Of a DNA stretch of 59,548 nt, positions 1-59,548 are shown one piece after another. The notes under the pieces are model-generated. The model did no database searches. It was not told where the DNA came from and was given only the letters and a program-made list of their open reading frames with translations. Numbering within the stretch: position 1 is the stretch's first letter; every line of letters begins with the position of its first letter. Position numbers and translations under genes: made by a program. This stretch comes from a virus (lineage: Duplodnaviria > Caudoviricetes). The stretch lies in the IMG/VR virus record IMGVR_UViG_3300009108_000011, positions 1-59,548 of that record, one strand, 5' to 3'.

Positions 1-1146
1 TTATGCTATTTGAACTTCAACAAGAGCACCGTTCTTGTGAATTACCGTAAACACACCCTCATTATTTGTGTCTATTTTACGAATGTAAACATCTCTGTCT
101 CCAGAACCACTTGCTAATGTACCTACTGCTGTACCAATAGTTTGTGATTCACCTGTTTGACCAGCATAAGATGTGATTGTTGAGTTTGCAAAGTTATGAA
201 ATAATGTAGAACCTCCACCTGCACTTGCCCATGTAAGACCACCAGTATTACCTGATTGTGCTTGTAGGAATAATCCGTTTGTAGGTGCATTACTTACCTT
301 AAGATTTGCTTCATCAACTATATTATCTGCTATTGTTGTTGCATTACCTGATGAGGTTACTTCACCTGTTAAGTTTGCATTGGTTGTAATAGCAATATTT
401 CCAGTTCCATCAAAAGATGTTCCACCGATAGTCCTTGCTGTTGCTAATGCTGTAGCTGTTGCTGCGTTGCCTGTACAGCTAGCTGAACTGCCTGTTGTAT
501 TTTGGTTTAATGTGGCTACTCTTGCTGCTGCCAAAGTTCCACTTGAAATGTTACTTGCATCAGTTGTGTCTGTTGTTGCACTTGCTGCAAAACCTGCTTC
601 TGTTGGTGTTTGATTTATCCATGTACTAGACGAATTATCATATGCTAAAAGTTCATTATCTCCTACTGATGTAATCGTTACATCTCCCACATCTGCGATT
701 GCGTTAACGACTCCACCACCATATCCATACCAGTAGTTTCCCTTTCTGATCAGGATTGTTGGACTGGTAGTTGAGAGTGTTTCATTTTGACCACTAACTG
801 TTTGAATATGTCCGTCTGCACTAGGACTTGCAGTATGTGTTAAGGTGATTGTGTCACCTGTGTCTGCAAATAAATATACTAAATCATATTGACTTGTGTT
901 TGTTAATGCTAATTTATCAAGTGTGTCTGATGTACCTGATTCGGCTGCTATTACACATATAGAATCTGTTGGTGTTGCTACTCCACTTGCTATTGTAATT
1001 GTTGCGTTTGCTGGTGAGAAACCAAGCATTCCCTGTGCATCAGGATCTTCATTCCATTCATTAGAACCTACAGGTGATGAACCGTCATCTGGATATGACG
1101 AAGTGTTTACCTGTGTTGCGTGTTTATAAAGTGCTTTTCTAGCCAA
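1..1146 (-). CDS. Tail fibre-like structural protein
   Basis: T/S/G/A-rich; fibre-like motifs (ATATALATARTIGG, DVGDVTITS..LAYDNSSSTWIN); lies in the tail module; TTG start. Confidence 0.65.
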   Translation of the reverse strand: MARKALYKHATQVNTSSYPDDGSSPVGSNEWNEDPDAQGMLGFSPANATITIASGVATPTDSICVIAAESGTSDTLDKLALTNTSQYDLVYLFADTGDTITLTHTASPSADGHIQTVSGQNETLSTTSPTILIRKGNYWYGYGGGVVNAIADVGDVTITSVGDNELLAYDNSSSTWINQTPTEAGFAASATTDTTDASNISSGTLAAARVATLNQNTTGSSASCTGNAATATALATARTIGGTSFDGTGNIAITTNANLTGEVTSSGNATTIADNIVDEANLKVSNAPTNGLFLQAQSGNTGGLTWASAGGGSTLFHNFANSTITSYAGQTGESQTIGTAVGTLASGSGDRDVYIRKIDTNNEGVFTVIHKNGALVEVQIA

Positions 1147-1261
1147 TCTTTATCACCACTGTTTCATGTGTACGAACTTTATCATTAAGACCTTGTTGAG
1201 GTGTATGGTTTATAGCTTCAAGTAATTTGAATATTCCCTTCATTGTGAGTTTCTTAGCCAT
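1139..1261 (-). CDS. Small hypothetical protein, 40 aa (MAKKLTMKGIFKLLEAINHTPQQGLNDKVRTHETVVIKIG); not in ORF track
   Basis: Fills the gap between two co-oriented tail genes and overlaps the next start. Confidence 0.55.
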   Translation of the reverse strand: MAKKLTMKGIFKLLEAINHTPQQGLNDKVRTHETVVIKIG

Positions 1262-1265
1262 TTGG

Positions 1266-1814
1266 CTATACTCCATTGAATGTATGATTTACGAAAATTT
1301 TCAGAGTATCTGAAGATGTCTTGTTAAATGATGTGATACTGAAATGAGATAATACTTTTGTACTTGATGCAGGACTTGCTCCTCCTACATGTATACATCC
1401 ACCAATAATTGCGTTTGCATTAAAATCTGATGTTGTCCAACTGGTTCTCCAAGTTACAATATCTGTACCTGAACCAGTGTTGTCAGAGTCACCATCATTA
1501 GTTTTTGGATAAGTAGAATCTATTGCTTTTCTTGATGTTGTTACTGGGGTTGCTACTTCATTATATGTATCTGCTTTTGCTGGTGTTGCTGAACCTGTTC
1601 TTAATTCCATTCTACCACTAGAACCTGCAAAGTCACTTGTTGGTGATTCTCCTGCTGCCTTTTGGGCATAGAATAAATCTCCATCGTTTGTAACAATATT
1701 CTTAGCATATAACCACGATTTATTACCTTCATAATCTTCCTTAACAATACATATATTAAGATCTGGATTTATCCAGTTTGTTCGTGGTGTCTTTGATTCA
1801 AATAATCCAATCAT
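1266..1814 (-). CDS. Tail/baseplate-associated protein
   Basis: KNIVTNDG motif and C-terminal 'FNKTSSDTLKI'; resembles 3198..3665. Confidence 0.55.
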   Translation of the reverse strand: MIGLFESKTPRTNWINPDLNICIVKEDYEGNKSWLYAKNIVTNDGDLFYAQKAAGESPTSDFAGSSGRMELRTGSATPAKADTYNEVATPVTTSRKAIDSTYPKTNDGDSDNTGSGTDIVTWRTSWTTSDFNANAIIGGCIHVGGASPASSTKVLSHFSITSFNKTSSDTLKIFVNHTFNGV

Positions 1815-1838
1815 ACTAATATCACTGATTCATCAGAG

Positions 1839-1846
1839 TATTTAAA
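1839..1846 (-). promoter_or_regulatory. Archaeal BRE/TATA promoter (GAAAATC-TTTAAATA)
   Basis: TATA box 24 nt upstream of the ATG at 1814. Confidence 0.6.
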
Positions 1847-1869
1847 GATTTTCTAACCTTTATTTATAA

Positions 1870-3201
1870 CTATATCTGGTATGTCTTCTTTATTCCTAGT
1901 CCACCAGCAGATCCAGTAGAACCATCAGCACCAGTACCACCATAAGCAGAAGTACCACCAGTACCAGCAGATCCAGTAGAACCACCATTAACATTTATGC
2001 TTCCATTATTAGTTAATAATTCATATACAACACCAATAAATCCTCCAGAACCACCTCCACCAGAACCAGCACCTCCACCTCCACCAGCAGTATAATTTTG
2101 ACTACCAGAACCAGCAGTTCCATTACCACCATCAGCACCATCAGCACCATTAGATTCTATTATTCCTCCTGATGCTATTGTAATATTTTTAGCAAAAACT
2201 AATAAAGTTCCTCCACCATTTCCACCAGCTCCACCTGTTCCACCATTACCACCACTAGAGTACCCACTAGTACCCCCACCAGCACCTCCACCTGCACCTC
2301 CAGAACCACCAGCTCCATATATCTGTGGTTGTGCTCTTAGTATTTCTGTTGCATCATTAAACCGTGTATCTGCAACTATTCGTAAATCTCCTGACACACC
2401 AGATGTACCACTAGCACCAGAACCAGCACCAGAAGAACCACCAGTACCACCAGCACCAGAAGAACCACTAGCACCAGAAGTTAAATCTGCTCCCCATGAT
2501 TGTATTCCAGTATCTCCTTGACTACCACCAGCACCATTTTGTGTGGTTGCAGAACCACCATCTCCACCAGCTCTACCTTTACCTGTTGCTGACAGAGTTC
2601 CATTAACTGTTAAAGTTCCTTTTACTCGTATTATTGCATTTGTTTGATCAGCACCGTTATAACTCAGTGTTTGACTTGCATTGATTGTCAGATCATTATA
2701 ATTCTTTGGTGTATTAAAAGTTGTACTTGATGATATTGTGACATCTCCATCTGAACCGTCACCAAACCAGAATTCATCATAATCCATGTTTTGATGTGTG
2801 ATAACTCTTTCTGATATATCAACCCCTGTAACACTAGAACCGTTTGTAGTTACCTTTGCAAGTAGTATTGAATCTGTAGGTATTGTACCTGATGTATTTT
2901 TTGAAAAATCCCAAGATTCTGCTTCAGAATTACCATCTCTAGATAATGTAATATATATATAATTACTCGTATTTGCTGTTAAACTCGCTACATTTTCAGT
3001 TGCAGTTGATTCTATATGTAACCCTTTGAGTCTAGCTTCACCTAATGTGATATCCACTGAGAGACCTGTCGCTGATGATACAGTGAATCCTGATACTATA
3101 TAATCTCTAATAAAATCCTGACTAAACATCTTTTCAAAATCAGATGGTTCTACAACCTTAGCTGAAACAGAATCAGATCTAGGAATAAGTATTTTGGTCA
3201 A
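1870..3201 (-). CDS. Glycine-rich tail fibre/spike protein
   Basis: FGDGSDGDVTIS motif followed by long GGxGG repeats. Confidence 0.7.
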   Translation of the reverse strand: MTKILIPRSDSVSAKVVEPSDFEKMFSQDFIRDYIVSGFTVSSATGLSVDITLGEARLKGLHIESTATENVASLTANTSNYIYITLSRDGNSEAESWDFSKNTSGTIPTDSILLAKVTTNGSSVTGVDISERVITHQNMDYDEFWFGDGSDGDVTISSSTTFNTPKNYNDLTINASQTLSYNGADQTNAIIRVKGTLTVNGTLSATGKGRAGGDGGSATTQNGAGGSQGDTGIQSWGADLTSGASGSSGAGGTGGSSGAGSGASGTSGVSGDLRIVADTRFNDATEILRAQPQIYGAGGSGGAGGGAGGGTSGYSSGGNGGTGGAGGNGGGTLLVFAKNITIASGGIIESNGADGADGGNGTAGSGSQNYTAGGGGGAGSGGGGSGGFIGVVYELLTNNGSINVNGGSTGSAGTGGTSAYGGTGADGSTGSAGGLGIKKTYQI

Positions 3202-3665
3202 AGGCTAAGTTGCCACTCCACTATAGCTCTCTTTGAAGATGTTTTTACTAATGGAGTAGAATCAATTTGTCTAGCCCACATTAACGGTGAACCTTGGTTA
3301 TCCCTAATAGCAATTTCATTCCATGTAAAATTTGCTTCAGAGTACCCAAAATCAGCACTTAAAAACAATGTAGGTCTAACATAAACCCTGTCAGCAGTTG
3401 ATATTTGTTTCCATAGTTTATTAGTTGATGCCTGTAAGTCTGTTTGACCACTTGCTGCTGCTGTGGTAGAATCTCCTACACCTATATAATCTCCATATCC
3501 CCCACCTGTGATATTACCTATATATTTTAATATTGAATCTTTTCCTACATCAACAACTAGATTCTTTGATACTGTGTCTCTGACTAATTTCTCAGAACCA
3601 TCCTCTTGTTTTTCATATACTTTTACATGAACATGTCCGTTCATAGGAACTATTTCTTTAGCCAT
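3198..3665 (-). CDS. Tail/baseplate-associated protein
   Basis: NLVVDVGK..YIGVGDSTT..QTDL..EANFTWNEI pattern typical of virion tail proteins. Confidence 0.6.
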   Translation of the reverse strand: MAKEIVPMNGHVHVKVYEKQEDGSEKLVRDTVSKNLVVDVGKDSILKYIGNITGGGYGDYIGVGDSTTAAASGQTDLQASTNKLWKQISTADRVYVRPTLFLSADFGYSEANFTWNEIAIRDNQGSPLMWARQIDSTPLVKTSSKRAIVEWQLSL

Positions 3666-5773
3666 TATGCTCCACTTCCATATACATCTTGAGATACTCT
3701 AGAACCATAACTGGAACTACCCCAAGTTGCCCTACTCTTATCATATGTATTCACAGTTCTCGATATATTTAAGGTTTCAGTTGTTATATATGTATCTAAA
3801 ATCACTGCATTTGTATTAGCAACAAAATTTAATACTTCTTCCATTGTTTCATAATCTTGTATTTCTTTACTTGTTGTAATAGCAGATTCAAAATCATGTA
3901 GTTTTCTGACTATTTCCTGATCATCCTCAAAGAAGTCAAATAGATACTCACCCACTATTACTCTGGTCTCCATTTTAGGGTATATCCATGATATACTTTT
4001 AATTGCAAAATCACCATCCACTCCTATCGATGTGTTTTTACAATTCACAACATCATTCTCTGATAACCACCCTAATAATGAAGAGAAATTAATTTCTGTC
4101 CTTTCTTGTATCTCACTATATCTATTCAGATATGATTGAATAAATCTTATTCCGTCTTGTCTGTTTGTAATCCAATTCATTATGAGTTTTTTTGAATGAA
4201 TTCCATATTTTGTAATACTTGCTGGTCTTTCACCTTTTACTACCATAGGAATTTCATAATCAAAATTAACTACTATATTTGCACCATTGGATGGTGCTGT
4301 TGTAAATGTTATATCTTTTGACAATGTATCTAATTCATAATCTTTATTTGGGGTTTTTAATGTTCCACCAACCTTCACTTCTAAAGTAGTTGCAGGATAT
4401 AATATTGTGAATACTTTATTATTACCATCACCAGTAAATGATTGTTCATGTTTAAATTCTGTTACTTCACCTACCAATGTTAATTGATTTACAAGTTTTG
4501 TGTCATCAAATCCCTTTTTGTTTATTAATACATTACTTGTTCCATGTGTAAATGTCCTGTTAGTAATATTATTAAGACTTGCTGGCTCAAAGAAAAATTC
4601 TTCATTAGGAGTTGTATAAAATATCCTATTTGTAAATGATGCAAAGTCTCTTATTATATCATATAATTTTCCATCAGCAATGAACTTTTCAACAGTTAAA
4701 TCAGTTGCTATACCCCTATCACTAAATATGAATTGTGTATTATTAGTTATTAGATCATTTAATATATACTCAGGAGATCTATTTGAATAACTCTGACCCC
4801 TGACTTCTGTTTCCACTAATATTTTACCAAAACTCTGTGCAGTTATTTTTTTATGTGAATCATTTATGTCAATTTTTGTTATATAACCACCAAACTTTAA
4901 CGTTGATCTTGGATTAACTTTATCTTTAATAAGAGTGGAAATCTCATCATCTAGTGCTATACCCTTATATATTCTGAGTCTTAATATATTGCCATTAAAA
5001 AAGTTACCAGTAGAACCTACATTATAAGTTGTTGTTGAATCGAATACATTATTCTGAAATACATTTCCCTGAAACAACGTACCTACAGTGTGTGTGTCTC
5101 CTTTTCCTATAAGTAATGCATTAGAATTAGTTCCATTGTATGTTATAGTTGCAGTTCCTTTTGATACTCCATCTACGTATAAAGTTACTAAGTTATCTGA
5201 GTTTCTTGAAACTCTAATTAAATGTTTTTCACCGTCATTATATCCTGCACTTGAACTTCTTATTGTTGTTCCTCCCATTTTAAATGCAACTTCACCAGCA
5301 GTAAGACCGTTTACAGATACAGCATATCCATTTGGATACGAACCTGCTCTTTTATCAAGTAAGTGACCATTAGATGTAGATGTCCATTTTGCCCATATGT
5401 ATATATCAAACTCTCCTGATAGATCTAAGTTATCATTGTCTGGTATTGAAACAAACGAACTACTTCCATTAAATACAGCCTGTTTACCATAAAAATCATC
5501 TTCATCTGTATATGTTAATGATGTTGCAGAACCGTTGTTAAACACACCACTTTCATCTCTAACTCCATTTTGAAAATTTAAACATAATGATAAGTTATTT
5601 AGATCTGCCAAATCCTGTTGATAATATACTTTATCATTAACAGAAGCAGATTCATTTTTTGGTATGGAGAATTCCATTTGGTCAACTGCACGATCGCCTT
5701 CTTTTGTTAGTTTTGATTGTAAGATTGTCTTTGCTGTGTTGTTATCTCCAACCAGAATTTTTACCTTTGCCAT
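3665..5773 (-). CDS. Baseplate hub/minor tail protein with inserted LamG (ConA-like) domain
   Basis: FNGSSSFVSIPD..LDLSGEF..LYVDG..FNGNI LamG pattern; 'SITKYGI' hub motif; position after tape measure and Dit. Confidence 0.7.
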   Translation of the reverse strand: MAKVKILVGDNNTAKTILQSKLTKEGDRAVDQMEFSIPKNESASVNDKVYYQQDLADLNNLSLCLNFQNGVRDESGVFNNGSATSLTYTDEDDFYGKQAVFNGSSSFVSIPDNDNLDLSGEFDIYIWAKWTSTSNGHLLDKRAGSYPNGYAVSVNGLTAGEVAFKMGGTTIRSSSAGYNDGEKHLIRVSRNSDNLVTLYVDGVSKGTATITYNGTNSNALLIGKGDTHTVGTLFQGNVFQNNVFDSTTTYNVGSTGNFFNGNILRLRIYKGIALDDEISTLIKDKVNPRSTLKFGGYITKIDINDSHKKITAQSFGKILVETEVRGQSYSNRSPEYILNDLITNNTQFIFSDRGIATDLTVEKFIADGKLYDIIRDFASFTNRIFYTTPNEEFFFEPASLNNITNRTFTHGTSNVLINKKGFDDTKLVNQLTLVGEVTEFKHEQSFTGDGNNKVFTILYPATTLEVKVGGTLKTPNKDYELDTLSKDITFTTAPSNGANIVVNFDYEIPMVVKGERPASITKYGIHSKKLIMNWITNRQDGIRFIQSYLNRYSEIQERTEINFSSLLGWLSENDVVNCKNTSIGVDGDFAIKSISWIYPKMETRVIVGEYLFDFFEDDQEIVRKLHDFESAITTSKEIQDYETMEEVLNFVANTNAVILDTYITTETLNISRTVNTYDKSRATWGSSSYGSRVSQDVYGSGA

Positions 5774-5779
5774 TTCTCA

Positions 5780-6307
5780 TCACTCTGCTGCAATAGGTGC
5801 ACCAGCTATAAAATTAACAGTCGCTGTCCATGTAATAGGTGTTGTTCCTTGTTTGTTTATATCAATGGATTCTATTAATCCTATTCTAGAGAATCCTATA
5901 TTACCAATTATAATTTGGTATTTGTCTTCAATATATGTTGATTGAAATCCTGATAATGAAGGATTTGTTTCTGCTTGATTATTAATTAAAAACTTCACTT
6001 GATCATCTGCCAATCTATTTGTTGTTAATCCAAACGGAGTAGTTCCTGTATTTTGAGTCTGACCATCTGTATCATAATTATTTGGTAGTATAACATCTGT
6101 CGGTTCATCATGTAATGTCCAAGATACTGATATTCTACATGTATTACCCTCTGCTTTTGTTAATATATTATTAGCATCTCCTGCCAAAGGTAGTGGCATT
6201 GCAGTTGCTGGTGATACCAAATTTATTGATATAGTATTAATATTTCTGATCAGATACCTATACTTTTTACCCGTTTTAAATGATCTAATTTCTATAGTTT
6301 CAGCCAT
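5780..6307 (-). CDS. Putative distal tail (Dit-like) protein
   Basis: Immediately downstream of the tape measure gene; beta-rich. Confidence 0.5.
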   Translation of the reverse strand: MAETIEIRSFKTGKKYRYLIRNINTISINLVSPATAMPLPLAGDANNILTKAEGNTCRISVSWTLHDEPTDVILPNNYDTDGQTQNTGTTPFGLTTNRLADDQVKFLINNQAETNPSLSGFQSTYIEDKYQIIIGNIGFSRIGLIESIDINKQGTTPITWTATVNFIAGAPIAAE

Positions 6308-6308
6308 T

Positions 6309-8405
6309 TTATATTATACCTCTTCTACTGTGTGATTCTCTAAGTGCCCTTTCTACGATGGGTTTTATTTGCTGTAAATCAACATTATTTGCAACTTTAT
6401 CTATTGACACATTTATTACTACGTTATTTCTTTGATCATAATTTTGATTTCCACCTAATGCAGTATTTGGTGTTACATATTCCATACCTCTTTCACCAAA
6501 ACTCCATGTATCTCCCGTGTTTAATCCTACACCAATAACAGGCTCTGTAATCATACCACCAATGGCTCTACTCTTTTTAGTACCTGAAGCTTTCTTTTTC
6601 ATTTTTGCCATCATCTTCTTAACCTCTGAGTATGCAACACCAAAATCTATTGCTGTTGCTCTTATAATTTCTACTATTTCTCTTTCTCTTTCTTCTTTAT
6701 TTGTTGCCAACTTACTTAACACTAAATGTTCTGCTTCTTCTCTTGCAACTTTATCTGTGTATAAAGCTATACCTTCTTTATCTGCTTTTGCAAACTGTGC
6801 TCGTAGTTCTGTCTGTACCGTATTTCCTAAAATTCCTGCCTCTTTCATTGCTTCAAACTCTGCTATTATACCAACAGATTCTGCACTTAATCCAGTCTCT
6901 ATTGTTTTTAATACTTCCTTTACCCTTTCTGTACCCTCAAGCCAACTAGCCATCTTATCTTCACTCATTCCCTGTCCACCACGAGATCCAGTAGTTCCAG
7001 CTTCTGCATTTGCCCAAGCTTCAGGATTATTTGCTTTACTTTCTGCCATTAATCGTTCTAGTTCTGATTGTTGTTCTTCTTTTGAACTATAACCACCGAA
7101 TATACCAGACTTTCTATTTTTATCTTCTTCTAATTTCTTTGCAGCCTCATCTGCTTTGTCTGTTATTACTTTAATTCCATCAATGAATGTAGAGTTTGTG
7201 GATTCAATACCTGATATTATTTGCTGTGATGCCTGTGAAACCATTTGTTCCATTCCTCCTGTAACACCTGCTATTGTTTCCATTTTTTCATCAAAACTAT
7301 CAAGTAGTTTAGCGTAAGCTTCTGTTTTATTAAAAAATGGGTCTGCTAATGCTCTCATTTCTATTGCTATACTTCCTCCAACTCTTTCAGCTAACATACC
7401 AATCACTGCTGCTGGGTCTGTAAATAATGCTAGTGCTGCTATACCTACCTTTTCTCCCATTTTAAATAGATTAGCTCCTGCACCTACATTCTCTGCTCCA
7501 AACTTTAATAATCTAAGTGCTATAGGTTTCATCACACCACCAAAGAAATCCCCTATAGGTCTTAAGATAAGTGTAAATGCTGTTGACATAATCTTCATCA
7601 TTGATTGTGCTATAGGTGATGATTCTATTGCTTTAGTAATAATACTACCACCTATTCCAAGTGCACCTATTCCTCCAATCGCTAAACCTTTTCCATATTT
7701 TTCCATTCCACCTTGCATTTTATCTGAAAATATTTTTGATTTTTTCATTGCATTAACAATTCCTTGTCCTAGTTTATTTTCTCTAAGACCACCCCTTACT
7801 TTTTCGGTTCTTTCCTTTGCTTTTTGATCTCCAAACCCTATAGGTAATCCACCAATGGCTTCTTGATTTTCAGCATCAGACATCATTTCAGATTCTAACA
7901 TGAATGCCCTACCTATTGCTGATTTACCTGCTAATTTTTTACCTGCACCTAATAAACCTTTTACTCCAGATACACCTGCTGAACCACCCATTAATCCAAC
8001 ACCCATCATTTTACCAACTAATGTTCCACTTGTCATTCTTTGTATCATTTCATTAAAATGTCTTGTTTCTTCAAGTCTCATCTTATCTTTCATTCGTTTT
8101 TCTTGCAACAGCATATCTTTCTTGAATTTTACTTCTATTCTATTCAATCTTGCTGCTTCAAGTTGTTGAGAAGTTAACCTTCTATATATTTCTAAATTTT
8201 CGTTTTCTCTGTCTACATTAGCAGTTCTAAATTTTTCTGTCTTATCTCTCAGTTCTGCTGCTTGTAATTCCTTATCACTATCATGTTTATTAGGCTTTTC
8301 CAGAACATTAGTTAATTTCTCTGTTGTATCATTGAATTTTTCTAGTACCTTCTTGAATTTTTCATCAAGAACTATATTTAGATTAACATTATCTTCGTTT
8401 GCCAT
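6309..8405 (-). CDS. Tail tape measure protein
   Basis: Long helical A/G/K-rich protein with C-terminal 'AIGGMITEP..GERGMEYVTP' motif; follows the chaperone; ATG at 8405. Confidence 0.8.
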   Translation of the reverse strand: MANEDNVNLNIVLDEKFKKVLEKFNDTTEKLTNVLEKPNKHDSDKELQAAELRDKTEKFRTANVDRENENLEIYRRLTSQQLEAARLNRIEVKFKKDMLLQEKRMKDKMRLEETRHFNEMIQRMTSGTLVGKMMGVGLMGGSAGVSGVKGLLGAGKKLAGKSAIGRAFMLESEMMSDAENQEAIGGLPIGFGDQKAKERTEKVRGGLRENKLGQGIVNAMKKSKIFSDKMQGGMEKYGKGLAIGGIGALGIGGSIITKAIESSPIAQSMMKIMSTAFTLILRPIGDFFGGVMKPIALRLLKFGAENVGAGANLFKMGEKVGIAALALFTDPAAVIGMLAERVGGSIAIEMRALADPFFNKTEAYAKLLDSFDEKMETIAGVTGGMEQMVSQASQQIISGIESTNSTFIDGIKVITDKADEAAKKLEEDKNRKSGIFGGYSSKEEQQSELERLMAESKANNPEAWANAEAGTTGSRGGQGMSEDKMASWLEGTERVKEVLKTIETGLSAESVGIIAEFEAMKEAGILGNTVQTELRAQFAKADKEGIALYTDKVAREEAEHLVLSKLATNKEEREREIVEIIRATAIDFGVAYSEVKKMMAKMKKKASGTKKSRAIGGMITEPVIGVGLNTGDTWSFGERGMEYVTPNTALGGNQNYDQRNNVVINVSIDKVANNVDLQQIKPIVERALRESHSRRGII

Positions 8406-8426
8406 CAAACTATATATATCTAGTTC

Positions 8427-8938
8427 CTATTTAATGTTTTTGGGTAGAGGTGGTGGTTTTACCATCTTCCTTGTTAATTGGTCTTGTATGTCTTTATGAA
8501 TAATTAGGAGGTTTTTGAGGAATTTGACTGGTTGTCTATCTGTTGTTTCTTTATCCCATCCGAAGTTGCTTGCACAGAAGTAGTAGATTGTGGCTGTGGT
8601 TCGTTCTCCGTTGTCGAGCCCATGAATGTCACCATCCAATCCTCTAAGAATTTCGCTAAAGGGTAGTCTACCATCACTCCAGCGATGATCTGTTTAGCAG
8701 TAGATGCTTTCATGTTTCGAAGGGCTGCTGCCGAGCCCATTTCAAAAGGTGCTTTACGAATAACCTTCAATAGGATAGTTTGCCTATAATTTGGTATATT
8801 CACTTTAGGTTTTGTTACATCTGTTAAATCAACACAGTTATTGATTACAGATTCTAATTCTCCAAATGTTAAATCGTCTTCATATTCTATAACTTCTTTC
8901 TTACCTTCCCAATCTATTTCAAAGCTTTTAATTGCCAA
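8427..8938 (-). CDS. Tail assembly chaperone, -1 frameshifted long form (gpGT-like, ~170 aa)
   Basis: In-phase C CCT TTA at 8663-8657; the -1 frame is open from there to TAG at 8427. Confidence 0.8.
8504..8938 (-). CDS. Tail assembly chaperone (gpG-like)
   Basis: Lies between tail tube and tape measure genes; contains the slippery site. Confidence 0.8.
   Translation of the reverse strand: MAIKSFEIDWEGKKEVIEYEDDLTFGELESVINNCVDLTDVTKPKVNIPNYRQTILLKVIRKAPFEMGSAAALRNMKASTAKQIIAGVMVDYPLAKFLEDWMVTFMGSTTENEPQPQSTTSVQATSDGIKKQQIDNQSNSSKTS
8657..8663 (-). promoter_or_regulatory. Programmed -1 ribosomal frameshift heptamer CCCUUUA
   Basis: X XXY YYZ in the correct phase (TAC CCT TTA). Confidence 0.8.
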
Positions 8939-8973
8939 TAAGTAACACCACGTAATCGGTCTTATAAATCTTT

Positions 8974-9960
8974 CTACTCTTCTGCTGTTTGGTTGTTTTT
9001 ACATTCTATGGTTACTGATTTTACTCTCCAAGCAATGTTTTCAAACACTGGTTCATTTGGTGCAATTCCTTGAATGTCTAAACTATCTGGTGACAAACCT
9101 GTACCTGTAATTTTAATCTCTTCATTTGCGTTTTTCTGGAATAATATCTCTAGTTCTGGTGAACCTCCAACTGTCTCTGAGAATGTTCCACTTGTTCCCT
9201 TTGACACTTGCTCTAAGACATCTTCTAAGATTGTTTTATTTAAGTGTGATGCTTTGAATGATCCTGTGATATCTAATACCTGTCTGTATGTATCTACAGC
9301 TTGATTTGAGTTTAATCCATATAATAATGTGGTGTTCTGTGCAATTTGTAAGTTTAGGTCTTGTACTTGTGCCAATACACTTCCACCATATTTTAATTGT
9401 GCGTGGGCAAATGTGAATGCTCCGTGATTTAATGTTGGTTCTGATGGTGCAGTTCCAAATGTTGTTGCTGGTGCGTCTTCTTTTCCATATGTTGCTGATA
9501 ATGAACAATCTACTGTTGATCCTATTGATGTTGTTATACCTAATGTAGTCGCTACACATCCTTTTAGTGTTCTTACTATATCTGCGTTAGATGTGTCTCC
9601 TGCGTTAAAACCCACTTCAACCTGAAATGATCTTGGTTGTTTATTAATACCATTTGATGCGTGTGGATAAGTATGAGTATATGGATCTGAACTTCCTGTG
9701 GTACTAGGTGCTCCGAAAAATGCTCCCAAAATCCAAGGATTACTTAATACAAAATCTACTGAAATATCTCCTGCTTGTGTACCATATGCAAAACTTTCAT
9801 ATGTTAATTGATTTAATGCAGGTAAGTCAATTCTATTATGTGTTAAACTCCAAGAACTTAATGCGTCTTTTAAGCCAAATTTCTTATCTACTGTGGCTGA
9901 ACCACCATAAGTTGATTCATATCCATACTTAACATACGATTGTGCACCTGTTCTAACCAT
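8974..9960 (-). CDS. Major tail (tube) protein
   Basis: YGYESTYG N-terminus, PYTHTY and SFQVEVG motifs; position before the chaperone. Confidence 0.8.
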   Translation of the reverse strand: MVRTGAQSYVKYGYESTYGGSATVDKKFGLKDALSSWSLTHNRIDLPALNQLTYESFAYGTQAGDISVDFVLSNPWILGAFFGAPSTTGSSDPYTHTYPHASNGINKQPRSFQVEVGFNAGDTSNADIVRTLKGCVATTLGITTSIGSTVDCSLSATYGKEDAPATTFGTAPSEPTLNHGAFTFAHAQLKYGGSVLAQVQDLNLQIAQNTTLLYGLNSNQAVDTYRQVLDITGSFKASHLNKTILEDVLEQVSKGTSGTFSETVGGSPELEILFQKNANEEIKITGTGLSPDSLDIQGIAPNEPVFENIAWRVKSVTIECKNNQTAEE

Positions 9961-9984
9961 TCTGATATTTAAAGAGGTTGTTGA

Positions 9985-9992
9985 TATTTAAA
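9985..9992 (-). promoter_or_regulatory. Archaeal TATA promoter of the tail tube gene
   Basis: AAATC-TTTAAATA 24 nt upstream of ATG. Confidence 0.55.
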
Positions 9993-9995
9993 GAT

Positions 9996-10412
9996 TTAGG
10001 TAGGATTTAACTTTCTATATCTTACACCTAGAGTATGCTTGAACATATTTCTGTATGAATCATTCTCAGATATACTGGTTAAAACCCTAAGATCCACAAA
10101 ATCTGTTCTTCTTATGTTATCTTTTATTATTTTTGCCACTTCTTTTACAACATCATTGTGATAATCATGGTTTTGGAATGTTCTAACTTCCACGTTTATA
10201 TCAACTTCAGATAGATGATCTGTGCCATATAATCCCCAATATTGTATGTTTTCCTTTTTAGGATATATCAGAATTAAATCTCTACGAGCATCTACAAAAC
10301 CAACTGCTTTTTGATCATAACTTTTTGTTAAAATTGGCATATAACCTAGTGACCATTTATCGGTTATAAGATTTATAATGTCATCAAGTGAGTCATATAT
10401 TGCAATACCCAT
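9996..10412 (-). CDS. Putative tail terminator/completion protein
   Basis: Size and position immediately upstream of the tail tube gene. Confidence 0.5.
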   Translation of the reverse strand: MGIAIYDSLDDIINLITDKWSLGYMPILTKSYDQKAVGFVDARRDLILIYPKKENIQYWGLYGTDHLSEVDINVEVRTFQNHDYHNDVVKEVAKIIKDNIRRTDFVDLRVLTSISENDSYRNMFKHTLGVRYRKLNPT

Positions 10413-10933
10413 TATCTATCATACCACCCTAAGATACCTCTTTTTCCTACAGCCACTCTTAATTGTTTTCTTTTCTGCTGTGCTCTTATAATTCTCATTG
10501 CAATTTTTGATACTTCCAGTTCTGGATTTGGTGATGTGTATACTCTTTCTTTTTCATCTTTATTTTCTGGTTGTTCTAACTTTACATCTACAACCCATTT
10601 CTCTATGACACCAACATTACTGGTATCAATAGGTTCATATACGTCAGTCCAATCTTCATCTTCTGGATCTGTAACCATTATTTCATCAACGAATGTCTCT
10701 ACCATATCATTTATACTATCAAAATCAGCCCACTCTATAGTATTTAATAAAACCTCATCTGCTTTTATTGTGAACCCCTCTCCATTATTTATTATCTCAT
10801 ATCTAATATTAGATTTTGCTAACTTTGCATCCATTAATTCAACTGTTTTTTCTGTCATCTCAGTTTTAAAATCATGTAGTGCCCTGTTGAGCAATCCATA
10901 TCTTGAACCAAATGTTGCAAATGACTCACTCAT
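10412..10933 (-). CDS. Hypothetical neck-region protein
   Basis: Position between head-tail adaptor and tail terminator. Confidence 0.4.
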   Translation of the reverse strand: MSESFATFGSRYGLLNRALHDFKTEMTEKTVELMDAKLAKSNIRYEIINNGEGFTIKADEVLLNTIEWADFDSINDMVETFVDEIMVTDPEDEDWTDVYEPIDTSNVGVIEKWVVDVKLEQPENKDEKERVYTSPNPELEVSKIAMRIIRAQQKRKQLRVAVGKRGILGWYDR

Positions 10934-11553
10934 GGTATGAAAAACACTTCTCTACGGTTCAACACGCACTCTTCTATAGAATCTTTCCAATATTTAATTG
11001 ATTGATCAATATTTAATTGATTACTTCCTATTGGTATTTGATCCATTCTTAGACTTGTTGTTAATAATTCTATTGATGTTAGTTTTATACATGCGTCTTT
11101 TACATCATCTGGTACTGTATCATCCCCATATCTATATGTGACTCTGACTCTGTTTTTCCTCATTATGCTGAATAAGAATCCTCTAAGATATAATCTTCCA
11201 TAAACCTCGTCAAACTCATACCATTCTGTATCGTTTAAAATATCATCATATGATGAGCTTGCACCCTGCCAAATTTCTATCTTATCTCCACTTGCTGAAC
11301 TTAATGGTTTACAATTTCTATGCTGTAACCATAATGGAGTACCCCAGCCGAATGTATAAAGTAATGCTAAATCATGAATTTCTTTTGATATTGTTTTTGT
11401 TCTTCCAAATGTATGTCCAATACGTCTGTCTAATTCTTCCTCTTTTCGATTGATGATTTTTTCAACTTGAGTTTTATTAGGTAAAGTAGTAGGAGTAATG
11501 GGGATTCTGAGAAAATCAGCAACATCTTCCACTGTGCAGTATGTAACAGCCAT
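10930..11553 (-). CDS. Head-tail adaptor/connector protein
   Basis: YCTVEDV N-terminus and VRVTYRYG..VPDDVKDACI motif. Confidence 0.75.
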   Translation of the reverse strand: MAVTYCTVEDVADFLRIPITPTTLPNKTQVEKIINRKEEELDRRIGHTFGRTKTISKEIHDLALLYTFGWGTPLWLQHRNCKPLSSASGDKIEIWQGASSSYDDILNDTEWYEFDEVYGRLYLRGFLFSIMRKNRVRVTYRYGDDTVPDDVKDACIKLTSIELLTTSLRMDQIPIGSNQLNIDQSIKYWKDSIEECVLNRREVFFIP

Positions 11554-11583
11554 GATGTAAATAAAGAGGTTGAGTATTTAAGT

Positions 11584-11853
11584 TTATTTAAATACGATGA
11601 CATATTCGGCTGAACCTGTTACATCAGCATATATACCGTTCTCAAATCTTCTATGTAGTTCATCGACATCTTGGACTCCTTCACCATAAATTGTTATTTC
11701 TACAGGAGCACTGGCATTAACACCGTTTTTTAGTTCTATTTTTGCTCCAGATGAGCCTGCTTTAGAAACATGAACAGCGACAAGTACCCCATGTCCTCCT
11801 TTTACAAGGGCATCAGCATTGACATTTGCTACATTATGGTTTAGTTCTACCAT
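11584..11853 (-). CDS. Small virion protein
   Basis: Beta-rich, FENGIY motif, downstream of MCP, own TATA box. Confidence 0.5.
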   Translation of the reverse strand: MVELNHNVANVNADALVKGGHGVLVAVHVSKAGSSGAKIELKNGVNASAPVEITIYGEGVQDVDELHRRFENGIYADVTGSAEYVIVFK

Positions 11854-11917
11854 GATGATTAATTCACGCTTACATATATAAACTTTATGAAGAAAAAAAA
11901 GTCGGCTATTTTGGACT

Positions 11918-12274
11918 CTAGTAGCCTATGACTAGAAACTCGAATATTTTGTTAGCAATGGATGTACTATTTGCTACTTCTGCAAATACTGCACCTGCTG
12001 AACCACCAACGGAATAGAGTTTGATTTTTTCATTTGTCTTGTCATATTCTACTTTGTATAGTGAATCCGTAAATTCAGGGATCACTGAAACGAGTGTAGA
12101 AATTCTTCCCTCTTTGAGGTCGGCTGACACTCCATTTGTTGCATAAGCATCAGAGCCACCAGCAGTGACTTTGACCTTAAATATTCGCAGTTTAGAAACT
12201 AATGCTGCATTGAAAGATAGTGTCTTTCTAACATTAGCTGCTGTCCAATCGGATGAACTGACTGTTACTGCCAT
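11918..12274 (-). CDS. Putative capsid decoration/cement protein
   Basis: Directly downstream of MCP; beta-rich; own promoter and T-tract terminator. Confidence 0.5.
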   Translation of the reverse strand: MAVTVSSSDWTAANVRKTLSFNAALVSKLRIFKVKVTAGGSDAYATNGVSADLKEGRISTLVSVIPEFTDSLYKVEYDKTNEKIKLYSVGGSAGAVFAEVANSTSIANKIFEFLVIGY

Positions 12275-12308
12275 ATAAAACTGTATGAACCACCTATATA
12301 TAAGTATT

Positions 12309-12322
12309 AAAAAAAAAGGAAG
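12309..12322 (-). terminator. Archaeal oligo-T terminator after MCP
   Basis: TTCCTTTTTTTTT on the minus strand just after the MCP stop. Confidence 0.55.
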
Positions 12323-12334
12323 TTTGTGGTTTGA

Positions 12335-13555
12335 CTAAAGTTTGATATCTCTAATCTTACCTTGTGACTTGAAGTGTCTACAGACAGTTTCTCCCATTGT
12401 CCTGAATACACCTTTCTCAACAAATGCGTTGTTGACAAATGGATATGCTGGACTTCTGCGTGTTGCTTCATAGTATTCTGTTGGAATTGCGATTGAGATT
12501 CCGATTCTTGGATAACCATATCCTTCTGCATCACTTGTATCAAGTGCGAATAATCTACCAATTTCTGATGAATCACCAGAGTTTGATGGAGCATCCTTGC
12601 TTGGGATGAATGGGATTCCATAAATGGAGTCTACGTGGATTCCGACACCTGTTCCTTTGAAAGTTTGAATTCCGTTAACATCGATTTGTACGAGTGCTTC
12701 ACCGTATGGATTTGGAATACGGACTGAAGGCATGTATAAACCTTGTATTTCGGAGTAAACTTCGTGTGAACCGAGGAATACGTTTGGATCTTTACCTGCT
12801 GCAATACGGATCTTTCTTAAGAAAGTACGTAATGTATCATCGGTAAGGACACCGTTAGTACCTATTGTACCTGAAGCAGATTCTACAGTACAGTCAAAGT
12901 CAGTGCCACTGTCTCTATCGACAGTTGCGTTTGCAGCCCAAGGGTCATAATAACCTGTTTGTGATCCACCAACAGCACCTTCTTCAGCTCCAGAGCTGAT
13001 GATTCTGTCTAGGGTCTCAAAGTCTGTAGTACCAGTGTTAGCACCACTAGCACCTGCTGCTTCTGATTCGACATCTGCTAAGAGCATTCTGTTTAAGAAT
13101 TCTTTGTGTTGGACTGCCATATACAATCGAAGTGAACCAAGTCCACCCCAAATGTCGTCTTTACTGTGAGTTGCGAGCCATTCCATAACTTCAGATGCAC
13201 TGAAAGGCAACTGAGCTGTTTTTGGTCTGATATCGATCTCTTGTAAAGTTGGTTTGACGGTCTCAGCAATAGTACCACCTTCTGAAGTACCACCCAAAGT
13301 AGTGTTACCTTGGTTAGTATTTAGGGTTGGTTTTGCTGTAATTACACGAAATCCAGATTTATCCCAAGGATATTTTGGGAGTATACCGAATGCGTTAGCT
13401 TCTAAGTTAAGTTGTGCCCATGCATATGCACCAAAAATAGCGTTAAAAACGCCAGTTGTTGATGTTGTTACTGGAGCATCAGCTTTTCTAAGGAGATTTC
13501 TGTTATAGCCGTAATAGAGTGCCTCTAGTTCGTCAATAGTCTTTACTTGAACCAA
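12335..13555 (-). CDS. Major capsid protein (HK97 fold)
   Basis: 406 aa; follows protease and scaffold; SIYGIPFIPSKD and C-terminal QGKIRDIK patterns; TTG start. Confidence 0.85.
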   Translation of the reverse strand: MVQVKTIDELEALYYGYNRNLLRKADAPVTTSTTGVFNAIFGAYAWAQLNLEANAFGILPKYPWDKSGFRVITAKPTLNTNQGNTTLGGTSEGGTIAETVKPTLQEIDIRPKTAQLPFSASEVMEWLATHSKDDIWGGLGSLRLYMAVQHKEFLNRMLLADVESEAAGASGANTGTTDFETLDRIISSGAEEGAVGGSQTGYYDPWAANATVDRDSGTDFDCTVESASGTIGTNGVLTDDTLRTFLRKIRIAAGKDPNVFLGSHEVYSEIQGLYMPSVRIPNPYGEALVQIDVNGIQTFKGTGVGIHVDSIYGIPFIPSKDAPSNSGDSSEIGRLFALDTSDAEGYGYPRIGISIAIPTEYYEATRRSPAYPFVNNAFVEKGVFRTMGETVCRHFKSQGKIRDIKL

Positions 13556-13556
13556 T

Positions 13557-14162
13557 TTAAATCAATCCTACCTCTTCGTCAGAAGGTTTGTAGTAGTGAC
13601 CACTTTGTATTTTCAGAGCAATGTCTGAAAGTCCATCGTGACCTACTGATCTAGCATCTTTCAAGATTTGTGAATAATCCTGTGTGTAAGATTTGTTCAC
13701 ATTTTCTGGACTTGCGTTAGGGCGAGGTGTTTCGGTATTAAAAGTTTGTGCTTTTCCTACTTCTAAAGTCTTGACTTCATCTGTTTCTGGTTTATCAGTA
13801 ACAGTTTTGTCTCCATCGAGTTTTGCTTGTTCACCTTGTTCGTATGGTGCTTCTGGTACTGAGGGCACTTCTGCTCCAATATCGTCTGCATCTTGAACTT
13901 TAGGTTTCAAGTCTACACTAGCATCTTGTCCACTAGGGGATTTGTATGCTCCATCTTGCTGTGCTTTGTGGATTGCATCTACATTATTAAATAATGTATT
14001 TACATCACTTGCTAAAGCCTTGTGGCTTTCCAAGATAGTTTTTTGTGACTCAACAACTGCTTTCAATGTATCTGCGATAACATCGTAAGCTTTTTCGACT
14101 TCTTCTTCTTCCTCTTCTCTACGGTCTTCTTCGTCTTCTTGTTTAGAATTTTCGTCTGCCAT
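13557..14162 (-). CDS. Capsid scaffolding protein
   Basis: Acidic coiled-coil protein directly upstream of MCP; four [VI]xK-[AS] sites. Confidence 0.65.
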   Translation of the reverse strand: MADENSKQEDEEDRREEEEEEVEKAYDVIADTLKAVVESQKTILESHKALASDVNTLFNNVDAIHKAQQDGAYKSPSGQDASVDLKPKVQDADDIGAEVPSVPEAPYEQGEQAKLDGDKTVTDKPETDEVKTLEVGKAQTFNTETPRPNASPENVNKSYTQDYSQILKDARSVGHDGLSDIALKIQSGHYYKPSDEEVGLI

Positions 14163-14216
14163 GTTGTTGACTAAAATATATATAGAGGGTTTATAAATAT
14201 TGTGGTTATTTATAGT

Positions 14217-15794
14217 TTATGGAAAATTACCTAAATCTTCTGCTCTTTTACCATATCTATTAGTCTTTCTACCACCATTATGCCTAACATTAAAGGCTTC
14301 TGTATCATTAGTTCCCATAAAATTCCCTCCTCTAGGACTAGTTCCATTGGCTGCATTAGTGCCTTCTTTTAATTCTTCTGTTAATTTCTTAGAAAGTGCT
14401 TTTATTGATAATCTTGCTTTTGCATCTATTTTTGCTTGATTGGCTTTTCTGTCTCTTTCGTTGGCTCGTGATCTTTTTCTTCCTGTTGGCTGTCTCTCAC
14501 TTGACACATATCTTCTATTATATGGATTTGTGGTAATATCACCTACTTCATATCTTCCAATCTTTTTGCTTTTTCCACCTCTTTCTTTACCTTCATGTGT
14601 GTGTACCTTCTCACCCCTTCCTGTTGGCTGTTTTAAACCTTCTACTCCAAAATGATCAGTTCTACCACCTTCTCTTCCTGTCTTTGGACTATAGTCACGC
14701 CATTTTGTACTTTTGAATGGTTTTCTTCCTTCTCTACCACCATCTTCCGAATAACGTCTTGCATCTTCAGCCTGTTGCTGACTATCTGAAGGTTCTTTAC
14801 TTAAGCCTCCTTCAAAGCGTTTTGGCTTTTTTGGTCTTGCTAACATCTCTTGCACATTATCATTACTTACTGCATCTTTTTCAATTCCTAAAGTAAACTT
14901 TCGACCTTTTCTTCTAGATGGAAGACCCCTTCTTCTTCGTTTAATTACATCTGTTGCTTTACGGAATGTTTTCCATTTTTCTGCATTTTCATCTGTATAT
15001 GTTAAAGCATGTGCTATTGTAGCTGCTCTATCTTTTAAGTCATCTGCATCTACATCAGGATTTTCTTTTACTTCATTTTCAACCATTTTCAATCCTATAC
15101 GTTTACCCTGATCTGATACTGTTTTTCTTCCATGTTTCTCTCCTTGGACTCTGGAACGTGGAACTTCACCTAATTCTTCACCGAATTTTTCATCCATGTT
15201 TATTGAATGAGCCCTAAAGCTATCTGTGCGTTTTTTATCTCTTGAATTTTCTTGATGCTCAGTTTGCATTCTTTTTCCATCTTTTTCCCATGCTTCTCTA
15301 TCGAAATTTCCTGCATAATCCCTATACTCGTTGTGTTCATCATCATACTCTGTGTGATCATCATCTCCTCGTTGATCTTCATCAAAATCTTTTGGTGGCT
15401 TTGCTGCTTTTCTATCATTAGGATCTCTTCTTGCTCTTCGTCTATCTTTTTCTTCTCTGTACTTTCTGTATTCATCTCTTTCATCGTCATCCCATTTATC
15501 AGATCTCATTTTTGTTAGTTCCACTGCTCTTAATGCATCTTTTGTTTCTAATGCTAATGCTTTTAATTTTTCTACTTCTTCTAATTCACCATCTGTCAAT
15601 ACCTTCAATGGTTTTTCTTTACTCTCTGATTTACCTTCTGTACCATCATATTGTTCTTGCTGTGCTGAACCTGTTCTTGCATGATCTGCACTTTGTAACT
15701 TTACATGTGTCTCAGGATCTTGGTCATTCTCATAACCTGCAAAACCTTCTCCCTTTAATGTTTCTGCTACCTTGACTAGTTTGTCTAACTTCAA
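14217..15794 (-). CDS. Large, highly charged, disordered protein (putative internal head protein)
   Basis: K/R/E/D/G-rich; located between protease and scaffold. Confidence 0.5.
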   Translation of the reverse strand: MKLDKLVKVAETLKGEGFAGYENDQDPETHVKLQSADHARTGSAQQEQYDGTEGKSESKEKPLKVLTDGELEEVEKLKALALETKDALRAVELTKMRSDKWDDDERDEYRKYREEKDRRRARRDPNDRKAAKPPKDFDEDQRGDDDHTEYDDEHNEYRDYAGNFDREAWEKDGKRMQTEHQENSRDKKRTDSFRAHSINMDEKFGEELGEVPRSRVQGEKHGRKTVSDQGKRIGLKMVENEVKENPDVDADDLKDRAATIAHALTYTDENAEKWKTFRKATDVIKRRRRGLPSRRKGRKFTLGIEKDAVSNDNVQEMLARPKKPKRFEGGLSKEPSDSQQQAEDARRYSEDGGREGRKPFKSTKWRDYSPKTGREGGRTDHFGVEGLKQPTGRGEKVHTHEGKERGGKSKKIGRYEVGDITTNPYNRRYVSSERQPTGRKRSRANERDRKANQAKIDAKARLSIKALSKKLTEELKEGTNAANGTSPRGGNFMGTNDTEAFNVRHNGGRKTNRYGKRAEDLGNFP

Positions 15795-17801
15795 TTACAA
15801 TCCCTTTAATACCCATAGTGCTTTCAAAGCTTGTGATATAAAATGCTGTAGTTTTTCTTTTGACATATTTTGAGGATGAGTTTTCTCATGTACATATGCT
15901 TCAACTCTTTGTTGATAATCTTGATCACTTTCATTTTTATTCTGTGTTGGAATTTTACCAAGTTTTGCTGAGTCTCTATGAAATTGCTCTTCGCTACTTG
16001 TTGATGGCTTAACTTCTAATGAATGCCAGTCACCTGCTGTGCCATATCCTCCTCCACGACCAAATGTGAATTTTTCTCCTCTACTTCTCTTTCTTCCACC
16101 TGTACCACCTTTTAGTTTTTCTGCTATTTCAATCAATGCTTTTCTTTTAATATCCTTTGGTGCTTTACCAGTTGGAGGTGTTCTTGCTTGCTCAGAAAAC
16201 AACTCACTTAAACGTGTTTCTTGAGCACTCTCTAATTTATCAAAATCATCACTTGAATTTACCCTTGGTCTCGTTTTTCTCTCTCTTTCAGAAACATCTC
16301 TATATTCTTCAGGAGAATCATGATAATCAGTATGGATAAATTCCCTTGCATTTTGTGCCTGTCCACCAAATGTTTGATTTTCTTCTTGTGGTGTTGCTCT
16401 TGCTGCTCTTAATCTTTCTTTGTTATCAAGTGCATCTTTTACTAAGTCAACAACTTTCCATTGCATATCTAGTTCAAATGCTTTATCTTTAAGGTCATAC
16501 CATGATTCATTCTTGATTAATTTTCTTCTTTTAATTACTTTCTTTTCTCTATCTTCTGGATAAGGACTTCCACTTCCTGTCCATTGTGGAGGTACTTCTC
16601 CTCCTGCTACTCCTTGTTGAACATTAGGTTCTGCTTTCTTAGAGTTAACTCTCTGTTCTGCTCCATTTTGATTATACATACTGCTTGTATCTCCTGCTGT
16701 ATTTGATAAATCTTTACCCTTTTCTAATTCCATTTCTCTTGGTGTATCTGGTGAATGTGCAACTTGTGTTGGATCATGTCCTGTTGGTGCATCTTTCTTT
16801 TTTGGCTTTGGTTTTCCAAAAACATCACCTTCTTCTAATTCAGGATGATTTTCATATACCTCCATTTCCATTGAATCTTTCATATCTTCTTTAGTATGAG
16901 GAATTTCATGATGATGACCACCACCATGATATTCTCCACAATGAGCACATGTTAAATCTCCTCCACAATGAGCACATGTGTCATCATTTCCATCATGTAA
17001 ATATGGATAATCATTCTTTTTAGTAAATGAACCTACAATCTTTTCTGCACTTTCTCTTGATTTACCTTCATCCATAAGTGCTTCTACTTTACCTTCAAAT
17101 GTTTCTATACCAGATAAATCAACTTTATACAAATCAGCTACTGTTGTTGCTTCTTGTAAGACTCTTCTTCCACCTTCAGTTAGTTTTGGTTCTTTCTTTT
17201 TTTCTTCTGCTTTATCTACTACACATCCAAACTTTGAACATTTTATAACCATTTTACCATCTCTGTCTTCAGTATGGTCAGCCATTGCTTTCGCTACTGG
17301 ATTAAAGTCTGTGATCAACGCTAATGGAACGGCTGGATCTTTACATACTGCTACTTCATAATGTTCCAAGTCTGTTAATTGATATGCTACTGAACCATCT
17401 TTCATTACTTTTGGTGTTCTGTTTGACTTTGTTGCACCACCGAATGATAGTCCTTTGTATTCTCCTGATTTAATCTTACTCCATATCTCATTATCTAATT
17501 CATAATTTTTATGTATTTTACCTGTTATTTTAATCGCTGGAATTTCCTGTCCTCCAGATTTGTAAGTTGCTCTTGAAAAATTAATACCTTTGCCTATAAT
17601 ACGATTAGAATGAGTATCACTGATTGGTGCTCCTCTGTCCATCCATACAGGTAGGACTTTGTATAATTCATCCACTACTGTAATTTCTCCCTGTTTATCT
17701 TTAACCTCAACCGTTAAATAACCTTCAAAGAATCTATCTTCAGAGTTTACAGGATCTAGGGATTTAGTTACTATATTACTAAAGAATATATCATCTTCCA
17801 T
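15795..17801 (-). CDS. Prohead protease (XkdF/HK97-type Ser protease) with long disordered C-terminal extension
   Basis: VKDKQGE, ISDTH, GEYKGLSFGG, EVAVCKDPA motifs. Confidence 0.8.
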   Translation of the reverse strand: MEDDIFFSNIVTKSLDPVNSEDRFFEGYLTVEVKDKQGEITVVDELYKVLPVWMDRGAPISDTHSNRIIGKGINFSRATYKSGGQEIPAIKITGKIHKNYELDNEIWSKIKSGEYKGLSFGGATKSNRTPKVMKDGSVAYQLTDLEHYEVAVCKDPAVPLALITDFNPVAKAMADHTEDRDGKMVIKCSKFGCVVDKAEEKKKEPKLTEGGRRVLQEATTVADLYKVDLSGIETFEGKVEALMDEGKSRESAEKIVGSFTKKNDYPYLHDGNDDTCAHCGGDLTCAHCGEYHGGGHHHEIPHTKEDMKDSMEMEVYENHPELEEGDVFGKPKPKKKDAPTGHDPTQVAHSPDTPREMELEKGKDLSNTAGDTSSMYNQNGAEQRVNSKKAEPNVQQGVAGGEVPPQWTGSGSPYPEDREKKVIKRRKLIKNESWYDLKDKAFELDMQWKVVDLVKDALDNKERLRAARATPQEENQTFGGQAQNAREFIHTDYHDSPEEYRDVSERERKTRPRVNSSDDFDKLESAQETRLSELFSEQARTPPTGKAPKDIKRKALIEIAEKLKGGTGGRKRSRGEKFTFGRGGGYGTAGDWHSLEVKPSTSSEEQFHRDSAKLGKIPTQNKNESDQDYQQRVEAYVHEKTHPQNMSKEKLQHFISQALKALWVLKGL
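16934..16979. repeat. 19-bp direct repeat encoding TCAHCG x2
   Basis: ctccacaatgagcacatgt at 16934-16952 and 16961-16979. Confidence 0.9.
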
Positions 17802-17875
17802 GCTAATTACTCATGATTCTAGTATATAAGTTTAAATAAAAAAAGAATGGATTGGGTGAGGTTATAAACCTACGC

Positions 17876-18136
17876 TTACTCCTTTTTTGCCTTGCTTACA
17901 GCAAAGTCTGCTGCGAATCCCGTTGTAAGTCCTACTAGGGCTAAGCCCACAACTCCAATGGATTCGACTGCGATTGTCTGTGAAACAGCTATTGCAGCGA
18001 ATGTAGAGATGATTAGAGCACCTGCTAGTTTCCTTGCAGAGTAAGTTTCATCCTCACTGTGTAGGTATCCTCTCAAAGTGTTCAATCCTGCTCCGATTAC
18101 TGCTGCGACAACAGTTATCAATACTGGATCGACCAT
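17876..18136 (-). CDS. Small membrane protein, about 3 TM (holin-like)
   Basis: Three hydrophobic segments, basic C-terminus, own promoter and terminator. Confidence 0.45.
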   Translation of the reverse strand: MVDPVLITVVAAVIGAGLNTLRGYLHSEDETYSARKLAGALIISTFAAIAVSQTIAVESIGVVGLALVGLTTGFAADFAVSKAKKE

Positions 18137-18250
18137 ACGAATACAGAATAATTCGCCTATATAAACTTATGTGAACCTTTTATTCGCAAGCCTTATAATA
18201 AAGTAACATAGTCAAGTGCATCCCTGACCCATTTACATGATTTCTTTTTT

Positions 18251-18478
18251 TTACTTACGCTTTTTCTTGCCATTTTTACCCCACTCTGCTGCTTCTTTAG
18301 AAATTGATAGACCTGTCACGAATAATGCTGAAATTGCTGCAATTAATAAACTCATCTCAAAAGTTAATCCTACGTCATAGATGGATTCTGCTACATTTCC
18401 TCCTACTAACGGAGAAAAGAAAGAAACACCAAAATTACCTGTGATTCTCGCTATACCTCTTACAAGTGATTGCTCCAT
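18251..18478 (-). CDS. Small membrane protein
   Basis: Hydrophobic segments with basic C-terminus. Confidence 0.5.
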   Translation of the reverse strand: MEQSLVRGIARITGNFGVSFFSPLVGGNVAESIYDVGLTFEMSLLIAAISALFVTGLSISKEAAEWGKNGKKKRK

Positions 18479-18506
18479 AAATACAGTTAAAAACCAAGTA
18501 TTTAAA

Positions 18507-18746
18507 TTACTCTATACGTTTTACAAAATTTGTCTTCATGAGATGAAGGAAAATTACTGGTTCTGTAACAAATGCCTGAATAACCTCATCTCTAAATATA
18601 CCAGACGAATCGAATTTTCCACATTTATAACAAACATATATTTTTGATACTCCCTTCTTATATCCATATTTGAATGAACCACATGAGCAGTGTTTTTTAG
18701 TTACAAAATGTCTCTTGGTTTTTCGTTCTGTAGGCATATCACTCAT
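18507..18746 (-). CDS. Zn-ribbon protein
   Basis: CSCG..CYKCG. Confidence 0.55.
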   Translation of the reverse strand: MSDMPTERKTKRHFVTKKHCSCGSFKYGYKKGVSKIYVCYKCGKFDSSGIFRDEVIQAFVTEPVIFLHLMKTNFVKRIE

Positions 18747-18793
18747 GATTTAATTGCAAGCATTTATTAATAAGTATTTCTATTATTTTAATT

Positions 18794-19225
18794 ATGGGAA
18801 CGTCTTTTTATCTGTATGAGAATGAAGAAGAACTTAAAAAAATATATGGTGCACAATTAAATGAAGAGACTCATTGCATTAAAATAACCGATATGTACCT
18901 AAAACCTAATGATGTATTATGGATTATTGAAGAATATGATAAGATAAAAGAAAAACCACTTATAGGTAGATCTATAGTTCATTTTAGAAATACAAGTTTT
19001 AATGAATATAAAAACGGGGATGAGAAGTTAATTCTTCATGATAAGTTAGTTTTTGACCCAAAAAGAAGTAAACTACAGGCATTTACTAAAATATTACGAA
19101 AACCAGAGTTTGAAGTAAAAGTAGATAGATATTATGGAGATGAAAAGACAAAAAAATGTAAAATAGACTATAACCATAGATATTATGATTTAACTAGTGA
19201 TAGGGTGAATTTAATCTTAAAATGA
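18794..19225 (+). CDS. Hypothetical protein
   Basis: 143-aa ORF divergent from its neighbour. Confidence 0.6.
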   Translation: MGTSFYLYENEEELKKIYGAQLNEETHCIKITDMYLKPNDVLWIIEEYDKIKEKPLIGRSIVHFRNTSFNEYKNGDEKLILHDKLVFDPKRSKLQAFTKILRKPEFEVKVDRYYGDEKTKKCKIDYNHRYYDLTSDRVNLILK

Positions 19226-19347
19226 AGAAATGCAAAGAATGTGGAATATATTCAGAGTTAGCGTTATATTTTGATGAAAGATTTGATATGTGTAAAAAAT
19301 GCTATAATAAAATATCACCTCATACAGTAACGGGGTTAGATGATTGA
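19222..19347 (+). CDS. Zn-finger micro-protein, 41 aa (MKKCKECG..MCKKCY); not in ORF track
   Basis: ATGA overlap with the upstream stop; two CxxC. Confidence 0.55.
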   Translation: MKKCKECGIYSELALYFDERFDMCKKCYNKISPHTVTGLDD

Positions 19348-19499
19348 AAATAGATTTGTTTTTAGGCGATGTAGAGGATAAACTAGACGTAATAAATGGT
19401 AATTTAGAAGACCTAAAAGTACTTTTACGGTTACTTTTAACTCCACCCGACCTAAAAGAGTATGAAAAGTATAAACTAGAAAAAAGAAAAGATGTTTAG
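19344..19499 (+). CDS. Small hypothetical protein, 51 aa (MKIDLFLGDVEDKL..); not in ORF track
   Basis: TTGA start/stop overlap; fills the gap. Confidence 0.5.
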   Translation: MKIDLFLGDVEDKLDVINGNLEDLKVLLRLLLTPPDLKEYEKYKLEKRKDV

Positions 19500-19500
19500 G

Positions 19501-19944
19501 TTATCTTTTGTTTTGAGTACCATTTGTCATTAATATCTTCCAATCTTTACCCAATTTTTTCTTCATTTTCAACCAAAATGGATCTGTACCAAACATTCCA
19601 CCTTTTTTATTGTATTCTTTGGTTACATTTGCTATTCTCCTATGACATGTCCTACAAAACCTTGCGTTAATTTGTTCTATTTCAAATTTATAATTTCCAC
19701 AAAAGAAGCATAAACCATACATTTTATGTGTGATTGTCGCTAAAAGTGGCTCTCTACCACGCTTTCCAGCACATTCTCCACAAATATCAGCAATAGTAGC
19801 AGAAGTTGCATCTCTTTTGAAGCAATTTATACATATAGCTTCCTTGTAGTTGTCTACATGAGTGTATTCGTCTTTTTGATGTTTATCCCAAAGTTTTTTG
19901 GTTAAATCATTACTGTTTTTGTTTGTATCTAACTCAGTAGGCAG
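19501..19944 (-). CDS. Four-CxxC zinc-binding protein, 147 aa, CTG start
   Basis: Track ORF 19501..19722 is open 74 more codons upstream to a CTG preceded by GGTGA. Confidence 0.65.
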   Translation of the reverse strand: MPTELDTNKNSNDLTKKLWDKHQKDEYTHVDNYKEAICINCFKRDATSATIADICGECAGKRGREPLLATITHKMYGLCFFCGNYKFEIEQINARFCRTCHRRIANVTKEYNKKGGMFGTDPFWLKMKKKLGKDWKILMTNGTQNKR

Positions 19945-20206
19945 CTAACTTCACCTTTTTCAATGCATCTTGAAGTATAATGTAGATATTATTACATGAA
20001 TAGTGATCACAACCGTTTTTTCTAGACTCTTTTTTGATTTCTTCTATTGTATCATCAATTAATTTGTAATTTGGAGTGTAAACATTTGATATGACTGTTG
20101 TATTTACGTTGTCTGCAATAACTTTTACCTCTTTTTTAGATACAGGAACTTGTCCGAATGGTGTGTTAACTGTTTCTTTTACTTCCTTACTTTTCTTTCT
20201 CGCCAT
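19934..20206 (-). CDS. Hypothetical protein (MARKKSKE..)
   Basis: GGAGGTGG SD before ATG 20206; overlaps the portal stop. Confidence 0.6.
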   Translation of the reverse strand: MARKKSKEVKETVNTPFGQVPVSKKEVKVIADNVNTTVISNVYTPNYKLIDDTIEEIKKESRKNGCDHYSCNNIYIILQDALKKVKLAAY

Positions 20207-22064
20207 CTTCCCACCTCCTTGCTTGCTCAAATTCATTTTTAACTAATTCTCTTGCCTGTCTAACAGTCATTCCTGCTGACTTTCTTAATTCATCAACAGT
20301 TTTTGTCTTATTCCATCCAAAATCAACTGCTGTCTGCAATGTATTTTTAACAACTGTAAAATTTGATGGTGTGATTCCATCAGGATAGCTCTTTTTACTC
20401 ATTGTTGTGCCTGTACCTGATGCTGGAAATCCTTCTGCAACTCCACCAGTGTCTGATGGTCTAGAGTTTTCAGGCTCTCCTTGTGATTGTTGTCTTTGTT
20501 CTTCTGCTTCTCCAAGTGAATTACCTCTTCCTCTACCTTCAATCATCGCTGGACTGTTAACTGGATCTTTACTAATCTTATATTCACCTTGATGTGTTCT
20601 TGTAATCTCAAATCCCATGCCTTGTAATGCTTGCATGTTATTAATTTCAACACCATCCTGTTGTAGTTCTCTAAGTTTATCATTCTCTTCACCTGTTTTT
20701 AATTTCAAATCCCAATCATCTACGCCAAACATTTCCGATAATTTCTTGAAAAATGCTTTGTAAAGAATGTCTTGACCCCATTTCACTGCTCTGTTTGTAA
20801 TTGTAACTTGTAAACCTTCTTGTGACCAACCACCAACCATTTCACCGTAGTAAAGTGGCAATACTCCGTAAATTGCACCTATAATTTGTCTTAATTCTTG
20901 TCTAACTGCAATAAATTCAAGTTCTTTTAATGAACCAGTAAAGTCTAACCACTGTGCCATGTTGTTTCCACCTTTTTCTTGTTCTACAAGCAATGGGTGT
21001 ATCATGTAAGGGTCTTCTGTTGCCTTTTGTTCTAATGCATCCCATGACTTTCTAAATGTTTCATAGTTACGAGAAGCAATAACTAACATACCTCTTGGTG
21101 GTCTCATCTTATCAAAGTATTTTCTAACATACTCATCCATATGAGATAATGACATTGCCTTACTCCATACAGAATAAATTGGACTGTAACCGTAAACTAG
21201 AGATGGTTTATACTTTCCTGCCTTCCATATCAGTTCACCCTCACCGTAAATAACACGTTTTGGTTGTGGAATACCGATAGAATAAACAGAGTTAACTTCA
21301 CATACTGCTTTCAATGCTTGAGCACCACATTGATCACAATGATCGGATGAAAGTCGTGTATCTCGGTGTTCAAACCGTGGGCATACGTATACTTTGTTTC
21401 TTTTGTCATCATAACCTATTCTACCATCACTATCTGCAATCATGGCGACTTGAGGTGGGTCTACACGAATAATTTCTTTAATTTCAGTTCTTTTTTGGTC
21501 TATTCTTCCTGTTCTATCATCTACAAAATAATTTTTCAATAATAACATGTAAGCGTTGTCTGCTACCTCTAAATCTCTTTCTAATTGCCTGCAAACATCC
21601 TCCAAGTTCTGCTCGTTACCATTGATTGTTTTTGTCATCAAATCTTCAAGTTGTTTCCTATGTTCTGGTATAGGTCTTCTTAGATTCTTAGAACCACATG
21701 TATCACATACTATAGGCTCTAATTTGCTTTCTGGTGTATCTTCAACTATTCCTGCTGGAGTTGCTTCTGCTGTAGGCTTGTATTGGAATTCTTTACTACA
21801 ATTATTACATTTATACTTAAATCTCTCTGTAATCTCGAATCCATTCTTAAACATCTCCCTATTAATGGTCTCAATAGGTATTCTAAGTGCATCAATGTTA
21901 TCTGCTAATTCATATATCATAATGAGTGGAAATGGAAAAATTGGTAGTTTAGCACCAGTATCTGTGCTCATATATGGCTGTGAGATTGAAGGTCTTACCG
22001 TAGATTCAGTATATCCTTTATTACTGAGCCTAAAAGCACTCTTTAGGCTATCTATAAAACCCAT
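20187..22064 (-). CDS. Portal protein with Zn-ribbon insertions
   Basis: DLEVADNAY, YGYSPI, YFDKMRPPRGML, IGAIYGVLP portal motifs. Confidence 0.85.
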   Translation of the reverse strand: MGFIDSLKSAFRLSNKGYTESTVRPSISQPYMSTDTGAKLPIFPFPLIMIYELADNIDALRIPIETINREMFKNGFEITERFKYKCNNCSKEFQYKPTAEATPAGIVEDTPESKLEPIVCDTCGSKNLRRPIPEHRKQLEDLMTKTINGNEQNLEDVCRQLERDLEVADNAYMLLLKNYFVDDRTGRIDQKRTEIKEIIRVDPPQVAMIADSDGRIGYDDKRNKVYVCPRFEHRDTRLSSDHCDQCGAQALKAVCEVNSVYSIGIPQPKRVIYGEGELIWKAGKYKPSLVYGYSPIYSVWSKAMSLSHMDEYVRKYFDKMRPPRGMLVIASRNYETFRKSWDALEQKATEDPYMIHPLLVEQEKGGNNMAQWLDFTGSLKELEFIAVRQELRQIIGAIYGVLPLYYGEMVGGWSQEGLQVTITNRAVKWGQDILYKAFFKKLSEMFGVDDWDLKLKTGEENDKLRELQQDGVEINNMQALQGMGFEITRTHQGEYKISKDPVNSPAMIEGRGRGNSLGEAEEQRQQSQGEPENSRPSDTGGVAEGFPASGTGTTMSKKSYPDGITPSNFTVVKNTLQTAVDFGWNKTKTVDELRKSAGMTVRQARELVKNEFEQARRWEDGEKEK

Positions 22065-22164
22065 GTCTAATCAATAATCTTTACATATATAAACTTTGTC
22101 CAAATATGTCATCATCTGTAAAGAAAATAAAAACGTTTAAATATAGGTTCTATTTAGATGATAT

Positions 22165-22371
22165 ATGTCTGCAACTAAAGCAACAACTGAATATTTTCAA
22201 GCATTAGCAGAATTTCAGAGTGAAATTACTGGTGCATTCACAGATATTCAAAAGAAAATAGATCCTAACCATATTGCAAACGATTTTGCTGAATTACAGG
22301 TAAAATTAATGTCTGCAACTATAGAGAATCTAACAAACACTGTAAAAACTTACAGAAAAACTCTCTCTTAG
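22165..22371 (+). CDS. Small amphipathic helical protein
   Basis: Own TATA (TTTAAATA 22136-22143) and T-tract terminator. Confidence 0.6.
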   Translation: MSATKATTEYFQALAEFQSEITGAFTDIQKKIDPNHIANDFAELQVKLMSATIENLTNTVKTYRKTLS

Positions 22372-22385
22372 AGAGTGTCTTTTTT

Positions 22386-22493
22386 TTATCCACCATGTTC
22401 AGAACAATCAATATCTCTACCCTGTTCTGTGCATGAACAAGATGTAGATACTTCTTCGGTTTCTTTACGGGTATTACGGTCTAGTATACTCAT
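22386..22493 (-). CDS. Cys/His micro-protein, 35 aa (..CSCTEQGRDIDCSEHGG); not in ORF track
   Basis: CxC..C..HG motif; AT-rich promoter-like sequence upstream. Confidence 0.45.
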   Translation of the reverse strand: MSILDRNTRKETEEVSTSCSCTEQGRDIDCSEHGG

Positions 22494-22529
22494 AAAAATA
22501 ATTATAAAGGTTGATTAATAAAGATTTGT

Positions 22530-22594
22530 GTACCATTGGTGTGAGTCTGCATACTGCGAAAGGCAGAGGACTGCTGTGACGAGGCAGGTGGTAC
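22530..22594 (+). ncRNA. Candidate small structured RNA
   Basis: GC-rich intergenic island closed by GTACCA/TGGTAC with internal CTGC/GCAG hairpins; TATA-like box ~22 nt upstream. Confidence 0.4.
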
Positions 22595-22623
22595 TTTATA
22601 TATAGGAAGATATAACAAAACAT

Positions 22624-22800
22624 ATGGTAGAAATCAACAGTAAAGAATATGGTATAATATTCAGATGGTTTGAGAGGGCTTTTGGCTTAAAAGAGCCGAC
22701 AGAGATACCATTAGAAGACAAACGAGTGTTCTGGAAACTCACATTTCTCGCAGAAGATAGAATAGAAGAGGATAAACTAACTAACAAGGATGAGTCATGA
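22624..22800 (+). CDS. Hypothetical protein, 58 aa (MVEINSKEYG..); not in ORF track
   Basis: TTTATATA ~21 nt upstream; ATGA overlap with the next gene. Confidence 0.6.
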   Translation: MVEINSKEYGIIFRWFERAFGLKEPTEIPLEDKRVFWKLTFLAEDRIEEDKLTNKDES

Positions 22801-22979
22801 AATGTGACTACTGTAACGAAAAAACAACTGCAATAATAACTTTTCCACATCCTAATGGTGAGGTTAAGGTAATGTGTTTTGCGTGTATAGACAATATGGA
22901 GTCAGAGAGCCTGCGAGCCAAAGGCGAGCCTTTAAAAAAAGAGGTTGGTAGAAAAGACTGTCTTTCAAAAGATTTATAA
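22797..22979 (+). CDS. Zn-finger micro-protein
   Basis: CDYC..CFAC. Confidence 0.6.
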   Translation: MKCDYCNEKTTAIITFPHPNGEVKVMCFACIDNMESESLRAKGEPLKKEVGRKDCLSKDL

Positions 22980-23002
22980 GTATAGACCCTGTTATACAAA
23001 CA

Positions 23003-23188
23003 ATGAATAAAACAAAGTATGATTACATTTATGATGAGTTGCAAGAAATTGCCCAAGATTACACAAGACTCGGAAATAGACTTCATTCCTTAAAGATTCA
23101 CGTTATGAGATTGAAGGATAATAAGAATTATGAAACGGAACTATTAGAATTTGACGACCCTATATTGGAGGATGTAGGACATGGATAA
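23003..23188 (+). CDS. Small coiled-coil protein
   Basis: TTTATAAG promoter upstream; helical heptads. Confidence 0.55.
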   Translation: MNKTKYDYIYDELQEIAQDYTRLGNRLHSLKIHVMRLKDNKNYETELLEFDDPILEDVGHG

Positions 23189-23405
23189 TAGTTCTGATCC
23201 TATTAGAACTGTCAAGCAGAGAGGCAAGTGGTATTTTGATTGGCATGTTTTATTGGCGTTCTTTTTTATCGGTACTGGTATAGGTATTCCTTTGGGTGTA
23301 GCAATGTTATGTTGGAGGGCATGGAATGAATATAAAGGACATAACTGGGAACGTAAGGTTGAGCAGGGAGATTTTAGCACAAAGTCTGCATGGGAGATGA
23401 AGTAG
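23181..23405 (+). CDS. Small membrane protein
   Basis: Hydrophobic hairpin VLLAFFFIGTGIGIPLGVAML; GGAGG SD. Confidence 0.6.
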   Translation: MDNSSDPIRTVKQRGKWYFDWHVLLAFFFIGTGIGIPLGVAMLCWRAWNEYKGHNWERKVEQGDFSTKSAWEMK

Positions 23406-23406
23406 T

Positions 23407-23559
23407 ATGGCTAATAGTGCTGTGAGAGATATGCTTGATTTGTTACACGAGGATTGGCTACCAGAAAGTAACAAGAAGGATCTACAGAGTATTATCATAG
23501 AACTAATAGAAAACATGGTAGATGACCGTAAAGGAATTGACGAGAGGTTTAAATATTGA
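23407..23559 (+). CDS. Hypothetical protein, 50 aa (MANSAVRDML..); not in ORF track
   Basis: Abuts both neighbours in an operon. Confidence 0.5.
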   Translation: MANSAVRDMLDLLHEDWLPESNKKDLQSIIIELIENMVDDRKGIDERFKY

Positions 23560-23810
23560 TGGGTTATAAACAACTGGCAAAGGTAATATGTGTGGCGTGC
23601 AGCGAGCCGTTAGGCGAGCACTCGAAAAGAGATTTGGTGCGTTGTTTATTTCGGGTTCAAGGTACGATGGTTAGTGATGGTATTGAAAATACCAGTGATG
23701 GCATTTCTGCCCAAGAGGGCATTTCTGCCCAAGATGGTTATTCAGATGAGGATTTAGCAGATGGAAGAAATGAAGGACATATAAGGGGGTTTGATTCACA
23801 CATTGGTTAA
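23559..23810 (+). CDS. Zn-binding small protein
   Basis: CVAC..H..C; internal GISAQ duplication. Confidence 0.55.
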   Translation: MGYKQLAKVICVACSEPLGEHSKRDLVRCLFRVQGTMVSDGIENTSDGISAQEGISAQDGYSDEDLADGRNEGHIRGFDSHIG

Positions 23811-24006
23811 GATGGAGACCCTGAGAGACTTTGAGATGTATCAGATGTTTAAGGGTAAGAAAAAGAAGAAGGTTAAGAAGAAATGAAAATTGATCTAGAT
23901 ATACCGAAAGGATTTGAAGCTGAAATCAGATTATATTGTTCTACTTGTCAAGAAGAAGTAGTAGGAGATGATTATAAGAGACATGAATGTGAGGAATGGA
24001 GAAGAT

Positions 24007-24237
24007 ATGCCAAGAGAACATAAGATCAGTACAAAGAAAGTTATCAAGTTCTTGATGAAACATGATTGGGCAATATGGGATATGAGGGGATCACATTATA
24101 TAATGCGTAAGTCTAATTCAGACATGCAGTTACAGTTGCCATATAGGAAGGAGTTGGGTAAAACAACTCTGGTTCATACTATGGAACGTGCTGGTTTTAC
24201 AGTGGAAGATTTATATAAGGAACTGGGGTATAGATAG
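24007..24237 (+). CDS. hicA: HicA-family mRNA interferase (toxin)
   Basis: KKVIKFL..W....RGSHYIM..P...ELGKTTL..I/M..AG: dsRBD-like HicA pattern with GSH. Confidence 0.8.
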   Translation: MPREHKISTKKVIKFLMKHDWAIWDMRGSHYIMRKSNSDMQLQLPYRKELGKTTLVHTMERAGFTVEDLYKELGYR

Positions 24238-24239
24238 GT

Positions 24240-24407
24240 ATGGTAGTTTATGATGATGAGAAGACTTGGAAACAGCATTATGATGACTGGTGTAATATCC
24301 TTGAAAGATTACAGGGTGATAATATTCAGATTACCTTTAGACGTAAAATCATTCAAGGTATGATCAATGACTATGAACGTGGACATAAAAGAACTGGTAA
24401 TGATTAG
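24240..24407 (+). CDS. Small protein, 55 aa; possible minimal HicB-like partner; not in ORF track
   Basis: Starts 2 nt after the hicA stop; weak VYDDE.W..QGDN resemblance to the HicB N-domain. Confidence 0.35.
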   Translation: MVVYDDEKTWKQHYDDWCNILERLQGDNIQITFRRKIIQGMINDYERGHKRTGND

Positions 24408-24645
24408 AATGCTTCAATCCCCCCTTTTATATACTAAATAAATCTAAGATAAAATTTAGACTTTCTATTAAAATAGGATGAAGAATTTGAACCAATTACA
24501 CATTATCTTTGTTTCTGACTTGTAGTATATTAAGTTTCGTTGTTTTGTTCGATTTGTATCTAACTTGTATTTATAAATGTTTCTAATTTTTGGTTTTTCT
24601 CCATATCGCCCTGATGCGAATTTTTCCTGTTTAAAACACTGTGGA

Positions 24646-24686
24646 AATAAAAAAAAATTAAAAAGAAGAGTTGGGCACGTCTGCCC
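24646..24686 (-). terminator. Hairpin plus T-tract terminator
   Basis: GGGCA-GACG-TGCCC followed by long T runs on the minus strand after the ORF ending at 24727. Confidence 0.55.
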
Positions 24687-24726
24687 GTTGTGCGTTTTTA
24701 ATTCCCTACAGCTATAACTTCAGGAA

Positions 24727-25128
24727 TTAAGAAACGACTTTTTGAACTTCAGCCACATTTACGAAGGTAATAATAGATTTGCCAGAGTTTAAACCAGAAG
24801 ATTTCAACTGTTCACCAGATTTGAAAATTGCGTCAAAGTCGCCTTTCTCGCTGTCTGTCATTGAATGGTTTTTACCTTCTTTGGTTTTGAAAGAATAGCC
24901 CGTAATTTCCCAAGCAATTAAACCGTAATCTTCGCAAAAGTTACGAAGTTGTTCGTTTTGCTCCTCAATCAGTGCTTCTCTTTCTTTCTCTGTCATTTCT
25001 GTTTTAACCTCTGTTTGTGGTTCGTTCTGTGACATTTTGGCTAAAAGCTCGAATATTCTAGAGTTAGTTTGCTCTAGGGCTGTCAAGCGTTTTTCCAAAG
25101 TCTCTTTAGTTTTTGTTGTGCGTGCCAT
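24727..25128 (-). CDS. Hypothetical protein (MARTTKTKE.., 133 aa)
   Basis: TATA-like box ~25 nt upstream of ATG 25128; coiled-coil N-terminus. Confidence 0.65.
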   Translation of the reverse strand: MARTTKTKETLEKRLTALEQTNSRIFELLAKMSQNEPQTEVKTEMTEKEREALIEEQNEQLRNFCEDYGLIAWEITGYSFKTKEGKNHSMTDSEKGDFDAIFKSGEQLKSSGLNSGKSIITFVNVAEVQKVVS

Positions 25129-25229
25129 GTTCTTACTTATTTTATGTATAATACCTATATATACAAAGACCAACGATTCATACGGTGAAAGGTAGGAAAC
25201 TAAATCCTCTCAGAGAACGCCAAAAACCC

Positions 25230-25660
25230 ACGCCATATATATCCCTATATATCTGTACACCGAATATTTATTTATATATGTATATATGTACACCATATAT
25301 ATTTATATATATATGTATATATTATATATATATATACGAGGCACGGCTGGGCTCATATATATTATATATATATATATTATATTATATGTATATATATTTC
25401 ATATATAATATATTTACTTAGTGCCTACGGCACGCTGGCTCTACTGCTTATGTGTATAGTATTGGTATAGTATGAGACTTGTAGTCACAAACTCGTTGCG
25501 AAAGGTATATATAGGTATGGCGCTGCTGGATATGGTATATCTGATAGGTTCGATAGGCATAGCCTATATACAATTATTGATTCTATTGTACCTATTGTGT
25601 ATAGTATTGTTAGTTATAGGGTTATTGTTAATTATTATTATTAATTATTATTACAAGTAT
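25230..25660. repeat. Extremely AT-rich (TA)n low-complexity non-coding region with short repeats; candidate origin or genome terminus
   Basis: TATATA tracts; GGCACG(G)CTGG x2; TGTGTATAGTATTG x2; located at the strand switch. Confidence 0.55.
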
Positions 25661-25803
25661 GGTTCATGTTCCCACGACTAACACCCTTTTCACCTGATTA
25701 TTTGTTGGTAAAGATTTATAAATCTACTCTTCCTTATATTGACTAATGACTTGTTCACAAGTTCTAAGCCTTTTCGGCAAAGTCCACACAACTACGGTAT
25801 GCT

Positions 25804-26445
25804 ATGCATATGCATATGGGAGATGTTCCTATGATATCTAGGAAGAAGAGTGTAAGGTACGTAAGCCTATCATTCGAGAAGCCTAATCCTAAGAACATGG
25901 CTAGCGACCTTGATGATACAATACGTAATGTTCGTGCCAGACGTAAGGGTATCATCTATAGGAGAGCACAAGCAGAAGCCCGTAAGCTTATGGGTATACC
26001 CGACTTGCATACCAAGAAGTTTGTACGTAAGCATAGAAGACAAGTAAGAAGTATACTATCTATTGTTGATGGTGTCGCTGACTATATCTATGAGTCTGCT
26101 TATGATATAAATGGTTCATGGGCATATGGTAATGAAGCAAGGATGAAAGAGATAAACGATAAGATTAAAAGTGCTAATCAATATCGTAGTCAAAATCCTC
26201 TATTGCTTATGCTTATCCCTGAACTAAGAGAGATTGATATAGAGCAACTTAACTCTATAGTATCTTTCTTTTTGGTAGATAAGGATGGTCGTTTAATAGG
26301 CAACACAACTCACTCTGAACCTAGTATGGTATACAACAAGAAAGAGTTATCTAAACTATGGGTATCTCCTCACTTGGTTAATGGTATACCATATGTATTA
26401 GGTTGTAAGAAGTGTGGATTAGATATGGAGGGTCGTCTGGTATGA
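25804..26445 (+). CDS. Hypothetical basic protein with C-terminal H..CxxC
   Basis: First gene of the plus-strand block; start uncertain. Confidence 0.6.
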   Translation: MHMHMGDVPMISRKKSVRYVSLSFEKPNPKNMASDLDDTIRNVRARRKGIIYRRAQAEARKLMGIPDLHTKKFVRKHRRQVRSILSIVDGVADYIYESAYDINGSWAYGNEARMKEINDKIKSANQYRSQNPLLLMLIPELREIDIEQLNSIVSFFLVDKDGRLIGNTTHSEPSMVYNKKELSKLWVSPHLVNGIPYVLGCKKCGLDMEGRLV

Positions 26446-26463
26446 CTCCCATACCTTTCCTTT

Positions 26464-26600
26464 TTATTATGCATATCACCATAGTAGGTATGATAAACCT
26501 AATGGAAATGATGCAGCATAAGCTACGTCTACATGGTACAGAAGTACCACGCCTTATGGGCAGGAACGGTGATGTCATGTCGTAGGTAGATGTATAATAA
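26464..26600 (+). ncRNA. Candidate structured RNA/leader with alternative pairings
   Basis: Several nested complementary segments found by eye. Confidence 0.35.
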
Positions 26601-26618
26601 TAGAAGAGGTTAAGTAAA

Positions 26619-27080
26619 ATGACCGAAACATTTGACGAAGTAAATAAGACCTGCAAGGTTAGTCTTAACAGTTCTTATGTATACTCATTCGTTAGACCAC
26701 AAGCAGAGATAGAACGTAAAGAGCCTGTCACTATTGATGTAAGAAATATTAACGCACAGTTAATAGTAAATAATGATAGTGCTGGAACTTCAATAGATAA
26801 TATCACTACGAACTTTACAACTAGACCAGTTACCTTTGAGTGTAATGATTGTAACTGTGAAGTTGAACAATCAGTAACATTCAATGAGGCTATAGATATA
26901 ATAGAATCAGGTGGCTCATGTGAATGTTGTACTAGTGGTGAGCATGATATAGATATTGAAGAGATTAGGAGTGAAGCACATGAATTTAGTACATGTTCAG
27001 ATGAAATGTATGGTACAGTAAAATGTAAACGCTGTCATGAAGACGTAGATGTATCACTAAGAATGGAGGTACAAAGTTAA
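26619..27080 (+). CDS. Cys-rich zinc-binding protein
   Basis: CNDC, CECC, CSD, CKRC; GAGGT SD. Confidence 0.65.
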   Translation: MTETFDEVNKTCKVSLNSSYVYSFVRPQAEIERKEPVTIDVRNINAQLIVNNDSAGTSIDNITTNFTTRPVTFECNDCNCEVEQSVTFNEAIDIIESGGSCECCTSGEHDIDIEEIRSEAHEFSTCSDEMYGTVKCKRCHEDVDVSLRMEVQS

Positions 27081-28162
27081 TGAGATATAAAAACTCACGT
27101 AGTACTGAACCAACTGGTGTTACTAGTAAACTAGGAAATGGTGAAGATAACGAACACATTGTTAAAGCTTGTGATATTGCAGAAAACCTTGCAATTAATA
27201 CAACAGCAACCAATGACGATGTAACATATGCACCCGTTGACTATGAGAATGCATTCATTCCATATAGAATAGGTAAGTATGAAGATGTTATGGGATTAAA
27301 GCATGAGTTATACAACCATGCTATGACCAGTGACCAACCTATACTTTTGATAGGTGATAAAGGTTCAGGTAAAACTATGACTGTTCATGACTTGGCTCGT
27401 GATTTATATGATGATGGTGTACTTGGTGGTATGATATCCATGCAAGGTAACTTCAACACAAGTGATAAACATATGATATCTTATAATAGATTGAAGGGTT
27501 TATCTGGTGAGACTGTTAAAGGCTTTGGTATTAATGTAGTATGCTTAGGCAATCACTTTAGTGAGGGTAAGTATGCTAACAATCCAAAGTTAGTCATAGC
27601 ATATGTTGATGAACTTCCTAACATGCCAACAGAAACTAGTATTATACTCGCATCATTATTAGATGGTAGACGTATGATACAGACACAAGATGGTCATACA
27701 TGGAGACTCAATGATAATGCTAGAGTAATATTCATTGCAAGTGGAAACCCTAGTCATTATGCTGGTGTAAATACATTGCAAGAAGCATTGATGTCTAGAT
27801 TCACTGGATATTATATTGGTTATCCAAGTGACGATAGTATCTGTAAGATGATTGACTTTGATAAGTATGGTGTGCCTGAAGATGTGGTTAATCCATTGCT
27901 TACATTGTGTAGTGACATACATAGTATGAAACAGAAACAGGATGTTGATTATGTTATCAGCCCTCGTGACCTATCATACTTTGCACAAGAGTATAGTAAT
28001 AGGATGAATAAGTATGAACCTAAAGAGACAGCCGAACAAGCATTGGCTGGTGCTTTAGAGAAAACTATACTTATTAACTATCAAGACTTGCAAGAGAGAC
28101 AGTTAGTTAAGACATCTATCGAAGAGACCTTTGGCATATCTATGCAGACCAAGTACTCTTAG
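27080..28162 (+). CDS. MoxR/CobS-like AAA+ ATPase
   Basis: Walker A GDKGSGKT, Walker B IAYVDE, ASGNP..YAG..LQEALMSRF, ISPRDL. Confidence 0.85.
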   Translation: MRYKNSRSTEPTGVTSKLGNGEDNEHIVKACDIAENLAINTTATNDDVTYAPVDYENAFIPYRIGKYEDVMGLKHELYNHAMTSDQPILLIGDKGSGKTMTVHDLARDLYDDGVLGGMISMQGNFNTSDKHMISYNRLKGLSGETVKGFGINVVCLGNHFSEGKYANNPKLVIAYVDELPNMPTETSIILASLLDGRRMIQTQDGHTWRLNDNARVIFIASGNPSHYAGVNTLQEALMSRFTGYYIGYPSDDSICKMIDFDKYGVPEDVVNPLLTLCSDIHSMKQKQDVDYVISPRDLSYFAQEYSNRMNKYEPKETAEQALAGALEKTILINYQDLQERQLVKTSIEETFGISMQTKYS

Positions 28163-28164
28163 AC

Positions 28165-28335
28165 ATGCAAGGTAAATTGTCCAGAGTTATGAACGTCACT
28201 ATTGAGACAGCATATATATTCTGTGTTAATTGTGGTGAACAAAACAACATAGGTAATGATAAGTGTCATGTATGTGATAGTGTATTAGTTACAAGCAACG
28301 ATGACTACTGTTGTTTATGTGGTTGTGAACAATGA
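28165..28335 (+). CDS. Zn-ribbon micro-protein; not in ORF track
   Basis: CVNCG..CHVC..CCLCGC. Confidence 0.55.
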   Translation: MQGKLSRVMNVTIETAYIFCVNCGEQNNIGNDKCHVCDSVLVTSNDDYCCLCGCEQ

Positions 28336-28478
28336 AGATAAAGTTATGGTTTTACAACCATCTCTTTTATCCTTTGTATAAGGATTACATTCAAGAGGAA
28401 TGTGATGACTATCTTTCAGAGAATGCTAAAGAATATGCACATGAATATATGTCAGACATGTGGAACGATAGGGATTAG
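28332..28478 (+). CDS. Small hypothetical protein, 48 aa; not in ORF track
   Basis: ATGA overlap; fills the operon gap. Confidence 0.45.
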   Translation: MKIKLWFYNHLFYPLYKDYIQEECDDYLSENAKEYAHEYMSDMWNDRD

Positions 28479-28484
28479 TTAGAG

Positions 28485-30671
28485 ATGCCTTTCAAAAAGA
28501 GTGCAGTTAAACGCACTAAATCTACAGACATATTGTCAGCTAACGAATACAATCGTAAACGTACTGATGTAGTTGAGGAACTAAAGAACAAACGTATCAA
28601 TGTAGCATACAGGAATACTAATAGGAACTATGTTACAGCAGACAGTTATAGTAATGATATCATGCACGTAACATTAGCATCGCCAGCAGTTAAAGGCATA
28701 CCAATACGCACTGCCTTATGGCATGAGTTATCACATGTGTTACATAATTCATTTGCTACTAGTTTCTTTAATGCATCCCATGACTTGGCAAAGAAACAAG
28801 TGGATAGAATACTGGATAAGAATCCAATATTTGCTGAGGTTGATAAAGCATTACGTTCTGTTAGAGATCCATTTACAAATGCTCCAGATAGTTTAGATAA
28901 GTCTCAGTATGTGAATCAACTCATGCAACTATATCGTATGGGTTTTAATGCTATTGAAGACCAACGTATTGAATCATTAACTGGTAGTGTATGGTTAGGC
29001 ACTGGTAAGATGTTCAATAAGATGCGTGACTCATTAGGTGAAAGACTGTTAGAAAACTTGAAGAGTAATGTCAACAGTGAGGATGGTATGGATAACCCAA
29101 TCAATCATTTGTTATTGATAAGATTCAATCAAGCAGGTGCAGTAAGAGCAGACCATAAATTACATAAGGCTATGACTGATGTGGCAGGTAAAGATGAGTT
29201 CGGTTCTATAGTAATATGGAAACGTTATGTTAAACCAGTCATAGATAAATGGTTTACTAAAAGGATAGAGAAACAAGCAGAGAAATATAATGAGTCTTTA
29301 TCTAAAAACATTGAGCAATTAGAACAGACTAAATCTAAAGAAGAGGAGTGTGAAGAAAAGTCCACTGCCCTCGAAAAGATATCAAACTTTGGTCAAGATT
29401 ATGTATACGAAAAGATGAATGACTATGATAAGATGTTAAATAGGATTGGTACTGAAGAGACAAAAACAATACGAGATAAAGAAAACCGATATGATAAATC
29501 CGAGAGAGTTTATCGTAAACTCAATGTGCATAAGTATGATAAACGTGAGGAGCTTGATGAACTGAAGAGAGAAATCAATAGTTCTAGAACTTCAATGTTG
29601 AATGAAGTACATGATATGGGAAAAGAGACCACAAGGGATGGTGTAAATACTTCTGTATCAAAACAAACTGGTATGGATAGAAACCAATGTGATATAGGTG
29701 AGGATGATGAAGATGCATTATCTGAACGTTGTAAGGAAGAAGCCTTAGACCTAGACTCTGAAGATATTGATGAAGATAACATGGATACTATGTTAGCAGA
29801 GTCTGAAGAAGGTGGTACTGGACAAGTTAAAGAGATAAAGAATGGATTGTCTGGTATGGCTATACCTAAAGAACCTTCTAACATACATATTGTTTCTAGA
29901 GTACAGAAAGATAACAACGTTGATTCAACATTAGTTACTGGTCTTAGAACCATAGTTAGTAAGTTGAAGGAACGAAACGTACCAACCTTATCTGATACTG
30001 GTGATGAGTTTGATGAGGATGAATACATTAACCTTAAGCAACGTGGCTATGGTGATGTGTTTAAACAAAACAAACTACAGAATGGTATAGATATACTTGT
30101 GAGTATTGATGGCTCTGGTAGTATGGAATCTAATGAGAATATAGTTGAGGCACGTAAGTTAGTGTCTAGTTTGTTTAAGGTTGCTCAAACTATATCAGAG
30201 TTAACTGTTGAAGCAAACGTATGGTCATCTAATACTGATGGTGATGTTGGTATGACAACAATCAGAACACTAGCAGAGTGTAAGAACATATCAACCAGTG
30301 TTTCAGGTGGTAGATACTATGAGACACCAACACATGAAGCAATGGCATATTCAGCACGCAGGTTAAAAAGAATGCAAGGCAGACATAAGATGTTGATACT
30401 TATCACTGATGGTTATCCACAGTTCAGTAAGGGTGGCGTTCATATGTCAAACAAAGCAATAGTAACTGCATGCAAGAAGAATCTTCGTAAAGTTTTACAG
30501 GTAACAGACAATGTTATATGTATTAACGTTGAGCCTCGTGGTTATACAACTTGTGAGATGCTTAAGGATATCTTTGGTAAAAGATATGTTGAGTATGAGG
30601 GTGTGAAGAAAGCAAATGAATTCGTATCTAAAACATTGAAGCGTAAGTTCATTGAGGTATTAAGGAGATGA
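28485..30671 (+). CDS. VWA-domain protein (CobT-like) with N-terminal HEXXH region
   Basis: WHELSH, FNAIEDQRIE, MIDAS DGSGSM, ETPT, LITDGYP. Confidence 0.85.
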   Translation: MPFKKSAVKRTKSTDILSANEYNRKRTDVVEELKNKRINVAYRNTNRNYVTADSYSNDIMHVTLASPAVKGIPIRTALWHELSHVLHNSFATSFFNASHDLAKKQVDRILDKNPIFAEVDKALRSVRDPFTNAPDSLDKSQYVNQLMQLYRMGFNAIEDQRIESLTGSVWLGTGKMFNKMRDSLGERLLENLKSNVNSEDGMDNPINHLLLIRFNQAGAVRADHKLHKAMTDVAGKDEFGSIVIWKRYVKPVIDKWFTKRIEKQAEKYNESLSKNIEQLEQTKSKEEECEEKSTALEKISNFGQDYVYEKMNDYDKMLNRIGTEETKTIRDKENRYDKSERVYRKLNVHKYDKREELDELKREINSSRTSMLNEVHDMGKETTRDGVNTSVSKQTGMDRNQCDIGEDDEDALSERCKEEALDLDSEDIDEDNMDTMLAESEEGGTGQVKEIKNGLSGMAIPKEPSNIHIVSRVQKDNNVDSTLVTGLRTIVSKLKERNVPTLSDTGDEFDEDEYINLKQRGYGDVFKQNKLQNGIDILVSIDGSGSMESNENIVEARKLVSSLFKVAQTISELTVEANVWSSNTDGDVGMTTIRTLAECKNISTSVSGGRYYETPTHEAMAYSARRLKRMQGRHKMLILITDGYPQFSKGGVHMSNKAIVTACKKNLRKVLQVTDNVICINVEPRGYTTCEMLKDIFGKRYVEYEGVKKANEFVSKTLKRKFIEVLRR

Positions 30672-30988
30672 CTGATGAATTTAAACTTGATAAAGAAGCA
30701 ATGGATATGACAAGAATGCTTAACATTGAAGAGGTTAAGGTTATCACTCATCTATGGAAAATGTTAGATGTTAAGGGTGTGCCAATAGATGATATACCTG
30801 AAGATCTTATCCATATGGATGCAGTAAAGTATCTAATGAACCAGCTATGTAATGCAGGAAAGAAGTATAACCTCAGTCGTGCTGAGATGGTAATCGCTGT
30901 TAGATGTGCATTGTTTGATGTCCTATGGAATTATACATTGGTTGATACTGAAGTAGCCAAACAAAAATTCCAACATGATAACAAATAG
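30668..30988 (+). CDS. Hypothetical protein
   Basis: ATGA-coupled ORF. Confidence 0.6.
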   Translation: MTDEFKLDKEAMDMTRMLNIEEVKVITHLWKMLDVKGVPIDDIPEDLIHMDAVKYLMNQLCNAGKKYNLSRAEMVIAVRCALFDVLWNYTLVDTEVAKQKFQHDNK

Positions 30989-30990
30989 AT

Positions 30991-31245
30991 ATGAAACGTA
31001 AACCTGATTACTGTGTATGGTATTGCAAGTGCAGAAAAAGTACAGGCAAACCTATCGCAGTATTCACACCAATAGATAAGAAATTGACATGGCATTCAAC
31101 ATTACCTAAGAAGATAACAAATTCATTAATTAGTGTGGAAATGTCATTCAATAATTCTATACCTATAGCTAAGAAGTCTGGTGCTACAACCATACTTAAC
31201 ATATGGTGTTTTACCAACACCTGTCTGTGCAGTGACTGTGACTAG
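30991..31245 (+). CDS. Cys-rich hypothetical protein
   Basis: Co-oriented ORF with terminal Cys clusters. Confidence 0.5.
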   Translation: MKRKPDYCVWYCKCRKSTGKPIAVFTPIDKKLTWHSTLPKKITNSLISVEMSFNNSIPIAKKSGATTILNIWCFTNTCLCSDCD

Positions 31246-31260
31246 CAGTTGTACACCATA

Positions 31261-31821
31261 ATGAATGAAGTAACTAGAGAATCTCCATATGTATACAGTA
31301 TGATTTCTCGTAGTGATTCAACTACACGCCATATAATAATACATGAGCCAACTGATGATAGACTTGTGTGTGACTGTAAAGGCTTTACATATAAAAGCAA
31401 CTGTTATCATATACGTGATGTACGAGAATTTATATCTATAAACCCACATGTGAATACAATGATAAGAGAAAAACCAAAAGAAGCAAAACATATCAAAGAA
31501 TTAAAAGATAAACCTGATGGTGAATACAGAGACCCATATGACCAACCCGTATTGGTAGAGACAGACAAACTTGATGGTACAATAAAGAGATTATATGCTA
31601 TGAGCCTTGACCCAGCAGTAGAAGGGCTATGGATTCCTCGTATTGAACTATCAATACAAGAACGCAGGCGTATAATTAAAGGCATACTTGATATGGAAAA
31701 GAATGTATGGATTATCAATCAGCGAAAGAAGGCTGTTGATATTGAATGGCTGTCTGATTCTGACCTGTTCAGATACTATAAGATGATGAACGAGTTAGTA
31801 GGCAATGACGTTACAGCGTAA
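31261..31821 (+). CDS. SWIM zinc-finger protein
   Basis: VCDCKGFTYKSNCYHI (CxC..CxH); ATG at 31261 preferred over TTG at 31249. Confidence 0.75.
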   Translation: MNEVTRESPYVYSMISRSDSTTRHIIIHEPTDDRLVCDCKGFTYKSNCYHIRDVREFISINPHVNTMIREKPKEAKHIKELKDKPDGEYRDPYDQPVLVETDKLDGTIKRLYAMSLDPAVEGLWIPRIELSIQERRRIIKGILDMEKNVWIINQRKKAVDIEWLSDSDLFRYYKMMNELVGNDVTA

Positions 31822-31893
31822 CTTGCTATTTCTTATAGCAATACCATTTGTTATATTCTTTGGTAAAAGAATACTAGGTATGGTGAAGAAACA

Positions 31894-32508
31894 ATGATGG
31901 AACATGGCTTCTATGGGTGCACTACCCATAAGCAAGCACTCAAAAGAATTAAAGCACTTGCGAAATATGACATGGTAGAGATACTAGGTGAAGATTTCAA
32001 TACTGATGGCTTTAATGCTCAAAAGGTACAAGACTGGTTACGTGATTACCACCTTAGTAACAGCATGAAATTGATGAACATGTTCTTTGAAAAAACAATT
32101 AAAGAACGCAGAAGAGGGGGTTGGTTAAAAGGTAAACCTGATCTTACACTGAATGGTTTATGGAACGTTGCATATCTTATGAGATGTAAACCATACTGGA
32201 CAGATTTAGTTACAGAACTTATGAAACACTTTGATGTAGAATATCAGGACTATCAAGATGTATGTAAAGGTCTGTCAATGGTTGCATGGTTCATGTCTAA
32301 TGACCATGAAAGAAGCATGGCAAAAGCTCACAAACAATCTGTTATAGAAGGAGAGTACCATGGATATATTACATACATGGCATTATCATGTGCATGTGAA
32401 ATATTAGGTACAAAGAGAACCAACAAACGTGCAGAAGCAAAGCTTAAGAATAACTTAATATATGTTGGGCAGATAACAGAGGAAGTATATCAGGAGATTA
32501 AGAATTGA
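31894..32508 (+). CDS. Hypothetical protein
   Basis: 204-aa ORF, GGTGA SD. Confidence 0.65.
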   Translation: MMEHGFYGCTTHKQALKRIKALAKYDMVEILGEDFNTDGFNAQKVQDWLRDYHLSNSMKLMNMFFEKTIKERRRGGWLKGKPDLTLNGLWNVAYLMRCKPYWTDLVTELMKHFDVEYQDYQDVCKGLSMVAWFMSNDHERSMAKAHKQSVIEGEYHGYITYMALSCACEILGTKRTNKRAEAKLKNNLIYVGQITEEVYQEIKN

Positions 32509-32730
32509 ACGCATTGGATGTATAGATATGAACACTCAAAGAAAATACTGTGTCAAATGTGGGTTGAAACGAACAACTAAGAAGAAACTACATTTCCACT
32601 GTAAGTGTAAACATGGCTGAAGAATATAGTCATCCAACATACATAACAAAGTGTGATGATTGTGGTCATACTGATAACTTCATAGTTATTCACGCACCAC
32701 ATGACTATAAGCATATAGTAAAATGCAAGT

Positions 32731-32937
32731 GTGGAGGATATAAGATTGACCTCTTCTACTGACCCAGCAACAGACCATATGTTATGTATGGCTGTTGACT
32801 GTGAGTCAATCGCTACTAAAAGCGTACTCGCAATAGTTGACGTTGAGGGTAAGGAAGAGAAGCATAAGATAAACTTCTGTCGTGACCACTATCTAAAACA
32901 AATGGCATATCAATATGCAAAGGAAGAAGAGAAATGA
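32731..32937 (+). CDS. Zn-finger micro-protein
   Basis: CMAVDC..FCRDH. Confidence 0.55.
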   Translation: MEDIRLTSSTDPATDHMLCMAVDCESIATKSVLAIVDVEGKEEKHKINFCRDHYLKQMAYQYAKEEEK

Positions 32938-33425
32938 CCACCGAAGAATACGGTGGCTCTTCTCCTGCCTTCCATACAATGACTGATGCATATAATGGTG
33001 CATTAAATAGTAGAACACAGAACATGAAAGTTAGACGAGTGAATAAAACAACACTTGGTATGTTTACTGTAAGTACATTAAGATTACCACGAGACATGGA
33101 TGACTTTCATCACGGAAAAGTATATGAAACTATGATATGGTATAATGAATTTGGTTCTGATAAAGAAATGAATCCGAAATACCATTTCACCGAAAGACCT
33201 GTTGACACATGGATGAACTATCAAGAAAGATGTCGTACATATAGTGAGGCAGTGCAACAACACAAAGATGCTGTTATGTATATAGAACTCTTCGTTAATT
33301 ATGATGAGCCTGATGAGGAGACATGTCAATGTGGTAATAAAAAACCAGAGGGTGATAAACTCTGTTTACATTGTTGGTGTGAAGAACATAATATGTCTTG
33401 TACTTGTGGGTGCGAATCGAAATGA
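32934..33425 (+). CDS. Hypothetical protein with C-terminal Cys cluster
   Basis: VSTL..VYETMIW motif; ends ESK* inside the junction repeat. Confidence 0.65.
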   Translation: MTTEEYGGSSPAFHTMTDAYNGALNSRTQNMKVRRVNKTTLGMFTVSTLRLPRDMDDFHHGKVYETMIWYNEFGSDKEMNPKYHFTERPVDTWMNYQERCRTYSEAVQQHKDAVMYIELFVNYDEPDEETCQCGNKKPEGDKLCLHCWCEEHNMSCTCGCESK

Positions 33426-33730
33426 AAGAAGAATTCACAGAAGAAGATTATGAAATCGAAATGAAATGTGAAATATGTGGAGAACCATCTGGTTGTGGAG
33501 ATTACCATGAAACCTGTCAATGTGCTGAACCTATTAGAGATAAACATTCTAGTGAAACGTGTAAAATATGCGAGAAAACATTATGGGATGATGATCCAAT
33601 TTATGAAGAATGTGAACAATGTAAGAAAATTGTAGAATCTATTAATGATGAAGGTAAATGTGAGGAATGTGAAACACACATTTCAATGGAAGATATAAGG
33701 CAAATAGCTATGAGGAATCGAAATGAATGA
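33422..33730 (+). CDS. Acidic multi-CxxC protein (cassette gene)
   Basis: Starts in the junction repeat; MKEEFTEED N-terminus. Confidence 0.65.
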   Translation: MKEEFTEEDYEIEMKCEICGEPSGCGDYHETCQCAEPIRDKHSSETCKICEKTLWDDDPIYEECEQCKKIVESINDEGKCEECETHISMEDIRQIAMRNRNE

Positions 33731-33875
33731 CTATATTATAGAGCAAATAGATAGTATAATGCAAAAACTATCATTGGTTAGATGTCAAGGTATGAATATT
33801 GGAATCAAAGATGAAGTCAATTTTGATTTAGATAATCTAAGAGATTGGATTATAGGTAGTGAGGAATCGAAATGA
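33723..33875 (+). CDS. Cassette micro-gene, 50 aa (MNDYIIEQ..EESK); not in ORF track
   Basis: Starts and ends in junction repeats. Confidence 0.65.
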   Translation: MNDYIIEQIDSIMQKLSLVRCQGMNIGIKDEVNFDLDNLRDWIIGSEESK

Positions 33876-34051
33876 CTAGATACTATGTAACGGAATACCA
33901 AGATCAGATTACTGATGAGTATGTAGTATTAAATCCACCTGAAGTAATTCATGCAGAACAAGGGTGCGTTCAATGTGCAATAAGTAAATACACTGAATTA
34001 CATCCTGACCGTTGGACATTTCATGGTGCTGTTACGGAGGAATCGAAATGA
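33872..34051 (+). CDS. Cassette micro-gene, 59 aa (MTRYYVTE..EESK); not in ORF track
   Basis: Starts and ends in junction repeats. Confidence 0.65.
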   Translation: MTRYYVTEYQDQITDEYVVLNPPEVIHAEQGCVQCAISKYTELHPDRWTFHGAVTEESK

Positions 34052-34209
34052 AAGAAGAATTCACAGAAGAAGATTGTGAATCTTGCTACAATCTAGGGAA
34101 AAGTTATTGTAATCATGGTCATCAGGTTGGTTGTTGCTGTTCTGAATGTACTGCTGATTGGCGACATGATAACAACCTAGATGAAAATGATGAACCTATG
34201 AAGGATTAA
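34048..34209 (+). CDS. Cys-rich cassette micro-gene, 53 aa
   Basis: MKEEFTEED N-terminus identical to the 33422 gene. Confidence 0.65.
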   Translation: MKEEFTEEDCESCYNLGKSYCNHGHQVGCCCSECTADWRHDNNLDENDEPMKD

Positions 34210-34214
34210 TCGAA

Positions 34215-34715
34215 ATGAGCCGTAAGATATCAGAGGAAGCTTGTCAAGCTTTACTCTTGGGTAAACCATATAAGAAAAGTAACACAGTAGTTGAAAGATT
34301 AGATGTATTTACATGGATAATGAAATTGTTTGGTAATCCTATAGCTCATTGTAGACCTCGGGGTACATTAGGAAGAAATGAAGGACATATAAGTAGTACG
34401 CCTGAATATCTTCAGATATGTGATGGTCGACACCAATCAATGACTACTAAAGAACGTCTTAATGTATTACCTAACGTTAGCATACATCAGGATAACTTTC
34501 AATGGTATATCAATGACTGTAAATGGGAAGATGCAGCATACGATAATAAAAAGTCTAATCCGTATGGATGGATTAATGTCATAGTAGATTATAACTATAT
34601 GAGATTCAAGAAGAATATACCACCCGTAGTAATCACACAGATAAAGTATTCAGCAAAAACATATGAGGAACTACGCAATCAGTATAGATATAAATATGGA
34701 GAAGACAATAAATGA
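34215..34715 (+). CDS. Hypothetical phage protein
   Basis: MSRKI..SNT.V..LFGNPIA..SMTTKERLN pattern, familiar from marine phages. Confidence 0.65.
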   Translation: MSRKISEEACQALLLGKPYKKSNTVVERLDVFTWIMKLFGNPIAHCRPRGTLGRNEGHISSTPEYLQICDGRHQSMTTKERLNVLPNVSIHQDNFQWYINDCKWEDAAYDNKKSNPYGWINVIVDYNYMRFKKNIPPVVITQIKYSAKTYEELRNQYRYKYGEDNK

Positions 34716-35032
34716 ATATGAAACCTAAACCATTGAAGAATTTCTTTGTGCAATATAGAAAAGTAACGAATAAGGGATTTGGTAGAATGCAAAACTCTAA
34801 ATGGTTTGACGAGGCAGGAGCAGATAAATTCGCTATGAAAGTATTCAGAGAGAATAAAGACAGAGCACTCGTTCATATAATACAGGTTGATGAATTCAAT
34901 CCCAGCAGGCAGATAAAGTATAAGTTTGTTGACCTTATGGGAGAAATTCAACTATGGAATGATTTCTATATGCCTGACCAACTAGTAGACGTAAACGTGC
35001 AGAAAGTACAAAGACTAAATACAAACAGGTAG
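34712..35032 (+). CDS. Hypothetical protein
   Basis: Coupled ORF followed by a T-tract terminator. Confidence 0.6.
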   Translation: MNMKPKPLKNFFVQYRKVTNKGFGRMQNSKWFDEAGADKFAMKVFRENKDRALVHIIQVDEFNPSRQIKYKFVDLMGEIQLWNDFYMPDQLVDVNVQKVQRLNTNR

Positions 35033-35162
35033 ACTTATATCTATCATTACCTTTTTTTTATTATGATTTGCCACATTTGTTTAGCTGAAATTAAAGAATC
35101 TAATACATTAGATAAATTAGATTTATGTAAAACTTGTTTTAAAAAAGTTGGTGATATTATTA

Positions 35163-35498
35163 ATGAAAAATCTTAAGTGTATGTATTGTATGGGAAAAGT
35201 ACCCGTAACATATAAAGGAAGACAAAAAAAATTCTGTACTGAAAAATGCCGTTATACATATAAGAAAAAAAATGGTCTCCTTACATATCAAAAGAAAAGA
35301 TTAACCAATCATAAAAAATGTTTTATTTGTAACCGTGTTATATCTAGTGTAGGTCTGAGAAAAAAAATTTTTAAATACTGCTCAAAAAAATGTATGATTA
35401 TAGGAACAAGGCAAAGAGACAGAAACCAGAAGAACGTATATGTAAAGATACCTATTAATATGTATTATAAACTGTTCGAGAATAGACCACCCATATAG
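35163..35498 (+). CDS. Tandem CxxC..CxxxC zinc-finger protein
   Basis: CMYC..FCTEKC and CFIC..YCSKKC; very basic. Confidence 0.65.
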   Translation: MKNLKCMYCMGKVPVTYKGRQKKFCTEKCRYTYKKKNGLLTYQKKRLTNHKKCFICNRVISSVGLRKKIFKYCSKKCMIIGTRQRDRNQKNVYVKIPINMYYKLFENRPPI

Positions 35499-35548
35499 TT
35501 GTACACCAAAAAAATCATAAAAATACTATTTTTTCTAGAAGACGTTAG

Positions 35549-35773
35549 CTATGCTACAGTCAAATGTGCCCAAGCCATATTATATATCAATGCTTCCTCT
35601 TGTGCCTCGTCTATTGTTTCATCAAAATCATCTATGCATTTATGAATAAATTCATGGGTTATGGTAGATAAGATATCGTCTAGGGTCTCATGGTTATTAA
35701 GATATATTAATATCCTGCCTGTTTCTGAGTAATATACTCCCCTCTCATCACAACCTGTAGTTTTTAAGTCCAA
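35549..35773 (-). CDS. Small HEXXH metallopeptidase-like protein
   Basis: GVYY..ILIYL..TITHEFIH..EE. Confidence 0.6.
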   Translation of the reverse strand: MDLKTTGCDERGVYYSETGRILIYLNNHETLDDILSTITHEFIHKCIDDFDETIDEAQEEALIYNMAWAHLTVA

Positions 35774-35818
35774 CCTAATTCTAGTAAAAGTTATAAGATA
35801 AGATAAAGTTTTCGTTTT

Positions 35819-36061
35819 ATGTGGAAGGAATTTTGGTCATGGTATGAGAGGCATACGACTGAGAGCCTATTAATAACAGCCATAATCATATATATACAAA
35901 TTCCCCATATGGTGTGGGCAGGAGATGCAATATTACAAACAGGAGTAGTGTGGGGAGTCAATCCAATTCTTGATTTTTTTCTATATGGTATTGATTTGAT
36001 TGAGATTATACCTATGATAAACCTAGGAATGCTTATTTACTCCAGAATTAGAAGAAAATAG
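35819..36061 (+). CDS. Small membrane protein
   Basis: Two hydrophobic segments. Confidence 0.55.
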   Translation: MWKEFWSWYERHTTESLLITAIIIYIQIPHMVWAGDAILQTGVVWGVNPILDFFLYGIDLIEIIPMINLGMLIYSRIRRK

Positions 36062-36237
36062 TGGAATTAAAAGCATGGTTAATATTATCGGCAGGAGTTA
36101 TAGTGTTTTATGGTGTGGCGATTTTTAGTGGTAATTTTCCAGAAAATAAGGAAGTTATTGAAGAATGTGGACAGTTGGCTATGGCAATGACTAAAATATG
36201 TCCGTAAGTTTATAAGAAAGAAGAAAATATATAAAAT

Positions 36238-36477
36238 ATGGCAGATGAAGATACAAATCACCCAGCACCTAGGTGGGATGTAGTTACTAAGGGATATGAT
36301 AAAGTGGATTCTGTTATTGATGATTTTGTAACCAAGGATAAAATGAATATCTTAGAACTATCTATAATATTTATGATGGTTAATAAGCGTTTAAATCAAC
36401 AAGATATAGGTATGTATATGGAATATGTAAAAGAAGAGGCTGATAAAAATGCACAAGACAGTGGACTCTACAAATGA
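36238..36477 (+). CDS. Hypothetical protein
   Basis: TTTATAAG promoter ~21 nt upstream. Confidence 0.6.
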   Translation: MADEDTNHPAPRWDVVTKGYDKVDSVIDDFVTKDKMNILELSIIFMMVNKRLNQQDIGMYMEYVKEEADKNAQDSGLYK

Positions 36478-36595
36478 TATAAAACTACCTTGGTCTGACC
36501 ACAAGGATGTTAATATTAATATACCGTGTAAATTATGCAGAGAACAAGCAATAAGTGCCAGTGGTTGTAAATATTGTTCTTTATGTTATAAGGAA

Positions 36596-37009
36596 TTACT
36601 TTCTACCGAGATTCTTGGTAAGTGATAGTGCAGATTTTACTTCTTTGACAGATTCTAGATTGTTTAAGTCTTTGAATAGAATTGGACACTCTTGTTCTAG
36701 TAAATCTACAACTATACAGTTATTCCATTCTAATGTACGTTTCTGTATTATATCTCTATATGAAAGACCATATCCGTTATGTCTTTTATCCTGAACCCTT
36801 ACTACAATCTTTCTGTCGTCTTTATATATAACTATATCTAGTGTTTCTTTATCCTGTCTTTCTGTGACCGTATCTTTCCATTCATCTGTTAAAAGATCTT
36901 TGAATGGAACTTGTGTTTTAAATTCTGCACCATTAAATTCTTTTTTAAGTATATCTAATGCTACATCTTCACCTCTTCCTATAAACTGACCCTTCTTATT
37001 CTTATACAA
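36596..37009 (-). CDS. PD-(D/E)XK (Vsr/DUF559-like) endonuclease
   Basis: GE..TQVP..LDIVI..IVVRVQDKRH..RD. Confidence 0.6.
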   Translation of the reverse strand: MYKNKKGQFIGRGEDVALDILKKEFNGAEFKTQVPFKDLLTDEWKDTVTERQDKETLDIVIYKDDRKIVVRVQDKRHNGYGLSYRDIIQKRTLEWNNCIVVDLLEQECPILFKDLNNLESVKEVKSALSLTKNLGRK

Positions 37010-37012
37010 TAG

Positions 37013-37357
37013 TTAAGTACTGTCATATCCCCTTAATAAAACTTCCCACACCTTCTCTTTCTTTTTGACGTTTATTGACATGACTAACAGTGATTTATCT
37101 GACATAAAATCTATGATGTCTTTATTACTAGCCCATGCGTTTGTTTTTATCTGTAGATACACTGCCTCACCATCAGGATTAAAACATATACCATCGAATA
37201 GATTCCACAAGTCTAATGCTCTATACCATTCTCCTCTTGTATAAACTAAATCTTGTCTCCTAACATGTGGTTTTAACCATATTTCATCATACCCATTTTC
37301 TAATAACCATTCAACTGCTTTCCTATTAGAGAATCGCATTCTCTGTCTAGGGTTCAT
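37013..37357 (-). CDS. Holliday junction resolvase-like nuclease (Hjc family)
   Basis: WLLENGY..LFDGIC..YLQIKT. Confidence 0.65.
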   Translation of the reverse strand: MNPRQRMRFSNRKAVEWLLENGYDEIWLKPHVRRQDLVYTRGEWYRALDLWNLFDGICFNPDGEAVYLQIKTNAWASNKDIIDFMSDKSLLVMSINVKKKEKVWEVLLRGYDST

Positions 37358-38376
37358 TCAGGATCTTTTATACCTTCTACACTTAAAACGAATTCTGCAT
37401 CTGCTTGTGGATGTTCAGGAGAGTCAACCATTCTTGCTATTCTTTTCTTACCTGATTTCTTAAAGTATATTCTATATGTTGAGGCATGTCCAACAACGTT
37501 ACCTCCTATAGGTTTAATTGGATCACCAAACATCATTGCAGGATCAGATTGAACCTGATTAGTAAACACAACTGTGTTTCTGAAATAATATGATATGTTT
37601 TTGAGATGTGTCATTAATCTAGCTAACTGCATTTGCCTCTCAGCTAGTGTACCTCTACCTAAATATTCTTCTCTAAACTGTCCTATTGCACCATCTAATA
37701 TTAATAAAGGTGGTGCTTTATCCATAAGTATATTTGATAAGTTATTAATAGTACCCATTAATTGTTCTGTGTTAGGACAATAGAAATAAAATATCCTGTT
37801 AATATATTCCATTGCTTGCTCTTTATCTTCAACATATCCTCTAGCCATAAGTATCTCTACTATTCTTCTAGGTTTGAACGTGTCTTCACAATCAATCCAT
37901 ATAACATTATGCCCATCATGTATTGTTTCCACTGTAAGACTATTACAAAATTGTGTCTTACCTGATCCAAATTCTCCATATACTTCATATGTTGCTTCAG
38001 GTTTTATACCACCACCTAATAAATCATCTACGCCTTTAGCTTTAGTTTCTATTGCTGGTAGATTCTCTTGGTATTCCATTAATTCTGCTGTTGACATATC
38101 AGACTTCCTAATGAAACCTTTATCTTCTAAAATCTTTTGGCAACCAAATACCCAACTATCTGCCTTGTGTTTGTCTACTCCTGCTATCTCAGATACTTCT
38201 TTAGCACCTCTTACACATATATCTATAATTGATGTTAAACCAAACGCTTCTAGTTTCTTTTTAGTAACAGCTCCAACACCCTCTAATTGATCTACACTAT
38301 AATCCAGTGTTTCTTCTTCAATTTCTGTCTCTCTGACATCTTCTAAATCCACATTATCTTCTTTGTTTCTCGCCAT
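37354..38376 (-). CDS. radA: Archaeal RadA recombinase
   Basis: N-terminal HhH, GEFGSGKTQ, YLGRGTLAERQ, TNQV, GGNVVGHASTYR. Confidence 0.95.
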   Translation of the reverse strand: MARNKEDNVDLEDVRETEIEEETLDYSVDQLEGVGAVTKKKLEAFGLTSIIDICVRGAKEVSEIAGVDKHKADSWVFGCQKILEDKGFIRKSDMSTAELMEYQENLPAIETKAKGVDDLLGGGIKPEATYEVYGEFGSGKTQFCNSLTVETIHDGHNVIWIDCEDTFKPRRIVEILMARGYVEDKEQAMEYINRIFYFYCPNTEQLMGTINNLSNILMDKAPPLLILDGAIGQFREEYLGRGTLAERQMQLARLMTHLKNISYYFRNTVVFTNQVQSDPAMMFGDPIKPIGGNVVGHASTYRIYFKKSGKKRIARMVDSPEHPQADAEFVLSVEGIKDPE

Positions 38377-38387
38377 AATAAACCTTC

Positions 38388-40358
38388 CTATATCTTTTGG
38401 AATGACCCATCCTTATTTAGTTTAACGATACAATTCTGCTCCCATAATCCAAATATCTTTTTAGCCTGTTCTTCGGTAAACCCATCCTCTTTGCCTAACA
38501 TCTGAATAAACAATGTATGTCTAACTTTACCATCTTTGTTTTTACATTCATTCCACACCCTATGTGCTGTTTGTTCCTTTGATTCTGACCTTGTAGTAGA
38601 ACCAACAGTGTTACCATTCTTATTCTTACCTGTCTCAAAATCAAATCCAAATGATTCAAACATACTCTTAATGATAGTTTCAACGGCATCTACATCGTTT
38701 TTATTAATTTCATTTCTAAGGTGAAGTTTTGCATGTGCAGTAGATAATCTTACGATAGCCTCTAACTGTCTAGTACCTATAGTAATACTTGAATCCTCTT
38801 TTGCAGATATATCTCTCATCTTTTTATATATATTTAAGATGTGATCTTGTGACTCTGAAGTTAAAACAGGGCTGATTGTTCTTGCATGGTTTAAATACGC
38901 AGATAATAATTCTGGTTCTAATAACACATGTGATTTTTCTATGCCATCAACAAATGTATTAAGGATAAATTTTGCCTTACGTTCATCATCATCAATGTTA
39001 ATAGTATCTCTAATTAAGAATATTAGATCAAACCTTGATAATAATGGTGGTGGAACATCTATGTTTGTCGCCAAAGATTCCTCTATGTCATATGTACCAA
39101 ACTTTGGATTGGCTGCTGCCAGTATTGCTGTCTTTGCTGGTAATGTCATTCTAAACCCTGCTTTTGCTATAGATACTGTTTGTTGCTCCATAGCCTCATG
39201 TAAACCTGATCTATCTATAGTATTCATTTTGTCAAATTCATCAATAAAAGCAAAACCACCACTACATAATGGTAATACACCTGCCTGTGCTACATGTTTT
39301 CCATTATCCAGTTTAACTAAACCTATTGTGAGACCTGCTGCTGATGAACCTTTACCAGACGTATAGATGGATTTTTGAGTTATTTTATTTGCAAATTTCA
39401 ACAACTCTGATTTAGCCATTGATGGATCTCCAACTAACAGAACATTAATATCACCACGCTTTAATCCACCTACACCCCCCACTAATTGAAGTAAGATAGA
39501 CTTCTTTAGTGTCTCATATCCGTAAATTTGTGGTGCAAAACTACTACAAATCTTAGTTAAAAAATCATCCTGATCAACTAAATTATTAATAACTTTTAAC
39601 TCCTCATCTGTTAATAACACATCACATGAATTATCTAAGTTACTCTCTGTTATTATATCTATGAGAATTTTGTTTTCGTTGGTCTTTGTATTAAAGACAG
39701 ATCTATACAAACCTGTAATTCTTTTCTTTTGACCCACAAACACATTACCAACTAACCCACCTGTTACTAAGCCCTCTAATATTACAGGTGAACTTGATAT
39801 AGAATCCTCCATAAACTCCTGTAGTAAGACATGTTGAAGATTATCTGTTTTTGCTGTTTCCTCATCTACCTCTAATAATGCTTTTTTACATGAAAAATTA
39901 TCACAGTGAATAGTAGGTAACTTCTTATTTATGTTACATTTAACAAAAGTCCTCTTATAGCACTTTGGGCAAACAAGGTCACATTCAGTAGTATATGTCA
40001 TTTGGTTCTCTGCTGCAATTACATCACAATCGAAGGTTACTATCAGATTCTCATGATTCTTAGAATTAAGATCATGCATAAATAACTTATTTGACGTAAC
40101 AACCCTAAATTGAAGATTTTTGTATATTTGCTCGACATCAATATCAGACTTTTTTTCAGAGATAATTCTTAAAACCACAGTGCGTAATATATCAATAAAT
40201 TTACCATTAGTATCTGAATATATGTCAAGAATGACATCATTATTAATTTCTAGTGTATATGTTGAATTTGGTCGTAATGCATCAATAATAGTTGTATGCT
40301 CAACTGCTGATAAATAATCATATAATTCGCCTTCCATATAGGATATTGTGTTCATCAT
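38388..40358 (-). CDS. mcm: MCM replicative helicase
   Basis: Zn finger, GDPSMAKS, IDEFDKM, HEAMEQQ, AANP, LLSRFD. Confidence 0.95.
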   Translation of the reverse strand: MMNTISYMEGELYDYLSAVEHTTIIDALRPNSTYTLEINNDVILDIYSDTNGKFIDILRTVVLRIISEKKSDIDVEQIYKNLQFRVVTSNKLFMHDLNSKNHENLIVTFDCDVIAAENQMTYTTECDLVCPKCYKRTFVKCNINKKLPTIHCDNFSCKKALLEVDEETAKTDNLQHVLLQEFMEDSISSSPVILEGLVTGGLVGNVFVGQKKRITGLYRSVFNTKTNENKILIDIITESNLDNSCDVLLTDEELKVINNLVDQDDFLTKICSSFAPQIYGYETLKKSILLQLVGGVGGLKRGDINVLLVGDPSMAKSELLKFANKITQKSIYTSGKGSSAAGLTIGLVKLDNGKHVAQAGVLPLCSGGFAFIDEFDKMNTIDRSGLHEAMEQQTVSIAKAGFRMTLPAKTAILAAANPKFGTYDIEESLATNIDVPPPLLSRFDLIFLIRDTINIDDDERKAKFILNTFVDGIEKSHVLLEPELLSAYLNHARTISPVLTSESQDHILNIYKKMRDISAKEDSSITIGTRQLEAIVRLSTAHAKLHLRNEINKNDVDAVETIIKSMFESFGFDFETGKNKNGNTVGSTTRSESKEQTAHRVWNECKNKDGKVRHTLFIQMLGKEDGFTEEQAKKIFGLWEQNCIVKLNKDGSFQKI

Positions 40359-40675
40359 AGTAATTGATTCACCCTTCTCCTAATAATTGTATCTATCTGT
40401 CCATGTCTGATTTGTAGTTTTTTCAACTCTTCTGGAGACATTTTTTCAACAGTTTTTTTCCATTTAGAAATATCACAGAAGAAATTAGGTATATTATTTG
40501 AGACATTCTCATTAGTGAACTCAGATATCTTTGCGTTACCCATAAGTTTTATATATTCTTGAGCACATATTGCTAACATTCTACTAAATGATATGTCTGA
40601 TGGTTTCTTCTTCAAGAGTTCTTTAAATACTTTATCTACATCATTAGGACAACTAATAGTTCTTGTGTTTGTCAT
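40355..40675 (-). CDS. Putative ribbon-helix-helix DNA-binding protein
   Basis: TRTISCP..SFSRML; coupled to mcm. Confidence 0.45.
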   Translation of the reverse strand: MTNTRTISCPNDVDKVFKELLKKKPSDISFSRMLAICAQEYIKLMGNAKISEFTNENVSNNIPNFFCDISKWKKTVEKMSPEELKKLQIRHGQIDTIIRRRVNQLL

Positions 40676-40701
40676 AGGATTACTTACTAGTCACATAATA
40701 T

Positions 40702-40748
40702 AAAGCTAGCTTTGATTATTAGTTAATTAAGTAACTTAATTAAGTAAC
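40702..40748. promoter_or_regulatory. Palindrome/direct-repeat cluster upstream of the RHH-mcm-radA operon
   Basis: AAAGCTAGCTTT; TTAATTAAGT-A-ACTTAATTAA; TTAATTAAGTAAC x2. Confidence 0.55.
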
Positions 40749-40964
40749 TTCCGTTTCTAGCTTATCTATTATATTATCAAAGTATTATAATCAGTTTAAT
40801 TTAAATAGGGATGAATAGTAATGCCTTTATGTTCATTAATATTTGTTGGAAAAAAAACAATGAAGTTAAAAAAACACTAGTTCATATATCAAAACTACCT
40901 CCTATGGTCAGAGAATTAGAATCACAAGGCGTTCATACATGGTTACAAACCGAATGACACCCCC

Positions 40965-41228
40965 CTATTTTATTCTTTTAAATATAACAACTCTGGATAT
41001 CTTACCATTTATATTTATATTACCCATCTCCGAAGAGAAATACCCTCCCTTTTCTAACTCCCTAAGATAACCCAAACTTCTTCTTGAGTGTAGTTTTAAA
41101 ACCTTTGTTACTAGGGTTGCTGTTGTTGTTTTATTCTTTGGAATCATCTCTAAAATCTTTTCCTTTGCTGTCATAGTCCTAAATATAACATCGTTATCTT
41201 CGAGTGTTATTGAGTATTTTTTCTTCAT
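40965..41228 (-). CDS. Winged-helix DNA-binding protein
   Basis: KEKILEMI..TATLVTKVL..YLRELEKGG plus beta wing. Confidence 0.6.
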   Translation of the reverse strand: MKKKYSITLEDNDVIFRTMTAKEKILEMIPKNKTTTATLVTKVLKLHSRRSLGYLRELEKGGYFSSEMGNININGKISRVVIFKRIK

Positions 41229-42061
41229 TAGAAGTGTCTCACCAAAGGTTTAATTTCCAAGTCTGCAATATGTTTCTTAACAATTATATCTTCATTAGGT
41301 TCAATAATAAACTCAACACAACCAATATCAGGAGTAGTACCTGCAACACCACCTCTAAATAGATGTGCATCAGGGAACTTCCAACTTGGTGTAGAAACAC
41401 CATGAGTGTGTGGAAATTCTACATGTACAAAATAATGAACGTGACTTCTGACTATGACATCTGATTTATGTAATTTACTTGCTTCAAAATGCATACCTGC
41501 TAACTCTCTTGCTATGGCAGTTGTTCTATATGCAGCCCATTTATTAAAACCTACATGGTGTGTAAAGTTAAACATCTTATCATGTATCTTAACAAATGCA
41601 TAGTAATCTGTAAGTCCACTACCACCATATGCTTTGTAACCTGTTGCACCCATACGTTTTGCTAATACTTCTTCATAGTTAGTAGCACCTACTTGAACGT
41701 GATAACCTGAACCTCTTACGAACATAAGGTTCTTTGTTGGTATCATCTTTATCAATTTAGCAGAGTCTTCCATCTGATCTTGAATATCAGTTGACCATGA
41801 TTGTTGTCCTAACTGTCTAGGATTAGCACCATCCATAGGCTCACCATTAATTACTAACAAGTCAGCTTTCTTAGATAATGAATCTATACTATCAGTCCAA
41901 GCTTCATATAAAACCCTCTGTAATTTATTAGGTTTGTATGAACCACCACTCTCACCTATTGTAGGTTCTGGTGAACAGACAGATGTAAAAGATCCGTCAT
42001 GTATATCTGAATAAACCACTATTGATTTTGAAGAACCTTTTCTTCCAGACAGTTTTACCAT
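41228..42061 (-). CDS. Calcineurin-like metallophosphoesterase
   Basis: SDIH, NGEPMDG, GSGYH, THH, SHVH motifs. Confidence 0.75.
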   Translation of the reverse strand: MVKLSGRKGSSKSIVVYSDIHDGSFTSVCSPEPTIGESGGSYKPNKLQRVLYEAWTDSIDSLSKKADLLVINGEPMDGANPRQLGQQSWSTDIQDQMEDSAKLIKMIPTKNLMFVRGSGYHVQVGATNYEEVLAKRMGATGYKAYGGSGLTDYYAFVKIHDKMFNFTHHVGFNKWAAYRTTAIARELAGMHFEASKLHKSDVIVRSHVHYFVHVEFPHTHGVSTPSWKFPDAHLFRGGVAGTTPDIGCVEFIIEPNEDIIVKKHIADLEIKPLVRHF

Positions 42062-42066
42062 GTTTG

Positions 42067-42369
42067 TCAATCATTATCACCCTTTATAACTGTTTGTTGA
42101 GTTGTATTCTCTTCAACCGTACTTCTTAATTTTTTTTTCAACGCCTTCCAATGTTCTTGTTTTCTTTTTGTTGATTTATAATCATCAGGGAGATGATGTA
42201 TACATGGTTCGGCTAACGTATATTCACCACAAACATCACACACTTGTATTATTTTAGCCATTTTTTTCTTTGCTTTTTTCCACCAAGGAGAGTGCCAACC
42301 ATAGTCAATAAAATTACTAGGTTTTTTTATCTTCCACTTACCGTTACTCTGTCTTTCCCAATCGATCAT
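42067..42369 (-). CDS. Hypothetical Zn-binding protein
   Basis: CDVCG..CIHH; start uncertain. Confidence 0.5.
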   Translation of the reverse strand: MIDWERQSNGKWKIKKPSNFIDYGWHSPWWKKAKKKMAKIIQVCDVCGEYTLAEPCIHHLPDDYKSTKRKQEHWKALKKKLRSTVEENTTQQTVIKGDND

Positions 42370-42910
42370 CGTTTCTTCCGTTAGTCAAGTCAGATATATC
42401 AACCCCAATATATTTCAGTTTTCTTCTAAATCTTGATGGAACTTCATACTGTTTTATACTACCTTCTGCTAATCTATCATGTATCTCAGACGAAAAGAAC
42501 TTACGTTGGTCTCCTGCCTTACCGTAGAAATCATCATATCTTTGGTTGGTTAATTTATCAGGGTAATACACTTGAAGTATCATATGTGCCAACTCATGAC
42601 ATATCACAGTCATGTTTTGTAAGAAGATTAATGGGTTTGTACTATCAGTTATGTAACATAACACATCTCCCTTTCCCGTAACACCATGAGGTATATCATA
42701 ATCTAATCTATCATTAGGTACGCCACTATAAAACATTCTATCAAATTCTTTTGTTGAAGCTATGGTTATTTTCCAGTGGTCTTGTGCTACTATTCTACTA
42801 TAATCCTTAAAATAATAATGTCTATAAATATAATCTAAAATACATTTCTCATATAGTTTTTCATCTATCTTATCAGTCTCAAACTGTATTATCATATTAG
42901 TCAGAAGCAT
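42344..42910 (-). CDS. HEXXH-containing protein
   Basis: VICHELAH. Confidence 0.55.
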   Translation of the reverse strand: MLLTNMIIQFETDKIDEKLYEKCILDYIYRHYYFKDYSRIVAQDHWKITIASTKEFDRMFYSGVPNDRLDYDIPHGVTGKGDVLCYITDSTNPLIFLQNMTVICHELAHMILQVYYPDKLTNQRYDDFYGKAGDQRKFFSSEIHDRLAEGSIKQYEVPSRFRRKLKYIGVDISDLTNGRNDDRLGKTE

Positions 42911-43136
42911 TTCCTACATATAAACATTTCATATTTTTTGTTCTCTGTCTTTTACTTTTATTTTTATATCTAATATAGGTTGATAACTTTCTTTTACAAC
43001 ATTGACATTTCAAATTATCAGTCTTAATTGATATGCAACATGTTCTGCACTTCTTCCAGCCCTCTCCTAGGCTAGCAAATCCCATAGTAAATGCTTTTGT
43101 ATTCATTCTCTCACATAAGTTTTTACACATATTCAT
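42897..43136 (-). CDS. Cys-rich zinc-binding protein
   Basis: CKNLC..GWKKCRTC..CQCC..L. Confidence 0.6.
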   Translation of the reverse strand: MNMCKNLCERMNTKAFTMGFASLGEGWKKCRTCCISIKTDNLKCQCCKRKLSTYIRYKNKSKRQRTKNMKCLYVGNASD

Positions 43137-43259
43137 TTACCAAACACATCCTTTATCTGAACAATCCATATGCGATCCACAATTTGTACATATCAAATGA
43201 CACTCTGTCATCTTTCTCATACTCTTAAAATTACACTTAGGACATTCCTGTTCCTTCAT
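43137..43259 (-). CDS. Zn-ribbon micro-protein, 40 aa (MKEQECPKC..CTNCG..DCSD); not in ORF track
   Basis: Two CxxC; abuts the next gene. Confidence 0.6.
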   Translation of the reverse strand: MKEQECPKCNFKSMRKMTECHLICTNCGSHMDCSDKGCVW

Positions 43260-43293
43260 AATAAAAAGAAAGAGTGGTGGGTATTAAATGTTT

Positions 43294-43629
43294 CTATTCC
43301 TTTTTAGGAGGAAACATTGAAAGTGCAATCATGGTTCTATTACTACCTTCGGCTTGTCTTTCAACAACCCAAACGTCAAGACCATCAGAAGCATCTTTCT
43401 CCACACATTTATTTACAAGATCATTCCAATACTCACTCTTTGCTTGACCAACAACGGTCTTACCAAATGAGTGTTTCAAACCACTTGTGGTTTTCAACTC
43501 TGCAACATCTGCTCCAACACCCTCAACGAACTTTACGCTAAGACCTTGGACTGTGATTTTATCACCAGCAGCAAGCTTCTCAGATCCTGTAAACGAACCT
43601 TCTATGTCTAATACTTCAGAGACATTCAT
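43294..43629 (-). CDS. Hypothetical beta-rich protein (possibly OB-fold)
   Basis: Own TATA box; located in the replication block. Confidence 0.5.
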   Translation of the reverse strand: MNVSEVLDIEGSFTGSEKLAAGDKITVQGLSVKFVEGVGADVAELKTTSGLKHSFGKTVVGQAKSEYWNDLVNKCVEKDASDGLDVWVVERQAEGSNRTMIALSMFPPKKE

Positions 43630-43661
43630 TGATTATAATACAGTACTAGGGTAATATAAAC

Positions 43662-44054
43662 CTAGTCTTTTTGTAGTCTAGTGATGTAACATAACTGGTC
43701 TAGAATCCTTGATCTTATCTGACCAAAAACATGTGTGTTCACATCTTGCTCAGGATACATTGCTTTTGTTAGGTGGTGTGCCGTTACAAAGAACTGCATC
43801 CAATCATCAGCAACTGACTTTACACTATCACTTACTGTGACTTCAGGAATTTTTGTTATAATAATATCCTTGTTTTCCTTAAATGTAGCTTGGGTATATG
43901 TCGAGATTGTTCCACCCTGTCCTTGAGTAAAACATTCTTTATCACCACATATTGCCTTTGGTGCTTTTTGATAATATATATTATCACCTACAGCCCAGCT
44001 CTCTCCACATATCTTACAACCACCAGCAAATTTTGCACTGATTATAGAACCCAT
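43662..44054 (-). CDS. Zn-binding protein (MGSIISAKFAGGCKICG..)
   Basis: AKF.G.CxxCG..GD.I motif; true start probably ATG 44054. Confidence 0.6.
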   Translation of the reverse strand: MGSIISAKFAGGCKICGESWAVGDNIYYQKAPKAICGDKECFTQGQGGTISTYTQATFKENKDIIITKIPEVTVSDSVKSVADDWMQFFVTAHHLTKAMYPEQDVNTHVFGQIRSRILDQLCYITRLQKD

Positions 44055-44922
44055 GAAATTTATAAATAACACACATAATATAAACGTATTGGATCTCGTT
44101 GAAAAGTTAATATGGATAGTATGCATAGTATCGTTAGTATGCTTTTTTGGCATAGTATCAGCAGAAGCTGAGATACCAAAAGGTGATAAATATGAGACAC
44201 TTGGTATAAGGCATGACACCAAACCTGATGTTTGTCTGTTTGAACCAAACCCAACACATGTTGATTGGGATTATTGGAAGTCCGTGGAACATGAATCATG
44301 GAGAGCAATTCTAGAATGGCAAATTCAAATGTCAGAATTTTTACCTGAAGGTGATTGGTCTATGTTTATTCACCCAACAGTACCATATCACGAACATTGG
44401 AATAAAACACCAGATGATTATAGGCATTGTACTATATTTCTTACCTACGAATACACAAACGAAGATTCAGATAGTGGTGCACTCGGTAAGACTGCAATCG
44501 ATTTCAGAAAAAGCTCACATAAATTTACATATATAGTTGTTTACCTATATGCAGAAGAGAGAAATAAGATCGTTATTGATTTAGAAAATACTGAAAGAGA
44601 TGAAAACGGAGTTATTAGATTTAACCTAGATCTTACTAAGAAACCCATTCCTCTTAATTCAATTCATAATATAGTTTTACATGAACTAGGGCATGGCTTA
44701 GGATTAGGACACTATATATCAAGTGTAAATAATGATAGGTCTGTGATGGTTAGATCACTTGACCCGTTTGATGAAGAACAGTTATTTGAAATACAAATAT
44801 CAGATAAGTTTATGCTCAGTAAAATCTATGGTATAAATGGATATTATAAACCACACCCACATTTCATATACGACCTCTGTGTATTTACAGAGAAGGGTAC
44901 AAAGTCAAATGGATGTTACTAG
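44053..44922 (+). CDS. Secreted matrixin-like (metzincin) zinc metalloprotease
   Basis: Signal peptide ending AEA, HELGHGLGLGH, Met-turn SVM; true start may be the TTG near 44090. Confidence 0.8.
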   Translation: MKFINNTHNINVLDLVEKLIWIVCIVSLVCFFGIVSAEAEIPKGDKYETLGIRHDTKPDVCLFEPNPTHVDWDYWKSVEHESWRAILEWQIQMSEFLPEGDWSMFIHPTVPYHEHWNKTPDDYRHCTIFLTYEYTNEDSDSGALGKTAIDFRKSSHKFTYIVVYLYAEERNKIVIDLENTERDENGVIRFNLDLTKKPIPLNSIHNIVLHELGHGLGLGHYISSVNNDRSVMVRSLDPFDEEQLFEIQISDKFMLSKIYGINGYYKPHPHFIYDLCVFTEKGTKSNGCY

Positions 44923-44956
44923 AAAGATTTATATATCTAATAAATAATAGAATCCT

Positions 44957-45214
44957 ATGGCTAGAATGAAAAAAGATAATAAAAATACAACAATTTCTAT
45001 ATCTTGGGAAAACAAAACAGAGTTTAGAAGACATGCTAAATTACTAAAGAAGACTAAATCTGGAGACAGATATGAGAGTGATGCTATTTTGTTCGGAAGA
45101 GTATTAGCATTCTATGTCAGAAATCATATAGATGATTGTGACCAAGAACCTAAGTCAACGTACCCTTCTCTAAATAAATCCCAGCCAAGTTCCGATTCCT
45201 CCGAATCCAACTAA
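44957..45214 (+). CDS. Putative RHH-like DNA-binding protein
   Basis: NTTISIS..ESDAILFGRVL; TATA 44928-44935. Confidence 0.5.
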   Translation: MARMKKDNKNTTISISWENKTEFRRHAKLLKKTKSGDRYESDAILFGRVLAFYVRNHIDDCDQEPKSTYPSLNKSQPSSDSSESN

Positions 45215-45518
45215 TCTTTATATTCTTTCTAATTTTTCTATCACATTTTTCATATAATGGCATAAGATGATCAGTAGTCACTCTCCATTTACCATTCATC
45301 TGATTCACGACTAACTGTGAGTCACTACATATAAGGACAGGTTTATTCTTATAGTTATTATTAGTATATTCCAGAGCATAAATAAGAGCCAAGTATTCTA
45401 ATTCGTTATTTGTAAGTAAACCATCTCTTTTTTTAACTATTATTTTATCGTTTAAATTTCTATCTACTAGGCATATTTCACACCTCTTTGTTCCTCCATC
45501 AACATGTAGAACAATCAT
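45150..45518 (-). CDS. rnhA: Ribonuclease HI
   Basis: LHVDGG, TNNELEYLAL, SDSQLVVNQMNG, WIRRNRNLA. Confidence 0.9.
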   Translation of the reverse strand: MIVLHVDGGTKRCEICLVDRNLNDKIIVKKRDGLLTNNELEYLALIYALEYTNNNYKNKPVLICSDSQLVVNQMNGKWRVTTDHLMPLYEKCDRKIRKNIKISWIRRNRNLAGIYLEKGTLT

Positions 45519-45521
45519 ATA

Positions 45522-45650
45522 TTATTCTTTTTTTCTCTTGTTATAATTCTTTCTGCAAAAGTCTGAGCAATATATTCTCTGTCTTCCTTTATATCTGAAT
45601 GGTAAATCTGTACCACACTCAATACATTTATATGGTTCGTCTTTTTTCAA
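45522..45650 (-). CDS. Zn-finger micro-protein, 42 aa (..CIECG..YKGRQRIYCSDFCR); not in ORF track
   Basis: CxxC..CxxxC; similar to the N-terminus of 35163..35498. Confidence 0.6.
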   Translation of the reverse strand: MKKDEPYKCIECGTDLPFRYKGRQRIYCSDFCRKNYNKRKKE

Positions 45651-45685
45651 TAATTTGCTTTATAAATACTTTCTAATAAAGGTTT

Positions 45686-47014
45686 CTAATCGTAACCATA
45701 ATCACGTTGTCTCTTTTTAGGATTAGCGTGGTATGCTTGTCTTTCTATTCCTTTATTATCTTTCCAATAAACACCACCACCTTCTTTATCTGCTATTTTA
45801 TTTGCTTCATCATAATCTTTTGTTTCATGTGAACCATTTACTCCATTTCTAGTCCATCTTACTTGCCATGTCGTTCCACCTTCTGGTTCTCTAATATCTG
45901 AAAACGAATCTTTCTTTACACCTTTCTTACTTCTACCTGTAAACTCTTGACCACACATATTACATCTGCTTGTGTCATCATCTATTTCTAAAAATTCTGG
46001 TGAACCTACTGGTGTGAAGTTTGAACTTGCTCTTCCTTCTCTTGGTGACTCGTGCCACTCTTTATGTTTTCTTGTTTGGTCTTCAAAAGTTACTGGTTTT
46101 TTTTTATCTTCTTTAACTGTAAATTGTTTCATTCCCCATGTACTTGCTTGCGTTTCTGGAACTCCTTTTGTTCTATACTTTGTAGATTCAGTGTAAACAA
46201 ATTCTCCTCTCATTCTTGGTTCTTCTGTTTTAATCTTATCTTTCTTCTGATCAAATGGTCGATGATTAGGATCTGCTCTAACTTTCTTTTGATGTTCTTC
46301 ATCTGTTTTGTTTACATATTCAGCGTGTTTTTTTGTTTCTTTTCCTTTACCTTCATCTGTCTTTGGTTTCTTTTCTTCATGTTGGAACTCTACTTTTTCT
46401 TGTGCATCTCTCTCTTTACTTCTACCTTCATAGTCATCATCTGCTTTGATAGGTGTACCTGTTGAGATAGGTGCATAAGGTGCTCCTGCTACTGCTCCAT
46501 GTCCTGCTGCTTCAAAGTCAGTTTTCAGTGTATTTTGAATTGCTTCTCTTAGTTCAGGTGGTAGTTGCTCCCATTCTTTTACTAAGTATCTTGGACTTGG
46601 TGCATGTACTTTTTGTAATATTTCCACTCTTTCTGGTGGAGTCATATCATTCCATGATTTGTTAATTAGTATGTCTTTTACAAAGAATGTATCATTTACA
46701 TGGACATCTGTGAATGATCCATCCTGTTTGAATATTGTTATATAAGAGTTGTTCATTTTGGCTACAACGCCACTATCTTCTACTCCATTTGCAAAGTATC
46801 TGATCTCATCCCCTACTCTTGTATTGGATATTTTGTTCATATCTGTCTTAGTTGTAGTAAGTTTTCCTATATAAGTTTCATGCTTGTTGCCGATTTTAGG
46901 TGGTTTTCCCACAGGTTTTCCCACATATGTATCGTCTTCATTTACCTCTGTCTTTGCATCTACGTTTTGAGATTCAAGACCTCCTAATCCATAGCCATCC
47001 TTCTTAACTTTCAT
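45686..47014 (-). CDS. Large charged multi-module protein (putative internal head protein)
   Basis: SH3-like segment, SWNDM module, CxxC, disordered linkers. Confidence 0.55.
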   Translation of the reverse strand: MKVKKDGYGLGGLESQNVDAKTEVNEDDTYVGKPVGKPPKIGNKHETYIGKLTTTKTDMNKISNTRVGDEIRYFANGVEDSGVVAKMNNSYITIFKQDGSFTDVHVNDTFFVKDILINKSWNDMTPPERVEILQKVHAPSPRYLVKEWEQLPPELREAIQNTLKTDFEAAGHGAVAGAPYAPISTGTPIKADDDYEGRSKERDAQEKVEFQHEEKKPKTDEGKGKETKKHAEYVNKTDEEHQKKVRADPNHRPFDQKKDKIKTEEPRMRGEFVYTESTKYRTKGVPETQASTWGMKQFTVKEDKKKPVTFEDQTRKHKEWHESPREGRASSNFTPVGSPEFLEIDDDTSRCNMCGQEFTGRSKKGVKKDSFSDIREPEGGTTWQVRWTRNGVNGSHETKDYDEANKIADKEGGGVYWKDNKGIERQAYHANPKKRQRDYGYD

Positions 47015-49236
47015 CCTGCATCCTCACCTCTTCTATAACCTGCACCTCTACCTCTACCTCTACGTGTAGATCTTGTCTTACCAGATGTGTTTTTTGAAGG
47101 ATTTTTAAATCTTGCTCTTGTACTTCTTCTCAATCTTTTCAAATTTTCATCATGATTTTCTGGTTTAATTTTTTTACCTCTACCTCTACGTGTAGAACCT
47201 TTTTTACCAGTCTCACCAGTCTTAGGTTTACGTTCAGTTTTCTTTTCCTCTGGTTTCTTTCCTTCTTCTCTCTTAAAAGGCACATCATCTTCCCTGTTTC
47301 TTTCTTCTTTATTCCATTCTCTAGTAGGATCATTATCAGGTGGTCTTTCAGATCCCGTTCCCTGACTAGTACGTGATGGTTTGAATTCCTTTTCAGGTTC
47401 TGCTGGTGATTTTTTACCAGACATACTTCCCCGTGTAGATGTTTTATGTGGGGTAACTCTATTTATTTTTTTATCTGCTCCTCCTCCTTGTTGTTTCTTA
47501 TATGGTGCATCACCATAAGTAAATCCTTCTAGTTTCTCTTTTGCCGTACTTAATTTCTTACCTGCACTATCTCTTACTCTATCTTTAAATCTACTCAGAC
47601 CACCTCTAACTCTCTGAGTAGAACGTTTTTCTTCTTTAGTTGGTTTTCTTTTATGAGTTATATCATCCATTTCATAATCTTCTTTATCTGGTCTACTCTC
47701 AGATAATGCTCCCTTATTACCTCCTCCTGACTGTTGACTTGTTTGTAATTGTGCTGCTTGTCCACCACGACCTGTTGTTTTTGGTAATGCTCCACCTGCT
47801 CCTGACTGTTGTGGTTGCTGTGGTTTTGTTTGATTTTCACCCACACCCCAAGGACTTTTACTTTCTCCAAATGCTGGTTTTAAAGATGATGTTGCTGCTG
47901 TACCTCTTGGTGTTACTGTTGTTGGTGGCTTTGGATTAGCGTGTTGAATTCTTTCTGTATCTGCATCACCACTTGCTAACTTTACTACCTGTGTTAATAT
48001 TTTTAATTCTCCTATAGATTTTCCTAATCTTCTTTTTCGTCTTAATGATCCTATTTTGGCTGTCTTAGGTTCTGGTTTAGTTGTTGTTCTTTTTTCTGCT
48101 TGTAGTTCAGGTGTACTACCCACATTACCAAAGTGTGAGCCTTCTTTTATTGGTTGTTCTTTTAAGTTCTCTTTCCAGAATCCTGCACCTTTCACCTTCT
48201 TCTGATCTGCCAATGACAACTGATCATAGTCTGCTATACTTGATAATCCTAATAGGTTTCTATGTTCGTTCCTAACACCAGTGTCCATTCTATTCCATGA
48301 TGTGTATTTACTTTTATGTGCTTTTTCCTTATCATCAACTATACCCTTTGTCCATCCTAAACCTACGTTATCTCTTTTCGCTTGGTCAATGATTTTTTTC
48401 TTTCTTTTAACTGCTGCTGCGTGTAAAGGGTCTGTGTTCTCTTCCTCATCAAATGATGACTGTCTGTCTTTAAGTATGTCTAGTCTTTTCAATATTGAGT
48501 CTAATGATTTTAATGCTTCTAATCCTTCTTTAATTTGTTTATCTTTTCCTTCTTGTAATTTTCTTCGCATGAATTTTCTACTTTGTGGTTTAACATCATA
48601 GTCATCACCTGTTAATTTTGTTGCTCTTTTACCTTCTCGTCTTAAATCTTCTGCTGTTTGAAATACGTCTTCTTTTTTTGGGTCTATTTCTTTACTCCAG
48701 CTTCCACCACTTCTTCCTCCACCCAATGATACTATTTGTTTTCCATCAGCAATGTCTGTAACACCTACTCTTCCTATTGTATCCTGCTCAAGGTCTTTAC
48801 GATTTCTTTTATCTGAATCAAATACATCATCTATTCTTGCTTTTAATTTCTCTGCCTCCTCTTCAAATAAATCTGATTGTCTAGTTTCTTTCTTCTGTCC
48901 ATGATGTATGTTTTGTGGTTTGTATTTTCCTGCAATTTGTGCCTCAAGTTCGTCTTTCATAGCACCTGTTGCTTTTTCTAGTTCTGCTATATCTCTATCT
49001 AAAGTCTGCTGTCTACCTTTGGCATTAGCATATTCTTCTAGTTCAGGACTAACTGCTGCTGTTTGAAAATCTGTTTCTTCTCCTATGGTTAAGTCTTTTT
49101 CATCTTGACCTCTATGTGATAAATCACCACCGTCTTTCTTACCCGTTCCTTCTACGACAGGAGTTGGAACTCGCCTATCACCACGAGCCCTATCAGCTAA
49201 TCTTTCATCAATATTTTCTCTTCCATCAGTAGGCAT
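47011..49236 (-). CDS. Very large disordered K/R/E/G-rich protein (putative internal head protein), 741 aa
   Basis: TATA 49259-49266 places the start at ATG 49236; RG-rich C-terminus. Confidence 0.6.
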   Translation of the reverse strand: MPTDGRENIDERLADRARGDRRVPTPVVEGTGKKDGGDLSHRGQDEKDLTIGEETDFQTAAVSPELEEYANAKGRQQTLDRDIAELEKATGAMKDELEAQIAGKYKPQNIHHGQKKETRQSDLFEEEAEKLKARIDDVFDSDKRNRKDLEQDTIGRVGVTDIADGKQIVSLGGGRSGGSWSKEIDPKKEDVFQTAEDLRREGKRATKLTGDDYDVKPQSRKFMRRKLQEGKDKQIKEGLEALKSLDSILKRLDILKDRQSSFDEEENTDPLHAAAVKRKKKIIDQAKRDNVGLGWTKGIVDDKEKAHKSKYTSWNRMDTGVRNEHRNLLGLSSIADYDQLSLADQKKVKGAGFWKENLKEQPIKEGSHFGNVGSTPELQAEKRTTTKPEPKTAKIGSLRRKRRLGKSIGELKILTQVVKLASGDADTERIQHANPKPPTTVTPRGTAATSSLKPAFGESKSPWGVGENQTKPQQPQQSGAGGALPKTTGRGGQAAQLQTSQQSGGGNKGALSESRPDKEDYEMDDITHKRKPTKEEKRSTQRVRGGLSRFKDRVRDSAGKKLSTAKEKLEGFTYGDAPYKKQQGGGADKKINRVTPHKTSTRGSMSGKKSPAEPEKEFKPSRTSQGTGSERPPDNDPTREWNKEERNREDDVPFKREEGKKPEEKKTERKPKTGETGKKGSTRRGRGKKIKPENHDENLKRLRRSTRARFKNPSKNTSGKTRSTRRGRGRGAGYRRGEDAG

Positions 49237-49271
49237 ATTATATAACCCACTCATATAATATATAAAGTTGC

Positions 49272-50654
49272 CTAGAACCCAAGAGCCTTCTTTATCCCCT
49301 CTCCAACTGGTAAAACATGCCAACCTTCACCAGATGTTACAGCCCTACAGGCTAGAACAAGACTATCTGGATAGTCATCATGCTCATCTGATTTAATTTT
49401 CATTATACCTGTCTCGGTATATTCTCGTCTTAAATATGATAATTGGTAGACCATTTTATTGATTTGTTTTAATGTTATTTTATGATTTTCAAATAATAAT
49501 CTCAAGTTTTTATACATATCAGCCTTCTCTTGTAGAGTAAACATGACACCTCTACATGGTAATCCTTGCTCCCTAGCAAGATCTATAAGTCCACCACCAA
49601 GTCCTGTCTCATCACAATATATTGTTTCTACATTATAATCTGCTGCCAACTGACCCATTCTTCCACATACATCTACGACATTAGATTGTGATTCTGATTC
49701 TACAGACTCTAGAAATGCATGGTCTTTTTCATCAACTGCTAATAAAGTATATACAGTTTCATCCCTTCCTGTCCTTGCAACATCCACACCCATATAATAT
49801 CTTACCCTACCATATGGTTTCTTATCATTTATAGCTTCCATAATTAATGAGTTTGGTATCAATGCGTCACCAATATCTAGGAACTCACCCTCGACTTCCT
49901 GAACATATTCCTCTCTCGTAAGTTTTTTAATCTCTTCTATAAATACAGGATCTTCTTTTACTAATGGGTTTTCTATTGATTTAACATGGAATTCTGTCCA
50001 CATACCATCAGAATTTGTGGGTTTTGAATTCATACAAGCTTCATAGAAATAACCAGATTTTGAGAAAGGTGTAGATGTAAGCCATACCTTTGCATGAGTA
50101 GCCATACCAGAAGGCAAGAATGCTCTAAGTATATCAGTCTTAATGAAAGAACACTCGTCAGCTATAATAACATGAGGAGAATAACCTCTGAGAGAAACAC
50201 CAGTTTCACCTGTTGCCCTCGTGATAATTTTCGTAGTTCCTGAACCGTCTAAGAATCCAACTGTCATTTCTGTCTGAGTATTTCTTAATACATATCCAGA
50301 CAAGAAATCATTCTTCATTATAAGATCTCTTATTCTATTAAACATGATAGAAGATTGATTTTGTGTAGGTGCTGCTATAACTATAATACACTCATGCTTT
50401 ACAGTATCCATAAGTATTGGTGCAAAGAATGCAAAGTGTATCGTCTTTACAGCAGTCGACATAGTTTTTCCTACCTGTCTTCCAGACCTATATACTATGA
50501 ACCTGTCATCACAGTCAACATATTTTACATTATATGGAAATAACTCATGCCCTAGAAATATCTTACTAAAAATACTTGGTGATTTAGCACAGTCAGCTAT
50601 AGTCTGCATGAAATTTTTTCGTTCTTCTATGACTTCTTGATCTGGTCTTGCCAT
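49272..50654 (-). CDS. terL: Terminase large subunit
   Basis: SGRQVGKT, LRG, IIADEC, STP, GVDVARTGRD, DETGLG, HDDYPDS. Confidence 0.95.
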   Translation of the reverse strand: MARPDQEVIEERKNFMQTIADCAKSPSIFSKIFLGHELFPYNVKYVDCDDRFIVYRSGRQVGKTMSTAVKTIHFAFFAPILMDTVKHECIIVIAAPTQNQSSIMFNRIRDLIMKNDFLSGYVLRNTQTEMTVGFLDGSGTTKIITRATGETGVSLRGYSPHVIIADECSFIKTDILRAFLPSGMATHAKVWLTSTPFSKSGYFYEACMNSKPTNSDGMWTEFHVKSIENPLVKEDPVFIEEIKKLTREEYVQEVEGEFLDIGDALIPNSLIMEAINDKKPYGRVRYYMGVDVARTGRDETVYTLLAVDEKDHAFLESVESESQSNVVDVCGRMGQLAADYNVETIYCDETGLGGGLIDLAREQGLPCRGVMFTLQEKADMYKNLRLLFENHKITLKQINKMVYQLSYLRREYTETGIMKIKSDEHDDYPDSLVLACRAVTSGEGWHVLPVGEGIKKALGF

Positions 50655-50761
50655 TAATTAGCCCTCGTGTGTGTTGTTTTTATATGTTCTACTACTTCCT
50701 GTGAGTCCTTAAATCCCTTTTTTCCACACCAAATACAATGCTTTATGTCATACGCTATCAT
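50654..50761 (-). CDS. C2H2 zinc-finger micro-protein, 35 aa; not in ORF track
   Basis: CIWC..HIKTTH; TAATG-coupled to terL. Confidence 0.6.
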   Translation of the reverse strand: MIAYDIKHCIWCGKKGFKDSQEVVEHIKTTHTRAN

Positions 50762-50883
50762 TAATCCCACCTACCATCTCCACGATTCTTACGTGAATCT
50801 CTCCATTTTGGTATATAATATCCTATAGTTAAACCACCAACAAAATAAGCAACATTAATGAATATTAATAAAGCGTCTTCCAT
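50761..50883 (-). CDS. Single-TM micro-protein, 40 aa; not in ORF track
   Basis: ALLIFINVAYFVGGLTIGYYI; coupled on both sides. Confidence 0.55.
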   Translation of the reverse strand: MEDALLIFINVAYFVGGLTIGYYIPKWRDSRKNRGDGRWD

Positions 50884-51404
50884 TAGTCATTCTTCCTCGC
50901 TTTTAATTCCCTGAATATATTTACGAGGTCTCCTTCCTTTGAATACTCTTTTTTCTCTGTAACTGTAATTTTACTACTAACTTCAGACATTAATTTTACT
51001 AGATTTATTAGTGTGTTGGTCTGTGCTTGCGTATTTCTATCGGGTATATTACCATCCATTTTTGCTTGAGCAAATGCCATCATGACATTTTCAAATGCCT
51101 GTTTTGATAAAAAGTCTAACATTTGTTTTAGATCTTCAGGATCTCTTGTATCTAATTCTGTTAAGAAGCCTTTAATATCATCACGTATTGCACAAACAGC
51201 ACCCTTCTCATATGCAGAGCATTTACCATTACCACCGTCATCTATAGATCTATAAACACATTTGTTACATTCTGCTGGTAAGTCAGCATACTTGAAATTC
51301 TTTATTCTATTATAGACAGATACCGTTTGTCTCTTGTTTTCTTTTACTCTTATTCCATTTGACACAGGCTCAATCTTAAATATATTATCATCCATACATG
51401 ACAA
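50883..51404 (-). CDS. Putative terminase small subunit with four-Cys cluster
   Basis: Upstream of terL; CNKC..C..C then helical oligomerisation-like region. Confidence 0.4.
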   Translation of the reverse strand: MSCMDDNIFKIEPVSNGIRVKENKRQTVSVYNRIKNFKYADLPAECNKCVYRSIDDGGNGKCSAYEKGAVCAIRDDIKGFLTELDTRDPEDLKQMLDFLSKQAFENVMMAFAQAKMDGNIPDRNTQAQTNTLINLVKLMSEVSSKITVTEKKEYSKEGDLVNIFRELKARKND

Positions 51405-51412
51405 TTATTGAT

Positions 51413-52180
51413 TCAGTTAATAAAGTTTTCCTTATATATATTTAAACGCTTACACATAGGTATAAATAATAGAGGAAATGATATCTTTAATAATGAATAA
51501 TATTCATTCTCTAAAACATCAGATTTCTGAATATTTACTTTTTCTAGATTGTCACTATACATCTCCAAAGCATGTTGTAGTTGTGGCTTCATATTCTTAC
51601 CCTTCTCCCCAAAAAACATTGAGTAAGTAGAAGAACCATTCCAAACCTCACATTTTTTAGACATGGCAGCAGATATCCACCCACTAGTATCAAGAGAATC
51701 AAACAGTCTTTTTTCTAAGTATTGTCCTTTTGCGAGACCATGATATTTTATATTTCTAGGAAGTTTTCTTATTTGATCTTCAGTTTCTAACTTACCATGT
51801 ATTTCACCCAAACAAACATAGTCATCTTTTTTTGGTCTTAACAGACTTAGGTGATTAAGATAGTTTTCCTGTAACACTGGTAAAGTCCAATCTATACCCA
51901 TATCTCTTTCCTTCTCTAAATATGACATTGTTTCTTTCATGTTGTAGTATACATCATACTGTGTGGCGTAGTCATATAGGTCTCTCTTCTTTTTTAGGAA
52001 CTCATGATATTTATCAGGATCTGATTTTGTACCAGCCACCATAAATATAGAGTCAAACTTATCCCTGAATTTGGCGATATTAGCATATGAATATCTAAAT
52101 GAAAGCATGACATTTTTTACACCACATTCCTGCAATGCTTCTAAATGTGCTTTATTATTAGCATTAAAATATATCTTCAT
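51413..52180 (-). CDS. DpdA/TGT-like TIM-barrel protein (DNA deazaguanine transglycosylase-like) with altered motifs
   Basis: MKIYF..MLSF..YDV..PV..YVCLG..KYHGL..FDSLDTSGW. Confidence 0.65.
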   Translation of the reverse strand: MKIYFNANNKAHLEALQECGVKNVMLSFRYSYANIAKFRDKFDSIFMVAGTKSDPDKYHEFLKKKRDLYDYATQYDVYYNMKETMSYLEKERDMGIDWTLPVLQENYLNHLSLLRPKKDDYVCLGEIHGKLETEDQIRKLPRNIKYHGLAKGQYLEKRLFDSLDTSGWISAAMSKKCEVWNGSSTYSMFFGEKGKNMKPQLQHALEMYSDNLEKVNIQKSDVLENEYYSLLKISFPLLFIPMCKRLNIYKENFIN

Positions 52181-52491
52181 CTTAATTCATCATCTAGTTC
52201 TTCGGCTACCCATCTAAGTGCACGAATAAATCCCCTTCTTTCACAGTCAGGCATGGTGATGAATTTATCTGGTATCATATATGTCTCCATTTCAGATACG
52301 TCTTCATGAAGTAGTTTTTCTTTACTATATAATAAGAGATATCTTATCTCATCATCCTTCTTCAATAGTATCTCCATCATCTGTGAAACATTTTGTTGCA
52401 TATGGACAAAATCCATCACATAGGAAACACTTAGTTCGTTCAGGCAATAAACGTTTCTCAAAAATACCCTTAATTGTTCTAGCTTTTTCAA
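52177..52491 (-). CDS. Hypothetical protein
   Basis: GFIRALRWV C-terminus; true start probably near 52377. Confidence 0.45.
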   Translation of the reverse strand: MKKLEQLRVFLRNVYCLNELSVSYVMDFVHMQQNVSQMMEILLKKDDEIRYLLLYSKEKLLHEDVSEMETYMIPDKFITMPDCERRGFIRALRWVAEELDDELR

Positions 52492-53116
52492 CCATATCAG
52501 CCAAGGTTTCTTCTATATCTGCAAGTTTAAAAGGCTTTACTTGTGGTTTGTCCTTCTTTTCCTTTTCTACACCATTTGATAAATAGATTACAGCACCAAA
52601 TTTTGCATCTATATTATAGCATTTCTTGAGTAAAACTCTATAACGATTTATCTGATCTACGTGAGATTCACTTGCAGATGATCTTGCCTTACTAAAGTAA
52701 TCTATAGAACCAGTAGTTTTTTTATCACAAATGACCCACTCACTACCAACTTTAACCAAATCATCTATACTTCCATATATTATATCAAGTTGCCTAGGGT
52801 CATCTTGTGGTATTTTTAACGCTTCCTCTCTGGTTAATGCTTCATCTTTAACATAGTCATATGCTAGAAACATTTCATTATGTTCTTCATCATTCAACAT
52901 TGTTATATTGTGTATAGCCTGACCAAAAAACAAACTCTTAATATCCTCGGTATCAGACATCTTTGGCGTATATTTACTGTATGCAACATATCTCATACAT
53001 GGTTTTATGAGATCAGAAACATGAATTTTACCAAGTCTCTCGGTATGCATGCCCTCAACCTGTGCTTTTCTAAAATCAAAATATACTTTAGATGCTACAT
53101 CGTCTAGTTTTATCAT
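52352..53116 (-). CDS. Cas4-like PD-(D/E)XK exonuclease with Fe-S cysteines
   Basis: HVSDL..CMR, GQAIH, GSID, DKKT, QINRY, CFLCDGFCPYATKC. Confidence 0.8.
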   Translation of the reverse strand: MIKLDDVASKVYFDFRKAQVEGMHTERLGKIHVSDLIKPCMRYVAYSKYTPKMSDTEDIKSLFFGQAIHNITMLNDEEHNEMFLAYDYVKDEALTREEALKIPQDDPRQLDIIYGSIDDLVKVGSEWVICDKKTTGSIDYFSKARSSASESHVDQINRYRVLLKKCYNIDAKFGAVIYLSNGVEKEKKDKPQVKPFKLADIEETLADMVEKARTIKGIFEKRLLPERTKCFLCDGFCPYATKCFTDDGDTIEEG

Positions 53117-53147
53117 GTAGAGTATTTAATTAAAACCTAATATAAAC

Positions 53148-53249
53148 CTAGTTATTACACTCACAATGAACATTTCCTTGATCATCATGATTAAATTTTT
53201 TCTTACAAACACCACAAACACCAGATGTGACTATTTTAATATCTACCAT
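53148..53249 (-). CDS. Cys micro-protein, 33 aa; not in ORF track
   Basis: CGVC..HCEC; TAATG coupling. Confidence 0.45.
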   Translation of the reverse strand: MVDIKIVTSGVCGVCKKKFNHDDQGNVHCECNN

Positions 53250-53602
53250 TAGTAACTTTCCTCTATTACAAAATTAAATGTGGATGTTTGTTCTGAGATA
53301 TTACCATTTGAATCTTTTAATTCCACTTCACCTTCCCATATACCAGCATTTCCTATTGCTGTATCTGTTGATGATAATGAATAAGTAATAATTCCATTAG
53401 TTCTATCATCAAATACTATAGCACCATCAATAATTAATGTTCCATCTGGTTTCCATACCTTCCATTTACCTGAAGCATATGTTGTGGTATTAGATAGACT
53501 TTTTGCAGAGTTACTAGAATCAGTAATAGTTAACTGTAAAGTTGCCCTACTACCAGCTTTTACTCTATATTCATCTGCTCGTGGTGTCATATTCATACTC
53601 AA
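53249..53602 (-). CDS. BppU-N-like Ig-fold baseplate/fibre protein
   Basis: G..ATLQLTITD..GIITYSL..DT..AG.WEGEVEL..F.FVIEES. Confidence 0.6.
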   Translation of the reverse strand: MSMNMTPRADEYRVKAGSRATLQLTITDSSNSAKSLSNTTTYASGKWKVWKPDGTLIIDGAIVFDDRTNGIITYSLSSTDTAIGNAGIWEGEVELKDSNGNISEQTSTFNFVIEESY

Positions 53603-53604
53603 TT

Positions 53605-54645
53605 CTAATTACCTGCACCCTTTATTCTTCTCGACCTATTAAATATTCTGGATGATCTAGCTCGTGAGAACACACTCATAGTCTTGGATCTTACCCTTGT
53701 TCTTATCCTTCCTGCTGATATTGTTACTCTACCACCTTGGAATTTAGTTAATAATGCGTCTGCTATATTCATTCCTTCATTTATACGTAATACTATTGTT
53801 TCAAACACCTGTCTTACTTCTGACATTTCTATTGATTCATTGATAATTCTTGCCAAAGTCCTTGGTAATCCTGATAATGCTTCAATATTTACAGTCTCAT
53901 TTAATACTCTAAACATAACCCTTGATGCTAATTTAGATTCTACTAACTGAACAGTCTCACTCACTAATCTAACTAAGACTCTTGGTAATGTTTGAATATC
54001 TTCAAGTCTTTCGGTTTCATTTATATACCTACATAAGTTTGATAATCTATTCTGTGTTTCTGATAACTGTATAGTATCAGAGATTACCCTAGCTAAACCA
54101 CCAAATCCTAATACCCCATCTGATAACTGTAACGTACTATTTAATATTCTTACTAATGTTCTTGTTGTTAATGATGCATCTGACAACTGTATGTTTTCTG
54201 CTAATATTCTAACTAAAGTTCTAACACTACTTGCACTTTCTGATACTTGTAACACATCTGCTATCGTTCTTATTAATGTTCTAACCGTTATTGGTGATTC
54301 TGATATTTGTAATGTATCAGATACAAGTCTGAACATTATACGTGTTCTTTCATCAAAGTCCTGTATATTCTCTGACTCTGATAGTATTCTACATAGAGTT
54401 CTTGCACTTGCTAGCTGTTCATTTAATGCTTCTGTTTCACTTATATGTTTGAATAGACCTATTATTCTTACATTAGCATCTGCTATACTTAATGAGTCTG
54501 TAACTATTTTTATAAGTTCTGCTTTTAATTCAAATACATTTTCTTGAAATATACCTCTTTGAAACACCCCTCTTGTTCCCCATTGTCCTTGGTATACGTT
54601 ATTTTGAAAAACGTTACTTTGGAATGCTGCTGATATGACTGCCAA
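53605..54645 (-). CDS. Structural protein with ~13 tandem 20-aa repeats
   Basis: 60-nt periodicity; consensus xRTLxRxxSETxQxSE. Confidence 0.7.
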   Translation of the reverse strand: MAVISAAFQSNVFQNNVYQGQWGTRGVFQRGIFQENVFELKAELIKIVTDSLSIADANVRIIGLFKHISETEALNEQLASARTLCRILSESENIQDFDERTRIMFRLVSDTLQISESPITVRTLIRTIADVLQVSESASSVRTLVRILAENIQLSDASLTTRTLVRILNSTLQLSDGVLGFGGLARVISDTIQLSETQNRLSNLCRYINETERLEDIQTLPRVLVRLVSETVQLVESKLASRVMFRVLNETVNIEALSGLPRTLARIINESIEMSEVRQVFETIVLRINEGMNIADALLTKFQGGRVTISAGRIRTRVRSKTMSVFSRARSSRIFNRSRRIKGAGN

Positions 54646-55239
54646 CTATGCAATCTCTGTCCACGTATTCGTAGTCGAGTTCCAAATTTGGTGTTTACCT
54701 GTATCAGTTTCTTCCCAAATGGAATTATCTTGTAAATTTATTGACGAAACAAATGCACTTTCATTGTAGCCATATACTGTTAACTCTGAACCTACGTCAA
54801 ATGAACCTGTACCACCGTTATTTGCTGTTATTGTTGTTATTTGAGCTGATGTATTAGACCACTTGCCTACCATCTCTTTCCTTTCAGGTGCATTACCAGC
54901 TCCACTTGCACTTTCTAATCCTTCTGATACGAATAGTTTTTCTTTTGATGATTCATTAATTATGTATAATGTAGCACTAACATCACCTGTTACTGTACCT
55001 GTTAGATTATCTGTGTTTGCTTGACTCACATTTGTTGAATCACTACCACCATTTATAGATTCTCTTATTGCGTAGTTAGTACCTGTGTCGGAATTAAATG
55101 TCATATTACAGTTTATTGTTCCACCTGTACCAATACCATGAAGCTGAACCATCAAATGCTTCTTTGCTGTTATATCTGACACTGTTATGGTATCTCCAGC
55201 AGATGTTAATTTAGTAGATCCTAATTTTTCCCAGCCCAA
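54646..55239 (-). CDS. Tail fibre/receptor-binding protein (one FNSDTGxNY domain)
   Basis: Paralogous to both halves of 55257..56309. Confidence 0.6.
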   Translation of the reverse strand: MGWEKLGSTKLTSAGDTITVSDITAKKHLMVQLHGIGTGGTINCNMTFNSDTGTNYAIRESINGGSDSTNVSQANTDNLTGTVTGDVSATLYIINESSKEKLFVSEGLESASGAGNAPERKEMVGKWSNTSAQITTITANNGGTGSFDVGSELTVYGYNESAFVSSINLQDNSIWEETDTGKHQIWNSTTNTWTEIA

Positions 55240-55256
55240 TTACATTTCACACTCCA

Positions 55257-56309
55257 TTAGTCAAAACCCCATACTTTGATACTACCTGTCATATTTCCAG
55301 ATGTACCTAGGTTGTATTGAACTGATGTTATTTGTGATGATGTATTTGCCCATTTACCTACATACTCTCTCCTTTGTGGTGCAGTACCAGAACTTGTTGT
55401 ACTAGATGTTACTGTTTGAATAATACCTATTTTCTCTTTATCTGATTTGTTTATAATAAAAATATTATCAAAAAATTCAACATCACTACCTTCAGCGTTA
55501 TTTATAAAAGCATTAGTTGAAGTAGCAGTAGAATCACTACCACCATTTGTTGAACGTCTATGACTGTAATTATTTCCAGTATCACTATTAAATTGTAAAT
55601 TAGGATCATTACCACTTGTGTATCTATATCTTGCTTGAATCATTAAATATTTTTTAGCTGTAAATGTACCAGAAGAAATAGAATTGCCTGCCGATGTATC
55701 ATCTACACTAGCTAATTCTTCCCATACTGATGTTCCAGTATCTGCTGGATCATATCCTAATACTACAACTTCTGATACTGATTGAAAACTATTACCATCT
55801 CTATCAAATAATTGAACGGAAGTTATATTATTGCTAGTGTTAGCCCATTTACCAACTATTTCTCTACGTCTTGGTGCAGATCCACTTCCAGTTGAACCAC
55901 CATCTGATATTACATGTGACATAGTTAGTTTTTCATTAGATGATGAATTATTTAGAAATGTTGTGCTAAAATGATACTCGCTTGCATAACCATTACCATT
56001 GAGTATGCTGGTTTCACTTGTACCTGTTCCATCTGCACCACCGTCTGTTGATTGTCGTCTTGCATAATTTGAACCTGTATCGGAATTAAATCTCAATCCA
56101 CCAGTTGAAGCAGAAGAATGACCATTATATTCTGCTAATATCATCATGTATGGTTTTGTTGTAAATGTTCCTGTGTCAAGTGATGATGATGAACCACTGG
56201 ACAATGTATATCTATCAAGTTCCTGCCAGTGTGGTATTGATAGAATTGGGCGTTCTGCTTCTGTTCCAACAATGCGTTTACTTGCTTTGTAATCTGTCAT
56301 TCTAACCAC
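55257..56309 (-). CDS. Tail fibre/receptor-binding protein (two FNSDTGxNY domains)
   Basis: Internal duplication WxEL..FNSDTG.NY..GKWANTS; true start probably 56300. Confidence 0.65.
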   Translation of the reverse strand: MVRMTDYKASKRIVGTEAERPILSIPHWQELDRYTLSSGSSSSLDTGTFTTKPYMMILAEYNGHSSASTGGLRFNSDTGSNYARRQSTDGGADGTGTSETSILNGNGYASEYHFSTTFLNNSSSNEKLTMSHVISDGGSTGSGSAPRRREIVGKWANTSNNITSVQLFDRDGNSFQSVSEVVVLGYDPADTGTSVWEELASVDDTSAGNSISSGTFTAKKYLMIQARYRYTSGNDPNLQFNSDTGNNYSHRRSTNGGSDSTATSTNAFINNAEGSDVEFFDNIFIINKSDKEKIGIIQTVTSSTTSSGTAPQRREYVGKWANTSSQITSVQYNLGTSGNMTGSIKVWGFD

Positions 56310-59300
56310 GTTGTCCTTCCTTTTTGTAATTGAATTTTAGAAACGTAGAATTTTGTTTCATTTGTTGCGTTTGAACTTGCTTTAAGCCATATATATCGTA
56401 TATCCGTTCCAGATGAAGCAGTAAACGTATTTTGAGTTGAACCACTAGAATATGTCGAATCCGTTCCATATTTTTTCAATGTGCCACTCGTGCCATCTTT
56501 AATTAATTCCCAATAGTACCACTGATCCCCTGTAATTGAATATGCAGTTGATGGATCTCCTAATGATGAAGTACCATCTGCCTTATTAGTTCCACCTGAC
56601 CAATAGAACCACACACCATCAGTTCCATTTACAGTTGTTGCATCTTGTATTCCAAAGTAATTATAGTTAGATGGTTTAGTTGTTGAATCAAACTTAGTTC
56701 TAAATCTCATAATCCATTTTGATGGTAATGCTGAACCTATATCATAATAAACAACTGGTTGAGCAGAAGCACTAGATGAATTACATTTACCCCAAATACC
56801 TGTCGTATCAACACCACCGTTTGATGTAGAACCACCATTATATGATTCTGCTGTCCAACCTGATTGACTATTTGCAAAATCAGATTCATATGTCATTGTA
56901 ATCCCATCTAATTTCCATGTCGTACCATCATACCACCAGTAAGAAGGCGTATCATCTGTTTGTTGGAAGATAGAATTTGTCCTTACACCTGTTAATCCAT
57001 CCAAGTCACTTGTTGATGAAAAGTCGTTTTTACAACCATCTAGTGATGTGACACCATTATAAAATTCTACATCATCCACAGTACCAGCGAAAGCAGAACT
57101 TCCTCCAGAATTTCCTTGAAAGTGGATAGTAAAGTATCTTAAATCACCTAATGAAGCTCCACCTGTATCTGTAACTGTTGATTGATACACACCTGTGTAA
57201 TCTGAATTATTATATAATGTAACTTCTGTATTTGCACTAGTTAGTCTTTTCATTTCCATATAATATGTTTTCACTTCTGGTGCAACTAATGAAGCACCTG
57301 AACCACTTGTTGGCATACCATTAACTTCTGAATCAAACCACGCATTATTATTTGGGGAAGCTTGAACTCTCCACCTTATACCAACATAATCAACATTTTG
57401 ACCACCTGTTCCACTTTTCATACCTATGAAGAATTGCTTTCCTACACCACCACTTGCAGTAAGTGTTGTAACATCAATCTTTGCTCTTAATACCCATTTT
57501 GTTGTATTTACTACATTTTCACCAAAGTCATATCTAATTTGTCTAACAGTGTTAGAATCTGTCGGTGCTTCAAACTCTATTTGATTATTTGTAATGTCTA
57601 TGTAACTTGAATCAGGTATTGTCCAACCTGTATTACTACTAAAATCCGTATCAAGAAGTGCTGTTGCACCCAAACTTGTACTATCCATAGTATAATTTGC
57701 CTTGAGATTTGACTTGTCACTCAATGATGAAACTAATGCTCCTGTTGGTGTTGTTACTGATGTTGTACCATTCCATATTTTTATATCACCATACAATTTT
57801 GAACCTGTTGCTGTGCCACCATTTTGTTCAGAATCATTTAAAATTTTCAAATATCTTAAACCTGATATACCTGTTTTAGTTACGCTATTAGAACCTGATT
57901 GTGTGGTATATTCATCTGAATATGTTTTTACAGTAAACACATCACCATTTCTACTCATTTCAATCCAATAATCTTTACTAGCAACTAAAGGAGTTAATAC
58001 TTCGCTTGTTACTCTATTAGTTCCCGATTCAAGATTATTTGTTGTACCATACGCAAAAAACCCACCTTCAGTTGTGGAAAAGTTAATATTTGTAAACACT
58101 GATTGTTGTGATTCACCTGAATCAGCACCACTACTGTTTGAAAAACCAATGAAAAACATCACATTACCTGATGATGCTAATGTACCTGTTGTAAACTTAC
58201 CTAATCTTACTACCCACTTACTTGCGTGAAGGTTATTATTAGTTCCTAAATAATCAGAATCTTGTAAATCAATATACATTTCTTGTGATGTTGTACTTCT
58301 TCTGATTGTTGCAAAATCCAAATAATCCGATGTGTTATACTCCCAATCACTTGTATTAGATGCCCAACCCTTATCGGTTGTTAGATCATCTGTAACATCT
58401 GTTGCCTTATCTGTTTCATTTACTAAATCTGAAATTTCTGTTGCAGTAAGGACACGATTCCAAATTCCCATATCATCAATCCTTCCTTCAAAATAATTCT
58501 GATTAGCATAGTATTTTCCTATTAATGGTTTGTTGCTTGTTGTTCCTGATTGTGTTGTAGATGGTAAACCACTAGATACTGTATCTTTTAATACACCATT
58601 AAGATATAATTTCAATTCCCCTGCTGAACCATCAAAAGTCACTGCCACATGATTCCATGCGTTCATTGTTAATTCTGCTTCAAAACCATCACCTGCGTAT
58701 ATGTTGGTGCTTGAACTACCGTTTCTAAGACCACCAATAATATATAAATTTCCACTATTTACATCAGTATAGAAATGTATAATTCTCGAATTTGCTGTTG
58801 CTGACCATTGTGAAAAAACTATACCTGATTGAACGTCTGTAGGATATATCCACCCTGCAACTGTAAATGTAGAAGCACCAAGTAGCATATTATCACCAAG
58901 TTGAACATAATCATCACTTCCATCAAAACTATAACAACCTGTGCCGAGTTTTACTGCATTTGAGTCTAATATTGAAATACCAACATTATATTTTCCACCA
59001 TCAGAACCATCATCTGCTGATGGATCAGTAAATGCTGTGCTAGAACTATAAGTAATTGAGTTTTTAATTTTCTGTCCAGTTGCACCACCTGTATCAGCGT
59101 ATAGATACATATTTTCATTTGACCATACAGCTAACCAATACACACTACCTGACGTTATAGTAGTATTAGGGATAGTAAATGACTGCCAATCAGTAGTATT
59201 TGCTGGTGTGTATTCACTTGATGAGTTCAATAAGTTATTTGGTGTAGAAGAATCACCATCATATATTGCCACACGAACACGTTGACTTGCACTATACTGG

Positions 59301-59548
59301 TAAAATTTCATTTGTATTGCGTTTGCTGTACCTGATACACTAGCAGTTATTTTCCAAGCTGATATACGATCAGCATTGGCAGCTCCACTACTGTTACTGC
59401 CATTGTTAGCATATTGTGATGTAACATCAGAAGTTGTTACTAATGTAATTCCAGTGTTTGTTCCATCAGCACTTGAACCTAGTGAATCACTAACTCTATC
59501 AGTTTTAATTCCACTGTAAAGTTTTGATCCGAGATTTTCTATAGCCAT
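56297..59548 (-). CDS. Large receptor-binding/adhesin protein with LamG domain and three repeated beta-sandwich domains
   Basis: SFDGSDDYV..WNHVAVTFD..LYLNG..FEGRIDD LamG pattern; three GW..KW[VI][VLM]R..RY units. Confidence 0.75.
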   Translation of the reverse strand: MAIENLGSKLYSGIKTDRVSDSLGSSADGTNTGITLVTTSDVTSQYANNGSNSSGAANADRISAWKITASVSGTANAIQMKFYQYSASQRVRVAIYDGDSSTPNNLLNSSSEYTPANTTDWQSFTIPNTTITSGSVYWLAVWSNENMYLYADTGGATGQKIKNSITYSSSTAFTDPSADDGSDGGKYNVGISILDSNAVKLGTGCYSFDGSDDYVQLGDNMLLGASTFTVAGWIYPTDVQSGIVFSQWSATANSRIIHFYTDVNSGNLYIIGGLRNGSSSTNIYAGDGFEAELTMNAWNHVAVTFDGSAGELKLYLNGVLKDTVSSGLPSTTQSGTTSNKPLIGKYYANQNYFEGRIDDMGIWNRVLTATEISDLVNETDKATDVTDDLTTDKGWASNTSDWEYNTSDYLDFATIRRSTTSQEMYIDLQDSDYLGTNNNLHASKWVVRLGKFTTGTLASSGNVMFFIGFSNSSGADSGESQQSVFTNINFSTTEGGFFAYGTTNNLESGTNRVTSEVLTPLVASKDYWIEMSRNGDVFTVKTYSDEYTTQSGSNSVTKTGISGLRYLKILNDSEQNGGTATGSKLYGDIKIWNGTTSVTTPTGALVSSLSDKSNLKANYTMDSTSLGATALLDTDFSSNTGWTIPDSSYIDITNNQIEFEAPTDSNTVRQIRYDFGENVVNTTKWVLRAKIDVTTLTASGGVGKQFFIGMKSGTGGQNVDYVGIRWRVQASPNNNAWFDSEVNGMPTSGSGASLVAPEVKTYYMEMKRLTSANTEVTLYNNSDYTGVYQSTVTDTGGASLGDLRYFTIHFQGNSGGSSAFAGTVDDVEFYNGVTSLDGCKNDFSSTSDLDGLTGVRTNSIFQQTDDTPSYWWYDGTTWKLDGITMTYESDFANSQSGWTAESYNGGSTSNGGVDTTGIWGKCNSSSASAQPVVYYDIGSALPSKWIMRFRTKFDSTTKPSNYNYFGIQDATTVNGTDGVWFYWSGGTNKADGTSSLGDPSTAYSITGDQWYYWELIKDGTSGTLKKYGTDSTYSSGSTQNTFTASSGTDIRYIWLKASSNATNETKFYVSKIQLQKGRTTWLE

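Follow-up and report, generated by a model that had tools for sequence, protein, structure and literature searches.

In the modular theory of lambdoid phages, short sequences at gene boundaries, or linkers, were proposed to guide the homologous exchange of modules between co-infecting phages. Integrons hold promoterless, co-oriented cassettes of small genes whose content varies between relatives, and at the limits of each cassette stands a recurring site, attC, an imperfect inverted repeat of tens of bases that folds as a hairpin. In T4-type phages, according to the parts of two papers on which we draw (Arbiol et al. 2010, PMC2839356; Comeau et al. 2014, PMC4122927), modular shuffling is mediated by PeSLs, intergenic elements of about 100 bp of conserved sequence with a sigma-70 promoter and a stem-loop terminator, and PeSL mini-circles have been demonstrated physically. 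The haloarchaeal tailed virus HGTV-1 likewise has, on one side of its genome, a PeSL-like motif ahead of most open reading frames (ORFs), for which a double role in regulation and shuffling was suggested (Sencilo et al. 2013, as summarized in a section of PMC3950731); this motif consists of a region that resembles a TATA box, together with an inverted repeat, and thus acts on transcription.

The DNA analysed here, referred to as the window, is a stretch of 59,548 bases that makes up the whole record of a tailed virus (95% complete by CheckV). A first-pass annotation had noted that the motif AATCGAAATG occurs six times within about 800 nt, had not noticed it elsewhere, and had proposed that it forms a plug-in junction through which small genes are inserted, deleted or shuffled. 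The exact count agreed: six copies, starting at 33415, 33454, 33716, 33865, 34041 and 34208, lie within 33415-34217, all on the + strand, and none was found elsewhere on either strand. Since the window is the whole virus record, this is the genome-wide count. Dinucleotide-preserving shuffles (100) gave a mean of 0.07 matches and a maximum of 1, and a reversed control pattern had 0 matches in the virus record, compared to 6 forward and 0 reverse matches of AATCGAAATG itself. The full junction comprises 16 nt, (G)GAGGAATCGAAATGA, with the layout (G)GAGG-AATCGAA-ATGA, in which a Shine-Dalgarno (SD) sequence is followed by a spacer with a constant length of 7 nt and then by ATGA, where stop and start overlap. 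Gene coordinates bore out the other structural claims of that annotation as well. Five copies supply the ATGs of consecutive genes (33422-33730, 33723-33875, 33872-34051, 34048-34209 and 34215-34715), three of the six also contain the upstream TGA (that of a 163-aa gene ending CESK-stop and those of 50-aa and 59-aa genes ending EESK-stop), and the copies at 33716, 33865 and 34041 follow directly on a GAGG. Our favoured reading, to which we give a probability of roughly 0.7, is that the element is a translational-coupling junction that doubles as a portable short homology for cassette exchange. The comparison of relatives, the positions of breakpoints and a junction-skipping contig, all described below, favour the proposed insertion, deletion and shuffling of small genes.

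Set against the described systems, the junction is best read as a translation-level variant of T4 PeSL-type modular shuffling. As far as the cited parts of the PeSL papers go, both systems have repeats at the boundaries of small ORFans within a hyperplastic early region, and each repeat brings an expression signal (PeSLs, too, have an SD sequence and a start codon at their end). In both, the repeats delimit the insertions, deletions and replacements seen between close relatives, and homologous recombination between repeats is the proposed mechanism. Unlike a PeSL, the junction is only 16 nt long, has no promoter, hairpin or intergenic space and overlaps two coding regions. It would act on translation whereas PeSLs are described as acting on transcription, its hosts are most likely archaea, and its cassettes are known here from contigs alone whereas PeSL mini-circles have been seen. 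HGTV-1, as described in the cited section, resembles the window virus in being an archaeal head-tail virus, but a repeated element of its kind was found in a junction-free relative, G009, and not in the window. Translationally coupled overlapping genes are a further likeness, given the SD sequence 7 nt before the start and the stop/start overlap in 3 of the 6 window copies. In contrast to lambdoid linkers, which are sporadic and heterogeneous, a single exact 16-mer recurs in many genomes, with as many as 13 uses within 5 kb, and evidence for exchange is available at the population level. The likeness to integrons drawn in the first pass held in part. Co-oriented, mostly small genes of unknown function, variable cassette content and breakpoints at a recurring site are common to both, but the likeness is an analogy only: the window virus has neither IntI nor any other tyrosine or serine recombinase, the junction is no attC, being 16 nt long, asymmetric, unstructured, without an attC-like hairpin and part of both coding regions, and the carrier is the genome of a lytic-type virus rather than a chromosomal or plasmid platform.

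The same annotation had put the array forward as the best candidate for an undescribed diversification system. Its translation-level element is indeed different, whereas the shuffling is the same kind of process as that reported for PeSLs in the cited parts of PMC2839356 and PMC3950731. Of 9 papers that contain the motif string, the 7 listed have titles that do not point to viruses, and no description of the junction turned up in literature searches on marine thaumarchaeal viruses and on recombination at boundary sequences, a field in which a repeat of this kind may be mentioned by Ahlgren et al. 2019, Lopez-Perez et al. 2019 or Sencilo et al. 2013, or in the supplements to these papers. Through the junction, the PeSL idea of exchange at regulatory repeats would reach beyond transcription signals of some 100 bp, bacteria and pairs of isolates, to take in a translational joint of 16 nt, archaea and natural populations.

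The array is located in the rightward block of early genes, behind a conserved gene of 52 or 68 aa (32731/32779-32937). A protein search for close relatives with this 68-aa anchor gene returned G001 as the sole match, in which the homologue also stands ahead of an array and ends KEESK-stop in an exact junction. The next gene, of 163 aa (32934-33425, + strand, as for all the following features), has its own start in a degenerate junction, GAAGAAGAGAAATGA, and ends in junction copy 1 (33415-33425), which is AATCGAAATGA without GGAGG, has GGTGCG before it and contains both the TGA that closes the 163-aa gene and the ATG (33422) that opens a cassette gene for a Cys-rich micro-protein of 102 aa (33422-33730). 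The 102-aa gene has no stop in its own junction and reads on through junction copy 3 in another frame to a TGA at 33728-33730; its product matched DUF7129 weakly (18.7 bits, below the cut-off of 30). As had been noted, 33414-33449 equals 34040-34075, with exact identity over 36 nt, and a further copy of the motif, junction copy 2 (33454-33464), is an in-frame relic that reads E-I-E-M within the 102-aa ORF. The segment 33414-33449 consists of 13 codons from the 5' end of the 53-aa cassette, set before an older junction. The match to L301 described below shows that the cassette proper starts at 33454, and copy 2 is the real 5' boundary of a mobile cassette at 33454-33729.

Junction copy 3 (33711-33726, TGAGGAATCGAAATGA) provides the ATG (33723) of the 50-aa cassette gene (33723-33875), for whose product no family was found. 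Junction copy 4 (33860-33875, again TGAGGAATCGAAATGA) forms the ATGA overlap of this gene with the 59-aa cassette gene (33872-34051), and junction copy 5 (34036-34051, GGAGGAATCGAAATGA) that of the 59-aa gene with a Cys-rich 53-aa cassette gene (34048-34209), the first 29 nt of which (34048-34076) are part of the 36-bp repeat. The 53-aa gene ends at a TAA (34207-34209), behind which junction copy 6 (34208-34218), AATCGAAATGA preceded by GGATT and without an ATGA overlap, marks the right end of the array and supplies the ATG (34215) of a 166-aa gene (34215-34715). The 166-aa protein has a Kyano_Gp96-like N-terminal domain (PF23790, 6e-11, 42.9 bits, cut-off 27; also phrog_554); a protein search of viral contigs with this gene gave no match, and its homologue in L288 (family F53) is likewise started by a junction and has a different right neighbour. 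The four inner cassettes of the window matched no Pfam or PHROG family above the cut-off.

Junction arrays, with up to 13 copies among the contigs listed, were found in related marine tailed viruses that probably infect Nitrosopumilales archaea. The contigs analysed were picked for two junction copies from the matches listed in a metagenome scan, and the frequencies given are thus not population estimates. Information content, computed over 196 unique junctions of 61 low-GC contigs (268 kb), was high only from -5 to +10, conservation beyond the ascertained core reached 75-96% for G/GAGG and 99% for the A at +10, and the flanks had no residual similarity. On the array strand, the spacer was AATCGAA in 171 and AATCGGA in 25 of 259 unique GAGG-N7-ATG sites, the two forms being intermixed in 13 of the 61 contigs, and only four GAGG-N7-ATG sites altogether lie on the opposite strand of the same contigs. 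Four complete relatives that carry RadA were without any junction, which shows that this virus group can do without it. Lineages that keep the exact junction have RadA proteins about 25-35% apart, and junction-positive viruses are scattered over a quick RadA tree that does not resolve the backbone, so that descent and spread are not separable on it. Candidates for other such "currencies" in the junction-free relatives amounted to coding repeats plus one promoter-like repeat in G009 and were set aside.

Comparison of the locus across relatives revealed variable gene content behind the same conserved junction, with breakpoints exactly at the motif, as had been predicted for a plug-in junction; relatives with the same gene order and a degenerate motif, or with breakpoints unrelated to the motif, were not seen. 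In counts from overlapping and hence non-independent contigs, 128 of 231 internal HSP ends (at least 90% identity) fell within -12 to +22 of the core start, compared to 2.9% of positions, with peaks at -5/-4 for left ends and at +10/+11 for right ends. By the same kind of count, an HSP end lay within 15 nt of the gene start for 68 of 163 junction-bearing starts and 43 of 491 other starts, a comparison confounded by region since the former lie in the hypervariable region and the latter include conserved modules. Individual cases agree with these counts. Window positions 33454-33729 match L301 3594-3868 with 99.3% identity over 276 nt between unrelated flanks, and in L301 the same cassette begins at a canonical GGGGAGG junction. 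L291 and G001 are 99.97% identical, and what L291 lacks is precisely one cassette, the 143 nt that separate junctions 2 and 3. A cassette of 458 nt has 98.3% identity between L221 and L323, in which its neighbours are different. Repeat-bounded indels or replacements between close relatives were seen for G001-L291, L209-L221, L221-L323 and window-L301.

Cassette content varies from one near-identical genome to another and also inside a single sample, a given cassette occurs with different neighbours, and homology between contigs ends exactly at the junction. Because the junction is also the gene boundary, recombination within it and a requirement that viable recombinants keep it predict nearly the same pattern, and the joints of phage mosaics tend toward gene boundaries in any case. 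It is conceivable, but in our judgement unlikely, that the junction is a conserved translation or regulation signal alone with no part in DNA exchange, and that cassettes turn over by illegitimate recombination plus selection. Illegitimate recombination predicts varied joints, whereas the actual joints are scarless with an intact 16-mer; a signal would account for the constancy of the sequence but not for homology blocks that regularly end at -5 and +10.

Four sequencing runs from four studies (X1, X4, X7 and X10) were examined as contigs, and uncovered parts in X7 and X10 were not counted as evidence. Contigs of all four runs broke or had loose ends at the junction copies, to which 16 of the 24 loose-end rows shown belong. 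Loose ends before 33454 were present in three of the four runs (X4, X7 and X10), and the pieces of X1, X4 and X10 over this cassette begin at 33454. At junction copy 3 loose ends fell at 33709, 33711, 33716 and 33730, at copy 4 at 33876-33878 in all four runs, at copy 5 at 34032 and 34036, and at copy 6 at 34200 and 34208, where the X10 sequence before ends GAGGAGG. The cassette 33454-33724 was present in all four runs with other flanks. Junction-skipping sequence was sought in these public runs, and one contig in X1 joins 33864 to 34208 (11 letters fit either side) and skips 33865-34207, which holds the 59-aa and 53-aa genes; this is a single contig of 200 nt with a shorter side of 30 letters, and X1 may be the source sample of the window itself. 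The depth in X1 was 5.6 for the 50-aa cassette, 3.2 for the 59-aa and 4.0 for the 53-aa cassette, compared to about 14 for the flanks. The contigs of these runs are described as Logan contigs, for which we take k to be 31. The 16-nt repeat is shorter than such k-mers, so the repeat alone cannot create branches or chimeras.

This bears on the idea that the array arose through local tandem duplication and divergence of one small gene, or through assembly chimeras at the repeat, in which case the shuffling would be an artefact. We regard this as very improbable. The same boundaries recur in independent assemblies from four studies, with a repeat shorter than the contig k-mers, and the junction flanks carry no residual similarity. 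The 258 junction-started ORFs (median 60 aa) fell into at least 179 families, of which 124 are singletons, and paralogues inside one array are rare. The exact 36-bp start common to two window genes would suit duplication, as would the many Cys-rich cassettes (two or more CxxC motifs in 59 of 224 unique cassette proteins) and the insensitivity of BLASTP at about 50 aa. Substitutions in cassettes fell at codon positions 1/2/3 in the proportion 216/188/299, which also speaks against an artefact and suggests that cassettes evolve as coding sequence under weak constraint. Directly abutting neighbours differed (at least two on one side) for 27 of the 55 families present in two or more contigs, a count made on overlapping contigs and hence not on independent observations. 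The junction thus marks at least 179 micro-protein families in the sample, about a quarter of them zinc-ribbon-like.

Many of the junction-started ORFs end alike, with EESK in 129 and EESE in 21 of the 258. TCG makes up 24 of 1147 Ser codons (2.1%) in window ORFs of at least 150 aa, yet it is used in 175 of 181 E-S-(K/E)-stop tails; a codon rare in the window and almost invariant in the junction points to constraint on the nucleotides, and selection for an EESK C-terminal peptide tag was ruled out on this ground. Where the 102-aa gene crosses junction copy 3 in another frame, the nucleotides are likewise kept and the peptide is not. Cassettes all lie on one strand with overlapping stops and starts, which leaves no room for promoters. 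The GGAGG, 7 nt before the ATG, is complementary to CCUCC of the Nitrosopumilaceae 16S 3' end (...GGAUCACCUCCU), and the spacer UCGA may add four pairs with UCGG upstream of CCUCC (duplex -10.9 compared to -9.3 kcal/mol for the SD alone). Folding of 70-nt windows around all six copies was no better than shuffles (z -0.85 to +0.94). This complementarity, the 7-nt spacing and the unstructured context all fit an initiation site and are what a signal without a role in exchange would need, whether it served as an optimised site for coupling or as operator for a viral translational repressor or RNase acting on early micro-genes. T4 RegA and RegB act on early initiation regions and offer a parallel. 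On the other hand, the gain from rRNA pairing is small, and six other ATGA overlaps of the same operon (22797, 26442, 28332, 30668, 32934 and 34712) have unrelated upstream sequences, so the motif is not needed for coupling as such. It is moreover absent from the four complete relatives and unused by the host genomes: five Nitrosopumilaceae genomes (about 7.9 Mb) held 19 dispersed copies of the 10-mer compared to 10 of the reversed control, and the 10-mer is no host signal.

A 15-mer search of viral contigs recovered kin of the window at 2 of the 118 loci listed (L051 and L079); single-copy matches were mostly near the number expected by chance, by a rough estimate, and were discarded. Several unrelated higher-GC viral contigs carry two to three copies of the same 15-mer with EESK-stop ends, which would fit a sequence that works well in itself. 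Other GAGG-N7-ATG words are likewise twinned within their locus at about 3.5% of sites (4 loci in 1.08 Mb), which can also be cited for a pure signal; the 15-mer as a universal signal was judged compatible with this local duplication background of start sites and was not retained. The host is most likely a Nitrosopumilales (Thaumarchaeota) archaeon, as suggested by RadA kinship. Marine ammonia-oxidising archaea have uncultured viruses whose early genes are nearly all ORFans, and the junction offers a sequence handle for finding such genes. No tRNAs were found in the window.

Under the favoured reading of a coupling junction that is also a portable homology, the junction in the mRNA would set an SD sequence 7 nt ahead of the next ATG with the upstream TGA overlapping that ATG, and from this anatomy each micro-gene is probably translated by coupling to the preceding one. 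As the same 16 nt stand at both ends of every cassette, the junction is at the same time, on the DNA, a piece of identity that travels with the cassettes. Should two copies recombine, anneal or serve for template switching, a whole gene would be deleted, inserted or swapped, and the exchange would be scarless, since frame, stop, SD and start are all preserved. The exact spacer may be kept since cassettes and arrays with a common "currency" go on exchanging, and its constancy is possibly reinforced by a translational or regulatory role; a site for a regulatory protein or RNase would equally account for a constant spacer, and 16 nt is short for efficient homologous recombination. Single-gene cassettes of this kind would keep their stop, ribosome site and start wherever they land, and the layout provides a natural standard for scarless, translation-coupled gene assembly. 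The minimum homology able to organise gene flow between viruses, and whether a signal is kept constant by function or by exchange itself, become testable with this system.

The sequence patterns suggest that cassettes are exchanged through ordinary recombination at short homologies, without a dedicated site-specific enzyme. The first-pass description of the array as being without an integrase was confirmed for the whole virus genome, in which neither PF00589 (tyrosine recombinases; controls matched in 14 of 14 genomes) nor PF00239 (serine recombinases) gave a match. The virus encodes RadA, named in the first pass as a possible driver of the exchange, but the four complete RadA-bearing relatives mentioned above have no junction. 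The nuclease that had been called Cas4-like did not match the Cas4 Pfam model but matched PDDEXK_1, and this candidate (52352-53116) was reassigned as a PD-(D/E)XK nuclease. Without any tyrosine or serine recombinase as its base, the junction AATCGAAATG might still be the recognition site of a dedicated viral nuclease or recombinase that actively excises and inserts cassettes, a proposal we consider decidedly unlikely. It draws on the conservation of the exact sequence, beyond mere length, across lineages whose RadA differs by about 25-35%, on the RadA and PD-(D/E)XK nuclease, and on two further genes that track the junction: 41228-42070 and a 79-aa ORF at 42897-43136 were present in 3 of 3 junction-positive and 0 of 4 junction-free complete genomes (tblastn, E 1e-4), a co-occurrence that ignores phylogeny. 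The gene at 41228-42070 is also present in G002, and its product has a predicted metallophosphoesterase fold (pTM 0.82) like that of the PolD-DP1 and Mre11 nucleases. With Foldseek this model gave E 3e-6 and TM 0.45-0.53, and LpxH and GpdQ score equally well; the fold by itself is no proof of a nuclease. PF00149 was found on 2 of the 120 homologues listed, and the breadth of the family, 283 clusters, counts against the proposal. An earlier model of the 280-aa protein, built on 3 sequences (pLDDT 35), was set aside, and a sequence search of this protein against solved structures gave no match. The motif, furthermore, lacks the symmetry or hairpin usual for site-specific systems, neither being found in the 16-nt junction, and the data require nothing beyond short homology. 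That the 16-mer is the specific target of such a viral enzyme, for example the 41228-42070 candidate or the PD-(D/E)XK nuclease, which would nick or pair it and drive excision, possibly as circles, and insertion, is accordingly a long shot in our estimation; if true, it would represent integron-like site-specific gene capture in archaeal viruses, built on an enzyme of a new type and on a site that lies within coding sequence. Elsewhere in the window, the best match of its TerL in the phage collection was HGTV-1, with 31% identity.

The 10-mer AATCGAAATG occurs at 33415, 33454, 33716, 33865, 34041 and 34208, all on the + strand, and exact matching on both strands of the 59,548-base window found no others. 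Since the window is the whole virus record (estimated completeness 95%), six is the genome-wide count, and all six lie in one array; dinucleotide-preserving shuffles of the window held 0.07 copies on average and 1 at most. The 10-mer is the core of a 16-nt stop/start element, here called the junction, which consists of (G)GAGG, the spacer AATCGAA and ATGA, and the micro-gene between two copies is called a cassette. No other non-trivial 11-mer in the genome occurs as often as that of the junction. Five copies supply the ATG of consecutive genes of 102, 50, 59, 53 and 166 aa, and three also supply the TGA of the preceding gene, so that the 163-, 50- and 59-aa proteins finish in ESK. GAGG directly precedes three copies, and two genes share a start of exactly 36 identical base pairs (33414-33449 and 34040-34075). 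The first-pass annotation had seen the six copies, the shared stops and starts, the GAGG and the 36-bp identity in the sequence, and exact matching and ORF positions bore all of them out. Small rightward genes form a block from about 22.1 to 36.6 kb that includes the array; of the array genes, only the 166-aa one received a family assignment (Kyano_Gp96 / phrog_554). Between the conserved 68-aa gene (32731-32937) and the 163-aa gene, positions 32920-32937 read GAAGAAGAGAAATGA, encoding a KEEEK-stop tail, and look like a decayed junction copy; the homologue of the 68-aa gene in G001, a related 61-kb virus genome, has a KEESK-stop tail lying in an exact copy.

Across 196 unique junction contexts from 61 low-GC contigs (268 kb), conservation was confined to -5 to +10 around the core, (G)GAGG AATCGAA ATG A, in which the constancy of the core is by construction as it served as the search key, and the flanks carried no information. 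An unbiased count in the same contigs gave 259 unique GAGG-N7-ATG sites on the array strand and 4 in total on the opposite strand. The spacer was AATCGAA in 171 of the 259 and AATCGGA in 25, each other spacer occurring at most 5 times, and the two forms were interspersed within arrays in 13 of the 61 contigs. Read in the upstream frame, the junction encodes Glu-Glu-Ser-Lys-stop. Selection for this peptide tail was considered and rejected, because the Ser codon is TCG in 175 of 181 junction-encoded tails and TCG makes up only 24 of 1147 Ser codons in the long ORFs of the window. As one window gene also reads across its junction in another frame, the constraint falls on the nucleotides and not on the tail.

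The GGAGG of the junction pairs with the host-type 16S rRNA 3' end CCUCCU, to which the spacer contributes at most 4 weak extra pairs, and no RNA structure was found around the six window copies. Six other ATGA overlaps in the operon of the array have upstream sequences unrelated to the junction, and in five Nitrosopumilaceae genomes (about 7.9 Mb) the 10-mer occurred 19 times versus 10 for its reversed control, about chance level. Therefore, neither coupling as such nor host habits explain the exact sequence. The AATCGAA spacer is possibly a frozen accident kept by a frequency-dependent advantage, in that only cassettes with common ends keep moving, and it possibly has an added role as an RNA operator; the two need not exclude each other.

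A 15-mer search of viral contigs returned at least 118 stretches, and two kin of the window were among the matches listed: G001 (98% complete, three junction copies) and the fragment G002 (one exact copy and one with a one-base mismatch). The G001 array starts directly after the homologue of the 68-aa gene and contains three small genes, none of them related to the small genes of the window. When 80 contigs (775 kb) of the 205 viral contigs with a related RadA were examined, two contained the exact 10-mer, G002 and a contig with three copies (L176), whose array genes again differ from the others. No junction copies were found in four complete relatives (G008-G011). The array pattern, two junction copies 143-173 nt apart, was present in 2 viral contigs and at least 117 metagenome stretches. 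Most of the metagenome stretches listed are marine, with 31-39% GC and arrays in which as many as 13 copies fit into 5 kb (13 in L323, 8 in L221, and 7 each in L209, L268 and L313); the rest of the metagenome matches listed are unrelated repeats or conserved genes of other organisms. Proteins in common with the window were found in 23 of 64 selected contigs, the window excluded. Outside the low-GC marine group, a metagenome contig of GC 0.46 (L298, 202-466) carries six copies of GGAGGAATCGAAATGA in 260 nt, 21-114 nt apart, with ORFs of 3-45 codons (MTGGGIEM..., MTRGGAK), a junction array almost without genes. The 15-mer also recurs two or three times, as an ATGA overlap with ESK-stop tails, in unrelated viral and metagenome contigs of 45-63% GC (L023; L025/L039/L095; L035/L066/L102; L072; L077/L016; L226; L236; L262), which would be compatible with local duplication of start sites.

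Homology between genomes starts and stops at the junction. Alignment of 65 selected contigs (BLASTN, at least 90% identity over at least 100 nt) gave 231 unique internal ends, 128 of which fell within -12 to +22 of a junction core start, positions that make up 2.9% of the sequence; left ends peaked at -5/-4 and right ends at +10/+11. An alignment end lay at most 15 nt from 68 of 163 exact-junction gene starts versus 43 of 491 other starts, a comparison in which contigs overlap and region is a confounder. Four cases were followed base by base. The window at 33454-33729 matches the contig L301 at 3594-3868 (99.3% identity over 276 nt) between unrelated flanks, and the match runs from the first base of the junction core into the next junction. 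The L301 cassette begins at a canonical GGGGAGG junction, so the in-frame window copy at 33454 is a former junction, and the 39 nt before it are a fused-on piece of the 5' end of the 53-aa cassette, which accounts for the 36-bp repeat. Over 3.3 kb, L291 agrees with G001 at 99.97% identity, except that precisely one cassette, the 143 nt separating junctions 2 and 3, is missing from it. To the right of one junction, L209 and L221 share 2.6 kb at 99.8% identity, and on its left side they are unrelated; a 458-nt cassette is 98.3% identical between L221 and L323 with different neighbours. Among the 55 cassette families found in at least two contigs, 27 were directly abutted on one side by two or more different neighbours.

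Parts of 32700-35100 were present in twenty public sequencing runs, and contigs of four of these, from four studies, were placed on 31000-37000. In one run (X1), possibly the sample from which the window derives, contigs break at every junction copy. Depth there was about 14 in the flanks, 22.8 in the 33454-33724 cassette and only 3-6 in the three cassettes at 33723-34209. Junction-skipping was sought in the runs and found in one X1 contig, which joins 33864 to 34208 and omits 343 nt, with 30 letters on the shorter side; the 11 letters that fit either side are the junction itself. Among the rows listed for the four runs, 16 of 24 loose contig ends were at junction copies (33454; 33709-33730; 33876-33878; 34032-34036; 34200-34208), and several run on as other micro-gene starts or finish in GAGG. 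The 33454-33724 cassette was present in all four runs, with other flanks. The word size of these contigs was presumably k=31; as the 16-nt repeat is shorter, the branches are real alternative neighbours and not repeat collapse. Both between near-identical genomes and within samples, cassettes thus vary in presence or in the genes beside them, and the joints are scarless.

Allowing at most one mismatch, 258 ORFs start at a junction (median length 60 aa), with the tail EESK in 129 and EESE in 21. They fall into 179 families (BLASTP, 1e-5), 124 of them singletons, and at least two CxxC motifs occur in 59 of 224 unique cassette proteins. Substitutions between family members numbered 216, 188 and 299 at codon positions 1, 2 and 3, a modest third-position excess, and the cassettes are coding but fast-evolving.

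The breakpoints, the shuffled neighbours and the population branches support the core of the first-pass proposal, an expression and recombination junction. Exchange would rely on the 16 identical nt, whether the route is recombination, annealing or template switching; RecA-family proteins probe homology about 8 nt at a time. The genome encodes an archaeal-type RadA (37354-38376, - strand). Nothing in the element points to site-specific machinery: it is asymmetric and lacks a hairpin, and neither a tyrosine nor a serine recombinase is encoded in the genome. The Cas4-like nuclease named as a possible driver is probably a PD-(D/E)XK nuclease gene (52352-53116, - strand; domain 52388-52834; PDDEXK_1, PF12705, 24.5 bits, E 5.5e-7); the Cas4 model itself, PF01930, gave no match. 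A 280-aa protein (41228-42070, - strand) matched no Pfam or PHROG family above threshold; its structure model (pTM 0.82) predicts a calcineurin-like metallophosphoesterase fold, with Foldseek matches to LpxH, the PolD-DP1 exonuclease and Mre11 (TM 0.45-0.53). Its family comprises 283 clusters in the protein database, and 2 of 120 listed homologues carry PF00149. This gene and a 79-aa ORF (42897-43136) are present in all three junction-positive complete genomes and in none of the four junction-free ones, the only real genes with that distribution, which was scored without phylogenetic control; the 280-aa gene also occurs in G002. This pattern makes the two genes a lead.

The closest known system is the PeSL-mediated modular shuffling of T4-type phages (PMC2839356; PMC4122927), and the archaeal virus HGTV-1 has a PeSL-like motif of a TATA box plus inverted repeat (PMC3950731). 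PeSLs resemble the junction in that exchange takes place at repeats that flank ORFans and carry an expression signal, but SD and start are the sole defining features in common. The junction is 16 nt long versus about 100, would act on translation rather than transcription and, unlike PeSLs, is embedded in two coding regions without promoter or hairpin. Integrons have an integrase and attC, and the junction system has neither, so identity with an integron was rejected; of the suggested "integron without an integrase", the lack of a tyrosine or serine recombinase and the breakpoints at the junction stood. The literature searched, which did not extend to the primary papers and supplements on marine thaumarchaeal viruses, held no description of the junction. 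The element appears to be new, but the claim of an undescribed diversification system does not extend to the process, which is known from PeSLs (PMC2839356). In G009, a junction-free RadA relative (L410-L412; record positions 19962-30694), eight copies of TTTGATTAATT lie 0.4-1 kb apart in a small-gene region, each beside a TATATA-like box; this repeat is promoter-like, of the PeSL or HGTV-1 kind, and repeated boundary elements may differ between lineages.

PHROGs identified a large terminase, portal and helicase in the window. A CobS-like AAA+ ATPase (phrog_249; 27080-28162, + strand) precedes a 728-aa VWA-domain protein (28485-30671, + strand), the cobS/cobT pair known from archaeal and bacterial tailed viruses (PMC8651126). 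In the phage collection, the terminase is closest to that of the haloarchaeal virus HGTV-1 (31% identity) and RadA to those of haloarchaeal tailed viruses (25%). Among species genomes, the nearest cellular RadA proteins reach 41-45% identity, and nearly all bear the label Nitrosopumilaceae, Thaumarchaeota or Nitrososphaerota. Two 44-kb contigs in metagenome-assembled genomes (L326 and L327), one bin labelled Nitrosopelagicus and the other "uncultured bacterium", encode RadA 70-73% identical to that of the window and are probably viral contigs binned with cells. RadA kinship and the GC content of 35% suggest a marine ammonia-oxidising archaeon as the most likely host. Within the rightward small-gene block, just upstream of an ORF starting at 25472, 25270-25420 holds AT-rich TATATA-type repeats with three copies of ATATGTATATA and could be a replication-origin or promoter region.
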